Of a stretch of DNA of 48,260 nucleotides, positions 1 to 48,260 are shown one piece after another. The notes under the pieces are model-generated. The model was not told the DNA's origin. It worked only from the letters and a program-made list of their open reading frames with translations, and did no database searches. A program made the translations under genes and the position numbers. Location: positions 1 through 48,260 of the forward strand of contig CBDBIJ010000127.1 in NCBI GenBank assembly GCA_965205655.1, read 5' to 3'. How positions within the stretch are numbered: position 1 is the first letter of the stretch; every line of letters starts with the position of its first letter. The stretch comes from Candidatus Latescibacterota bacterium (GTDB taxonomy: Bacteria; Latescibacterota; UBA2968; UBA8231).

Positions 1-480
1 GTGAAACTCCTCTTTGCCGACGATCTGAGCCTCGAGAATTTCGCGATTCTGGAGGTGTTGGCGGTATTGGGTCCAGGAGATTTCCCGCATGTCCGAAGGC
101 ATGCTGCCGAGAAACTTGCCGGCGAAGATGAGTGTGAGGATGAGGAATATCCAGAACGCCCGCGTCCGCGAAGGCCACCGCCACGTCAGTTTCGGCCTCT
201 GCTCCTGCCCGGCCGTCGTTTGGGCCTCCCCGGGGCTGTCAGTCTCGGGAACAGATGGGGACCCATCGCCGCTCCCATCACCGGATGCGCCCTCGGCTCC
301 GGAGGCGTCTGCGCCGCCTCTCCCGTTGGACGGAGCTGCGGCCTCGGGACTTCGGTCTTCTGCGCCGTCGACGCCGGGACTCTGCAAACCGTCGTGAGGT
401 CCGGTACGCACCGTTGGAGCGGACTCCTCAGCGGGCTCGCTGGCGTCGGTGTGCGGATTCTTCTTTTCTCTTTCAGCCAT
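1..480 (-). CDS. ftsH: ATP-dependent zinc metalloprotease FtsH, N-terminal part (runs off the window)
   Basis: Manual translation from ATG at 480: MAEREKKNPHT...WPSRTRAFWIFLILTLIFAGKFLGSMPSDMREISWTQYRQHLQNREILEAQIVGKEEFH. TM helix followed by an EIS(Y/W)xxF-like FtsH periplasmic start; lies directly downstream of tilS (common tilS-ftsH synteny). Not in the ORF track because it has no stop in the window. Confidence 0.75.
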   Translation of the reverse strand, partial: MAEREKKNPHTDASEPAEESAPTVRTGPHDGLQSPGVDGAEDRSPEAAAPSNGRGGADASGAEGASGDGSGDGSPSVPETDSPGEAQTTAGQEQRPKLTWRWPSRTRAFWIFLILTLIFAGKFLGSMPSDMREISWTQYRQHLQNREILEAQIVGKEEFH

Positions 481-524
481 GGCTCTCGTAGTTGAGCTTC
501 ACCTGGATGCCTACCCACACACGG

Positions 525-1970
525 CTAGTAGACGGCCCCGCTCAGCTTCATATAGACGATCTTCATCGACGCCTCGGTGACTCTGAAGCGGTCACAGACG
601 CGGAATCCCACGACCCAAACGATCTCCTCGTCGTCGCCAGCCAATTCGCCTCTGCGACGTGTCAGCACCAGGACGTCCTCTCTGAGAATGCGAGGCCATT
701 TGGCGTCCACCAGGATGTCGCTCAGCTTCTTGTGGCTTCCCCTCATCCCGAGAGGCTGGATGCGGTCCCCCGCTCTGGCGGCACGCAACGCCAGAGGCAT
801 CTTCGCGATCTCCGAATCGAACGCGGCACACCAGCCGCCCAGGCTCGGCCGCAGTTCGTCAAAGCAACCAGCCGGCATCAACTCAGCCTCGAATGAGAGA
901 TCCCGCTCAGAGATTTGAGCTCTCCCTGGAACACCGATCGGCAGGTCGGCGGTGAGAGGCTGTCGGCGGCGCAGGATGAATCGCTCGCCGGCGCGCTGGG
1001 CCCACACATTCTGCGGCAAACGCCGCATTGTTGAGGACGGGTTGCGAGCCACCTCGAGAGCGGCTTCGATCTGGTCGAACCCGACCCGGGCCGGTGTGGC
1101 AAGCCCCTGCATGGGCTCCCTCAGCACCCTTCGCTGTATCGCTATATGATAACGGAGGAGGAGAGGCGCAGCAAGGATGACGATCTGGGGAGACCGCGCG
1201 TAAACAACTGTTTCCAAAGCTTCTTGCGCCGCTTCGTTCAGGGCGTCGTCCTCGTCGCGCAGCAGCTGGGCGGTCCGACCAAGAGTTCGGACGATGTTGG
1301 GGTTATACGCGCTTTCCAGATGCGGGATGAGCTCGTGTCGGATTCGATTGCGCGCGAAGCGAAGGTCAGAATTCGATCGATCCTCCCGAAACGGAATCCG
1401 TTCCCGCGCCGCGTAGTCCGCGAGGGTTCGGCGATCGAACGAGAGAAGAGGCCTGACATAGCGCTCCTCTCGCAACGCCGCCATGCCGCTCAGCCCAGTG
1501 GTTCCGCTGCCGCGAAGCAGTCTCAGCAGCACTGTCTCGGCCTGATCGTCGGCGTGGTGACCCAGAACGATTCGACTACTGTTCGTCTCTCTCATGACGC
1601 GATCGAGGAACTCGTAGCGCAGCGTGCGAGCGGCCTCCTCGAGAGATTGGCGGCGCTTGGCGGCGAACCCGGCCACGTCTCTGGCGCCGGTTGTACACGA
1701 CAGGCCCAACTCGGCGGATGCCGACTCGACGAATTCCGCATCGGACCGGGATTCGGGCCGCAGCCTGTGATCCAGGTGCGCTACAGTGAGTGCGAGGTCG
1801 AGCTCGCCAAGTGCCGTCAGCACCCGCAGCAGGACCATTGAATCGAGTCCGCCCGAAACAGCTACGACCATCCGCTCGCCGGACCTCACTCCCAGCTGCG
1901 ACAACCGCTCCGCTACCGCGCGCGGCAGATCTTGCGGATGGAAGGGGGGACTGGAATGGGTCTTGCTCAC
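525..1970 (-). CDS. tilS: tRNA(Ile)-lysidine synthetase
   Basis: VAVSGGLDS PP-loop, AHLDHRLR, EEAARTLRY, GHHADDQAETVLLRLLRGSG, RPLL, RNRIRHELIP and a C-terminal KKLSDILVDAK domain. Confidence 0.97.
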   Translation of the reverse strand: MSKTHSSPPFHPQDLPRAVAERLSQLGVRSGERMVVAVSGGLDSMVLLRVLTALGELDLALTVAHLDHRLRPESRSDAEFVESASAELGLSCTTGARDVAGFAAKRRQSLEEAARTLRYEFLDRVMRETNSSRIVLGHHADDQAETVLLRLLRGSGTTGLSGMAALREERYVRPLLSFDRRTLADYAARERIPFREDRSNSDLRFARNRIRHELIPHLESAYNPNIVRTLGRTAQLLRDEDDALNEAAQEALETVVYARSPQIVILAAPLLLRYHIAIQRRVLREPMQGLATPARVGFDQIEAALEVARNPSSTMRRLPQNVWAQRAGERFILRRRQPLTADLPIGVPGRAQISERDLSFEAELMPAGCFDELRPSLGGWCAAFDSEIAKMPLALRAARAGDRIQPLGMRGSHKKLSDILVDAKWPRILREDVLVLTRRRGELAGDDEEIVWVVGFRVCDRFRVTEASMKIVYMKLSGAVY

Positions 1971-2011
1971 GATACGTTCTCGAAGAATGTCAGAAAGAAA
2001 GGACTATTGCC

Positions 2012-2347
2012 ATGGCCGCGTCCCGTCCAAAGCTCGATACCGTTCGAGTTCAGACCGCCAGAATGCTGGAGATCTATTCCCTCCTCCGTGCGGAGATGGA
2101 AAGAGGCGATATGAGGTTGTCCTCGGCGGAGTGCGACCGCCTGAACGGAGCCATTCGAACGATTGCCGGCAACATGGCCCGGCTTCAGGCCGAATTCGTC
2201 GACGCCGGCTCTGAAGCCGCGACGGAAGCACCTTCCGATACGGCGCCGGTGCCGGAACCTTCTTCCGCTCCTAGTATCGACGCCCGAGATATCGATGAGA
2301 TCGTCGACGCTGTCTTGAAGTGGCAGTCAGAAGGACAGGGGGAATGA
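2012..2347 (+). CDS. hypothetical protein (111 aa, helical N-terminus, acidic linker)
   Basis: ATG at 2012 after AAGGA; fills the gap between tilS and the FN3 gene; no recognisable motif. Confidence 0.65.
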   Translation: MAASRPKLDTVRVQTARMLEIYSLLRAEMERGDMRLSSAECDRLNGAIRTIAGNMARLQAEFVDAGSEAATEAPSDTAPVPEPSSAPSIDARDIDEIVDAVLKWQSEGQGE

Positions 2348-2365
2348 CCTGCTGCCGATCCAGCG

Positions 2366-5300
2366 TCATTCGGATACAGTTATTCCCAGCGGCGTCGTCC
2401 ACTCGCTTTCTCGAAACTGACTGTCCACCGTCCGCACCCGGTAGTAATAGGTGTTACCGCGAGTGACCCCCGAATCATCTCTGGTGGTAGCCACCCCGTG
2501 GGGAAGCACCTCCACGTAGTCGGCGTCGTTCTCACTGTTCGCCACCGTCGTCCGCTGCACCTCGTAGCGCAGGATCGCCCCCGCCGACGCCCCCCAGGCA
2601 ATCGTGACCACAGGATCCTCGCCGGCGTCCGACGGCGTCGTCGAGACCAGGGACACATTCTGCGGCACCTGAACGCCAGTCGTCGTCAGCGACACCGTCG
2701 ATGAGCGCGGGCTCGCGTTCCCGTCCTCGTCCAGCGCCTCGACTTCGTGGAAGTATGTCGTTTGTGCTTCGAGGCCGTCGTCCAGGTAGCTTGTCGTCGT
2801 CGATGAGCCCACTTGCGTGAAGGGTCCGCTGGCGTCGTCGCCACGGTAGACCAGGTAATTCACCAGTCCCGTCAGCTCCGCACTACCGACATCGGTCGTC
2901 GGCGCCTTCCATTCCAACGCTATCGCCGCCGGATCTCCGATGACGGCCTCCCCGTCGAGGAATGTGGGCGCCGCCGGCGAGCGGATGTCGGCGCTGACGG
3001 TCGCTCCGCTGAATGCGGATCGCTCACTCTCCCCGTCCTGGGTGACGGCGCTGACGCGGTAGAAGAAGACGCTTCCGCCTGTGAGTCCGGAGTCGATGTA
3101 GGTCGTTTGACCCGTCGTAAATGAGGTCCCCTCGCTTCCGGACAGACGCGTGTATCCCTGGTCCGATCGGGTGGAGCGATAGACATTGTATCCCAGCAAT
3201 CCATCGTCAGCGCTCGAATTCCAGCTCACCTCGATCTTTTTGATTCCAGACCCAGCAGTGACACCCGAAGGCACAGAGACGCCGGGAGTGGTTGCCGAGA
3301 CCGCGGCTGACAGCGGGCTGGCATTCCCCGACTCATCGACCACGCTCACTGCGTAATAGTAGGTCGTCGCCGTCTCCAACCCGGTGTCGATGTACTGTCG
3401 CTGCGACGCATCGACCGTATCGACCGCGGACAGGGCGGAGGGCGCATCCCGACCTCGAAAAACCACGTACGATTGCAGCCCGGTGAGTTCGCCGCCGTCG
3501 GCATCCTGGCTCGAGCCGCTCCAGCTCAACGTGATCGACGCCTCGGTGTCGTCCGAGAATATCAGTAGCTCACCCGGTGTCTGCGGAGCGACTTCGTCCG
3601 CCTTAGGCTCGGCACTCACGAATGTCGATTGCTCGCTCGTCAGACCACCCGAGCCAACCGCCTCCACCCGGTAGAAATACACCCGGCCGGCCTCCACGGC
3701 CGCGTCCTCATACGTCGTCCGACCCGTCGTGAACGTGCCACCCTCGCTACCGGACAGCAGCGCATATCCGGTGTCCGAGCGATCCGAGCGATACACGTTA
3801 TACCCCTGTAACTCCGACCCCGATACCGCGTCCCAGCTCACCACCACACGACCTATCTCGCCGGCCGCCGTCACCCGACCCGGCACCGCCAGACCACCCG
3901 TGCGAGCCAGCACTGACGTCGCCTGGGACGACGAGTTGCCCGCCTCGTCGAAGGCCGACACCGTACACCGGTAGTCCGTCAGCGGATCCAATCCCGCGTC
4001 TTCATACTCCCGAACATCAGACGACACCGTGTCCACCGCCGAAAACCCACCGCCTCCTTCCGAGCGGAAAATCACATACCCCGACAACCCCGTCAGCTCC
4101 CCACTGTCACTGTCCCGCACCGACGCGTTCCACCGTACCGTGATCCGCGACGGGTCCGTATCGTCCGTCGACACCGATACATTCGAAGGCGACTCCGGCG
4201 ACGTCAGGTCAGGTCCACGCGTCTTCACCCGCACCGACGACGACCGGCCCGACTCGTTCCCAGACCCGTCGATGGCGACCACCGCGTAGAAATACGTCGT
4301 CGACTCCGACAACCCCGTGTCCTCATACCGGGGCTCAGTTACATCCGCCACCCGAACGAACGAATCCGTCGTCTCCACCGAGCGAAACACCGCATACCCC
4401 GACAACCCCGTCAGCTCGCCGCCGTCACTGTCACGCACCGACGCACTCCACGTCACCAGCGCCCGGCCGAAGTCCGTTTCGTCGGCCACCACCGACACGT
4501 TCGAAGGCGACTCCGGCGACGTCAGGTCAGGTCCACGCGTCTTCACCCGCACCGACGACGACCGGCCCGACTCGTTCCCAGACCCGTCGATGGCGACCAC
4601 CGCGTAGAAATACGTCGTCGACTCCGACAACCCCGTGTCCTCATACCGGGGCTCAGTTACATCCGCCACCCGAACGAACGAATCCGTCGTCTCCGCCGAG
4701 CGAAACACCGCATACCCCGACAACCCCGTCAGCTCGCCGCCCCCCGTGTCGGCAAGCGGCACGCCCCACGTCACCACCACACGGCCGAAGTCCGCCTCGT
4801 CTGCCACCACCGACACGTTCGACGGCGACGCCGGCGGCACCTCGTCCGCCTTGGGCTCGGCACTCACGAATGTCGATTGCTCGCTCGTCAGACCACCCGA
4901 ACCAACCGCCTCCACCCGGTAGAAATACACCCGGCCGGCCTCCACGGCCGCGTCCTCATACGTCGTCCGACCCGTCGTGAACGTGCCACCCTCGCTGCCG
5001 GACAGCAGCGCATACCCGGTGTCCGAGCGATCCGAGCGATACACGTTATACCCCAGTAACTCCGACCCCGATACCGCGTCCCAGCTCACCACCACACGAC
5101 CTATCTCGCCGGCCGCCGTCACCCGACCCGGCACCGCCAGACCGCGAGTTGTTACCAGCACCTCATCAGCGGCTCGACTGGAGTTCCCCCGGCTGTCGAA
5201 GGCGACGATGGTGTACGAGTAGGTCGTCAGTCTCTTGATCCCCGTATCCGTGTACTGCGACACGTCGGCACCGACGGTATCGATTGGGACTGGACTGCCC

Positions 5301-5884
5301 GAGCCCTCCTCCGCCCGCAGCACTGCGTAACCGTCCAGGCCTGAAAGTTCACCGCCGTCTTCGTCCCGTCTCGGATGACTCCATCTCAGGAGAACGCGGC
5401 CCAACTCCTCTTCGTCGGGCACAGCTGACAGGCCCGGTGGCGGCTCCGGTGGCAGCCGATCCGCCAACGCGGTGGCTCCGACGAAAGCGGATAGCTGACT
5501 GACCAGTCCGGTCGTATCCACGGCAGCGAGGCGGTAGAAGTGTGTCGCACCGTCGGCATCCAACGAGTCCACGAAGCTGGTTTTCCCCGTTGTGTACTCC
5601 AGAGTACCCACCCCTTCGCCGCCGACGAACTGGTAATCGCCGTCCGATTTCGATGCCCGGTATACGGCGTATCCGGCTAGGTCGGGGCTGGTCACCGGTT
5701 GCCAGCTCAGTCGGATGAACCCTACCCCCGGCTCTGCGGTGAGTCCCACCGGCGTCGCCGGGCGATCTCGTCCTTCGCCTGCTTCGGGATCGAGCGGATT
5801 GCTGCGCTCGCGTTCGCAACTGCCGATCAGGAGTGCTGCAACGGCGATTGTGGCGATCGCCAGTCTGTGGTGCTTCTCTGTCAT
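2366..5884 (-). CDS. lipoprotein with about 11 fibronectin type III repeats
   Basis: Signal peptide with lipobox LLIGSC followed by NPLDP; repeated FN3 signatures (V-S-W, GYxVYRS, Y-x-D-x-G-L, YYxVxAVD, NES). Confidence 0.9.
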   Translation of the reverse strand: MTEKHHRLAIATIAVAALLIGSCERERSNPLDPEAGEGRDRPATPVGLTAEPGVGFIRLSWQPVTSPDLAGYAVYRASKSDGDYQFVGGEGVGTLEYTTGKTSFVDSLDADGATHFYRLAAVDTTGLVSQLSAFVGATALADRLPPEPPPGLSAVPDEEELGRVLLRWSHPRRDEDGGELSGLDGYAVLRAEEGSGSPVPIDTVGADVSQYTDTGIKRLTTYSYTIVAFDSRGNSSRAADEVLVTTRGLAVPGRVTAAGEIGRVVVSWDAVSGSELLGYNVYRSDRSDTGYALLSGSEGGTFTTGRTTYEDAAVEAGRVYFYRVEAVGSGGLTSEQSTFVSAEPKADEVPPASPSNVSVVADEADFGRVVVTWGVPLADTGGGELTGLSGYAVFRSAETTDSFVRVADVTEPRYEDTGLSESTTYFYAVVAIDGSGNESGRSSSVRVKTRGPDLTSPESPSNVSVVADETDFGRALVTWSASVRDSDGGELTGLSGYAVFRSVETTDSFVRVADVTEPRYEDTGLSESTTYFYAVVAIDGSGNESGRSSSVRVKTRGPDLTSPESPSNVSVSTDDTDPSRITVRWNASVRDSDSGELTGLSGYVIFRSEGGGGFSAVDTVSSDVREYEDAGLDPLTDYRCTVSAFDEAGNSSSQATSVLARTGGLAVPGRVTAAGEIGRVVVSWDAVSGSELQGYNVYRSDRSDTGYALLSGSEGGTFTTGRTTYEDAAVEAGRVYFYRVEAVGSGGLTSEQSTFVSAEPKADEVAPQTPGELLIFSDDTEASITLSWSGSSQDADGGELTGLQSYVVFRGRDAPSALSAVDTVDASQRQYIDTGLETATTYYYAVSVVDESGNASPLSAAVSATTPGVSVPSGVTAGSGIKKIEVSWNSSADDGLLGYNVYRSTRSDQGYTRLSGSEGTSFTTGQTTYIDSGLTGGSVFFYRVSAVTQDGESERSAFSGATVSADIRSPAAPTFLDGEAVIGDPAAIALEWKAPTTDVGSAELTGLVNYLVYRGDDASGPFTQVGSSTTTSYLDDGLEAQTTYFHEVEALDEDGNASPRSSTVSLTTTGVQVPQNVSLVSTTPSDAGEDPVVTIAWGASAGAILRYEVQRTTVANSENDADYVEVLPHGVATTRDDSGVTRGNTYYYRVRTVDSQFRESEWTTPLGITVSE
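3594..3895. repeat. internal duplication, copy A (~302 bp; partner at 4842-5143)
   Basis: Near-identical DNA at offset 1248 encoding the GLAVPGRVTAAGEIG...SAEPKADEV FN3 domain. Confidence 0.92.
4073..4830. repeat. 318-bp tandem repeat (~2.4 units, one FN3 domain each)
   Basis: CATACCCCGACAACCCCGTCAGCTC recurs at 318-bp spacing; 4182-4420 and 4500-4738 are almost identical. Confidence 0.92.
4842..5143. repeat. internal duplication, copy B (partner at 3594-3895)
   Basis: Near-identical to 3594-3895 with only a few substitutions. Confidence 0.92.
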
Positions 5885-5894
5885 TGTGATTCGT

Positions 5895-6404
5895 TCAGTT
5901 GAAGGGCACCGTTAGCTCGAAACCCACGGTGCCGACGAGCCGAGGACTCAAGCGCAGGTATCTCCCACCATGACCCCGTCCACCCGCTCTCTTGCTCCGC
6001 TGAGTCCGCTGAAGGGCAAGGGGCTCATCTCGATTCGGCTCGTCTTTCCCGCCTGTGAGGACCAAGCGTGTTCCGCTGATGGCGAAAGTGGCTGCCAGAG
6101 CCCAACTCATCTGGCTCTTGACGTCGCGGTTCGTCGTTCGTCGATACAGGCGCTCGATCTCTTGGGGATCCACGGCAGCCTTGTAGTCCGCGTAGAGCGC
6201 ATCTGCTTCATCGCGGTACTCGAACCCCTGCCTTGCGAGCGCGGCGCTGCCAGCCAGAAAGGCGACGCCCAGGGACCGACGAACTGTGACGATGTCGGTC
6301 AGCTCGGTGGCGGAGGATACATCGCCGAGTGTGACAGAGCAAACGAGGGCCAGCAGAAGCCTGGCTCCCGTGGGAGTGGGGGAATTGAGAATCACCGCTT
6401 GCAA
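5895..6404 (-). CDS. hypothetical exported/membrane protein
   Basis: Signal-like N-terminus, two hydrophobic segments flanking ADALYADYKAA...IERLYRRT, C-terminal aromatic beta-strand (FELTVPFN); 10 bp upstream of the FN3 gene. Confidence 0.7.
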   Translation of the reverse strand: MQAVILNSPTPTGARLLLALVCSVTLGDVSSATELTDIVTVRRSLGVAFLAGSAALARQGFEYRDEADALYADYKAAVDPQEIERLYRRTTNRDVKSQMSWALAATFAISGTRLVLTGGKDEPNRDEPLALQRTQRSKRAGGRGHGGRYLRLSPRLVGTVGFELTVPFN

Positions 6405-6625
6405 GATGGTGGGTATCTATGCCGATCGCGACCTGAGCTGCAGTCTGAAAACCTGCCAGAATCTCATGGGGAGGTTGAACAGTGTCAACGAGGTCGACTC
6501 TGGCGAAGACGACCTTGTCAATTTACACAAAAACCTCTCCTTCGGCTCGTGGTAATTATGCTCCTTCCTCATGATTCTCAATGAATTACGGAGATTGCCG
6601 CCAGTCGGCGCGTCGGTGCTTTCTC

Positions 6626-6654
6626 TTGACAAATGAACGAATGTGCACTATATA
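6626..6654 (+). promoter_or_regulatory. sigma70-type promoter of lexA
   Basis: TTGACA (6626-6631), 17-bp spacer, TATATA (6649-6654). Confidence 0.7.
6634..6647. promoter_or_regulatory. candidate LexA (SOS) operator in the -35/-10 spacer
   Basis: TGAAC-GAAT-GTGCA; one mismatch from both GAAC-N4-GTTC and TGCNC-N4-GTGCA type boxes. Confidence 0.55.
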
Positions 6655-6678
6655 TCGTGGGAGCTTGCAATTCCATAT

Positions 6679-6704
6679 CAATTGTGGAAACGTTTCCACA
6701 ATTG
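6679..6704. promoter_or_regulatory. perfect 26-bp palindrome in the lexA 5' region (operator-like)
   Basis: CAATTGTGGAAAC|GTTTCCACAATTG, an exact self-complement. Confidence 0.7.
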
Positions 6705-6737
6705 GCCTCGGCCCAGTCTGTGAGAGGATGTGACACT

Positions 6738-7367
6738 ATGCGAAGACAGCTGACAGAGCGGCAGCAGGCGATCTACGATTTCATCGCCACTGTCATCCGC
6801 GGTCGCGGCGCCCCTCCCACAATTCGGGACATCATGGAGGAGTTCGACATCAGCTCCACGAACGGTGTTCGAACGACTCTCGCGGCACTCGAGAAAAAGG
6901 GACACATCAGACGACACCCGCGCCTGTCGCGCGGCATTGAGCTCGTCGACGTTGCAGACAGGGAACTCGTCACCACCGAAACCAGGGAGATCCCCCTGCT
7001 CGGGCGCGTCGCAGCCGGGGAACCCATACTCGCTACCCAGAATATCGATAGCGTCCTCCACGTCGATAAGTCGATGTGCACGGCCACCGGTGAACTCTTC
7101 GCCCTGCGGGTTCACGGCGAGAGCATGCGTGACGCCGGCATCCTCGACGGCGATATCGTCCTGGCCCGACACCAGCAGACTGCCGATCGCGGCGACATCG
7201 TCGTCGCCCTCATCGACGACGAGGCCACGGTCAAGCGCTACGCCCCCGAATCCGGCGCAGTCCGACTGCTTCCTGAGAATGAGTCGTTCAGCCCCATCGT
7301 CGTCACCGAGGGCAGCGGCGAGTTCCGAATCGCCGGCAAGGTCGTGGGCCTCATGCGACAGATGTGA
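6738..7367 (+). CDS. lexA: SOS repressor LexA
   Basis: LTERQQAIYDFI...PPTIRDI wHTH, LLGRVAAGEP cleavage site, GESM (Ser) and ATVKR (Lys) dyad; ATG at 6738 after GAGGA. Confidence 0.97.
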   Translation: MRRQLTERQQAIYDFIATVIRGRGAPPTIRDIMEEFDISSTNGVRTTLAALEKKGHIRRHPRLSRGIELVDVADRELVTTETREIPLLGRVAAGEPILATQNIDSVLHVDKSMCTATGELFALRVHGESMRDAGILDGDIVLARHQQTADRGDIVVALIDDEATVKRYAPESGAVRLLPENESFSPIVVTEGSGEFRIAGKVVGLMRQM

Positions 7368-7412
7368 CCGCCGGCCACAGATTTCTGCCCCCTCCCTACC
7401 ACCACCTCACAC

Positions 7413-8777
7413 ATGCCCGCTGATTCGGCGGTCCGTGGGCCCCGGCAACTTGCCCGCGAGATCTTTGACGCCGCCGTCCGCGCCGCGGATCCAGGCAAGT
7501 GCGTCTCCGAGGCGATCGATCTCGGGGTGAGTCAGCTCCGAATCCTGAATCGGAGCTATTCCTTCGACCAGTTCACCACTGTAATCGTCATCGGCGCCGG
7601 CAAGGCGACTCCGGCCATGGCCGCCGCCGTCGAGGAAACGCTCGGCGACCGAGTCGCCGGCGGCGCCATCAACACCAAGTACGACCACGCCCTGCCCCTC
7701 CAGCGCATTCACACTACGGAGTGCGGTCATCCTCTCCCGGACGCGGCCGGCATCCGCGGCACCGAGGAGATGGTGCGGCTCCTCGAAGAGGCAGACGAGC
7801 GCACCCTCGTCCTCTGCCTCTTCTCCGGGGGAGGCTCAGCACTCATGCCGGCTCCCGCGGCGGGTCTAACGCTGGAGCAGAAGCAGGATGCCACCCGGTT
7901 GCTGCTGGAGTGCGGCGCTACCATCGACGAGATCAATGCCATTCGCAAGCACCTGTCGCGGGTGAAGGGGGGGCTGCTAGCCAGGCTCGCCCGCCCTGCA
8001 GCCGTCGTCTCTTTGATGATCTCCGATGTCATAGGCGACCGGCTCGACACCATCGCCTCAGGTCCGACCTACCCCGACACGACGACATACTCCGATTGCC
8101 TGGGAATCCTCGAGCGCTACGATCTCATCGACCGCTTGCCCGACGCGGTGCTGGCTCACCTGAAGGCGGGTGAAATCGGCAAAGTCGCCGACACCCCGGG
8201 TGCCGACGACCCCTGCTTTGAGCGAGCCGTGAGCGTCGTGGTGGGAAATGCCTCGATAGCCCTGGAAGCCGCAAAGGTGACCGCCCAGAAACTCGGCTAT
8301 CGACCGCTCGTGTTGTCGTCGAGCATAGCCGGAGAGACCCGCGAGGTAGCGGGCGTACATGCGGCCATCGCCCGAGAGATCGCCGCCACTGGCCAACCGC
8401 TGGCCCCGCCCGCGTGCCTCATCAGTGGTGGAGAGACGACAGTGACGATCAAGGGAAAGGGAAAGGGAGGTCGTAATCAGGAATTCGCACTCGCTGCCGC
8501 CATCGAACTGCGGGGGTGCTCCGGAATTACGGTCCTGAGTGGCGGCACCGACGGTACCGACGGGCCCACCGACGCGGCCGGTGCAATCGCCGACGGCGAT
8601 TCCGTGCGGCGCGCCCAGGATCTGGGCCTGTCCGCCAGCGCGACACTGGATGACAACGACTCCTATCCCTTCTTCGAAGCCCTGGACGATCTCGTCATCA
8701 CCGGTCCCACCGGAACAAATGTCATGGACCTCCGTCTCTTTCTAGTGGATCGGCGAGACGAAGCGCAGCTATCTTGA
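7413..8777 (+). CDS. glycerate 2-kinase / hydroxypyruvate reductase (MOFRL family)
   Basis: GAGKA, GHPLPD, SGGGSAL, INAIRKHLSRVKGG, SDVIGD, IASGPT, GGETTV, GGRNQE, GTDGTDGPTDAAG, TGPTGTNVMD. Confidence 0.95.
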   Translation: MPADSAVRGPRQLAREIFDAAVRAADPGKCVSEAIDLGVSQLRILNRSYSFDQFTTVIVIGAGKATPAMAAAVEETLGDRVAGGAINTKYDHALPLQRIHTTECGHPLPDAAGIRGTEEMVRLLEEADERTLVLCLFSGGGSALMPAPAAGLTLEQKQDATRLLLECGATIDEINAIRKHLSRVKGGLLARLARPAAVVSLMISDVIGDRLDTIASGPTYPDTTTYSDCLGILERYDLIDRLPDAVLAHLKAGEIGKVADTPGADDPCFERAVSVVVGNASIALEAAKVTAQKLGYRPLVLSSSIAGETREVAGVHAAIAREIAATGQPLAPPACLISGGETTVTIKGKGKGGRNQEFALAAAIELRGCSGITVLSGGTDGTDGPTDAAGAIADGDSVRRAQDLGLSASATLDDNDSYPFFEALDDLVITGPTGTNVMDLRLFLVDRRDEAQLS

Positions 8778-8836
8778 CACCTCGGAGAGCTGACGGTACA
8801 CTCAGTTTTTCCTCGGTTCACGACCGGTTGCCAACC

Positions 8837-9775
8837 ATGCTGAAGTACTGGCTCCCAGCTCTCGGTCTCCTCGCCACCGCTTCAATGCGGCCGGCGAGCG
8901 CTGCCACTGCCTATGCCGGCGAGTTTCTCGCCGTCGGAGCGGGCGCTCGACCGCTGGCGCTCGGTAGCGCCTTCGTCGCTCTGGCCGATGACGCCACCGC
9001 CGGCTACTGGAACGCCGCCGGGCTGAGTCGCCTCGATGATCGCCAACTCCACCTCATGCATGGGGAGCGGTTTGCGGGGCTCGTCAACCAGGATTTTGTT
9101 GCCTTCGCCATGCCGGATGTTGCCGGCTTCGACGGCGCCTGCGTGAGCCTGTTGCGCATCGGTGTAGATGACATCCAGTTCACGATATTGCAGAACCCGA
9201 CGGGGCAGATCGGCCCGGACAACCGCCCGGTGCCGCTGGCGACGGCCAGTAGCGCCGATTACGCCCTCTACTTCTCCGCCAGCCGCAGGCTGAGTGCCAC
9301 CCTCGATATCGGCGCTAGTCTAAAGGGAATCTACCGCACGGTGGACACCTACAGTGCGCGTGGCTTCGGCCTCGATGTCGGTTTGCTCTATCGCATGAGA
9401 CCGAACATTACTCTGGCGGCCAATATCAAAGACGCGACGACGACCCCCATTGTCTGGGATGGAACCACCGACCGAATCCGCCCCTCCGTTACCATCGGAA
9501 TTGCCGTGGCCAGACAGGTTGGCGGCGGTAGGGCGAACGTCGCCCTGGGCTCGAGCGCCGGCGGCGACGCCGCGGATCAGTCCGGCGCCGAGCCACTCGA
9601 GGCAGGGGTCGAGTTTGAGCGCGGCAAGGTTGCGCTGCGAGCTGGACTCGAGGAGGAGCGGCCGAGTTTCGGCCTCGGGTTGCGCCCGCGCCCCGGAATG
9701 CAGCTGGACGTCGCCTACCTGCAGCACGATGAGCTGGAATCCACCTACTTCCTGTCTGCCTCCTTCGGCTTCTGA
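8837..9775 (+). CDS. PorV/PorQ-family outer-membrane beta-barrel
   Basis: Signal peptide then GEFLAVGAGARPLALGSAFVALADDATAGYWNAAGL (PorV/FadL-like N-terminus); ends FLSASFGF. Confidence 0.85.
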   Translation: MLKYWLPALGLLATASMRPASAATAYAGEFLAVGAGARPLALGSAFVALADDATAGYWNAAGLSRLDDRQLHLMHGERFAGLVNQDFVAFAMPDVAGFDGACVSLLRIGVDDIQFTILQNPTGQIGPDNRPVPLATASSADYALYFSASRRLSATLDIGASLKGIYRTVDTYSARGFGLDVGLLYRMRPNITLAANIKDATTTPIVWDGTTDRIRPSVTIGIAVARQVGGGRANVALGSSAGGDAADQSGAEPLEAGVEFERGKVALRAGLEEERPSFGLGLRPRPGMQLDVAYLQHDELESTYFLSASFGF

Positions 9776-9789
9776 GAGTCGGAACGACA

Positions 9790-10725
9790 CTGCCCGGCCA
9801 ACTCGACTCAACCAACCAGTGCAGCATTCGCTGCGGATACGCGGCTCTCGTCGGTCGGCCCAACACCGGCAAATCCACCCTCTTCAATGCTTTCTTGCGC
9901 CAGCGGCTCTCCATCGTCACGTCCAAACCCCAGACCACCAGAAGTCGAATTCTCGGCGTCCTGACGCGACCGGGAAGCCAAACCATTTTTCTCGACACAC
10001 CCGGGCTGCTCGAGCCCAGTTACCGGCTCCACGAGGCCATGGATCGCCAGATCGAACGGGCATCCAGCGAAGCGGACGTCGTCCTGCTGCTCATCGACGC
10101 CACGAGACTCGACGACCGCCGCGATCTGATCTCCGCCTTCGTCAGCCGCACGAACACGCCGATCGTGCCAGCCCTCAACAAGACCGATCTGCTGTCCCCG
10201 GATCGGGTGAAGGCAGCTCTCGATGAGGTTGAAGGGGGGTTTGGTCTGACGCCTGCCATGCCGATATCGGCTCTGCGGGGCGAGAACCTCGATGCCCTGC
10301 TGAGTCGACTGGAGTCGTTGCTGCCGATGGGACAACAGCTCTACCCCGACGACATGATCGCCGAGCAGCCGGAGCGATTCTTCGCAGCCGAGCTCATTCG
10401 GGAGGCCGCCTTCGAACAGCTCGGGGATGAGCTTCCGTACGCTGTGCAGGTTGTGGTCGAGGAATTCTCTGATCCTGCGATGGAGTCCGGTGACACCGGA
10501 GGGCAAGACAAGACCTACATCGCTGCGACGCTCTACGTGGAGCGAGATTCGCAAAAGGGAATCGTCATTGGCCGGGGCGGCCAGCGCTTGCGCAGCATCG
10601 GACGTCAGGCGCGCGAGCGCATCGAAGCGCTTGTGGCTGCCGGGGTTTACCTCGACCTGCGCGTCAAGGTTCGTCGCGACTGGCGCAACCGGGACTCAGA
10701 CCTCAAGGAGTTCGGATATCGTTGA
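9790..10725 (+). CDS. era: GTPase Era (start uncertain)
   Basis: In-frame RCGYAALVGRPNTGKSTLFN P-loop upstream of the ORF-track start, KPQTTR, DTPG, NKTD, ISAL, ELPY, KH domain SQKGIVIGRGG, ending FGYR. Confidence 0.93.
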   Translation: MPGQLDSTNQCSIRCGYAALVGRPNTGKSTLFNAFLRQRLSIVTSKPQTTRSRILGVLTRPGSQTIFLDTPGLLEPSYRLHEAMDRQIERASSEADVVLLLIDATRLDDRRDLISAFVSRTNTPIVPALNKTDLLSPDRVKAALDEVEGGFGLTPAMPISALRGENLDALLSRLESLLPMGQQLYPDDMIAEQPERFFAAELIREAAFEQLGDELPYAVQVVVEEFSDPAMESGDTGGQDKTYIAATLYVERDSQKGIVIGRGGQRLRSIGRQARERIEALVAAGVYLDLRVKVRRDWRNRDSDLKEFGYR

Positions 10726-10764
10726 CGAGCGCCTGACCGCAAGAAAGCAGAGGAGGTGTCAGAC

Positions 10765-12129
10765 ATGAAAGTTCTCGTGGTCGGCAAGGGGGGTCGCGAG
10801 CACGCCCTTGTCTGGAAGATCGCCCAGAGCCCCAGATTGGAAGTGCTCTACGCCGCCCCGGGGAACGAGGCGATGGCGCCCATGGCTACCTGCCTTTCCG
10901 GATTTCGACTCGACACCCCGTTTGCGCAGCGGCAGGCGCTGGAAGCCGAGATCCTCAAGCTGCGCGACTTCGCTCGCGACGAGGGGATCGACCTCACCGT
11001 CGTCGGCCCCGAGGATGTGCTCGCCGCCGGCATCGTCGACTGCTTCGAAGAGGCGGGCCTCGACATCTTCGGACCCACGGCTGAAGCGGCGAGGCTGGAA
11101 AGCGACAAGGCGTTCTCGAAAGAGCTGATGGAGGCGGTCGGTGTGCCTACGGCGAGGCATCGCAGCTTCACCGATGCCGAGTCGGCGCGGCAGTACATCC
11201 GCGAAGTCGGGGCGCCGATAGTCGTGAAAGCGGCCGGACTCGCCGCCGGGAAAGGGGTCGTCGTCGCCAGGGACACCAAAGGGGCACTGGACGCCGTCGA
11301 CGCGATGATGGATAACCACATCTTCGGAGAGGCTGGGGCTCAAGTCGTGGTGGAGGAATTCATGGAAGGCGAGGAGGCATCCCTCTTCGCCATCTGTGAT
11401 GGAGACAGCTTCGTCAGCCTGATGCCGGCACAGGACCACAAGCCGATCGGAGAGGGGGACCGGGGACCGAATACGGGTGGCATGGGTGCCTATGCGCCGA
11501 CTCCGGTCATGACTCGCGAGCTGGTGTCACAGACGGAGAAACTCGTCGTCGAACCGGTCCTCTCTGAGATGCGGCGCCGCGGGGTGCCGTTTCGCGGCGT
11601 GCTCTACTGTGGCCTGATGATTACGGAGGACGGCGTTGAAGACGGCGTCTGTGACGCCGTCCGAGTGGTGGAGTTCAATTGTCGTTTTGGCGATCCGGAG
11701 GCGCAGGTCATCCTCCCCCTCATGAACGATGACCTCCTGGATCTGCTCGAAGCTGCAGTAAAGGGTGAACTGAGCACCTATGAGGCCGGCCGCACGCCGG
11801 AGGACGGCTCCGACGAGGGACGGGCGGCCGTCTGCGTCGTTCTGGCCTGCGAGGGATACCCGGGCTCCTACGAGTCGGGCAAGGTGATTCGCGGCCTGGA
11901 TGCTCTCGAAGCCCGCGGCGGCGTCACCGCTTTCCACGCCGGCACCGCGACGAGGGATGGCGAATTCGTCACCTCCGGTGGTCGCGTGCTCGGCATCACG
12001 GCGGTGGACGCCGGCATCCGAGCGGCCGTTCAGAAAGCGTACGGCGCCGTCGACGCTGTCGCCTTCGAGGGCATGTACTGCCGCCGTGATATCGGCCACC
12101 GGGCCCTGTCTCGGCTCGACGCGAATTGA
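10765..12129 (+). CDS. purD: phosphoribosylamine-glycine ligase
   Basis: MKVLVVGKGGREHAL, VGPE, KAAGLAAGKGV, QDHK, GPNTGGMGAY, EFNCRFGDPE, TSGGRVL; AGGAGG RBS at 10751. Confidence 0.97.
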   Translation: MKVLVVGKGGREHALVWKIAQSPRLEVLYAAPGNEAMAPMATCLSGFRLDTPFAQRQALEAEILKLRDFARDEGIDLTVVGPEDVLAAGIVDCFEEAGLDIFGPTAEAARLESDKAFSKELMEAVGVPTARHRSFTDAESARQYIREVGAPIVVKAAGLAAGKGVVVARDTKGALDAVDAMMDNHIFGEAGAQVVVEEFMEGEEASLFAICDGDSFVSLMPAQDHKPIGEGDRGPNTGGMGAYAPTPVMTRELVSQTEKLVVEPVLSEMRRRGVPFRGVLYCGLMITEDGVEDGVCDAVRVVEFNCRFGDPEAQVILPLMNDDLLDLLEAAVKGELSTYEAGRTPEDGSDEGRAAVCVVLACEGYPGSYESGKVIRGLDALEARGGVTAFHAGTATRDGEFVTSGGRVLGITAVDAGIRAAVQKAYGAVDAVAFEGMYCRRDIGHRALSRLDAN

Positions 12130-12140
12130 CCCGGGCACAC

Positions 12141-12175
12141 AAAAAAACAGCGCCCCGCCGCCAGGCGGAGCGCTG
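12141..12175 (-). terminator. intrinsic terminator (U-tract on minus strand; possibly bidirectional)
   Basis: CAGCGC-CCCGCC...GGCGG-A-GCGCTG hairpin flanked by A7, between converging genes. Confidence 0.75.
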
Positions 12176-12218
12176 AAAGCCAGATTCGGTTTTCTCGGGA
12201 TTGCGACTGCGGAGTTCG

Positions 12219-12557
12219 CTAGCCGGCGACGGTGTCGACGATTTCTCCTCGTCCCTCCTGTCGCTGAGTCTGGGGATCGCGTTGCTGGGTTTCGGCTTGC
12301 TGCTCCTCTCGGCGCATTTCAGCCTGTTCCGTTGTGCCGCGTATCCGCCTCGGCCCCCCGGCTTGAGCCTGCTCGGCTCGGGCTTCGCGCTGCTGCTCCG
12401 CCCTCGCCTCTCTCTGCTGCTGGGCCTCCTCGGCGCGCTCGGCTCGCTGTCCGTCTCTTTGCTCGCGAGCCTCTCGCACCTGCTGCTGCTGTTGCCCGTC
12501 CTGGGCCGCGGCCTGAACTCCGCGTAGCTGCTGTGCAGCTCCTCGAACTTCAGACAT
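12219..12557 (-). CDS. small Gln/Glu/Arg-rich protein (112 aa) ending GRGEIVDTVAG
   Basis: ATG at 12557 with AAGGAGG RBS, upstream TTGACT-16-TATATT and a downstream terminator. Confidence 0.75.
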   Translation of the reverse strand: MSEVRGAAQQLRGVQAAAQDGQQQQQVREAREQRDGQRAERAEEAQQQREARAEQQREARAEQAQAGGPRRIRGTTEQAEMRREEQQAETQQRDPQTQRQEGRGEIVDTVAG

Positions 12558-12601
12558 ATGAAACCTCCTTGGTGAAATCCTCCTGCGTCCTTGCTGCCGG
12601 C

Positions 12602-12629
12602 AATATACAACTCTGAGGTGGGAAGTCAA
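12602..12629 (-). promoter_or_regulatory. sigma70-like promoter for the Q-rich gene
   Basis: TTGACT-N16-TATATT on the minus strand. Confidence 0.45.
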
Positions 12630-12683
12630 GTAACTTGTCGCCTCGCAACAACTTAAGGCCCCCGGAAGGAGCGGTTTCCGGGT

Positions 12684-12712
12684 TTGACACTCACGAGGCG
12701 CCCGGATATCTT
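12684..12712 (+). promoter_or_regulatory. sigma70-like promoter for folB-folK
   Basis: TTGACA-N17-TATCTT. Confidence 0.55.
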
Positions 12713-12721
12713 CCAGCCTTG

Positions 12722-13087
12722 ATGCCACCTGATCGTATCCGCTTGAAAAACATGCGGTTCTACGCCTACCACGGGCTGCTGCCGGAAGAGGCGAGCCTGG
12801 GCCAACAGTTCGAGGTGGACCTCGAACTGCTCCGCGATCTGTCCGCAGCCGGCTCAAGTGATGATCCGGCCGATACATCCGATTACACCGCCGTGGTCTC
12901 TATCGTAAAAGAAGTGGTCACCGGCAGCCGTTGCCAGCTGCTCGAAACGCTTGCGGAGCGCATCGCCGCTGCCGTCGGCGAGGCCTGCGGGCCGATCGAG
13001 CTCATCGTTCGGGTTCGCAAGCCGCGACCATCGGTGGAGGCGCAGTTCGACGGCGTCGAGGTCGAAATCCGGCGCTCTTTTGACTGA
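12722..13087 (+). CDS. folB: dihydroneopterin aldolase
   Basis: DRIRLKNMRFYAYHGLLPEEASLGQQFEVDLEL, DYTAV, LLETLAERIA, RVRKP. Confidence 0.96.
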   Translation: MPPDRIRLKNMRFYAYHGLLPEEASLGQQFEVDLELLRDLSAAGSSDDPADTSDYTAVVSIVKEVVTGSRCQLLETLAERIAAAVGEACGPIELIVRVRKPRPSVEAQFDGVEVEIRRSFD

Positions 13088-13673
13088 GACCGCCTACATT
13101 GGGTTGGGATCGAACCTCGGTGACAGAGTCGCTTACCTCGAGGCCGCTGTCGCCGAGCTGGAGAATTTGGCCGGCGTCAGCGTGCTGTCCTCATCCTCCG
13201 TCTACGAAACGCCGCCCGCCGGCTTCCTCGACCAACCGCATTTCCTCAACGCCGTCGTAGCCGTCGAGACCGAACTGTCACCGCACGAGCTGCTGCAAGC
13301 ACTGCGGCTCATCGAGGACGGGCACAGGCGTCAGCGGTCAATCCGCTGGGGCCCGCGCACCCTTGATCTCGACCTTCTCGCCTGCGGCGATCGCGTCGTT
13401 CGCACTACAGACCTCACACTTCCCCACCCGCATCTCACGGAGCGCTGCTTCGTCCTTGCGCCGCTGTGCGAAATCGCTCCTGACTTGAAGCATTCCGTGT
13501 CGGGGAGACCCATGTCCGAATACGAACGGCAGCTCGAGTGTCGCGGGCAGGTTGCGCTGGCCGGCTCCCTGGCCGTTCCGCAAAGCTACTTGAGAAGGGT
13601 GACCCTGGAGAAGAAGCGGGTTTCCGAACCTCCAGCCACCGGTGATCCCGCCGCGACGAGCCCGACCACGTAG
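13080..13673 (+). CDS. folK: 2-amino-4-hydroxy-6-hydroxymethyldihydropteridine diphosphokinase
   Basis: AYIGLGSNLGD, SSVYET, FLNAV, RWGPRTLDLDLL, LTLPHP, RCFVLAPL; TTG start overlaps the folB end. Confidence 0.96.
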   Translation: MTETAYIGLGSNLGDRVAYLEAAVAELENLAGVSVLSSSSVYETPPAGFLDQPHFLNAVVAVETELSPHELLQALRLIEDGHRRQRSIRWGPRTLDLDLLACGDRVVRTTDLTLPHPHLTERCFVLAPLCEIAPDLKHSVSGRPMSEYERQLECRGQVALAGSLAVPQSYLRRVTLEKKRVSEPPATGDPAATSPTT

Positions 13674-15316
13674 GAGCCGCTCGCCACGGCTCGACCTGCG
13701 GCGTCCGTGCCGTCCCACTCCGCGATGTAGTCACCTCCCGGCAGCACGCCAGCGCGCAAGTGGCGAATTCGCTGTCCGGTCGTTCCGTAGACGGAGAGGT
13801 CAACTTCGGTGTGCTCCTTCACACTGAAAGGGATGCGCAGTCCGGCGTTGAACGGATTCGGGTAACCGATCCCCAGTCGCGCGTTCGTTGGCTCGATCGC
13901 GTCGCTCGCCGCCACCTCTTGCACTGCCGTGACGGTGGTTTGTCGGGCGGAGATCTCAAAACCCTCTCCATCGATTGACGTCCTGCCCACGATCAAGGCG
14001 AGGCTGTCCACTTCTGCGACGCTCACCGCACCTCGCATCTCGTCGTCGAGGTCGAGTTCCTGTAGGCTCGCGGCGTCACCACCGCTCATGCCGTATGACC
14101 AGACCCGGAAGCGGCCCGTATCGTCGCCGTCGAAGTCGATGGAGAAGCTGCCGGCAGTGCGAAACAGGATGTTCGTCGTGCCCCACTGTCCGGCGACGCT
14201 GAACTGGCGCCGCTCCAGAGGCAACCGGTCCACCCGATGCGTCTGGACCCGCCTGCCGTCGAGGGCGCTGTACGAAAACTCCCCGTCGTCGGAGGCGTAG
14301 TTCCCCACGACCCAGTTCGCCCAGGCGCCGCCGAAATCCTGCTCGATGTCGTTGGCGTCGAAAGCGGCGTCGATGCCGAAGCGGCCGTTGCGGGGCTCCG
14401 CCACGAGGGAGCGGATGAACTGGCCGCCGTAGCGCTCGGCCAGGAAGGATGCGAACAAGTAGGTAGCGCCGTAGTTGTGCGGCTTGGCGGCGAGGGGCCA
14501 CGAGGTGAGATCGGTCTGGGGCCTCATCAGGAATTCGGGTACTGCCGTTGCATCCGCCTCCGGAAATCCGGCGACCTCTTCGGCGTAGCCGGACAACCCC
14601 TCGTTTACCCACAGCTCCTCGTCCCGGTCGTGGTTCCAGTGGATGAGGTGCTGAAACTCGTGAGCCATGGTGCCGCGAGCGAGATAGGCACGGCGACGGA
14701 CGGCGAATTCATCCAGGTAGAGAACATCGCGCCTCAGTTCTGGAAGGTCGTGAGCCGCCACGGCCGGATCGAAGTAACCGATAAACTCCGCCCTCAAGAT
14801 GTCGAGAATGAGGAGAAAAATCTGCGGGTACCCGTCGACGTCCGACGGTTCGCCGAATGCCTGCACCGAGAGCTCGTACACGCCTCTTGCTGGGTCGGCC
14901 GGTGTGGCGCGGTCGAAGAGCACTCCCAGGCCATCCACATCTGACTGCAGCACCGGGCCGCCGTTCGAGTCCCATTGACGATCCTCCACGAAGATGAAGG
15001 TGTGATCGCCCACGTAACGGCAGGTGGCCTTCAGTAAAGTGGGAGAGCCTGAAACCGGAAACTCGAGACGGGTACCGACCGCGACCTTCGGCTTATCCTG
15101 GAGCGGTGCTTGGACTAGCTTCTGGGGTGCCTGCGGTGATCGGGCCTGTGTCTCCCGCTGCAAACGCAGCAGCTGGGTGCCGCACAGGTGCGATGAGGGC
15201 GAGGGCTCATCCCCGATCGCAATCGCAACCCATCCGGTCGTAGACAGCAGTCCGGCGATGAGGCATGTCGCAGCTCGTGACACTTGACGATGCACCCACT
15301 CGCGCGCCGGCGCCAT
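13586..15316 (-). CDS. secreted zinc metallopeptidase (M30/hyicolysin-like) with FlgD-Ig/T9SS-type CTD
   Basis: Signal peptide, HLCGT propeptide motif, TMAHEFQHLIH...WVNEGLS, C-terminal YPNPFN...WDGTD...ASGSY; TGATG coupling to the upstream gene. Confidence 0.85.
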   Translation of the reverse strand: MAPAREWVHRQVSRAATCLIAGLLSTTGWVAIAIGDEPSPSSHLCGTQLLRLQRETQARSPQAPQKLVQAPLQDKPKVAVGTRLEFPVSGSPTLLKATCRYVGDHTFIFVEDRQWDSNGGPVLQSDVDGLGVLFDRATPADPARGVYELSVQAFGEPSDVDGYPQIFLLILDILRAEFIGYFDPAVAAHDLPELRRDVLYLDEFAVRRRAYLARGTMAHEFQHLIHWNHDRDEELWVNEGLSGYAEEVAGFPEADATAVPEFLMRPQTDLTSWPLAAKPHNYGATYLFASFLAERYGGQFIRSLVAEPRNGRFGIDAAFDANDIEQDFGGAWANWVVGNYASDDGEFSYSALDGRRVQTHRVDRLPLERRQFSVAGQWGTTNILFRTAGSFSIDFDGDDTGRFRVWSYGMSGGDAASLQELDLDDEMRGAVSVAEVDSLALIVGRTSIDGEGFEISARQTTVTAVQEVAASDAIEPTNARLGIGYPNPFNAGLRIPFSVKEHTEVDLSVYGTTGQRIRHLRAGVLPGGDYIAEWDGTDAAGRAVASGSYVVGLVAAGSPVAGGSETRFFSRVTLLK

Positions 15317-16017
15317 CACCAACGTGTCGTGAGAAAGATCCCGAGCGCTCGCGGATTCGGCCCGGCGCCAACCTCCACGGTGGTGGAGCGCAACCGCACG
15401 GTCTCCTCATCACCTCCATCCTCGTTTCGGCGCAACTGCGAGCCGCCGCGGGCAGCGTGGATGGCTGCGATGAGATGGTTTGCCAGGAGGAGCCCGGTGG
15501 CGAAGACCGCCTGGCGGTCCGCCGTCTGCGCCGAGTTGCGCAGCTCTCTGTAGCGTTGGCGAGAGCCCTCGCTGTCCCACTCCCAGAAGAATTGGGCGCT
15601 CGTCGGATAGAGCTCAGCGTCCGCACCGTCCGAGACGAGGGCGAGCCTGTTGTGATCGCTGCGGCTGGCGTAGAATCCCAGATCGTCGAAGTACTGGCGA
15701 TCCTTGTGGGAAGGTGCTGCGCCAGCGCGCGCTGCAGCATGGGTCCGATAGGTATCGCCGCGGATGTCGGCCACGTGCCGCAGACCGAAGTAGCTCGCCC
15801 ACAGTCCGGCTTCGGCCACGGCGAAGCGCGCGGCGCTGCGGTGTTGGCCGAGGTGGCGCTGCCCCCACCCGGGGATGAGGAGGGAGTACCAGAACGCTCT
15901 GGCGGCCGCTTCGGTCTGAATTGGCGCCAGGATGAGCAGGGAACAAAAGACCGGCGTCCAGCGGAGACAAGGGCGGGAGTGCGAGCGGCCCGAGCGTGTG
16001 GACGAAGACCCAGGCAC
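15316..16017 (-). CDS. hypothetical membrane protein (DUF5683-like SLLIPGWGQ motif)
   Basis: YSLLIPGWGQRHLG, AEAGLW, NHLIAAIHAA; paralogous to the upstream gene; one-base overlaps at both ends. Confidence 0.75.
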   Translation of the reverse strand: MPGSSSTRSGRSHSRPCLRWTPVFCSLLILAPIQTEAAARAFWYSLLIPGWGQRHLGQHRSAARFAVAEAGLWASYFGLRHVADIRGDTYRTHAAARAGAAPSHKDRQYFDDLGFYASRSDHNRLALVSDGADAELYPTSAQFFWEWDSEGSRQRYRELRNSAQTADRQAVFATGLLLANHLIAAIHAARGGSQLRRNEDGGDEETVRLRSTTVEVGAGPNPRALGIFLTTRW

Positions 16018-17000
16018 TAGTAGAATGTACGATAGGCGACGAACATAGGTGTGCCAGCGAATCCGTGCTCAGGCAGCACGAAGGCGAAACGAGTTCGGCT
16101 CATCCCGTTCGCCTGCGCCCCGCCTTCTGGAGTTGCCGCTCGCGCCGCCCGAGCGGCGTCGATGGCACTCAGGACGTGGTTTACGAGTATGAGCCCGGCG
16201 ATGTTCGTGGCGCGCTTGAGATGCTTGTTGCTGTCGTTGCGGCGGTCCTCGTAGGCGATTCTCAATTCGGAGTGGAAGTTCTCGACCGAATCGATCTCAC
16301 CGGATTGAACCGCGTTTCCCAGGCTGTCCCTCACATCGCTCCAGCCGGAGATAAACTGGTCGTATTTTCCGATCAGCTCGTAGTACTGTTGCTTCTCACC
16401 ACTCGGGCAGTCGGCAAGATCGAGACCCGCCTGCCCAGCATAGGTGCTGCACGGAAAGCTGTGCGTGATCGATGAGTGACGAGAGATCGTCGAGGTGCGC
16501 CATTCCACGTAATCGAGGGGTTTCCAGTGTTCATCGGCGGTGGCGCGGAACGTATCCTCGATGTCATTGCCCTTGCCGTTCCAGCTGGTCCACAACGTCC
16601 AGGCCGCCAGCTCCAGTCCGAAGAAGAGCGCCGCTCGTTTTTTCGCTCCAGCGTAAAACTCACCTGCTCCCGGCAGGAGGGCGGAGTACAACAGGGCTCG
16701 CCGAGGGGACTTTGCCTTCCCCTCGTCAGACGACGGTGCTACATCTGCCCCGGCCTGCCGATCCGCTTGCGCCAGTAGTGGCTGTGCCGCCGAAATCCCT
16801 TTGAACAGACGCGGCAGCGGACTCATCACGAGCTGAATTCCATTGGCGTCCACGTCTCCCATCCCCGCGGTTCGAGGCGTGCCCGCTCCCGCTCCAATGT
16901 CGAGTAGCTCCTCCACTGCCGCATCCTGGGCAAGACCCGCGTCCGCGAGGAGCGCCGTTGCGAGAGCGATTGCCAACAATTGAAATGAAATCCGTCCCAT
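16017..17000 (-). CDS. hypothetical exported/membrane protein (DUF5683-like SALLPGAGE motif)
   Basis: Signal peptide, KSPRRALLYSALLPGAGEFY, QQYYELIGKYDQF, NHVLSAIDAA; ATG at 17000. Confidence 0.8.
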   Translation of the reverse strand: MGRISFQLLAIALATALLADAGLAQDAAVEELLDIGAGAGTPRTAGMGDVDANGIQLVMSPLPRLFKGISAAQPLLAQADRQAGADVAPSSDEGKAKSPRRALLYSALLPGAGEFYAGAKKRAALFFGLELAAWTLWTSWNGKGNDIEDTFRATADEHWKPLDYVEWRTSTISRHSSITHSFPCSTYAGQAGLDLADCPSGEKQQYYELIGKYDQFISGWSDVRDSLGNAVQSGEIDSVENFHSELRIAYEDRRNDSNKHLKRATNIAGLILVNHVLSAIDAARAARAATPEGGAQANGMSRTRFAFVLPEHGFAGTPMFVAYRTFY

Positions 17001-17050
17001 CGAGCGATTGCCTTCCTGTCGCGGCTCGGTAGTTTCACGAGCCTGTCTCA

Positions 17051-20000
17051 CTACAAGTATCCGAACAGTACCGTGAGATAAAACTTCCACGGATTGCGAT
17101 CCTCCACCTCATCGAGGCCGTATGCGAGGTCCGCCTGCACCCGGGTCGGCATACTGTAATACGAGATCATGTCGAGACGCAACTGAGTGCCGACATCTCG
17201 CAGCATTCCAGTGCGTCCGTAGAATCGATCGGGATCGTCGAAGTCGCCGTCCCATGCTTTGCCGACATCGCCGTACACGGCCCCGTACAGCTTGTCGACG
17301 TAGAGATGAGCGAAGCGGCGCCGCGTATCGGCGAGCAGCGGAAATCTGAATGTGCCGTTCGCCATGAAAGCCTTGCGCCCTTCCATACTGTAGAAGGTGT
17401 ACCCTCGCATGAAGTTGAGGCCGCCGAGGTGGTAGTCGAAGAAGTCGCTTACCAGATCCTCATCGTCGACCTTGTCGCTCGCGATCCAGCCCCCGAACAG
17501 CCTGAGGCCGAGGGCGGTATCGCGTGGCAGTCCGACGTATTCCCTCCAGTCGACGGTGAACTGGTTGTAGAACAGATGGACATACTCCTCCTGGAGGAAA
17601 GAGACATTGCCCTCGTCGAAGCCCTCGAGGAAGTAGTTGAACATGCGGTCGTATTGCAGTAGTAGCCGCCGGCCGCGGGGACTGATATCGCGGTCACGGC
17701 GTCGGGATAGCACCTCGAGGCGATAGATCAGTCCCAGACCGAAGCCCTGTAGATAGGTATAGCCAAAGGGGCGCTGCTTGGCTCGCCGAAAGCCGGGCTG
17801 GCCGTCCTGTCTCGTTTCGAAGAAATCCCACTCGATACTGGCGTCATAGCGATCGTAGGTCAGCGCCAGCTCCAGATCGGCGTAACGGCCGAGCTTGCCG
17901 CGGGCCCCGGTGCGCACCTCGTTGAGACTGAAGTTCATGCCGGTGACGATTCCGGTGCGGGCCGCCGAGCTGTCTCCCCTCGATGTGTGACGCTTCTGGT
18001 TGTAGAATTCGAGAAACACCGTCGGACGCCAGCGCCGGTAGTCGTAGAGCGCGAACAGATCCCTGTCACCGTTTGCCGGAGCCAGGGCGGCGCCAACCAG
18101 GACGCTCTGCTTCATCAGAACGTCCGAAGAGGCCGCGTACACTCCGGCTTTGAGGCGACCTTCGTCTACGACTAGGCGAGGCAGCACGAGGGTGCGCAGA
18201 ATATCCACGCCATAAGGCCTCGAAGGCGACGTTGTACGGACGCCGATATCGGCGGAGGCCGATGACTGTCCGATCGAAGCCAGCTCGACGAGAGCGGAGC
18301 CGCCGATCTGCGACGTCGATCCTGGCTCCGACACGGGCTCTACACTACAATGCCAGCCGCCGCTCTCGTCCGCGTCATAGGCGATCGCAATTGCCGAATC
18401 CAGGGCCGCGTCGATCAAGTTGATCCGATATCCATCCGGTCCGAACGCTGCGAATGCCACCGTACCGTCTGGCCCGATCGTCGGCGTGATCGCGCCACCG
18501 ACCACATTGGTGACTTGTTTGACCGATCCCTTCCCCTCAACGTCTACTGAGTAGATGTTGAATATGCCGCTCGCGTCGGAGGCGAACAGGACCTCCTCGC
18601 CGCTGGGGCTCCAGACCGGATCGCGCTCCGTGGCAACAGTGGCGACCAGGGGCCGAACTGCGACGGCGGCGTCAATGTCCGCCATGTCCACGAGGACAAT
18701 GTCGCGCTGGCCACGCCGCGAGATGGAAACTACCAGCCTCCTCCCGTCAGGCGACCACCTGGGCGTGTAGAGCTGAGTGCCGTCGCCGTACTCGGTGAGA
18801 TACCTCACCTCGCTCCCGTCTGCCCTCATGAGGCCGAGGTTGTTGCTTCGCCCTTTGTTGTGTACGAAGCTTATCCATTCCCCGTCCGGAGAGTAAGCCG
18901 GATACATCCCCCTCAGCCCCCGACTCAGGCGACGGAGCTGCGGAGACGTGGAACCGTACCCCCGCAGCGTCGCCGGTGCCGACCACGCCATCCGGGATGC
19001 GAGGCTCCGCTTGGCCTTGCCGGAGTCGTATTCGTAGATATCTGCCTGGCGGGAACCGTAGCGATCCGCCTTGTCTTTGCGCACCCACAGGATCCGCTCA
19101 CCGTCGGCTGACCAGCTGATCGACGACACGACGGGGCTGGCGATCACTTCCTCCTCATCCGTTTCCAGATCGCGCACGATGAGAGCATGCGAGGCGTTGT
19201 GCCGATTTTGCGTGGACAGGTAGGCCAGACGCTTCCCGTCGGGAGAGAAGGAGGGGTGGAGATTCGAAAAGCCGGCCGCATCATCGAGGGGCCGTCCTTC
19301 CCGCAGTTCACCGAGCCCTTCTATCTGCGCCCGGTAGTTCAATCTCATAGAGTCTCTCCACGACTCGTACACCTGCTCGGCCGAGACACCGAGAGCGCTC
19401 TGGAATGCCGACCCGATCGTCATCGACTTCCACTGCGACAGAGATCGACAGATGTCGGCGAGCGCCTCGTCTCCGTAAGTGTGGGCTATGTATCGGACGA
19501 GTCCGTAGCCGTGGTCGTAGACATACTCGTTCCCGAAGCCGCGCTTGCCGAAGACGCCCATTTCGTCTAGAGACAGAAGCTGGTCGTTCACGACGGCCGT
19601 GCGCAGAGCCATATCTCGATGCGAGTCCCAGCGATCGCGCCGCGCAGATTGCACCTGATGCTGCGCGATTCCTTCTGCGAACCACATCGGAGAGACGGTC
19701 GCTACCACCGGATAGGAGGCGATGACGTCCGGGTAACCGATCAGGATGTCGGGACGATTCTGTTCCCTTTGATAACCCAGGTATTGCAGGTAGAGTGCAG
19801 GTACCCGCTGCGATGCCTTGCGGGCGGCACCCAGTGAAATGACGTGGGTGAACTCGTGCGTCACGACATTGCCGAGCCAGTCTGTGGCGCCCCGAAGCTC
19901 GTAGTCGTGATCGAGCGCGCTGGTCCAGATTTCGATCGTGTCCAAATAGAAGAAGGCGGCGCCGTTGGCGTAGTCGTCGTAGTCCTTGAGGATGATGCGG

Positions 20001-20224
20001 ATATGGCCGGAGGGCTCATAACCGTAGAGATCGGTGACGGGGCCGTACGCGGCTTCCGCCACCTCGGCCGTGTATGACGCGGCCTCGTCCAGTCCCTGAT
20101 GGAAAAGAATCCGGAAGTGTTCCGTCTCCACCACCTGCCAGTCCAGCTCGGGATGGTTTTGGGCCCCGATCGGCGTCGCTACGCCTGCTGCCACCAGGAG
20201 ACAGACCGGTAGAGTGGCCTTCAC
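17051..20224 (-). CDS. peptidase-MA-like + PD40/TolB beta-propeller + Omp85/BamA-type barrel fusion
   Basis: VTHEFTHVI...WFAEGIA; repeated PSFSPDG/PAYSPDG/PRWSPDG; LGGLNFMRGY (VRGY-like lid motif); C-terminal WKFYLTVLFGYL. Confidence 0.85.
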   Translation of the reverse strand: MKATLPVCLLVAAGVATPIGAQNHPELDWQVVETEHFRILFHQGLDEAASYTAEVAEAAYGPVTDLYGYEPSGHIRIILKDYDDYANGAAFFYLDTIEIWTSALDHDYELRGATDWLGNVVTHEFTHVISLGAARKASQRVPALYLQYLGYQREQNRPDILIGYPDVIASYPVVATVSPMWFAEGIAQHQVQSARRDRWDSHRDMALRTAVVNDQLLSLDEMGVFGKRGFGNEYVYDHGYGLVRYIAHTYGDEALADICRSLSQWKSMTIGSAFQSALGVSAEQVYESWRDSMRLNYRAQIEGLGELREGRPLDDAAGFSNLHPSFSPDGKRLAYLSTQNRHNASHALIVRDLETDEEEVIASPVVSSISWSADGERILWVRKDKADRYGSRQADIYEYDSGKAKRSLASRMAWSAPATLRGYGSTSPQLRRLSRGLRGMYPAYSPDGEWISFVHNKGRSNNLGLMRADGSEVRYLTEYGDGTQLYTPRWSPDGRRLVVSISRRGQRDIVLVDMADIDAAVAVRPLVATVATERDPVWSPSGEEVLFASDASGIFNIYSVDVEGKGSVKQVTNVVGGAITPTIGPDGTVAFAAFGPDGYRINLIDAALDSAIAIAYDADESGGWHCSVEPVSEPGSTSQIGGSALVELASIGQSSASADIGVRTTSPSRPYGVDILRTLVLPRLVVDEGRLKAGVYAASSDVLMKQSVLVGAALAPANGDRDLFALYDYRRWRPTVFLEFYNQKRHTSRGDSSAARTGIVTGMNFSLNEVRTGARGKLGRYADLELALTYDRYDASIEWDFFETRQDGQPGFRRAKQRPFGYTYLQGFGLGLIYRLEVLSRRRDRDISPRGRRLLLQYDRMFNYFLEGFDEGNVSFLQEEYVHLFYNQFTVDWREYVGLPRDTALGLRLFGGWIASDKVDDEDLVSDFFDYHLGGLNFMRGYTFYSMEGRKAFMANGTFRFPLLADTRRRFAHLYVDKLYGAVYGDVGKAWDGDFDDPDRFYGRTGMLRDVGTQLRLDMISYYSMPTRVQADLAYGLDEVEDRNPWKFYLTVLFGYL

Positions 20225-23200
20225 TTGCTCACCGCCATCTTGACCACCACGTGCGACCGGTCGCCGGCGCCCGCGTCGGCCTCGAGCTGACAGAGATACA
20301 GGCCGCTGGCGTACTTCTCAGTGGGCCAGCTGATTTCGTTCTCGTCCGGCACTTGGAGCTCGTCCCGCCCCACGCGGATGCGATCGAGGCGCTCCCCGAG
20401 GACGTCGAAAACTTCCAGCTCGACGTCGGCGAGCCGGCTCAGAAAGAATCTCAAGTGGGCCCGGTCGTCCTCACCGCCTACCGGATTCGGATAGCAGTAG
20501 GCCAGCTCCGGTGGCAATAGATCGGCCGCGATCGGTGCGGTTGGACCAGCGGGGAGCGTCGGATGCGAAAAGCGTCCCGCTGCACTCCGACCGCGCTGCC
20601 CCCATGCCACGGTGCCCCCGCCGTACGCAGATGAGAGAGCGGTGGGCTCCCACAGGTAGAGCTCGTTTCCAGCGACGGCGGCGATCTCGAGGTGGCCGTC
20701 CCCATCGAGATCGCCAGCCACTGGGTCGTAGGAGATCGGCGTTTCGGTGAGAAGCGGAAAACCCTCGAGCGGCACACCAGTATCATCGAACCCGTATAAG
20801 CCCCGCGTCGACCCAGTGAAGATCTCCTGACGGCCATCCCCGTCCAGGTCTGCGAGCACGGGAGCGAAGCGCAGCTCCCTGACATCGCGCACGACTGGAA
20901 AGCCAGCCTGAATCAGGCCGTTCGAGCGAATCGCGTGAACTCCATTCGATGACGCAGCGACGATCTCCAGGAATCCATCGCCGTCGAGATCGCCCAGAAT
21001 CGGGGTTGCGGAAATGGTGTCGGCGGCGATCTCGGTTCGAAACATCACCTTGTCGATGCCGGTTGCCAGGATGCTTCCAGTCTCCGAGACAATGATGACC
21101 TCCGCCCGTCCGTCGGCGTCCAAATCGCCGCATGCCGGCCCGAAGTGGCGGCCATCCTCGCTCCAGAGAGGCGCCAATCCGTTGGCGGATATCACCCACC
21201 CTTCACCTCCGTCGCTGGAGGCGACGACGAGTTCGGCTGATCCATCGCCGCTCAGATCCGCCGCCGACAACGAGCCCGCCTCCACTTCGTCGTCAAATTT
21301 CCTTTCGCCCGAGTCGGCGTCCAGCATGAAGACCGATCCTTCCGCACCGAGCACCAGGACGCGTTCACCGGGAAAGCTGGATAGATCGGCCGCGAAAAGG
21401 GCACTGTGCGGCTCGCTTGCGAGCCCTGAGAGATCGAATTCCCATGTTGTCGCCCCGATTTCTGCCGCCCCTTCCGGCAACGCCCGATTCCCAAATGCAC
21501 GCACGACGCCGTCGACGGAGAGGAACAGCGCAGTCATTGCGCCAGTCGAGCCACCATCGGTAGCAGCGGCGAGGCGCGCCCCTGCCGCTGCCCGTGCAGC
21601 GCCGTCGGCAGAAACGATCTGCACGCCGGACTCGTCCTCCACCAACAGCTCCAGATCGCCGTCTCCGTCGAGATCCGCACCCTGCAGACGACCGGCGCTC
21701 GCCACCGGTCTCGGCCATCCGCCCCTGACCTTGTTGAACTGGATCTGCACCTCCATGGTGTCGGCCAGCTCACTCAAAACCACTATCTCGATACCGGTGT
21801 CCGCCCCGTCGTTGCTGGTGCTGGGCGGCCGCGTCTGAGGACCGAAGGTGGTGGTTGAACTCGCTCCTCCCGGGCCTGTCCCCGCGAAGAACGGATCTGT
21901 CGGTGTCCCTTCCGTGAGATGTTGCTGATCGAAGAACAGGTTGCCGATATGGCGAAAGCCGTCCGCCTCCTCGAGGGCGATTCCGGGTCGGGCGCGATCG
22001 TTGTTGATACCCTCCTCGAAGCGCTCCTCGATGACGCTCTCATCGACGTGCCAGATGAGGATCCCCGAGCCAGGCACGAAGGCATCGTACTCATCCACCG
22101 CTGCCCATACGCCTGAGCCATGCCCCTCCAGCTCTCCTTTTTCACCCGCTTCCTCGCCCGTGATCGAGTGAGTGAATTCGATGCCCTGCGGAGGTATCCA
22201 CACGACCTCGTCCACTCCGGCGAATGGTGGGTCCAGCCCTTGCGGAACCCCGAAATTGCCGCGCTGCTGTCTGTTTTCGAGAAGGAAGTACTCCCTGTGT
22301 GCGATGGGTACGCGGACGGACTTTGGCAGTCCGCCGGCGTGCCGATCCGTGGCGACGATTTTCACCGTCGTGTCGCGTCGCACGACGAGCGGCTCGATCC
22401 ACCCCAATCTCGCCTTGCTCCACGCCATGAGATGAGGCGGTACGAAGCCGAAGACAGGTTCCCAGGTGTCGCCGTCGAGCACGTACCCCAGCCCCGTGGC
22501 CCCGACGTCCATCAGACTCCAGGTGCCGAGCGCAGGGGTTCCCCGTGCGGAGTTCGACAGGCTCGGCAGCCCGAGGACGAAGCCGAAGAATTTTGCCAGC
22601 AGGCCGTTTAGCCCCGCCCTGCCGAACCGGTCGGCCATCTCCGGCACGATCCACGCGTGGGGCAGCTCGAAGGCGCCGCCGTCGGCGCCGATAGGTGTCG
22701 GGCCACCATACATGTCGAGGTCGCGTCGGGGGAGGTAGACGGAGCGGATGTCGTTGATCTCGCCACTTTCCTGTCCCTGCCCCGGGTGTATGAACAGAAA
22801 GCTGTCGAAGTCGGAAAAAACAGCGTCTTCATCGGCGGCCGCCACGGCGTCCCGAATGAAATCGATCCACTTTTCCCCGATCTCCGCGGTCGATCGTCCG
22901 TTGCCGTAGAGGAGCGCCTCCTTAGGCAACCGGTAAGCGCCGCTCGTCTGGCGCGGCAGCACCGTGTACTCAATCGACAGACGGCCGTTGGAGACGACCT
23001 GATAGTAGCGGGAGAGGGCCTGGAGCTGGTGTTCGTAGAAGGTGCGGTCGTGCGGGGGTGTGTCGTAGGGGAAGGCGTAGTCGGGCAGAGCCTCCGAAAG
23101 GCTCCTCAGGTCGAACCGGCCGGTGCCCGTGGTCGATGGCTCGTCCGGATCCTCGAGGGGAAACTCGACCCGGATCGCGAGGATCCGGCAGGTGTCCGCG

Positions 23201-23259
23201 ACGACGTCGCCGACCCCGTCGCCGACTCCAAGCCTGGCTCCATGGGCCGTCGAGGCCAC
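20221..23259 (-). CDS. M6-like (immune inhibitor A-type) domain lacking zinc ligands + FG-GAP/VCBS repeats + T9SS CTD
   Basis: ILAIRVEFP, LSRYYQVVSNG, FIHPGQG, LGLP, WSLMDVG, PPHLMAWSKARLGW, EYFLLENRQ, GILIWHVDE; many DLDGDG repeats; YCYPNP...ASGLY...KMAV CTD; true start probably slightly upstream. Confidence 0.85.
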   Translation of the reverse strand: MASTAHGARLGVGDGVGDVVADTCRILAIRVEFPLEDPDEPSTTGTGRFDLRSLSEALPDYAFPYDTPPHDRTFYEHQLQALSRYYQVVSNGRLSIEYTVLPRQTSGAYRLPKEALLYGNGRSTAEIGEKWIDFIRDAVAAADEDAVFSDFDSFLFIHPGQGQESGEINDIRSVYLPRRDLDMYGGPTPIGADGGAFELPHAWIVPEMADRFGRAGLNGLLAKFFGFVLGLPSLSNSARGTPALGTWSLMDVGATGLGYVLDGDTWEPVFGFVPPHLMAWSKARLGWIEPLVVRRDTTVKIVATDRHAGGLPKSVRVPIAHREYFLLENRQQRGNFGVPQGLDPPFAGVDEVVWIPPQGIEFTHSITGEEAGEKGELEGHGSGVWAAVDEYDAFVPGSGILIWHVDESVIEERFEEGINNDRARPGIALEEADGFRHIGNLFFDQQHLTEGTPTDPFFAGTGPGGASSTTTFGPQTRPPSTSNDGADTGIEIVVLSELADTMEVQIQFNKVRGGWPRPVASAGRLQGADLDGDGDLELLVEDESGVQIVSADGAARAAAGARLAAATDGGSTGAMTALFLSVDGVVRAFGNRALPEGAAEIGATTWEFDLSGLASEPHSALFAADLSSFPGERVLVLGAEGSVFMLDADSGERKFDDEVEAGSLSAADLSGDGSAELVVASSDGGEGWVISANGLAPLWSEDGRHFGPACGDLDADGRAEVIIVSETGSILATGIDKVMFRTEIAADTISATPILGDLDGDGFLEIVAASSNGVHAIRSNGLIQAGFPVVRDVRELRFAPVLADLDGDGRQEIFTGSTRGLYGFDDTGVPLEGFPLLTETPISYDPVAGDLDGDGHLEIAAVAGNELYLWEPTALSSAYGGGTVAWGQRGRSAAGRFSHPTLPAGPTAPIAADLLPPELAYCYPNPVGGEDDRAHLRFFLSRLADVELEVFDVLGERLDRIRVGRDELQVPDENEISWPTEKYASGLYLCQLEADAGAGDRSHVVVKMAVSK

Positions 23260-23368
23260 TGCCGCCAGGATAGACAGGGCCTGGTGCAGCCTGGATGATG
23301 TCGACAGTAGAATAGGAGTCAGAAGCGCGAATCTACCCTGAGGTCGAACCTCAGAATGCGAGGTTGTC

Positions 23369-24421
23369 TCAGAATATGAGGTTGAGGGAGAACCGCGTAT
23401 TGTCCTGCATCGGCGTGTCCTCGCCGGTAATGTAGGCCACGTCCACCTGGATTTTGCTGTACTTCAGCCCGATCCCGAAGGTGGGCGTCTTCAGCTCGCC
23501 GTCGTGATCCAGTGAGTAGCCTGCCCTCAGGGCGAGAAAGGACTCGTCCTGAACTGCCGAGAGGCCGTAGCGGTACTCGCCGCCGACATGCAGATCCATT
23601 TCCCGGAATTCGTCACCGAGTTTCTCGTCCGTCCAGGATGTCAGAAGATTCGAAGCGAACGTGCCGTCGGCGATGAGCGGCTTGTAGAGATCGACCGACA
23701 TCAGCATGTCGTGAAACTCGCTGTCCAAGAGCTCGTAGGCGGCACCCACGACGATGTGCTGGGGCAGCGGATCCGCCTGGCTGGCGTCGATGTAGGCGAT
23801 CTTCGGCCCCAGGTTTCGCAGCGCGGCGCCGAAATTGAGTTGCGGAGTGACCTTCCACAAAAATCCGAGATCGGCGGCGAAACTGTTGCCCACACCCTTG
23901 CCCTTCTCGATCCCAGCCCCCACATCTGCCAGATTGCTGCGGATGAACTTCAAACTGATGCCGGCTGACATGTTGTCGGCGATGTCGGCGCCGTAGGCCG
24001 CCGAAACGGCCAGATCGTAGCTGCTGAAGGTGCCGGTAACGGTACCGCGCTCGTTGGTTCGCGTTTGCTCACCGAGCTGCAGCAGCGCACCGTTCAGACC
24101 GATGTTGCCCCAACCCTCCACTGGTTGGGCGTAGGCGAGAAACTCGTATGACATGTCGTCGAAGCCAAAGGCGGGAAGCCACTTCGCGTGCGTGAAGCTG
24201 ACCTCCCTCGTCGTCTGTCCAGCCAGCGCCGCCGGGTTGAAGTAACTCGCCGTGGCGTCGTCGGCGATGGCGACGTACGACTCTCCCATGGCGATCGCCC
24301 TGGCACCCGGTTCGATCAGGAGAAAGAGGACGGCCGCGCGGCTTTCCGGGGTGGCCGCCGCCCGGCTGGCGCTCAGGCTCAGACCGGCGGCTACCAGCAA
24401 TAGGGTGAGGAGTGGTCTCAT
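23369..24421 (-). CDS. porV: T9SS outer-membrane shuttle PorV
   Basis: AVLFLLIEPGARAIAMGE...ADDATASYFNPA, FTHAKWLP, LKFIRSNL, NLGPKIAY, ALRAGY, NTRFSLNLIF; directly after porU; GGAGG RBS. Confidence 0.9.
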   Translation of the reverse strand: MRPLLTLLLVAAGLSLSASRAAATPESRAAVLFLLIEPGARAIAMGESYVAIADDATASYFNPAALAGQTTREVSFTHAKWLPAFGFDDMSYEFLAYAQPVEGWGNIGLNGALLQLGEQTRTNERGTVTGTFSSYDLAVSAAYGADIADNMSAGISLKFIRSNLADVGAGIEKGKGVGNSFAADLGFLWKVTPQLNFGAALRNLGPKIAYIDASQADPLPQHIVVGAAYELLDSEFHDMLMSVDLYKPLIADGTFASNLLTSWTDEKLGDEFREMDLHVGGEYRYGLSAVQDESFLALRAGYSLDHDGELKTPTFGIGLKYSKIQVDVAYITGEDTPMQDNTRFSLNLIF

Positions 24422-24488
24422 ATTTGAACTGCCTCCGTTTCGGGATCTTCGTGGACGCCCCAGCTCTCTGCTGAGTCCACCACCGATC

Positions 24489-27400
24489 TCATTGTACCAC
24501 CTGAACGATATCGGTGGTCTCGATCTCCGCGCCACTGGCGAAAATCGCCTTGATACGATAAAGATAGCTACCGTTCGCCAGCGGCTCCGGCGGATTCCAT
24601 GCGATCTGGTTGTAGCCGGGCTCGCCGGCGACATCGAGCTTATCGACGAGTTTTCCAGCGAGGGTAAATACGCTGATGCTCACAGTCCGTGCGGGGGCCG
24701 AAAGGATGTAGGTGAAGTGCCCCCGGTCCCGCATCGGATTGGGGTAGAACAGCATGTCGGAGAGCGGCGAGTCGCCCTCTTCCGAAACCTCTACCTCCAC
24801 CTGCACCGTGGCCGAATTGTTGAAGCCGTCCCACGCTTTGAGACGAATCTCGTGGGTGCCCGGTTCCAGCTCCGGGAGTTCATATTCCAGCACGCCGCTT
24901 CGATAGTCCCCGTCTCGATTGCTGAAGAATTCGGTCACCTCGAAGGTTTCGCCATCCAGGTTCAACACGATATGATGGCCCGGCCCTCCGGTGATGTTAA
25001 TGCCGCCAGCGTCCTCGATGACGATCTCCATGACAGGTCGTGAGGAGACGAAGTCGCCGCTGCGAAATCCGGTCTGCCCCATGAACCCCACCGTAATCGT
25101 CGGCCCTTCGTCGTCGGGCTCGACGCCTTCGGCCGTTCCGCCCAGGAAAATATCCGTCAAGGCACTGAAAGCGACCGGGCGCTGGTCGCCCCACGAATAG
25201 GCGCTGAGACGGCCCTCATTGGCATTGTAGTTGATATCCTTTGGCACCCGGAAAGTCGCCTCGAAGCGCCCTTCCTCGACCACGGCCAGGCTCCGGAACA
25301 GCGGAGCTCCGATCTGCCGGTAATCCAACCCTTCGACCTGGGCCCTGGCGCTCGAATCGAAAACCTGGATCAAGGCGCTGCCGCTGAACTGCCGGTCGGG
25401 ATGACCATCCGGGGCGATCACCTCCCCCTCGACGCGCACCTCCTCGAGGGCACTCATGGATTCCGGCGCATCCAGCCGGACCGTGTAGCGTGGCCTTGCC
25501 AGCCGCATGGCCGGATCCCCCAGCAGTGAATACCGCTGCACGTTACCGCGCTCTTTGGGACCGTCACCGACGACGGTTGTCACTTTGGCGAGAGTGAGCG
25601 CCAGCCCAACCGGCACGTGAGTTTCGTCCGAGCGGTACATGTGCCGATGAAACTGAAACGCGAGAATTATGTTGCTGCCGTGAAATCCTACCCGGGTAGC
25701 CGAAATGAACGCGATGACGCCCCCATTGGGGCGATTCAACAGGGCCTCTGGCATGGAGACGCGCGCCGGATCGTCGAAAACGCCGACCTGGCTCGCGGCC
25801 GTGTACATCAGTGGTAATCTCCTGCCATTGTCGATGGCGTCCAGATCGCGCGTCAGCACGAACATCTGCTCGTGAGCGAGGGTCTCGGGATTGCCGTGAC
25901 CGATATACGTGAGAATGAGGGCGCCGGCGTTGAATTGCCGGATGAACTCGTCGCGCGCCTTCGGCTTCGTGCGTCCCTCGAGCGGATAGTGTCCTATGTA
26001 GAGCTTTTCCGGGTTCAGATCCTCGGGCATGAATTGGCGGGCAATCGTCTCCGAATCCAGGACGAAGAAGTGTTCACGCTGACCCAGCTTCTGCGGATGC
26101 CTCACGTCGTCGGAGACGAGCAGTGACCGGACCTGCCACGGCCCGACCTCGGGGGATCTGTCGTAGTCGATGATCTTGTCCACGAGCCCCTCCGCTTGCG
26201 CCGCAGTCTGCACCGGGAGCCGCCCGATGGCTAGGTCGGGAATGCGGTCAGACCCTGCAACGCGGACGTACCACTCGTCGTACATGCTTTCGCCGTCCTG
26301 ATAGGCGGGAATCCAGTTTGTGTGGCTCGTGAGGGAATTGTTCTTGTAATCGTAGGTCGCGTCGCCCACGAGGAGGATGAAGAACGGGGCTGGATCCCAG
26401 TTATCTACGGCGTAATTCACGAAACTGCGGATCGCCATGGGGTCGAGAAGGCCGCCGGAAAACTCGTCGTAAACATCAGCGACGTCGACGACGGCCGTGC
26501 TCATCGGGGCGCCGAATCGATCATCCTGGGCCCGCCACGCGGCGAGGCGCTCCGAAGCTTCGCGAAAGTCGGCGTGAGTGATGATGACGTAGTCGGCTCC
26601 GTTGTCCCGCGTTTTCAACTGGCTTGGGGAATCGATCGCGATACTGGCTGGCCGTCTCCACTTCTCGGGCGGCGATACGATGTAGTGCGGCGGAACGCCC
26701 GTGCCGCCGAACCATCCCTCGAAGACGACGGTGCTGTCGGATTCGTCGTGAGTGAAGTCCACGATTTCCCGCATCGCGAAGACGTCGCCTGTGGCGAATA
26801 TCCGCGGCCGTTTATCGAACCCGCTCAGATGGAATTCGGCGATCGCGCCCTCGGCGTCGCGGCTCCCGGCAGGGAACCGGACCGCGTCATCCCACGAGAA
26901 GGCGAGCTCGCCATCCCGGGCGACCAGACGCCTCGTGTACTCCAGCTCGTACCAGTCCAGTCTCACGCTGTTGCCACCCTGGTGAAACAGACCGAGCTGG
27001 TTCAGCCCCTCGCGGGTGCCCGTCCGGGCCGTCGCACTGACCGTCCTGCTTTCGGAGCTGTTGAAGCCAACTGTCGTCACGCTCTGGTCGTTCCACTTCA
27101 CCTCGAAGGTCTGCGTCGCCTTCGTTCCCCCCCAAAACCGCACGTTGATCAGGACCGGCTCCCCGAGCACGGCGTTCCTGATGATGGTCGGGAAATTTCT
27201 CGCATTGCCGTTGAAGGATTCCCAGTACCAATCGTAACCCGACGGGATTTGCACAATCTGCCTGAGAATCAGGAACTCATCCTCTTTGTGCAGCCGCTCC
27301 CGGTACCGGTCCGAGTCTATCCCGCCGCCTCCCGGCGTGCCACTCGCGATTGCTGCCCTGGTGCCGGCCCCGGCGCTGCCGAGCTCCAGGAAATACACGT

Positions 27401-28382
27401 TGTCCTTCGTGTACATGTTGTGCCGCCATCGATACGTCCCCGTCGATCTGTTGTACTCCCAGCGGCTCGGCGGCTCGCCGTAGAAGAGCACGAAATCTTC
27501 CCGATCAAAGGAACCGTCGCCGCCGTCCTCGACGACGATTGCGGTCTCGCACAGATCGATGCCCCTCGAAGGCGCGCTGGCTCGACCGAGAATTGAGCCC
27601 CCCCCATACAAAAAGCGAATCCCGTCCGATTCGACAGCGCCGAGGCTGACTCCTGCGTCGATCACGTCCTGACCTGTCACCTTGTACACGCCGGGGCGAC
27701 CGCGCACCACCATTCTCAGTCGCGTTCCTTCTCCGGGCGCCTGTTGAGTCGGCTTCCAGGCCGGGACCCGACGCGGCAAACGCCATCCTTTTGCCTGATC
27801 GTAGTTGAGGACCATGTGCCTGTACATCATTTCCCCCCACCTATCGCGGTGGACGGGGGCACCGCCCGTTGGAGCCATCACCTTCGCACCCGAAAAGCTC
27901 ACGTCGACGACGACTCGATCATAAACGAGGATCTCGCCCTCTTCGGTCAGCCTCGGCGCGAAAGCCAGTCGGGCAATCCGCTGGTCGCGCGCGAAGCCCG
28001 TTTCCTCGACCACCACCGGTCCATCGGCCCGCACGAGAGCATCCTCCTCCGCGGAGAGTATTCTATCCGCCTCCTCGATGCCCGAACGCGCCAAAACCCG
28101 AGCCTCCACCACCTCGAGCTCCACCTCCGCATCGAGAGGAACGCCGATGGCGCAGGCACATATCAAGTTGCGCATCTGGGCCGCCTGCAGAGGCGGGCCC
28201 TCACCCGGCCATGAGGTCGGTTCGCGCTTGGCTTCGTACATCAGTCTCAACCCATCGGGCCGCTCCTCGACGACACTGATGACGGGATGCCAGAAACCCG
28301 TAAGCGTTTCGGCGTGGAGCGCGGCGCCGCAGGCGAGCCATGTGAAGAGCGAGGCGCACGACAACCGACCGTGAATGTTCAT
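24489..28382 (-). CDS. porU: T9SS sortase PorU (C25 gingipain fold) with CTD; catalytic Cys position reads Ser
   Basis: GVYKVTG, DYVIITH, VYDEFSGGLLDPMAIRSF, LLVGDATYDYKN, IGRLPV, YIGHG, YSLLGDPAMRL, FRVPKDINY, LKAWDGFNNS, YPNP...LANGSYLYRI. Confidence 0.92.
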   Translation of the reverse strand: MNIHGRLSCASLFTWLACGAALHAETLTGFWHPVISVVEERPDGLRLMYEAKREPTSWPGEGPPLQAAQMRNLICACAIGVPLDAEVELEVVEARVLARSGIEEADRILSAEEDALVRADGPVVVEETGFARDQRIARLAFAPRLTEEGEILVYDRVVVDVSFSGAKVMAPTGGAPVHRDRWGEMMYRHMVLNYDQAKGWRLPRRVPAWKPTQQAPGEGTRLRMVVRGRPGVYKVTGQDVIDAGVSLGAVESDGIRFLYGGGSILGRASAPSRGIDLCETAIVVEDGGDGSFDREDFVLFYGEPPSRWEYNRSTGTYRWRHNMYTKDNVYFLELGSAGAGTRAAIASGTPGGGGIDSDRYRERLHKEDEFLILRQIVQIPSGYDWYWESFNGNARNFPTIIRNAVLGEPVLINVRFWGGTKATQTFEVKWNDQSVTTVGFNSSESRTVSATARTGTREGLNQLGLFHQGGNSVRLDWYELEYTRRLVARDGELAFSWDDAVRFPAGSRDAEGAIAEFHLSGFDKRPRIFATGDVFAMREIVDFTHDESDSTVVFEGWFGGTGVPPHYIVSPPEKWRRPASIAIDSPSQLKTRDNGADYVIITHADFREASERLAAWRAQDDRFGAPMSTAVVDVADVYDEFSGGLLDPMAIRSFVNYAVDNWDPAPFFILLVGDATYDYKNNSLTSHTNWIPAYQDGESMYDEWYVRVAGSDRIPDLAIGRLPVQTAAQAEGLVDKIIDYDRSPEVGPWQVRSLLVSDDVRHPQKLGQREHFFVLDSETIARQFMPEDLNPEKLYIGHYPLEGRTKPKARDEFIRQFNAGALILTYIGHGNPETLAHEQMFVLTRDLDAIDNGRRLPLMYTAASQVGVFDDPARVSMPEALLNRPNGGVIAFISATRVGFHGSNIILAFQFHRHMYRSDETHVPVGLALTLAKVTTVVGDGPKERGNVQRYSLLGDPAMRLARPRYTVRLDAPESMSALEEVRVEGEVIAPDGHPDRQFSGSALIQVFDSSARAQVEGLDYRQIGAPLFRSLAVVEEGRFEATFRVPKDINYNANEGRLSAYSWGDQRPVAFSALTDIFLGGTAEGVEPDDEGPTITVGFMGQTGFRSGDFVSSRPVMEIVIEDAGGINITGGPGHHIVLNLDGETFEVTEFFSNRDGDYRSGVLEYELPELEPGTHEIRLKAWDGFNNSATVQVEVEVSEEGDSPLSDMLFYPNPMRDRGHFTYILSAPARTVSISVFTLAGKLVDKLDVAGEPGYNQIAWNPPEPLANGSYLYRIKAIFASGAEIETTDIVQVVQ

Positions 28383-28534
28383 GTAGCAGTGGGGGTTGAT
28401 GACCGGAGCCGAAAGGCCCGGCTTGCCGAAACCGGAGGTTCGGCGACGGTTTTCAGGAGATGTGGCCACCTTCGGGGAGGCCGCCGCGATGATTCTAACT
28501 AGGCCGCTCACCACCCTTTTGTCAAGGCAGCTGC

Positions 28535-28563
28535 TTGACGTATCTGCTTGACTCGACTACCTT
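28535..28563 (+). promoter_or_regulatory. sigma70-like promoter of rpmB
   Basis: TTGACG-N17-TACCTT. Confidence 0.55.
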
Positions 28564-28591
28564 TGTGGGCCCTTTTTACAGGAGTTCAAAC

Positions 28592-28819
28592 ATGGCCCGC
28601 GTCTGCCAGATTTCCGGCGTGAGACGGATGGTCGCAAACAGCGTCAGCCACTCGCAACGGAAGACGAAGCGAGTTCAGAAGCCGAACCTGATAACAAAGC
28701 GAATCTACATTCCCGAGGAAGGCCGGACCGTCACCCTCCGTCTGTCCGCCCGGGCTCTGCGCACGATGAACAAGAAGGGCGCCTATCGATACCTGAAGGA
28801 ACGCGGTATCAAGGTCTGA
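28592..28819 (+). CDS. rpmB: 50S ribosomal protein L28
   Basis: MARVCQISG...NSVSHSQRKTKRVQKPNL; AGGAG RBS. Confidence 0.97.
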   Translation: MARVCQISGVRRMVANSVSHSQRKTKRVQKPNLITKRIYIPEEGRTVTLRLSARALRTMNKKGAYRYLKERGIKV

Positions 28820-28985
28820 CCCCACCTCTACCCGCCGTTTGACTCCGCCGCTTTCGAAGCCGAAGGTTTTGACTCGTCGGTCCCATTGGCGCGAGTCGCT
28901 CCGCATCCCGCCTGTCGCCACATTCGCCGTCGCCGCAGTCGCCTGAGCAGTTCGCGGCGTCGCCGATGTTGCTCTCGAATCATTC

Positions 28986-29291
28986 CTACGCAGAGACCAG
29001 CGAGTCGATTTCGCGTCGCACCTGCTCGTCGCGCACCTGGTCGATGACTTCCTTGAGGTAGTGCGCCGCACCGCTGATGATGAGCCGCTCGAGGGCGTGA
29101 ATCTCTTCCTGTGAATAGACGCCCGATTCGCGTATCAGATCGATGTATTCGACCTTGGCTTCAATGTCCAGCTGCGCCACCGAGCTGAGCATGTCGAACA
29201 GCTTGTATGCCGCTTCGGACTCGAGACAGCGGTCGACGATGAGCGCCAGCCGCTCGTTCTTGACAGCGGTTCCCGGTTCGGTTCGTTCCAC
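28986..29291 (-). CDS. hypothetical helical protein (101 aa)
   Basis: Clean ORF, GAGGAAGG RBS before GTG, sigma54-type promoter upstream. Confidence 0.8.
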   Translation of the reverse strand: MERTEPGTAVKNERLALIVDRCLESEAAYKLFDMLSSVAQLDIEAKVEYIDLIRESGVYSQEEIHALERLIISGAAHYLKEVIDQVRDEQVRREIDSLVSA

Positions 29292-29410
29292 GATAGCCCT
29301 TCCTCATTGGCAGTAGCCGGCGAGTGGTCGCCGGCTGATGATCTTTGCCGACCGATCCCGTTTCCCCTCCTCCTGAGAAGCTGTCCGGGTCAGTCCTCCG
29401 CCATTGCTTG

Positions 29411-29426
29411 AGCAAGGTCCGGGCCG
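29411..29426 (-). promoter_or_regulatory. sigma54 (-24/-12) promoter
   Basis: CGGCCCGGACCTTGCT = GG-N10-GC, with TTGCT at -12. Confidence 0.6.
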
Positions 29427-29478
29427 GGTGGCGGAACTGTGCGATACGGGGGCTGGTGCCGCCGGGCTGAAGACGAGT

Positions 29479-29491
29479 TAAGAGATTGATT
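29479..29491 (-). promoter_or_regulatory. IHF binding site
   Basis: AATCAATCTCTTA exactly matches WATCARNNNNTTR, in an AT-rich patch upstream of the sigma54 site. Confidence 0.6.
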
Positions 29492-29666
29492 ATTAAGAAG
29501 TTATAGAACTTCGTGTGGCTGTGCGCGCTCGCCGCGAGAACGAGGAGAGGTGCGGGAAAAAAGGACCCGTTCCGGTAGTTAATAGGAAAGAAATTCCCCT
29601 TGAAGGCGGCGGCTTGTTGTCGAGGTCGAGCCGGCCTATCTTTGCCTGCCAAAAGGATAGGTCCCA

Positions 29667-29954
29667 ATGATTGACAAAGAGTTGCTCGACATTCTCGCTT
29701 GTCCGGAGACCAAAGAGCCCGTCTACATGGCCCACCAGTCCGTGGTCGACGAATTGAACGGGCGCATCGAGCGGGGTGAGGTCAAAAACCGGGGGGGTAA
29801 GGGAGTGGAGAAGAAGATGGATGCGGGGCTGGTGCGCGAGGATGGGGCCTATCTGTATCCGATCGAAGACGACATTCCGATCATGCTCATCGATGAGGCG
29901 ATTCCGATCGGGGAGATGGGTGTTGAGGCGAAGCGCGCCGAACTCCCTGCCTGA
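29667..29954 (+). CDS. Trm112/YcaR family protein
   Basis: MIDKELLDILACPETK...YLYPIEDDIPIMLIDEAI. Confidence 0.92.
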   Translation: MIDKELLDILACPETKEPVYMAHQSVVDELNGRIERGEVKNRGGKGVEKKMDAGLVREDGAYLYPIEDDIPIMLIDEAIPIGEMGVEAKRAELPA

Positions 29955-30103
29955 GATCTATCCCCCGTCACTCTGATCCTCTTCCGCAGCCTCTTCGCTC
30001 TCCGGGGTCTCCACCTGTATCAAGGTCTGCGTCCCGTCTCTGCTCCTGAGCAGCTGGATGGAGATTCCCTGCTCCCGAGCCCGCCTTTTGTAATCGTCGA
30101 CTA

Positions 30104-31353
30104 GTGGTTGATCCAGTTAGGATTGCGGGGACATTGGAACTAGCGTTTTGAGGCCGGGGCTCGTATCCTTCTCCTGAGGCCCCTTTGTCAGGAGAGGAGA
30201 TCGACATTGCCCACGAAGAAATACATCGTCACGCTGACAGCAGAGGAGCGAGCTCACCTGCACGGTTTGATCTCGAGGGGGAAGGCGGCGGCCTACAAAC
30301 AACGGCACGCGAGGATCCTGCTGAAGACGGACCAGGGTCCGCATGGTGAGCACTGGACCGATGAGCAGATCGAACACGCGCTCGACGTGCATCCGAGCAC
30401 GGTGGAGCGTCTGCGCCAGCGGTTTGTGGAAGAGGGCGTCGAGGCGTCGCTGCTGCGCAAGGAGCAGAAGAATCGGAAAGCAAAGAAGATCGACGGCAGA
30501 GCCGAAGCCCATCTGGTGGCTCTGGCCTGCAGTGAGCCCCCCGAGGGGAGGAGGCACTGGACCCTGAAGCTGCTGGCAGGACGCCTCGTGGCCTTGGAGC
30601 TGGTTGACAGTGTCAGCCCGGAAACGGTCCGCAAGACGTTAAAAAAAACGAGCTGAAGCCTTGGCGGCGGGAGATGTGGTGCCTGCCGGGCAAACCCAGT
30701 GCCGAGTTCGTCTGCGCGATGGAGGACGTGTTGGATGTCTATCAACGGCCGTACGACTCGAAGCACCCGTTGGTTTGTCTGGACGAAACGTGCAAGCAGT
30801 TGATCGGCGAAACGCAGCGGCCCCTGCCGGTGGCGCCTGGGTGTCCGGCACGGTATCACCATGAATACGTCCGCAACGGGGTCGCCAACGTCTTCATGAT
30901 GCTGGAGCCCTTCACGGGTCGCTCCCACGTCCGAGTGAGCGAACGGCGCACGATGAGAGACTGGGCTCACACCGTCAGAGATCTCGTCGACGTCCACTAC
31001 CCTGAGGCGGAGGAGATCACGCTGGTGATGGACAACTTGAGCACTCATAAGAAGGCGGCCCTCTACGAGGTCTTCGAACCGGAGGAAGCCAAGCGCATCG
31101 CTGACAAACTCGACATCCACTACACCCCGACACACGGCAGCTGGCTCAACATGGCCGAGATCGGACTGAACGTGCTCTTTCGGCAATGCCTCAATCGTCG
31201 CATCGCGACGATCCAGCAGTTGGGAAAACACGTGAAGGCCTGGCTCACGGAGCGCCTCGAAAACCCGCCCGTCATCAATTGGCGTTTCACGACGGCGGAT
31301 GCACGAATCAAGCTCAAGCGTCTCTACCCCGCACTGCTACCTAGTTGAACCAC
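30104..31353 (+). mobile_element. IS630-family insertion sequence
   Basis: Imperfect terminal IRs GTGGTTGATCCAG / GTGGTTCAACTAG, TA duplication inside CTAG at both ends. Confidence 0.92.
30207..31348 (+). CDS. IS630 transposase (orfA 30207-30656 + orfB, joined by -1 frameshift at A8 30641-30648)
   Basis: HTH orfA; LKKNELKPW junction; LDE, MDNLSTH, YTPTHGSWLNMAEI, WRFTTADARIKLKRLYP. Confidence 0.92.
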
Positions 31354-31798
31354 TAGCTCCAGTGTCCGCTGTCTCTTCAGCAGTCCCATCTCGAGGAGCA
31401 CGTCGAACCCTTCCTTGGTGACCTGTCCATACGGCGTCCCATCGAGATACACTTGATAAGTTCGCAACAACCTTCCGGCGCCCTCTTCTTCGGCCGCCGA
31501 GCTTCGGGAGTCGAGGTTATTAGGTAAGGGCGTAGCCGATGAAATTGACAATCACGACGACGAGGTCGCTGAGCACGACCGGCGTGCTCGCCAGCTCGAA
31601 GATGCGCAGCGGAATGAGACAGACCAGCATGAGGCAGGCGGTAAAAAAAAACACGACTCGCGACCGCTCGAGCGGCTCGCCCTCCTTCTTGCGCTCCAGC
31701 ATGGCCAGAATCCGGATGACCGAGCCGATCAGGAAGACGGCGAAGAGGACGGCGACGATGGCTTCGAGGGGATTCATAGCGCCTGCGGCGAAGGGAGT

Positions 31799-33702
31799 TC
31801 AGAATGGAAAATAGAAGCAGATAATTTCGGCGAAGTATTGTTTTCCGCCGCCGACGCCGGTCAGGCTGACGCCGTAGGTCGCACCCGCTTCGACCGGCCG
31901 CAAGGTCGCGTCCACATACCACCTGGCTCCATTCGGAGTAGTCGCGGACTGCCGCAGCGAGAAAGCCAGCATCATGTTCAACGGTGAAATCGTCTCCATT
32001 TCCAAAGCCTCCTGAATCTGACATAGCGCCACCTTAGAGTCCGGATGAGAGCGAGCCGACGCCATAACGACGACGCCGAGCCTCGGAACGCTGAAGCGGG
32101 ATGAGGAATTGAGTTGGAAGCCCTCGCCCTCAACCCGCCTCGACGCAAATGCTCGGCCAATCGCTCAGCAGCGGCTCTCCTGGCGATGCCCGCAAACTGC
32201 TCCTCACCCCCTCCTCTTTGTCGACCGACCAGACTTCAGACTCACGTGGAAAGACGAGAATGCCGTCGCGCGCCAACCGCTGGATGTGCGTCGATCCGGA
32301 AGAGAACAGTTCGACGAAACTCTTTTCCGGAAACCTGATACCGCTGCGCATCCAGTCATCCCTGATGAGCGAGTAGTTGCCTAGCTGGAGTCGGGGATCG
32401 GTGGCGTGCGTCGCCAGCAGCAGACGGTCGATTCGGTGCTCCTTCAGGGCCTCCGTCAGTCGCAGGAGAGCGACTCTTCCCGCGTAGTAGCCCAGAGGAA
32501 CATCCATAATGTAGGGCATGACGATGACGTCCCCTCCCCTGCCCGATGACTGGAGGTAATTCGCCGTGTCCTCGTAGCCGTGACTTTCCAGAGTGCCGAA
32601 GGCGCTTGTCGAGGCCAACAGGTAGGCCGCCAGCACAATCGCCATTGCACCCATACTTCCAGCTCGGTTTGGAATGCTCACAATCCCGTGGGCAACGGCG
32701 ACGACGAAGGATGGAAGTAAAAACAGATATGACCTCGGATACCCTGCTACCCCCATGACGAGGGCGGCTGCGAACGGCAGGAGCCATGCCACCGCGAAGA
32801 AGGCGGCTAGCTCACGAGACTTCCACGCCGCCACTCCGAGCCCATACAGGGCTGCTGCTGCTGTCAGCATGCCGGCGGCCCCCCCGGGCCGCGATCTTGA
32901 GCGCCACGTCCCGCATGAGAGTCAACAGCGCTGACGGATCCTCTCGCAGGGACACACCCCATACGGATGCGGCTCGTGAAAGCTCCTCTCTGAGCGGAAC
33001 GTAGGCGACGAGTAGCAGTGCGATCGCGACGGCGCTCGCTGTCGCGAAGAGAGTTAGCTGAGCCCTCTCCTTGCGGGCCAGTAGCGCTATGCCCGCCCAG
33101 ACCATGAGCGTTGCCAGGTGGAATGCCCCGCTCGGAATCGTGTACGCACCGAGTGCCCCGGCGGCGGCGAAGGCCAGCCACCAGAAATATCCGTGGCCAT
33201 TCAGGGCTCGGGAAACGCACGCCCACGCCACCAGCGCCAGCAGCACGAGCAGCGTGTATCCTCGAGCCACCTGCGAATAGGAGATGTGGGCGGGCATGCA
33301 GGCCAAAATCCAGGAGGCTGCCAGACCGACCCTCGCCTGCCCCGTCAGCTCCCGGCACAGAAGGAACACCGCTGGTATTGCCATGACGCCCGCGAGCAGT
33401 GCCACCAGCCGGATCGTCCACTCCGCTTTACCGAACAGCTGGACGGCCAGCCGCATCAGCACGGAATGGAAGATGTGATTGTTCGGGATGAAATAAGTAG
33501 TAGCGATGTACTCGTAGGATCGCGACGCGAACTTCACCCACGAGTAGGCTTCATCGTGTCCGAGCTCCCTGCCGAGTCCGTCGAGACGAAAGACACATCC
33601 CGCGATCACGGCGCCCGCGAAGACGAGGTATTGGATCCTCGTTGAAGAAAGCCAGTTGTGGGTCATTGGCTCGCCATCGTGAACTACAAATGAGAAAGGC
33701 AC
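31799..33702 (-). pseudogene. GT-C/PMT (ArnT, GT39-like) glycosyltransferase split by two one-base frameshifts (~32880, ~32132); possibly sequencing artefacts
   Basis: RLDGLGRELGHDEAYSW, PNNHIFHS, WTIRL, SYSQVARGY and many TM helices; three consecutive ORFs join if one base is removed at each junction. Confidence 0.75.
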
Positions 33703-33761
33703 CTGCGCTCTGTGCAGGTGCCTTTCAGGATTCTCACTGTGTCGGAAATTGATCTGTTGTC

Positions 33762-33846
33762 TGGTGCGGAAGCGGGGACTCGAACCCCGACGCCCGAAGG
33801 CACTGCCCCCTCAAGACAGCGTGTCTACCAGTTTCACCACTTCCGC
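33762..33846 (-). tRNA. tRNA-Leu (GAG)
   Basis: GCGGAAGTGGTGAAACTGGTAGACACG...CTGTC TTGAGGG GGCAG, long variable arm, GTTCGAGTC, CCA. Confidence 0.96.
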
Positions 33847-33858
33847 ACGTCTGAACTT

Positions 33859-34245
33859 CTACTCCGCGGCTTCACCCGCTGCTTCGTCTTCACCTCCAAA
33901 CACCGACGGAGTCTCCGCCTCTTCCCGAGCCCCCGGCGGCGCAAAGGGAGTGACCTCGAACGAGCCGCCTTCCTCGAGCATGCGCTCCGTCGCCGTCTTC
34001 GGCAATGCCGCGGGCCCGTCCTGGACCACTGCCTGCAGTAGACAACTCAACAGGAACGCTGTAGCCAATGCGGTTGTCGTCTTCGTCAGGAACGTCGTGG
34101 CGCTTCGTCCGCCCAGAACGGAGGAGGAGCTGAGTCCACCGCCGATCGAGCTCGCCAATCCGCCGCCCTTTCCGGCCTGCAGGAGAACGGCGGCGACCAG
34201 CAAAACGCAGATGATGACATGCATTATCGTCAGTAGGACAATCAT
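33859..34245 (-). CDS. secG: preprotein translocase subunit SecG
   Basis: VLLQAGKGGGL...FLTKTT; tpiA-secG-tRNA-Leu synteny. Confidence 0.96.
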   Translation of the reverse strand: MIVLLTIMHVIICVLLVAAVLLQAGKGGGLASSIGGGLSSSSVLGGRSATTFLTKTTTALATAFLLSCLLQAVVQDGPAALPKTATERMLEEGGSFEVTPFAPPGAREEAETPSVFGGEDEAAGEAAE

Positions 34246-34276
34246 CAGTGCCTCGTTGTGGCTGCGCGGCTCACGT

Positions 34277-35053
34277 TCATGAGCGCCTTGCCGCCGCCTC
34301 TATGATGGCGGCGAAACTTTCCGCCTCCAGAGAGGCGCCCCCGATGAGTCCGCCGTCGATATTCTCCTGGCCGAACAGCTCCGCGGCGTTCTCCGGTTTC
34401 ACGCTGCCGCCGTACTGAATGCGAATCGCGTCTGCCACCGCATCGCCGTGCGTGCTGCGCAGCAGATTGCGGATGAGCAGGTGGACCTCTTCGGCCTGGG
34501 CGGGGGAAGCTGTTCGCCCGGTACCGATAGCCCAGATGGGCTCGTAGGCGAATGCGATTCGGAGGGCGGCGTCGGTGGAGATTCCGTTCAGCGCCGCCTC
34601 GACCTGACCGAGGACGACGCGCTCGATCTGCCCGGCCTCCCGCTCTTCGAGGGTTTCCCCGACGCACACGATCGCCCGGAGGCCGGCTTGCAACGACGCT
34701 GCCAGCTTTCGGTTAACTGATTCATTCGTTTCGCCGAACAGCTGTCGTCGCTCGGAATGACCTAGAATAACCCAGCTGCACCCACTGGTCAATATCATGA
34801 GAGGCGACACTTCGCCCGTAAAAGCGCCGCTATCCTCCCAATGCGTATTCTGTGCGCCGAGCTGCACGGCACTTCCCTTCAGCGCCGCACACAGGGGTAC
34901 GATATTCGTGTAGGGCGGACAGATGACGACCTCGCAGGCCGCGCACGCATCGGCGAGTAGCGGCTTCAGTTCGACGGCGAATCGGACCGCCTCCTCGGCC
35001 GTCTTGTGCATCTTCCAGTTGGCGGCAATCAGTGGCCGGCGCGGAAGCGGCAT
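34277..35053 (-). CDS. tpiA: triosephosphate isomerase (start 35053 or 35071)
   Basis: [41 protein letters not shown]. Confidence 0.97.
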
Positions 35054-35081
35054 TGCATTCGCACTCGGCATTGCGTTCGCA

Positions 35082-36284
35082 CTAATTGTCGGCCAGGGCG
35101 TTGACGCCGGGCAGCTCACGCCCCCCGAGGCTCTCCAGGGAGGCGCCGCCACCGGTGGATACGTGAGTCATCCTCGCCGCTGCACCCGCCTGCGCTACCG
35201 CTGCTGCCGTGTCTCCCCCACCAATGATGGACACCGCGCCCGATTCCCACGTCGCCTGCTCGAGAGCTCGCGCCACGGCGAGCGTTCCCTCGGCGAACGA
35301 CTCTATCTCGAACACCCCGAGAGGCCCATTCCATATGACCGTGCCGGCACCCTCCACCTTCTCGATGAACCGCTTTGTCGTTTCGGGTCCGATATCGACA
35401 CCTTCCCATTCCGCCGGGATCTCATCCACAGAAACCACCTGGGTCTCTACGCCGGCCGCGATTCGCTCCGCCACCACGAAATCGACTGGAAGCAGGAGCT
35501 CCAACTTCTTGCTCTTTTTCGCCTTGGCGAGCAGTTCCTTCGCCAGGCTCACCGAGCCCTCTTCGAGCAGGGAGTTGCCGATCTCCAGCCCCTTCGCCTT
35601 GAGGAAGGTGTAGGCCATACCCCCTCCGATGAGGAGTACGTCCACTTTCGCCATCAGGTTTGTCAGCACTTCGATCTTGTCGGAGACCTTCGCACCGCCG
35701 AGGATCGCCACGAAAGGGCGTTGTGGATCTGACAGGGCTTCGTCGAGATAATGGAGCTCCTTCTTCATCAGATAACCGCTCACCGCCATCGGAACGTGGT
35801 GCGTGATTCCCTCGGTGGAGGCGTGCGCCCGGTGAGCGGCGCCGAAGGCGTCGTTGACGAAGAGATCGCCGAGAGCGGCGAGCTGACGCGCAAATTTCGC
35901 GTCGTTTGCCTCCTCTTCCGGGTGAAAACGCAGATTCTCCAGCAGGAGCACCTGGCCCGGCTTGAGATCAGTGGCCATCCTCTCCACCTCTTCTCCGATG
36001 CAATCAGGGGCCAGGTGTACCGACGTTCCCAGCAAGTGGTGTAGCAGCTCCGCCACCGGCGCCAGCGAAAGTCCGGGGCTCACCTGTCCCTTCGGACGCC
36101 CCAGATGCGACATGAGAACGAGGGAGGCACCCTTCTCGAGCAGGTGCCATAGCGTCGGTAGCGCCGCTTTGACCCGAGTGTCGTCGGTGATGTTGCGGTC
36201 GCCGTCCAGGGGCACGTTGAAGTCTACGCGCACGAGGACCCGTTTCCCCTCAACATCGACATCGTCTATCGTCTTCTTGGCCAC
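35082..36284 (-). CDS. pgk: phosphoglycerate kinase
   Basis: [52 protein letters not shown]. Confidence 0.98.
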
Positions 36285-36462
36285 TGTCGCTCGCTCGCCG
36301 TGATCCTCGCTTCAAAGCTGTTGCGCCCGTCACACTGGCCTCGCCCGCGCGCCGTCGCCGGGTCGAGACATGGATTACGGACAGTTTGGCATTGGCGCCC
36401 GAGAGAGAAACGGCACTCGAGCACCTGCTCCAAGCCCTTCTGCGAGAGTGGAAAACGTCGTA

Positions 36463-36492
36463 AATCTATGGGAGGCTTGCGGATTGCGTCAA
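36463..36492 (-). promoter_or_regulatory. sigma70-like promoter for pgk-tpiA-secG
   Basis: TTGACG-N18-TAGATT. Confidence 0.45.
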
Positions 36493-37316
36493 GGAAGCTC
36501 TGGTTGCCGGCGACCGGCAACAGCGGGAAACGGACTCCCGAGGGCAACTCCCCAGACACTCGGTGCCCCTGCCTCAGCCAGTGCGTTCGCGCACCAGCCA
36601 AGGGTGGCCGCGGTTGTGACCACGTCGTCGACGAGACCAAGTCGCTTGTCGGACGGGATTTCACCAGCAACCTCGAAGGCGTCGCGCAGATTTTCGTGGC
36701 GTTTATCGGCGTCCAGCGTCGCCTGCTGCACTGTAGCCCGCCGCCGCTCGACGAGGTCCGTGCGGACAGGTTTCCCGCCCAGCGCCTCCGACAGCCCGCG
36801 GGCGATGAGCTCGCTCTGGTTGTACCCGCGCTCGCGCTGTCTCGATGGATGCAACGGAATGGGCACGAACACGTCGATCTGGTCGAAATCGTCCAGGAAT
36901 GCCGCCAGTCGGCCGAAACAGCGTCCCAGCTCGATACCAAGGCGTTGCTGGCGCTTGAATTTCACCGCGTGGACGGCCTCCTGAAGTGCCCCGTCGAAGA
37001 CGCCCATAACGAGGACCCTGGCGGGAGCCATCTCCCAACTCGAGCAGTTGGGGCAGTCGCCTTCGATCGCCGCAGCCATAGCGGAATCGCCCTGCGCATC
37101 GAGCGGGCAGCTGCAGCGGTGGCACCGGTTGTCGCTTGTCCGTCGAACATCCCTCCAGCATCCGGCGCACAGCATCTCAGTGCCGCCCTGCAATCCAACA
37201 CCGCAGGCGGCGCAATGTGGCGGATACACGAAATCGAGCAGCGAGGCGCCGAGGGAGCTCAGAAGTGAAGGTCCGGTAACAGAGGTGTGAACCAAGGGTA
37301 ACACTGCCTCAGTCAA
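36489..37316 (-). CDS. comF: ComF family amidophosphoribosyltransferase-like protein
   Basis: N-terminal CxxC zinc ribbons, VPIPLHPSRQRERGYNQS, LVDDVVTTAATL. Confidence 0.92.
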   Translation of the reverse strand: MTEAVLPLVHTSVTGPSLLSSLGASLLDFVYPPHCAACGVGLQGGTEMLCAGCWRDVRRTSDNRCHRCSCPLDAQGDSAMAAAIEGDCPNCSSWEMAPARVLVMGVFDGALQEAVHAVKFKRQQRLGIELGRCFGRLAAFLDDFDQIDVFVPIPLHPSRQRERGYNQSELIARGLSEALGGKPVRTDLVERRRATVQQATLDADKRHENLRDAFEVAGEIPSDKRLGLVDDVVTTAATLGWCANALAEAGAPSVWGVALGSPFPAVAGRRQPELP

Positions 37317-37404
37317 AAGCGTGGGCGAGCGGTCGAAACGACCACGAGTCGATTACAGCGAATACAAATACTGTACCTGTCAGTTTTGATGTCAGTCGAG
37401 GCAC

Positions 37405-37440
37405 AAAAAAACCCGCGTCGGGATGGTTCCGATACGGGTT
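37405..37440 (-). terminator. intrinsic terminator
   Basis: Minus strand AACCCGTATCGGA-ACCA-TCCCGACGCGGGTT hairpin running into a T-tract. Confidence 0.8.
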
Positions 37441-37462
37441 GAAGGCGATTAGATTGTGGCGT

Positions 37463-37627
37463 TTAGGCGACCAGATCCAGAGTTATATCCTCATCCTCGC
37501 GTGACGCCTTTTCAGCGTGGTCTTCGGACTCATCCTTGTGCTTGCGGTTGCGGCGCCGTTCCTGTCTCTCCTCCTTGGACAGGGCGTCGTTCGTTCGCAG
37601 CACCATGGAATTGATTGGATTTATCAT
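37463..37627 (-). CDS. small charged protein (54 aa), below the ORF-track cutoff
   Basis: MINPINSMVLRTNDALSKEERQERRRNRKHKDESEDHAEKASREDEDITLDLVA; own terminator downstream and a sigma28-like promoter upstream. Confidence 0.65.
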   Translation of the reverse strand: MINPINSMVLRTNDALSKEERQERRRNRKHKDESEDHAEKASREDEDITLDLVA

Positions 37628-37688
37628 CTTGATTCCGTATGGCCAATCCCGCTGATACTCACTCCAGTCGGGGCAGTTTCTGTTCTAG

Positions 37689-37715
37689 TTATCGGCAGCG
37701 ACCCGAGGGTGTTGG
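37689..37715 (-). promoter_or_regulatory. sigma28 (FliA)-type promoter
   Basis: CCAA-N15-GCCGATAA (perfect -10, weak -35). Confidence 0.5.
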
Positions 37716-37815
37716 GGGAATCGTTGTAATGCGTTGATAATTAATGATTTATGGAGCCTGAAAAATCACTGACGCCGATCACAGCCGCTCAGTAGTCGTA
37801 CCTATCGCTCTCGTC

Positions 37816-38931
37816 TTGTTCGGCATCATCGCTGGCTGCCTCCTCTTCGAGGGCTTCCTCAGATGGGTCGTCCCTGACCGTTTTGTGTATAGAAACCCCA
37901 CATTTCTGGTAGAGTCCGTGCACCCGGGAGACGCCGAACAGCAAATGGCGGACAAGAGGCTCGGTGCTGCCGTGCACTACACCGACCGCCCGTGGCACTA
38001 CCGCCTCAAGCGCGACCTCCGGGCACGCTTCAGTTCCTCCGAGTTCGACGTCTCTTTCGAGACGAACGAGAGCGGACTGCGAGGTCAGCCGTTGCGCTCA
38101 GATGAGACGTATCGAGTCTTGGGGCTCGGTGATTCGTTTGCCATGGGATACGGTGTCGAGGCAGAGGAGACATATCTCAGCATGTTGGGGGAGCTCTGGG
38201 ATCCGCGAGTCGAAATCGAGCCACTGAACGCGGGGCTTGTCGGGTACAACCCCTACAACAGCTATCACTACCTCATCGGCGAAGGTTTTGGCTTTGAGCC
38301 CAAGCTCGTCATTCTCCAGCTTTGGGTGGGAGACGACCTGTGCGGAGGGCGTGACCCGGGAAGGCCTCAGGGATTGGAAAGCACGACTCTCCAACGCCGG
38401 GCGAAGGAGTGGATGCAGCACCTTCACGTCGCCATGCTTGTGAGACAGGGGTTGCGGTCGATCCCGTCGTTCCGACGCTGGGCCATGAAACGAAGCCTGA
38501 TCACGGGATTCAGGGCAGACAAGCTGCTTCGTCCCGGATTGGTCGATCGTTGCGCCGGGTCGCTGACGGATCTTTCAAGCATGTTGGCGAAATCAAGAGA
38601 GGCGTGCGCGCGCGCCAATGCCAGATTCATCGCCCTCCTGATTCCGATACGAGAGCAGGTCTACGAGCGGGATCGGGTAAGCAGCCTCGATTACAATTTC
38701 AGCTCGACCGATCCTGCGACGCTGGATATCAAAGCACCGAGTCGAGCTCTGCGTGATGCTGCTGTAAGGGCCGGCGTCGAGCTTGTAGATCTGCTCGAAC
38801 CGTTTCTGAATCACGACCCGGCGGAGCGACTCTACTTCACCCGCCTCGACCCACACATGACGCCGGCCGGACATCGGTTGGCAGCCGAAACCCTGGCGCG
38901 GCATCTCGAGAAACATCCGGCTGCAGAATGA
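37816..38931 (+). CDS. SGNH/GDSL hydrolase-family membrane-anchored protein (start probably ATG 37751 across an indel)
   Basis: TM anchor, TNESGLR, LGLGDSFAMG, NAGLVGY, WVGDD, DPHMTPAGHRLAA. Confidence 0.85.
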   Translation: MFGIIAGCLLFEGFLRWVVPDRFVYRNPTFLVESVHPGDAEQQMADKRLGAAVHYTDRPWHYRLKRDLRARFSSSEFDVSFETNESGLRGQPLRSDETYRVLGLGDSFAMGYGVEAEETYLSMLGELWDPRVEIEPLNAGLVGYNPYNSYHYLIGEGFGFEPKLVILQLWVGDDLCGGRDPGRPQGLESTTLQRRAKEWMQHLHVAMLVRQGLRSIPSFRRWAMKRSLITGFRADKLLRPGLVDRCAGSLTDLSSMLAKSREACARANARFIALLIPIREQVYERDRVSSLDYNFSSTDPATLDIKAPSRALRDAAVRAGVELVDLLEPFLNHDPAERLYFTRLDPHMTPAGHRLAAETLARHLEKHPAAE

Positions 38932-41876
38932 AGAGCGTACCGAAAGGACCTTCGATGGCACCTAAACTGCGCGTATTACTCTGCCAGGTCGCCTGCCTCA
39001 TCGCCACTTCTGCGGCGGCCGAATACACCCTGACCCACAAACCGGACAAACACGATCCGATGCGGGTCCATGTGTACCGGCTCGACAATGGGCTCACTGT
39101 CTATCTGACGGAGAACCACGAGGAGCCCAGGTTTTATGCCGAAATCGCTGTGCGCGCCGGCAGCAAACACGATCCCTCGCAGTCCACGGGTATCGCTCAT
39201 TACCTCGAGCACATGCTCTTCAAAGGGACGATCCACTACGGCACCCTCGATTTCGTGGAAGAGTCCGTTCACCTGGACAGCATCGTCGCCCTCTACGAGC
39301 AGCACGTGCGGGAACGCGATCCGCAGAGGCGCGCCGAGATCTATGCCCTCATCAACGAGCAGAATCAGCTCGGTTCCCAGTTCGCCATCCCTGGCGAGTT
39401 GGACAGAATCTTTACGGCCATGGGCGCTCAGCATGTCAACGCACACACTTGGTTCGAAGAGACCGTCTACAAAGTCGACCTCCCGTCGACGCGGCTGCGA
39501 CAGTGGGCGCGGATTGAGGCGGAACGGTTTCGGTATCCCGTTTTCCGCCTCTTCCAGACTGAGTTGGAAACCGTCTACGAAGAAAAAAACCGGTCCATGG
39601 ACAACAAGGACCGGCTCATTCGGGAAGCGGTGAGTCGCCTCCTGTTCAAGAACCATCCGTACGGACAGCAGACAACTCTGGGATCAGTCGAGCATCTCAA
39701 GAACCCCTCACTGACCCGCATGTACAAGTACTACAGAGCCTACTACGTGCCCAACAACATGGGCGTATTCCTCTCAGGTGACTTTGAGATCGCAGAAGCG
39801 ATCGACGTCATCGATACCGAGTTCGGCATCTGGGAACCCAAAGAGTTGCCGCCGGCCCAGAGGTGGCAGGAAGAGGAGCTGCAAGGGGTGGAACGTGTTT
39901 CAGTGAGCTATCCTGGCGAAGAGTATGTCCTCCTCGCGTTTCGGACTGCGCCGAGCACGCACAAAGACACCGAGGCGCTCCAACTGCTCGACTTGACTCT
40001 CGACAATGCCAATGCCGGTCTCATCAACATCAATCTCAACCTGCAGCAGCGGGTTCGAAAGGCGGGGTCGTGGACGACCTCGCACAACACCTTCAACGAC
40101 CACGGCGCCCAGTTCCTCTACGGGATTCCGAAGCAGGATCAGAGTCTGGAGGAGGTGGAGCAGCTCCTGCTCGATCAGATCGAGCTGATCAAAGCGGGGG
40201 ATCTCGAAGACTGGATCATCCCGGCGATCGTCACCGATTTCAAGAAGACCAACACGAAAAAGCTCGAGAGCAACTCCGCCCGTGCAGCGCTGATGCGTGA
40301 CTCATTTCTCGCCAACAAGGACTGGAACCACGCCCGGCACAAGCTCGAGCGCATGCGGAGACTCGCCAAGAAGCATGTCGTCAAGGTGGCCAGGAAGTAT
40401 TTCAAAGACAGTTACGTCGCCGGATACCGCCGTGACGGCGAACCCGATCTGCCGTCAATCGACAAACCAGCCATCGATCCAATCGAGATCGATCCCGGCC
40501 GCCAGTCCGATTTCGCGACCGAAATCCTGGAAATGCCGTACGACGAGATCGACCCCGAATACATGATCCCGGGGCGCGATTACGTCTCGCGCGAAGCTGG
40601 GGAGGGAGTGCAGCTCTACTACGCCCGCAATCCTCTCAACGATCTGTTTGTATTCGAAATCGACATTGATGTAGGACTGCATGCGGATAGAAGGCTCGCC
40701 GTGGCCGCCGAGTTCATCGGCAAGTCCGGCACTCCCCGGTTTGCTGCAGATGAGCTGAGAAAGGAGTGGTATCGCCTCGGAACCAACTTCGACATCAGCA
40801 CTGACGTCGACGAAACCGTCATCTCCATATCAGGTCTCGATGAGAATTTCGCCCCATCGCTGGCTCTGCTGACAGAATTCCTGCGACAGCCAACGGCTCC
40901 CGATTCGACCCTCGACGAGCTCAAAAAGATCATCCTCGTCAAGCGCCAGGACTCGATGAAAGATCACCGCTCCATCTTCCGCGCCCTTTATCGCTTTAAC
41001 CGCCACGGCGATATGTCGGAGTACCGACGGGTGCTTTCCAACGCGGAGCTCGGAGCTGTGACAGCAGCGGAGTTGCACCATCTCGTGAGTGGCCTGCTGA
41101 GTTACCGCCACTCGGTGAGCTACGCCGGCTCGCAGACGATTGAGGAGGTTCAAGCCCTGCTCGAGCAGCACTATAAGCTCGGCGACGAGGCGCTTGATGA
41201 GCCGCCACCGTTCAGCCCGATTCTGGCCCGTCGGCCGGACAGCACGGAAATCTACTTCTTCGACAAAGAGATGGCTCAGGCCCTCGTCCGCATCGAGTCT
41301 GGGGACGAGACCTACAGCGAGTTCCGGCGCCCGGCGATTCAGTTGTTCAACGAGTATTTCTACGGGGGGATGGCCGGCATCGTTTTCCAGGAATTGCGCG
41401 AAGCCCGCGCCCTCGCCTATTCCGCCTGGTCGAGATACTTCGTCGCCGAGCACAAAGAGGACGAGAACATCATGGGCGCTTTCATCGGCTGCCAGGCTGA
41501 TAAGACACCGAACGCTCTGGCCACCTTCATCGAGCTCATCGACGAGATGCCGGAATCACCGGACCGATTCGCCGCAGCGCAACAGGCGCTCATCAACGAA
41601 TACCGCACGTCGCGGCTCAGTTTCCGTGAGGTTTTGGGCGCCGTGCACACCTGGGAGGATCAGGGTGTCACCATCGACCCGAGAGCCTGGCGGTTCGAGC
41701 AGATCCAACACGCGGATCTGAGTGCGGTTCTCGAGTTTCAGGCGGAGCATATCAGGGACCGGCCAAAGCTCGTCTCCATCGTGGGAGACAAGAGCAAGAT
41801 CGATATGACAGAGCTTGCGAGAAGCGGGAAAGTTGTAGAGGTAGGTGGTGGGAGGAAATCTTTGGGTATTAGCTGA
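38928..41876 (+). CDS. M16 (insulinase/pitrilysin) zinc peptidase
   Basis: LDNGLTVYL, VRAGSK, TGIAHYLEHMLFKGT (HxxEH), NAHT, ELETVYEEKN, FQELREARALAYSA. Confidence 0.95.
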   Translation: MKSVPKGPSMAPKLRVLLCQVACLIATSAAAEYTLTHKPDKHDPMRVHVYRLDNGLTVYLTENHEEPRFYAEIAVRAGSKHDPSQSTGIAHYLEHMLFKGTIHYGTLDFVEESVHLDSIVALYEQHVRERDPQRRAEIYALINEQNQLGSQFAIPGELDRIFTAMGAQHVNAHTWFEETVYKVDLPSTRLRQWARIEAERFRYPVFRLFQTELETVYEEKNRSMDNKDRLIREAVSRLLFKNHPYGQQTTLGSVEHLKNPSLTRMYKYYRAYYVPNNMGVFLSGDFEIAEAIDVIDTEFGIWEPKELPPAQRWQEEELQGVERVSVSYPGEEYVLLAFRTAPSTHKDTEALQLLDLTLDNANAGLININLNLQQRVRKAGSWTTSHNTFNDHGAQFLYGIPKQDQSLEEVEQLLLDQIELIKAGDLEDWIIPAIVTDFKKTNTKKLESNSARAALMRDSFLANKDWNHARHKLERMRRLAKKHVVKVARKYFKDSYVAGYRRDGEPDLPSIDKPAIDPIEIDPGRQSDFATEILEMPYDEIDPEYMIPGRDYVSREAGEGVQLYYARNPLNDLFVFEIDIDVGLHADRRLAVAAEFIGKSGTPRFAADELRKEWYRLGTNFDISTDVDETVISISGLDENFAPSLALLTEFLRQPTAPDSTLDELKKIILVKRQDSMKDHRSIFRALYRFNRHGDMSEYRRVLSNAELGAVTAAELHHLVSGLLSYRHSVSYAGSQTIEEVQALLEQHYKLGDEALDEPPPFSPILARRPDSTEIYFFDKEMAQALVRIESGDETYSEFRRPAIQLFNEYFYGGMAGIVFQELREARALAYSAWSRYFVAEHKEDENIMGAFIGCQADKTPNALATFIELIDEMPESPDRFAAAQQALINEYRTSRLSFREVLGAVHTWEDQGVTIDPRAWRFEQIQHADLSAVLEFQAEHIRDRPKLVSIVGDKSKIDMTELARSGKVVEVGGGRKSLGIS

Positions 41877-41886
41877 CCCGTTTTCT

Positions 41887-41915
41887 TTGACAAGATGAGG
41901 CCTCACCTCTAGCTT
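41887..41915 (+). promoter_or_regulatory. sigma70 promoter of tRNA-Met
   Basis: TTGACA-N17-TAGCTT, 17 bp before the tRNA. Confidence 0.65.
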
Positions 41916-41932
41916 CTGGCGCTGGAAACTGT

Positions 41933-42009
41933 GGCGGCGTAGCTCAGTTGGTTAGAGCAGCGGAATCATAATCCGCGTGTCGGGGGTTCGAATCCCTCCG
42001 CCGCTACCA
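41933..42009 (+). tRNA. tRNA-Met (CAT), elongator type
   Basis: GGCGGCGTAGCTCAGTTGGTTAGAGC, GCGGA ATCATAA TCCGC, GTTCGAATC, CCA; lacks the initiator GGG/CCC stem and C1:A72 mismatch. Confidence 0.93.
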
Positions 42010-42029
42010 ACCATCCAATCGATCCCCAG

Positions 42030-42344
42030 ATGCGGGCGGTGGAAAGGATGATCCTAGGTACCGAGGACGGACTCGATCGAACTCTGGCCCTGGACGCCAA
42101 CACGCGGCAGCGTTTTGGGCGACTTGGCGCTCTGGCGCAGGAGTATGCCCGCCCGTCGGGACACGATGAGGTCCTGCGGTTGGTGGAAAGCGTGGTCCAG
42201 TCCCACGGACCCGGTGGTATGTGTCAGCACGGCATAATGCAGACCACGTGGTCGGTGTTGATGGACGCTCGCAAGCGAGAGCTGTTGCTAGCGGATGGGT
42301 ATCCTTGCACTGCGGCGTGGGAGCGCTTCAGCCTGGCCAACTGA
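42030..42344 (+). pseudogene. C-terminal fragment of a C45-like (Ntn hydrolase) acyltransferase
   Basis: SHGPGGMCQH...TTWSVLMD...LLLADGYPC resembles C45 C-termini; N-terminal part absent. Confidence 0.45.
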
Positions 42345-42350
42345 CGGAGT

Positions 42351-43780
42351 GGTCAAGGCCCAGTTTCAGTTGAAACAAATCACAGGCTCTGGTGAGTGTG
42401 TCAGCCCATCATCGCGAGCTGTTTGATGCCGAGTTCGGCTTGTATGGCTTGCCGGAGCATCGGCAGATGGCGATAGCCCTTGACCCTGCGCAGACGTGGT
42501 TCGATGTCGAGCAGTGCCGTGGCTACCCAACGGTGACGCTGTGATGAGTTGGTCCAGCGTCGCACGTTGTGTGTGAGCTGCTCCAGGAGACTGTTGACGT
42601 TCTCGATGCAGTTGGTGGTGCGGAAGGAATCCTTGAGCATCGGCGTCAGTCCCAACCGATGGAGTGTGAGGGGTCTCTTCCATGCCTTCCTCGAGGCTGT
42701 GTAGGGCGGACTGATTCATCAACTTCAAGCCCGGTTTGAGCGCGTCCAGTGCCGCCTTGGCCGCCTCGTATCTCGGTTTGCCGTAGGCCGCCTCCATCTT
42801 GCGACCCATACCGGACTGCTCGCTTTTGGACAGATACGACACGACGTTCTGGCGCTTGTGATACTGGCAGCGCTGCACGCAGGCATGTCCTTTGAGCACC
42901 GACATCACCGCCTTGTAAAGCCCCTTGGCGCCGTCGATGACGACCAACAGTCCGGCTTCGTACTGCATACCGCGTTCGACCAGATCGGACAGGAAGCGAC
43001 GGCAGACGCGCTCGTTTTCCGTGGCCGCCTGCACGAAGCCAAGAGGAATCTTCTGTCCGTCGAGGGTGACGCCCAGGGCGATGATGATCTCCTCGTCCGC
43101 GAAGCTCTTGCCGTCGAGGAATAGCGCCACCAGATCATATCCTTCCAGGGATCGCTCCTGGAATTCAGCCAGCTTTCGAGCCGTGCCTTTCACGTAACGA
43201 CGGGACACCGATGAGGATGACAGACCAAAGGCCTCGGGTACGGCCTCAGCGCAGGCCTCGTAGTTGCGCGTGGCGATGCCCTTCAGCATCCGCAACAGCA
43301 GACCTTCGTCCATCTGTCGAGGCGTCTGCAGTGCCTGGTAAACATCCAGCGGGACCTCGGTATGGTTGGCCACGTTGCGCACCCGCGGCACATCGACGGG
43401 TAGTTTCTGGTCGGCCAGGTACACCGACCCGAGCTGAGACCCCCAGCGGCGTAACGGCTGATCCGACCCCTTGCGCTGATACCGCGGCCCAGCCAACTCA
43501 ACGACCGCTCTTTGCAGCTCCTCCGCGACCGCCTGCAGCCCCAAGGGAATCAGCCATTGGATCGCCTCGATCCGGCCATCCAGGTCCTCTACTTGCTCTG
43601 CAGTCTCGGGTGCTACCTTGCCGATGCTCACCGTTCGTTTGACGCCCTTCTTCCGTGCTACCAGCTTGCTCATTGCAGGCTCCCCATCGTTACCGATGCG
43701 AGACTTCTTCCAACGGGCTTCTCGTATCAAAACGTAACGATTGGAGCCTGTGCTGTTTCAACTAAGATCGGGACAAAGCG
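42351..43780 (-). mobile_element. IS256-family element, copy 1 (no target duplication; transposase frameshifted at ~42670)
   Basis: Nearly identical to 46045-47475; imperfect long terminal IRs (TTTCAACT core); G4 instead of G3 at 42670. Confidence 0.92.
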
Positions 43781-43805
43781 CGGCCCCGGCCCGGTGCCTG
43801 TAGCT

Positions 43806-44005
43806 CCGCTGACCAGCTTCGTCGGTCAGGCAAAACGACGGAAATTGGCTTCTCGGGTAACATCGCGATCGGAGCTCCAATTCGCGGCCTGAGATCTTTT
43901 CCAGCCTATCGTTTCTGCGCCGGCCCGACCGGTGTGCCTCTAACCCCACGCTAAACCGCTGACAACCTCCGTCGCTCAGGCAAAACGACAGAAACTGGCC
44001 TTCTC
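43806..44005. repeat. two imperfect ~49-bp direct repeats at 150-bp spacing, each with a GTCG-N11-CGAC palindrome
   Basis: CCGCTGACCAGCTTCGTCGGTCAGGCAAAACGACGGAAATTGGCTTCTC vs CCGCTGACAACCTCCGTCGCTCAGGCAAAACGACAGAAACTGGCCTTCTC. Confidence 0.8.
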
Positions 44006-44121
44006 TTGCCCGATCGACGCCTCACACGGCTACCCGACTCAAGTGCACGAGTTCGAAACCCCCCTCGACAGGGCCGGACCTGCGGCACATACTATCGATC
44101 TCTTTAGGCGAAAGAAGTCAT

Positions 44122-45368
44122 CGCGAGTTCAACCAGTCAACGCAACACCTTCGTCAACGCAACACCTTCATTGAAGCGTTCTGCGGGTGAAACGAACCCC
44201 AACGTCTTCCGCGGGCGCTGGTTCAGTTGAAGAGCGACTCTGTTCAGGTCGGCTTGGGAGAATGGCGACAGATCGGTCTTCCTCGGGAAGTACTGTCGAA
44301 GAAGGCGATTCGTGTTCTCATTTGTGCCTCGTTGCCAGGGACTCTGAGGATCACAGAAATACACCTCGACGTCAGTTGCGATCGAGAACTCCTTGTGCCG
44401 AGCTAGCTCCATTCCTCGATCCCAGGTAAGGGACAACCGCACCGCGGAGGGGAGTCGTTTCACCTGGCTGATCAGCGCTCTGACAACGGTCTCGGTGTCT
44501 TTGCCGTTGAGCTTCACGAGCATCGTGAACCGAGACTGCCGCTCCACCAACGTGGCGATGTGCGTGTTGTTCGACCCCGAGATCAAGTCTCCCTCCCAGT
44601 GGCCGGGAACGGCGCGGTCCTCGATCTCGGCAGGCCGCTCGCTGATGGATACGGCGTCGACGATCCGGCCTCTCGGCTGATCGCGTGTGCTTGCCTTCTT
44701 GGATCGCCGCATCATCCTTCGCGTCCGCAGATGCGCAATGAGGTCCTTGTTGAGTGCCCCGCGTGCCTGGATGAAGAGAGTTCGATAGATCGTTTCGTGG
44801 GATATCTGCATATTTCCTAAAAGCGCATACTCCCGCTTCAGCCATCCCGATATCTGCTCAGGTGACCACTTCAGGCGTAGCTTGTCCGCCACGACTCGCC
44901 GCAAACGAAGATTGGATGCGAGTCGGCAGCATTTCGGCCGGCTGGCGCGCGTCCAGGCTGCTTGGTCGGCGACGTTTGCTCGGTACCTTTGCCGCCCGCC
45001 ATTGCGGGCAATCTCTCGGCTAACCGTCGAGGGTGCACGCTCAACAGCGGCCGCAATTATTCGTATCGATTTTCCCGCAGCGATACCTCGAGAGATCTCT
45101 TCACGCTCTTCCCAGGCAAGAGCCCATCGAGAGCGTCGACGCGGCATTGGTACGATGCCCCCATTGGCGGTGATGACACCATGAATCGACGCCGGATGCT
45201 TCCCGAGCGCCCGACCAATATCGCTATGCGACTGGCCGCTCTTCCATCGACGCCATACCTCCGACTTCTGTGACGCGGACAATCCTGGTCGTCCCATTTG
45301 AGCCATGTGCAACATCTCCTATGATTAGATTAGTGGGGAGAATGTTGCATTGACCAATTGAATATACC
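44122..45368 (-). mobile_element. IS30-family insertion sequence
   Basis: IRs TTCAACCAGTCAACGCAACA / TTCAATTGGTCAATGCAACA resemble IS30 ends. Confidence 0.9.
44137..45315 (-). CDS. IS30 transposase
   Basis: STVSREIARN, WSPEQI, SHETIY, GHWEGDLI, TWDRGME, SPWQRGTNENTNRLLRQY, LNQRPRKTLG. Confidence 0.95.
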   Translation of the reverse strand: MLHMAQMGRPGLSASQKSEVWRRWKSGQSHSDIGRALGKHPASIHGVITANGGIVPMPRRRSRWALAWEEREEISRGIAAGKSIRIIAAAVERAPSTVSREIARNGGRQRYRANVADQAAWTRASRPKCCRLASNLRLRRVVADKLRLKWSPEQISGWLKREYALLGNMQISHETIYRTLFIQARGALNKDLIAHLRTRRMMRRSKKASTRDQPRGRIVDAVSISERPAEIEDRAVPGHWEGDLISGSNNTHIATLVERQSRFTMLVKLNGKDTETVVRALISQVKRLPSAVRLSLTWDRGMELARHKEFSIATDVEVYFCDPQSPWQRGTNENTNRLLRQYFPRKTDLSPFSQADLNRVALQLNQRPRKTLGFVSPAERFNEGVALTKVLR

Positions 45369-45514
45369 CTGGCTTCTTTCTGTAATTCGGAGGATTTCTT
45401 CAACTGGCAATAATCTCGTTTCGGTCTTCAGTAGAGACCTTCGTACTTTCCCGGCATGTTGAAGAAGCAGTGGCCAGAGTGACAGGGTGTAACGCCGGTG
45501 ATCTCCCGAGGGAG

Positions 45515-45631
45515 TCACGAATCGATATCGCCAATTTGGAAGTAGACGTTGAGCTTGCGCTTACTGACATCGACACAGATGTCGAGGAGCTGATCCAGTT
45601 GGACCACCGGAGCCTTCTTTGTAGATTTCAT
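45515..45631 (-). pseudogene. 5' remnant of an IS110-family (DEDD) recombinase
   Basis: MKSTKKAPVVQLDQLLDICVDVSKRKLNVYF resembles the first DEDD motif (xxIDVSK); AAGGAG RBS; stops after 38 aa. Confidence 0.55.
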
Positions 45632-46044
45632 GACGGGCTTCTCCTTTCAGATGCAGACGTGTCGCACACGTCTTTGAGGGTCTTTTTGGGACACCTCCGA
45701 ATATCGGCAAGAGAAGCCCTATTTGTTTTGTTCGCCTAAGAGTATGTAATGCCTCTTATCCTTCCTATCCTTTTTGTCCGGGCCACGGAGATGCCTTGAT
45801 TGGCGATGGCAAGGAGCGACTGATCGAGCTGTTCGAGTCGGGGGAGTCGACGTCGAAAAAACCGCCGAAAGTCAGCTACTTTCCTCTTTAGACCAGAGGA
45901 GATATAGCGGACGCGATGTCGTTTATTCGCGGGCGCCGTACCGTTCGGCAAACGTGGCGGGAAACGCAGCGGCCCTGCGCAACAGAGGAAGGTATCAGAT
46001 GGTAGAGCCTATCGCACTGACAAACCGAAAGCAGCTGTTCATTG

Positions 46045-47475
46045 GGTCAAGGCCCAGTTTCAGTTGAAAACAAATCACAGGGCTCGGGTGAGTGTGTCAG
46101 CCCATCATCGCGAGCTGTTTGATGCCGAGTTCGGCTTGTATGGCTTGCCGGAGCATCGGCAGATGGCGATAGCCCTTGACCCTGCGCAGACGTGGTTCGA
46201 TGTCGAGCAGTGCCGTGGCTACCCAACGGTGACGCTGTGATGAGTTGGTCCAGCGTCGCACGTTGTGTGTGAGCTGCTCCAGGAGACTGTTGACGTTCTC
46301 GATGCAGTTGGTGGTGCGGAAGGAATCCTTGAGCATCGGCGTCAGTCCCAACCGATGGAGTGTGAGGGTCTCTTCCATGCCTTCCTCGAGGCTGTGTAGG
46401 GCGGACTGATTCATCAACTTCAAGCCCGGTTTGAGCGCGTCCAGTGCCGCCTTGGCCGCCTCGTATCTCGGTTTGCCGTAGGCCGCCTCCATCTTGCGAC
46501 CCATACCGGACTGCTCGCTCTTGGACAGATACGACACGACGTTCTGGCGCTTGTGATACTGGCAGCGCTGCACGCAGGCATGTCCTTTGAGCACCGACAT
46601 CACCGCCTTGTAAAGCCCCTTGGCGCCGTCGATGACGACCAACAGTCCGGCTTCGTACTGCATACCGCGTTCGACCAGATCGGACAGGAAGCGACGGCAG
46701 ACGCGCTCGTTTTCCGTGGCCGCCTGCACGAAGCCAAGAGGAATCTTCTGTCCGTCGAGGGTGACGCCCAGGGCGATGATGATCTCCTCGTCCGCGAAGC
46801 TCTTGCCGTCGAGGAATAGCGCCACCAGATCATATCCTTCCAGGGATCGCTCCTGGAATTCAGCCAGCTTTCGAGCCGTGCCTTTCACGTAACGACGGGA
46901 CACCGATGAGGATGACAGACCAAAGGCCTCGGGTACGGCCTCAGCGCAGGCCTCGTAGTTGCGCGTGGCGATGCCCTTCAGCATCCGCAACAGCAGACCT
47001 TCGTCCATCTGTCGAGGCGTCTGCAGTGCCTGGTAAACATCCAGCGGGACCTCGGTATGGTTGGCCACGTTGCGCACCCGCGGCACATCGACGGGTAGTT
47101 TCTGGTCGGCCAGGTACACCGACCCGAGCTGAGACCCCCAGCGGCGTAACGGCTGATCCGACCCCTTGCGCTGATACCGCGGCCCAGCCAACTCAACGAC
47201 CGCTCTTTGCAGCTCCTCCGCGACCGCCTGCAGCCCCAAGGGAATCAGCCATTGGATCGCCTCGATCCGGCCATCCAGGTCCTCTACTTGCTCTGCAGTC
47301 TCGGGTGCTACCTTGCCGATGCTCACCGTTCGTTTGACGCCCTTCTTCCGTGCTACTAGCTTGCTCATTGCAGGCTCCCCATCGTTACCGATGCGAGACT
47401 TCTTCCAACGGGCTTCTCGTATCAAAACGTAACGATTGGAGCCTGTGCTGTTTCAACTAAGATCGGGACAAAGCG
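46045..47475 (-). mobile_element. IS256-family element, copy 2, with 8-bp target duplication GTTCATTG
   Basis: GTTCATTG at 46037-46044 and 47476-47483. Confidence 0.94.
46097..47425 (-). CDS. IS256 transposase (intact)
   Basis: LFLDG, VVIDGAKGL, QRCQYHK, RTTNCIENVN. Confidence 0.95.
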   Translation of the reverse strand: MIREARWKKSRIGNDGEPAMSKLVARKKGVKRTVSIGKVAPETAEQVEDLDGRIEAIQWLIPLGLQAVAEELQRAVVELAGPRYQRKGSDQPLRRWGSQLGSVYLADQKLPVDVPRVRNVANHTEVPLDVYQALQTPRQMDEGLLLRMLKGIATRNYEACAEAVPEAFGLSSSSVSRRYVKGTARKLAEFQERSLEGYDLVALFLDGKSFADEEIIIALGVTLDGQKIPLGFVQAATENERVCRRFLSDLVERGMQYEAGLLVVIDGAKGLYKAVMSVLKGHACVQRCQYHKRQNVVSYLSKSEQSGMGRKMEAAYGKPRYEAAKAALDALKPGLKLMNQSALHSLEEGMEETLTLHRLGLTPMLKDSFRTTNCIENVNSLLEQLTHNVRRWTNSSQRHRWVATALLDIEPRLRRVKGYRHLPMLRQAIQAELGIKQLAMMG

Positions 47476-48260
47476 GTTCATTGACAGCAGATGGTTTGCC
47501 AAGAGCCACGGAGTCGCTCTGCGAGTCAATCCACCGACAAAAAGCCGATATGGTGTTTGTCCCGGAAAGACCCTGGGAAGGCACGATATCTCCCTATTCA
47601 AACATCGTTGAGCACGAGGGCATCTACAAAATGTGGTATCTCGCGCATCGCGTGGATGCGAGCAACAAAAAACCCGGAGACGCAGTCTGCACCTGCTATG
47701 CGGAAAGCACCAATGGGATAGACTGGGAGCGGCCGAACCTTGGCTTGTTTTCTTTCGAGGGCGTTGCAGACACCAACATAGTCATGCCGGGTGCCAGTCC
47801 TTTCGTCATGATCGATCCCAATGGTCCGGATGAACACCGGTACAAGTCACTATCGTCGGTGAAAGAAACGGATCGGTGGTCACAGACAGAAGGATGCATA
47901 GGGAGCGCGTACGCGTATCTGGAAAGCGAAAAACGCTGGGTAGAGAAAACCAGAGAAGAAGGGGGAAGAGGATACAAAGAAGCTCTACCTGTGTACCAGT
48001 GCCGATGGCCTGCGTTGGAACGTCCATCATCCGGGTGCCCTGCCGTTCTACCACGATTCTCACAATCAGGTGGGATACGATACCAGGCTGCGGAAATACG
48101 TTGCTTATGTGCGCTGGCACCAGAAGGGGCGTGCCGTATCGAGAACGGAATTCGACGATCCCATAGTGCTACCTTGGCCATTCAGGGACAACCCGAAAGC
48201 AGAGCGAGGACCTGGGAACTCGAGGGCACGAGTAGGGGATGAGATGCAGGTCGTGCTGGA

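Follow-up and report, generated by a model that had tools for sequence, protein, structure and literature searches.

Several characterised systems lie close to the protein described here. PorU of P. gingivalis is a T9SS sortase with C690 as its catalytic residue (PMC5562754; review PMC10202324); it cuts cargo at measured sites of the form X/(GSA)(VLI) (PMC4560394), and PorZ delivers the acceptor (PMC10202324). The gingipains RgpB and Kgp, also of family C25, are hydrolases rather than sortases and combine a Cys nucleophile with a triad acid—D388 in Kgp, where the Gly after the catalytic His is the oxyanion-hole position (PMC6426963). In clan CD generally the substrate sits between the His and the nucleophile, and legumain is held in check by an acid at position +1 (PMC9604545). 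A natural Ser at the nucleophile position occurs in metacaspase 4 of Trypanosoma brucei (TbMCA4), a clan CD protein of the same fold class that keeps the His; it was shown to be inactive beside three active paralogues, and its S219C variant regains weak activity (PMC3220528).

Here we describe a PorU homologue with Ser in place of the Cys. The window, a stretch of 48,260 nucleotides from a Candidatus Latescibacterota bacterium, carries an intact minus-strand reading frame for a protein of 1341 aa, whose cluster representative P0002 has 1297 aa (Table 1). We read it as an intact Latescibacterota T9SS PorU in which Ser908 is the predicted nucleophile and which likely still processes cargo, with a probability of about 0.55. 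It shares with P. gingivalis PorU the domain layout, aligned His, Gly and Arg residues, a porV neighbour, and cargo linkers of the X/(GSA)(VLI) type. It differs in having Ser for Cys690, A-A-S-Q for A-T-C-D, a Cys-free catalytic domain, and FlgD_ig-type CTDs. The Cys-type PorU proteins of other Latescibacterota and FCB bacteria are direct orthologues (about 35-45% domain identity), often beside porV, but have His/Cys. Judged in this way, the Ser PorU is a PorU orthologue that lacks the membership feature of cysteine peptidases.

Table 1. Features of the porU locus and its surroundings, in window positions.
Feature	Position	Strand	Evidence or remark
porU, T9SS sortase homologue	24489..28514	-	Profile search, full-length NF033707 (PorU) match, 649 bits (curated cut-off 420); PF01364
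porU likely start, ATG	28382		Gives 1297 aa; signal-peptide-like stretch next
C25 (gingipain / caspase-hemoglobinase fold) catalytic domain, Cys-free	25500..26591	-	PF01364; model pLDDT 89.3
Asp802-Asp803-Val804	26103..26111	-	804 is the gingipain triad acid column, non-acidic here
His873-Gly874 in YIGHG, catalytic His and next Gly	25893..25898	-	His codon CAC at 25898-25896; His 227/227, Gly 220/221 Ser rows
Ser908 (AGC), nucleophile position, motif A-A-S-Q	25791..25793	-	Alignment; Ser in 221/227 clade rows
Arg941, aligned with PgPorU Arg722 (number counted from alignment)	25692..25694	-	227/227
PorU's own C-terminal T9SS sorting domain, FlgD_ig-like	24546..24725	-	Weak match
porV shuttle barrel, directly downstream of porU	23369..24634	-	NF033709 246 bits (cut-off 90); likely start 24421
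M6-like protein	20221..23259	-	Resembles NF052323 (below cut-off); neighbour in 51/76 porU loci
Peptidase-MA/PD40/Omp85 fusion	17051-20224		Conserved behind porU-porV
T9SS cargo with FlgD_ig CTD, candidate substrate	13586..15322	-	T/AV linker motif at 13930-13922
Second PorV/PorQ-like barrel	8774-9775	+	Best match PorV2 model, below cut-off; match ends early
IS30 transposase between two IS256 transposases	42366-47425		Near contig end
Small divergent genes	28535-28819 and 29667-29954	+	Resembling ribosomal protein L28 and a Trm112-like protein

The surroundings place the gene in a T9SS: porV is adjacent, and the genome holds SprA, PorZ homologues, 13 PorV-family matches, and 50 FlgD_ig matches, with CTD cargo among its proteins. 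With flanks limited in all counts, porV was found in 60 of the 76 porU loci examined, the M6-like gene in 51, and an Omp85-domain gene behind porU in 40. The M6-like protein, in which HExxH was not found, and the peptidase-MA/PD40/Omp85 fusion are possible unstudied T9SS parts. Two seemingly conserved ORFs upstream of porU were rejected as antisense shadows of small plus-strand genes.

Translation of the ORF confirms the earlier note's observation of an intact YIGHG His with Ser 35 codons further on, in the context LPLMYTAAS-QVGVFDDP (LPLMYTAASQVGVFDDP); half of the His/Cys dyad of PorU is present as His873, with Ser908 in the Cys position. In a gap-free alignment, Ser908 falls on the TATC cysteine (Cys690) of P. 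gingivalis PorU 6za2; it also matches the catalytic Cys of RgpB and Kgp. These gingipains are the best structural matches to the AlphaFold model (RgpB, Z 41.4, rmsd 2.2, 323 aligned residues; Kgp, Z 37.3), while latent PorU gives Z 20.4; the triad acid, RgpB E152 and Kgp D388, aligns with position 804 and is not conserved in the query. Arg722, the counterpart of Arg941, and H657 have presumed roles in P. gingivalis PorU, on which a literature search found nothing. By sequence inspection, the T/AV motif is absent ahead of PorU's own sorting domain.

Other readings of the site were tried and rejected. The Cys residues of the query lie only at 43, 53, 62, 119, 121, and 322; as the catalytic domain holds none, no other Cys can stand in as nucleophile, a way out that the earlier note had allowed for. 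A register shift, in which the Ser would be the -1 Thr/Ser and Gln would fill the nucleophile position, fails because the motif is anchored gap-free on both sides and Cys revertants read T-C-Q. Codon reassignment is unsupported, TGC encoding the Cys of the genome's other C25 protein. Sulfatases carry the formylglycine motif (C/S)xPxR; this motif is absent here, which speaks against conversion of the Ser to formylglycine.

The serine itself is confirmed. A mistake in sequencing or assembly, or a gene that decayed recently, might be suspected since TGC and AGC differ by one base, as the earlier note had cautioned, and since a second porU copy of the same genome is frameshifted. Against this, contigs from three runs of three studies (X1, X2, X3) extend across the site, and none is listed with a different letter at 25791-25793; X1 is possibly the source of the studied DNA, and elsewhere X2 has 4 differing letters and X3 has 18. 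No RNA run was listed as carrying the sequence, which speaks neither for nor against expression. Among the best 120 of 1050 homologues, Ser is found in 119, Cys in 1, and His in all; named relatives are mostly labelled Ca. Latescibacterota, the others Gemmatimonadetes. The contigs and homologues refute a read error; the ORF is intact as well, and we consider error or recent decay extremely improbable. The second Ser-type porU (AASQTAVF; L033, G000:C121:43277-46785) has its 5' part split over three frames—a pseudogene or an assembly error—and adjoins an ORF with a CTD-like tail. An AASQM paralogue group similar to it occurs in other genomes of family f1, the window's own.

The serine is a clade-wide trait. 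We compared 227 distinct domain sequences, with a second search from a basal member included and duplicates removed (the first set also lost matches under 300 aa); the nucleophile column reads Ser in 221 rows and Cys in 6, with no third residue, so that the clade departs from the cysteine nucleophile of clan CD and family C25 almost throughout. This answers the earlier note's question of whether Ser is fixed among relatives. His and Arg941 are each present in 227/227. The Ser forms make up one clade (support 1.0; 100/99 with motif columns removed), and on the evidence of this tree the Cys to Ser replacement happened once, in an ancestor. Members fall as low as about 49% identity to the query and come from family f1 and from f6, a family of another class; Cys was read in families f5, f7, f9, f10, f11, f12, and f13 (16 loci). 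The best 150 representatives of 50% clusters comprise 132 His/Cys, 12 His/Ser—the top-scoring relatives of the query—5 fragments, and 1 divergent domain without His. Ser codons are only AGC or AGT (27 loci and 72 loci, overlapping sets), the third base drifting while the residue stays constant.

Invariance of the Ser is by itself nothing special, as fixation of 97% or more is seen in 74 of 371 columns across 63 clade representatives; Asp802, Asp803, and Glu882 are also invariant in this set. The triad-acid column holds Glu in 91/132 Cys representatives vs 4/178 Ser rows, and Ala-1, Gln+1, Val+4, Pro922, and Gly943 became fixed together with the Ser, changes that likely reshape the active site. 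Given the braking role of a +1 acid in legumain, the neutral Gln+1 fits activation only loosely.

Within this clade the Ser has also been lost again. Cys forms nested in f1 are P0023 (present on 6 contigs), P0303, and P0318; a further Cys group, P0127, P0276, and P0278, is either revertant or sister to the Ser clade. A 30-row tree with the motif columns left out puts P0023 in one starred clade and P0303 and P0318 in another; the latter two are grouped with two Ser rows in a clade of four, where P0303 and P0082 form a pair (93/90). This placement suggests two, probably three, separate Ser to Cys reversions. The f1 revertants share second-site changes: Ala at +4 (3/3 vs 1/221 Ser rows), Thr at -1 (2/3 vs 0/221), and Leu after Arg941 (2/3 vs 3/221). 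Position -1 is Thr/Ser in 126/132 Cys relatives, the class that two of the revertants regain. Such changes would mean that neighbouring residues are adjusted to the nucleophile that a given protein has, which is what a working site should show. Two cautions apply—the TbMCA4 S219C case indicates that a site revertible to Cys can still be dead, and Cys is the residue nearest to Ser in shape, which weakens an argument from Cys being the only exit.

Cargo proteins offer a separate view of the enzyme. The T/AV-type motif fits the X/(GSA)(VLI) sites, and we counted T-[AGDE]-[VIM] 36-66 bases upstream of the CTD start [YF]PNPFN in 45 genomes, by patterns that can take in out-of-frame and double matches and have a chance level of about 4.5%. 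The motif precedes 231/538 CTDs in genus g13 (one PorU match per genome, Ser), 176/379 in other f1 genomes (Ser), and 31/106 in f6 (Ser), or 29-46% in Ser groups vs 26% in Cys genomes (89/348 in eight genomes with the Cys verified); of the 20 Ser-group genomes, 14 were read for the Ser itself, while in the other six, all g13, its presence was inferred. In seven genomes from other classes, PorU residue unread, the count was 50/229. Ten genomes of families f2 and f4 without an over-cut-off PorU match gave 3/51, the chance level. In-frame samples read by hand contained the motif in 7/24 cases in the window's own genome, 8/17 in G097 (which has several paralogues), 2/14 in G048, and 11/23 in Cys genomes, with 1/16, 0/14, and 0/22 in control windows.

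PorZ is distributed in the same manner: one query found a homologue in 20/20 Ser genomes vs 0/10 PorU-less genomes, and matched 3/5 PorU genomes of other classes while missing 2/5. SprA is kept in 5/5 PorU-less genomes tested. Both motif and PorZ go with the presence of PorU in either its Ser or its Cys form, rather than with the Cys PorU2-like protein described below; the genomes compared are kin rather than independent, and PorU loss is perhaps one or two events. As far as such sequence patterns can tell, retention of the motif and PorZ shows continued engagement or recognition of cargo rather than cleavage; for CTD removal with transfer to an LPS-type acceptor, they are indirect signs at most. 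Genomes of f2 and f4 (for example, G025 and G080) have SprA and about 5 CTD starts each but lack PorU, a PorZ match, and the cleavage motif; their T9SS is apparently reduced, lacking the attachment module.

PorU copies number up to four per genome, and many f1 genomes, the window's included, additionally encode a His/Cys C25 protein of 1800-2200 aa. The copy in the window's genome (L032, G000:C15:51316-57120) has 1935 aa and the motif LSCLNG; it is PorU2-like, although below the PorU2 model cut-off (scored on 1354 aa of 1935), and is without an equivalent of Arg941. This PorU2-like protein is the only C25 type found in f2 and f4, and it is missing from five complete Ser genomes. Each of these five genomes is a single contig, 93-98% complete (four from f1, one from f6), and has just one PF01364 protein, every time the Ser form. 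FlgD_ig-type matches in three of them number 118, at least 150, and 100.

The earlier note had left two options for this protein, a dead scaffold or a Ser-nucleophile transpeptidase. We favour the latter, because only Cys replaces the Ser, cleavage motifs and PorZ are kept, and five complete genomes have no Cys back-up. On this account, which we hold with slightly better than even confidence, the Ser PorU would be a natural Ser-nucleophile enzyme, the first on the caspase/gingipain fold, which is elsewhere described as Cys-dependent: a sortase anchoring or releasing 50-150 cargo proteins via an ester, in a lineage where Ser and Cys have replaced each other several times, each switch accompanied by fitting changes at second sites. 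CTD cargo would be handed over by PorV; Ser908 would then attack the T/A bond in the T-[AGD]-V linker, releasing the CTD and forming an acyl-enzyme that is an ester rather than a thioester. This ester might be resolved by a PorZ-delivered acceptor, resulting in surface anchoring, or by water, resulting in release. The chemistry also poses the main difficulty: with the His and nucleophile of clan CD on either side of the substrate (PMC9604545), the His cannot activate a Ser in the manner of serine proteases, and the usual general base is missing unless the site has been remodelled. Loss of the triad acid in most Ser rows counts against a Ser nucleophile as well.

The same difficulty supports the scaffold option, which we keep as a possible but weaker rival. 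Here Cys to Ser would have turned PorU into a permanent trap or scaffold that holds PorV, PorZ, and uncleaved cargo via the T/AV linker; Ser and His would persist because they serve binding and shape, and the Cys revertants would be re-activated copies. TbMCA4, a natural His/Ser protein of the caspase fold that is inactive (PMC3220528), provides a precedent, although the Ser PorU, unlike TbMCA4 with its active paralogues, has no other family member beside it in several genomes. The triad-position acid is lost in f1, and a genome with as many as four PorU copies could be in keeping with a stoichiometric binder. Cys to Ser changes are used to inactivate this fold, as in a separase C2029S entry (9hm7) among the structural matches. 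What tells against a scaffold is that Ala, Gly, Thr, and Asn never occur at the site in 227 rows, though one transition in AGY would give Gly or Asn, that the His is never lost, that PorZ, the acceptor deliverer in P. gingivalis, is retained, and that single-C25 genomes would have one copy, without turnover, for at least 100 cargo genes. The earlier note's further idea, that a dead PorU would release its cargo, is doubtful, since cargo of the P. gingivalis C690A mutant stays PorV-bound with its CTD on (PMC5562754). It is unlikely that labour is divided, the Ser PorU only recognising cargo while the Cys PorU2-like protein or a non-C25 protease cuts it; the long His/Cys C25 in the window's genome and many other f1 genomes would suit such an arrangement, but the five complete Ser genomes encode a single C25 each, and genomes with only the PorU2-like type are without the T/AV motif.

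A literature search covering listings and abstract openings, with few subscription papers, found no report of a Ser PorU, and the word 'serine' does not occur in PMC4357240. One lead concerns oxygen. A strong match to COX1 (cytochrome c oxidase) is present in 14/14 Ser genomes vs 1/18 PorU genomes of other classes (4/18 at a looser cut), and resistance to oxidation is a possible motive for the Ser; the comparison is phylogenetically confounded, and we treat it only as a lead because it reflects one or two evolutionary events and because Bacteroidota with an aerobic lifestyle keep Cys.

If the Ser PorU is active, this lineage would reveal a route to hydroxyl activation at a clan CD site, and its natural Ser/Cys pairs, which share about 80% identity, would allow a direct test, with a bearing on oxidation-resistant peptide ligases. 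The switches between Ser and Cys, with their second-site changes, would, if true, map the residues that set the choice of nucleophile. If it is dead, these bacteria would run a T9SS with an uncleaving attachment module for at least 100 cargo proteins, an arrangement undescribed in the literature searched.
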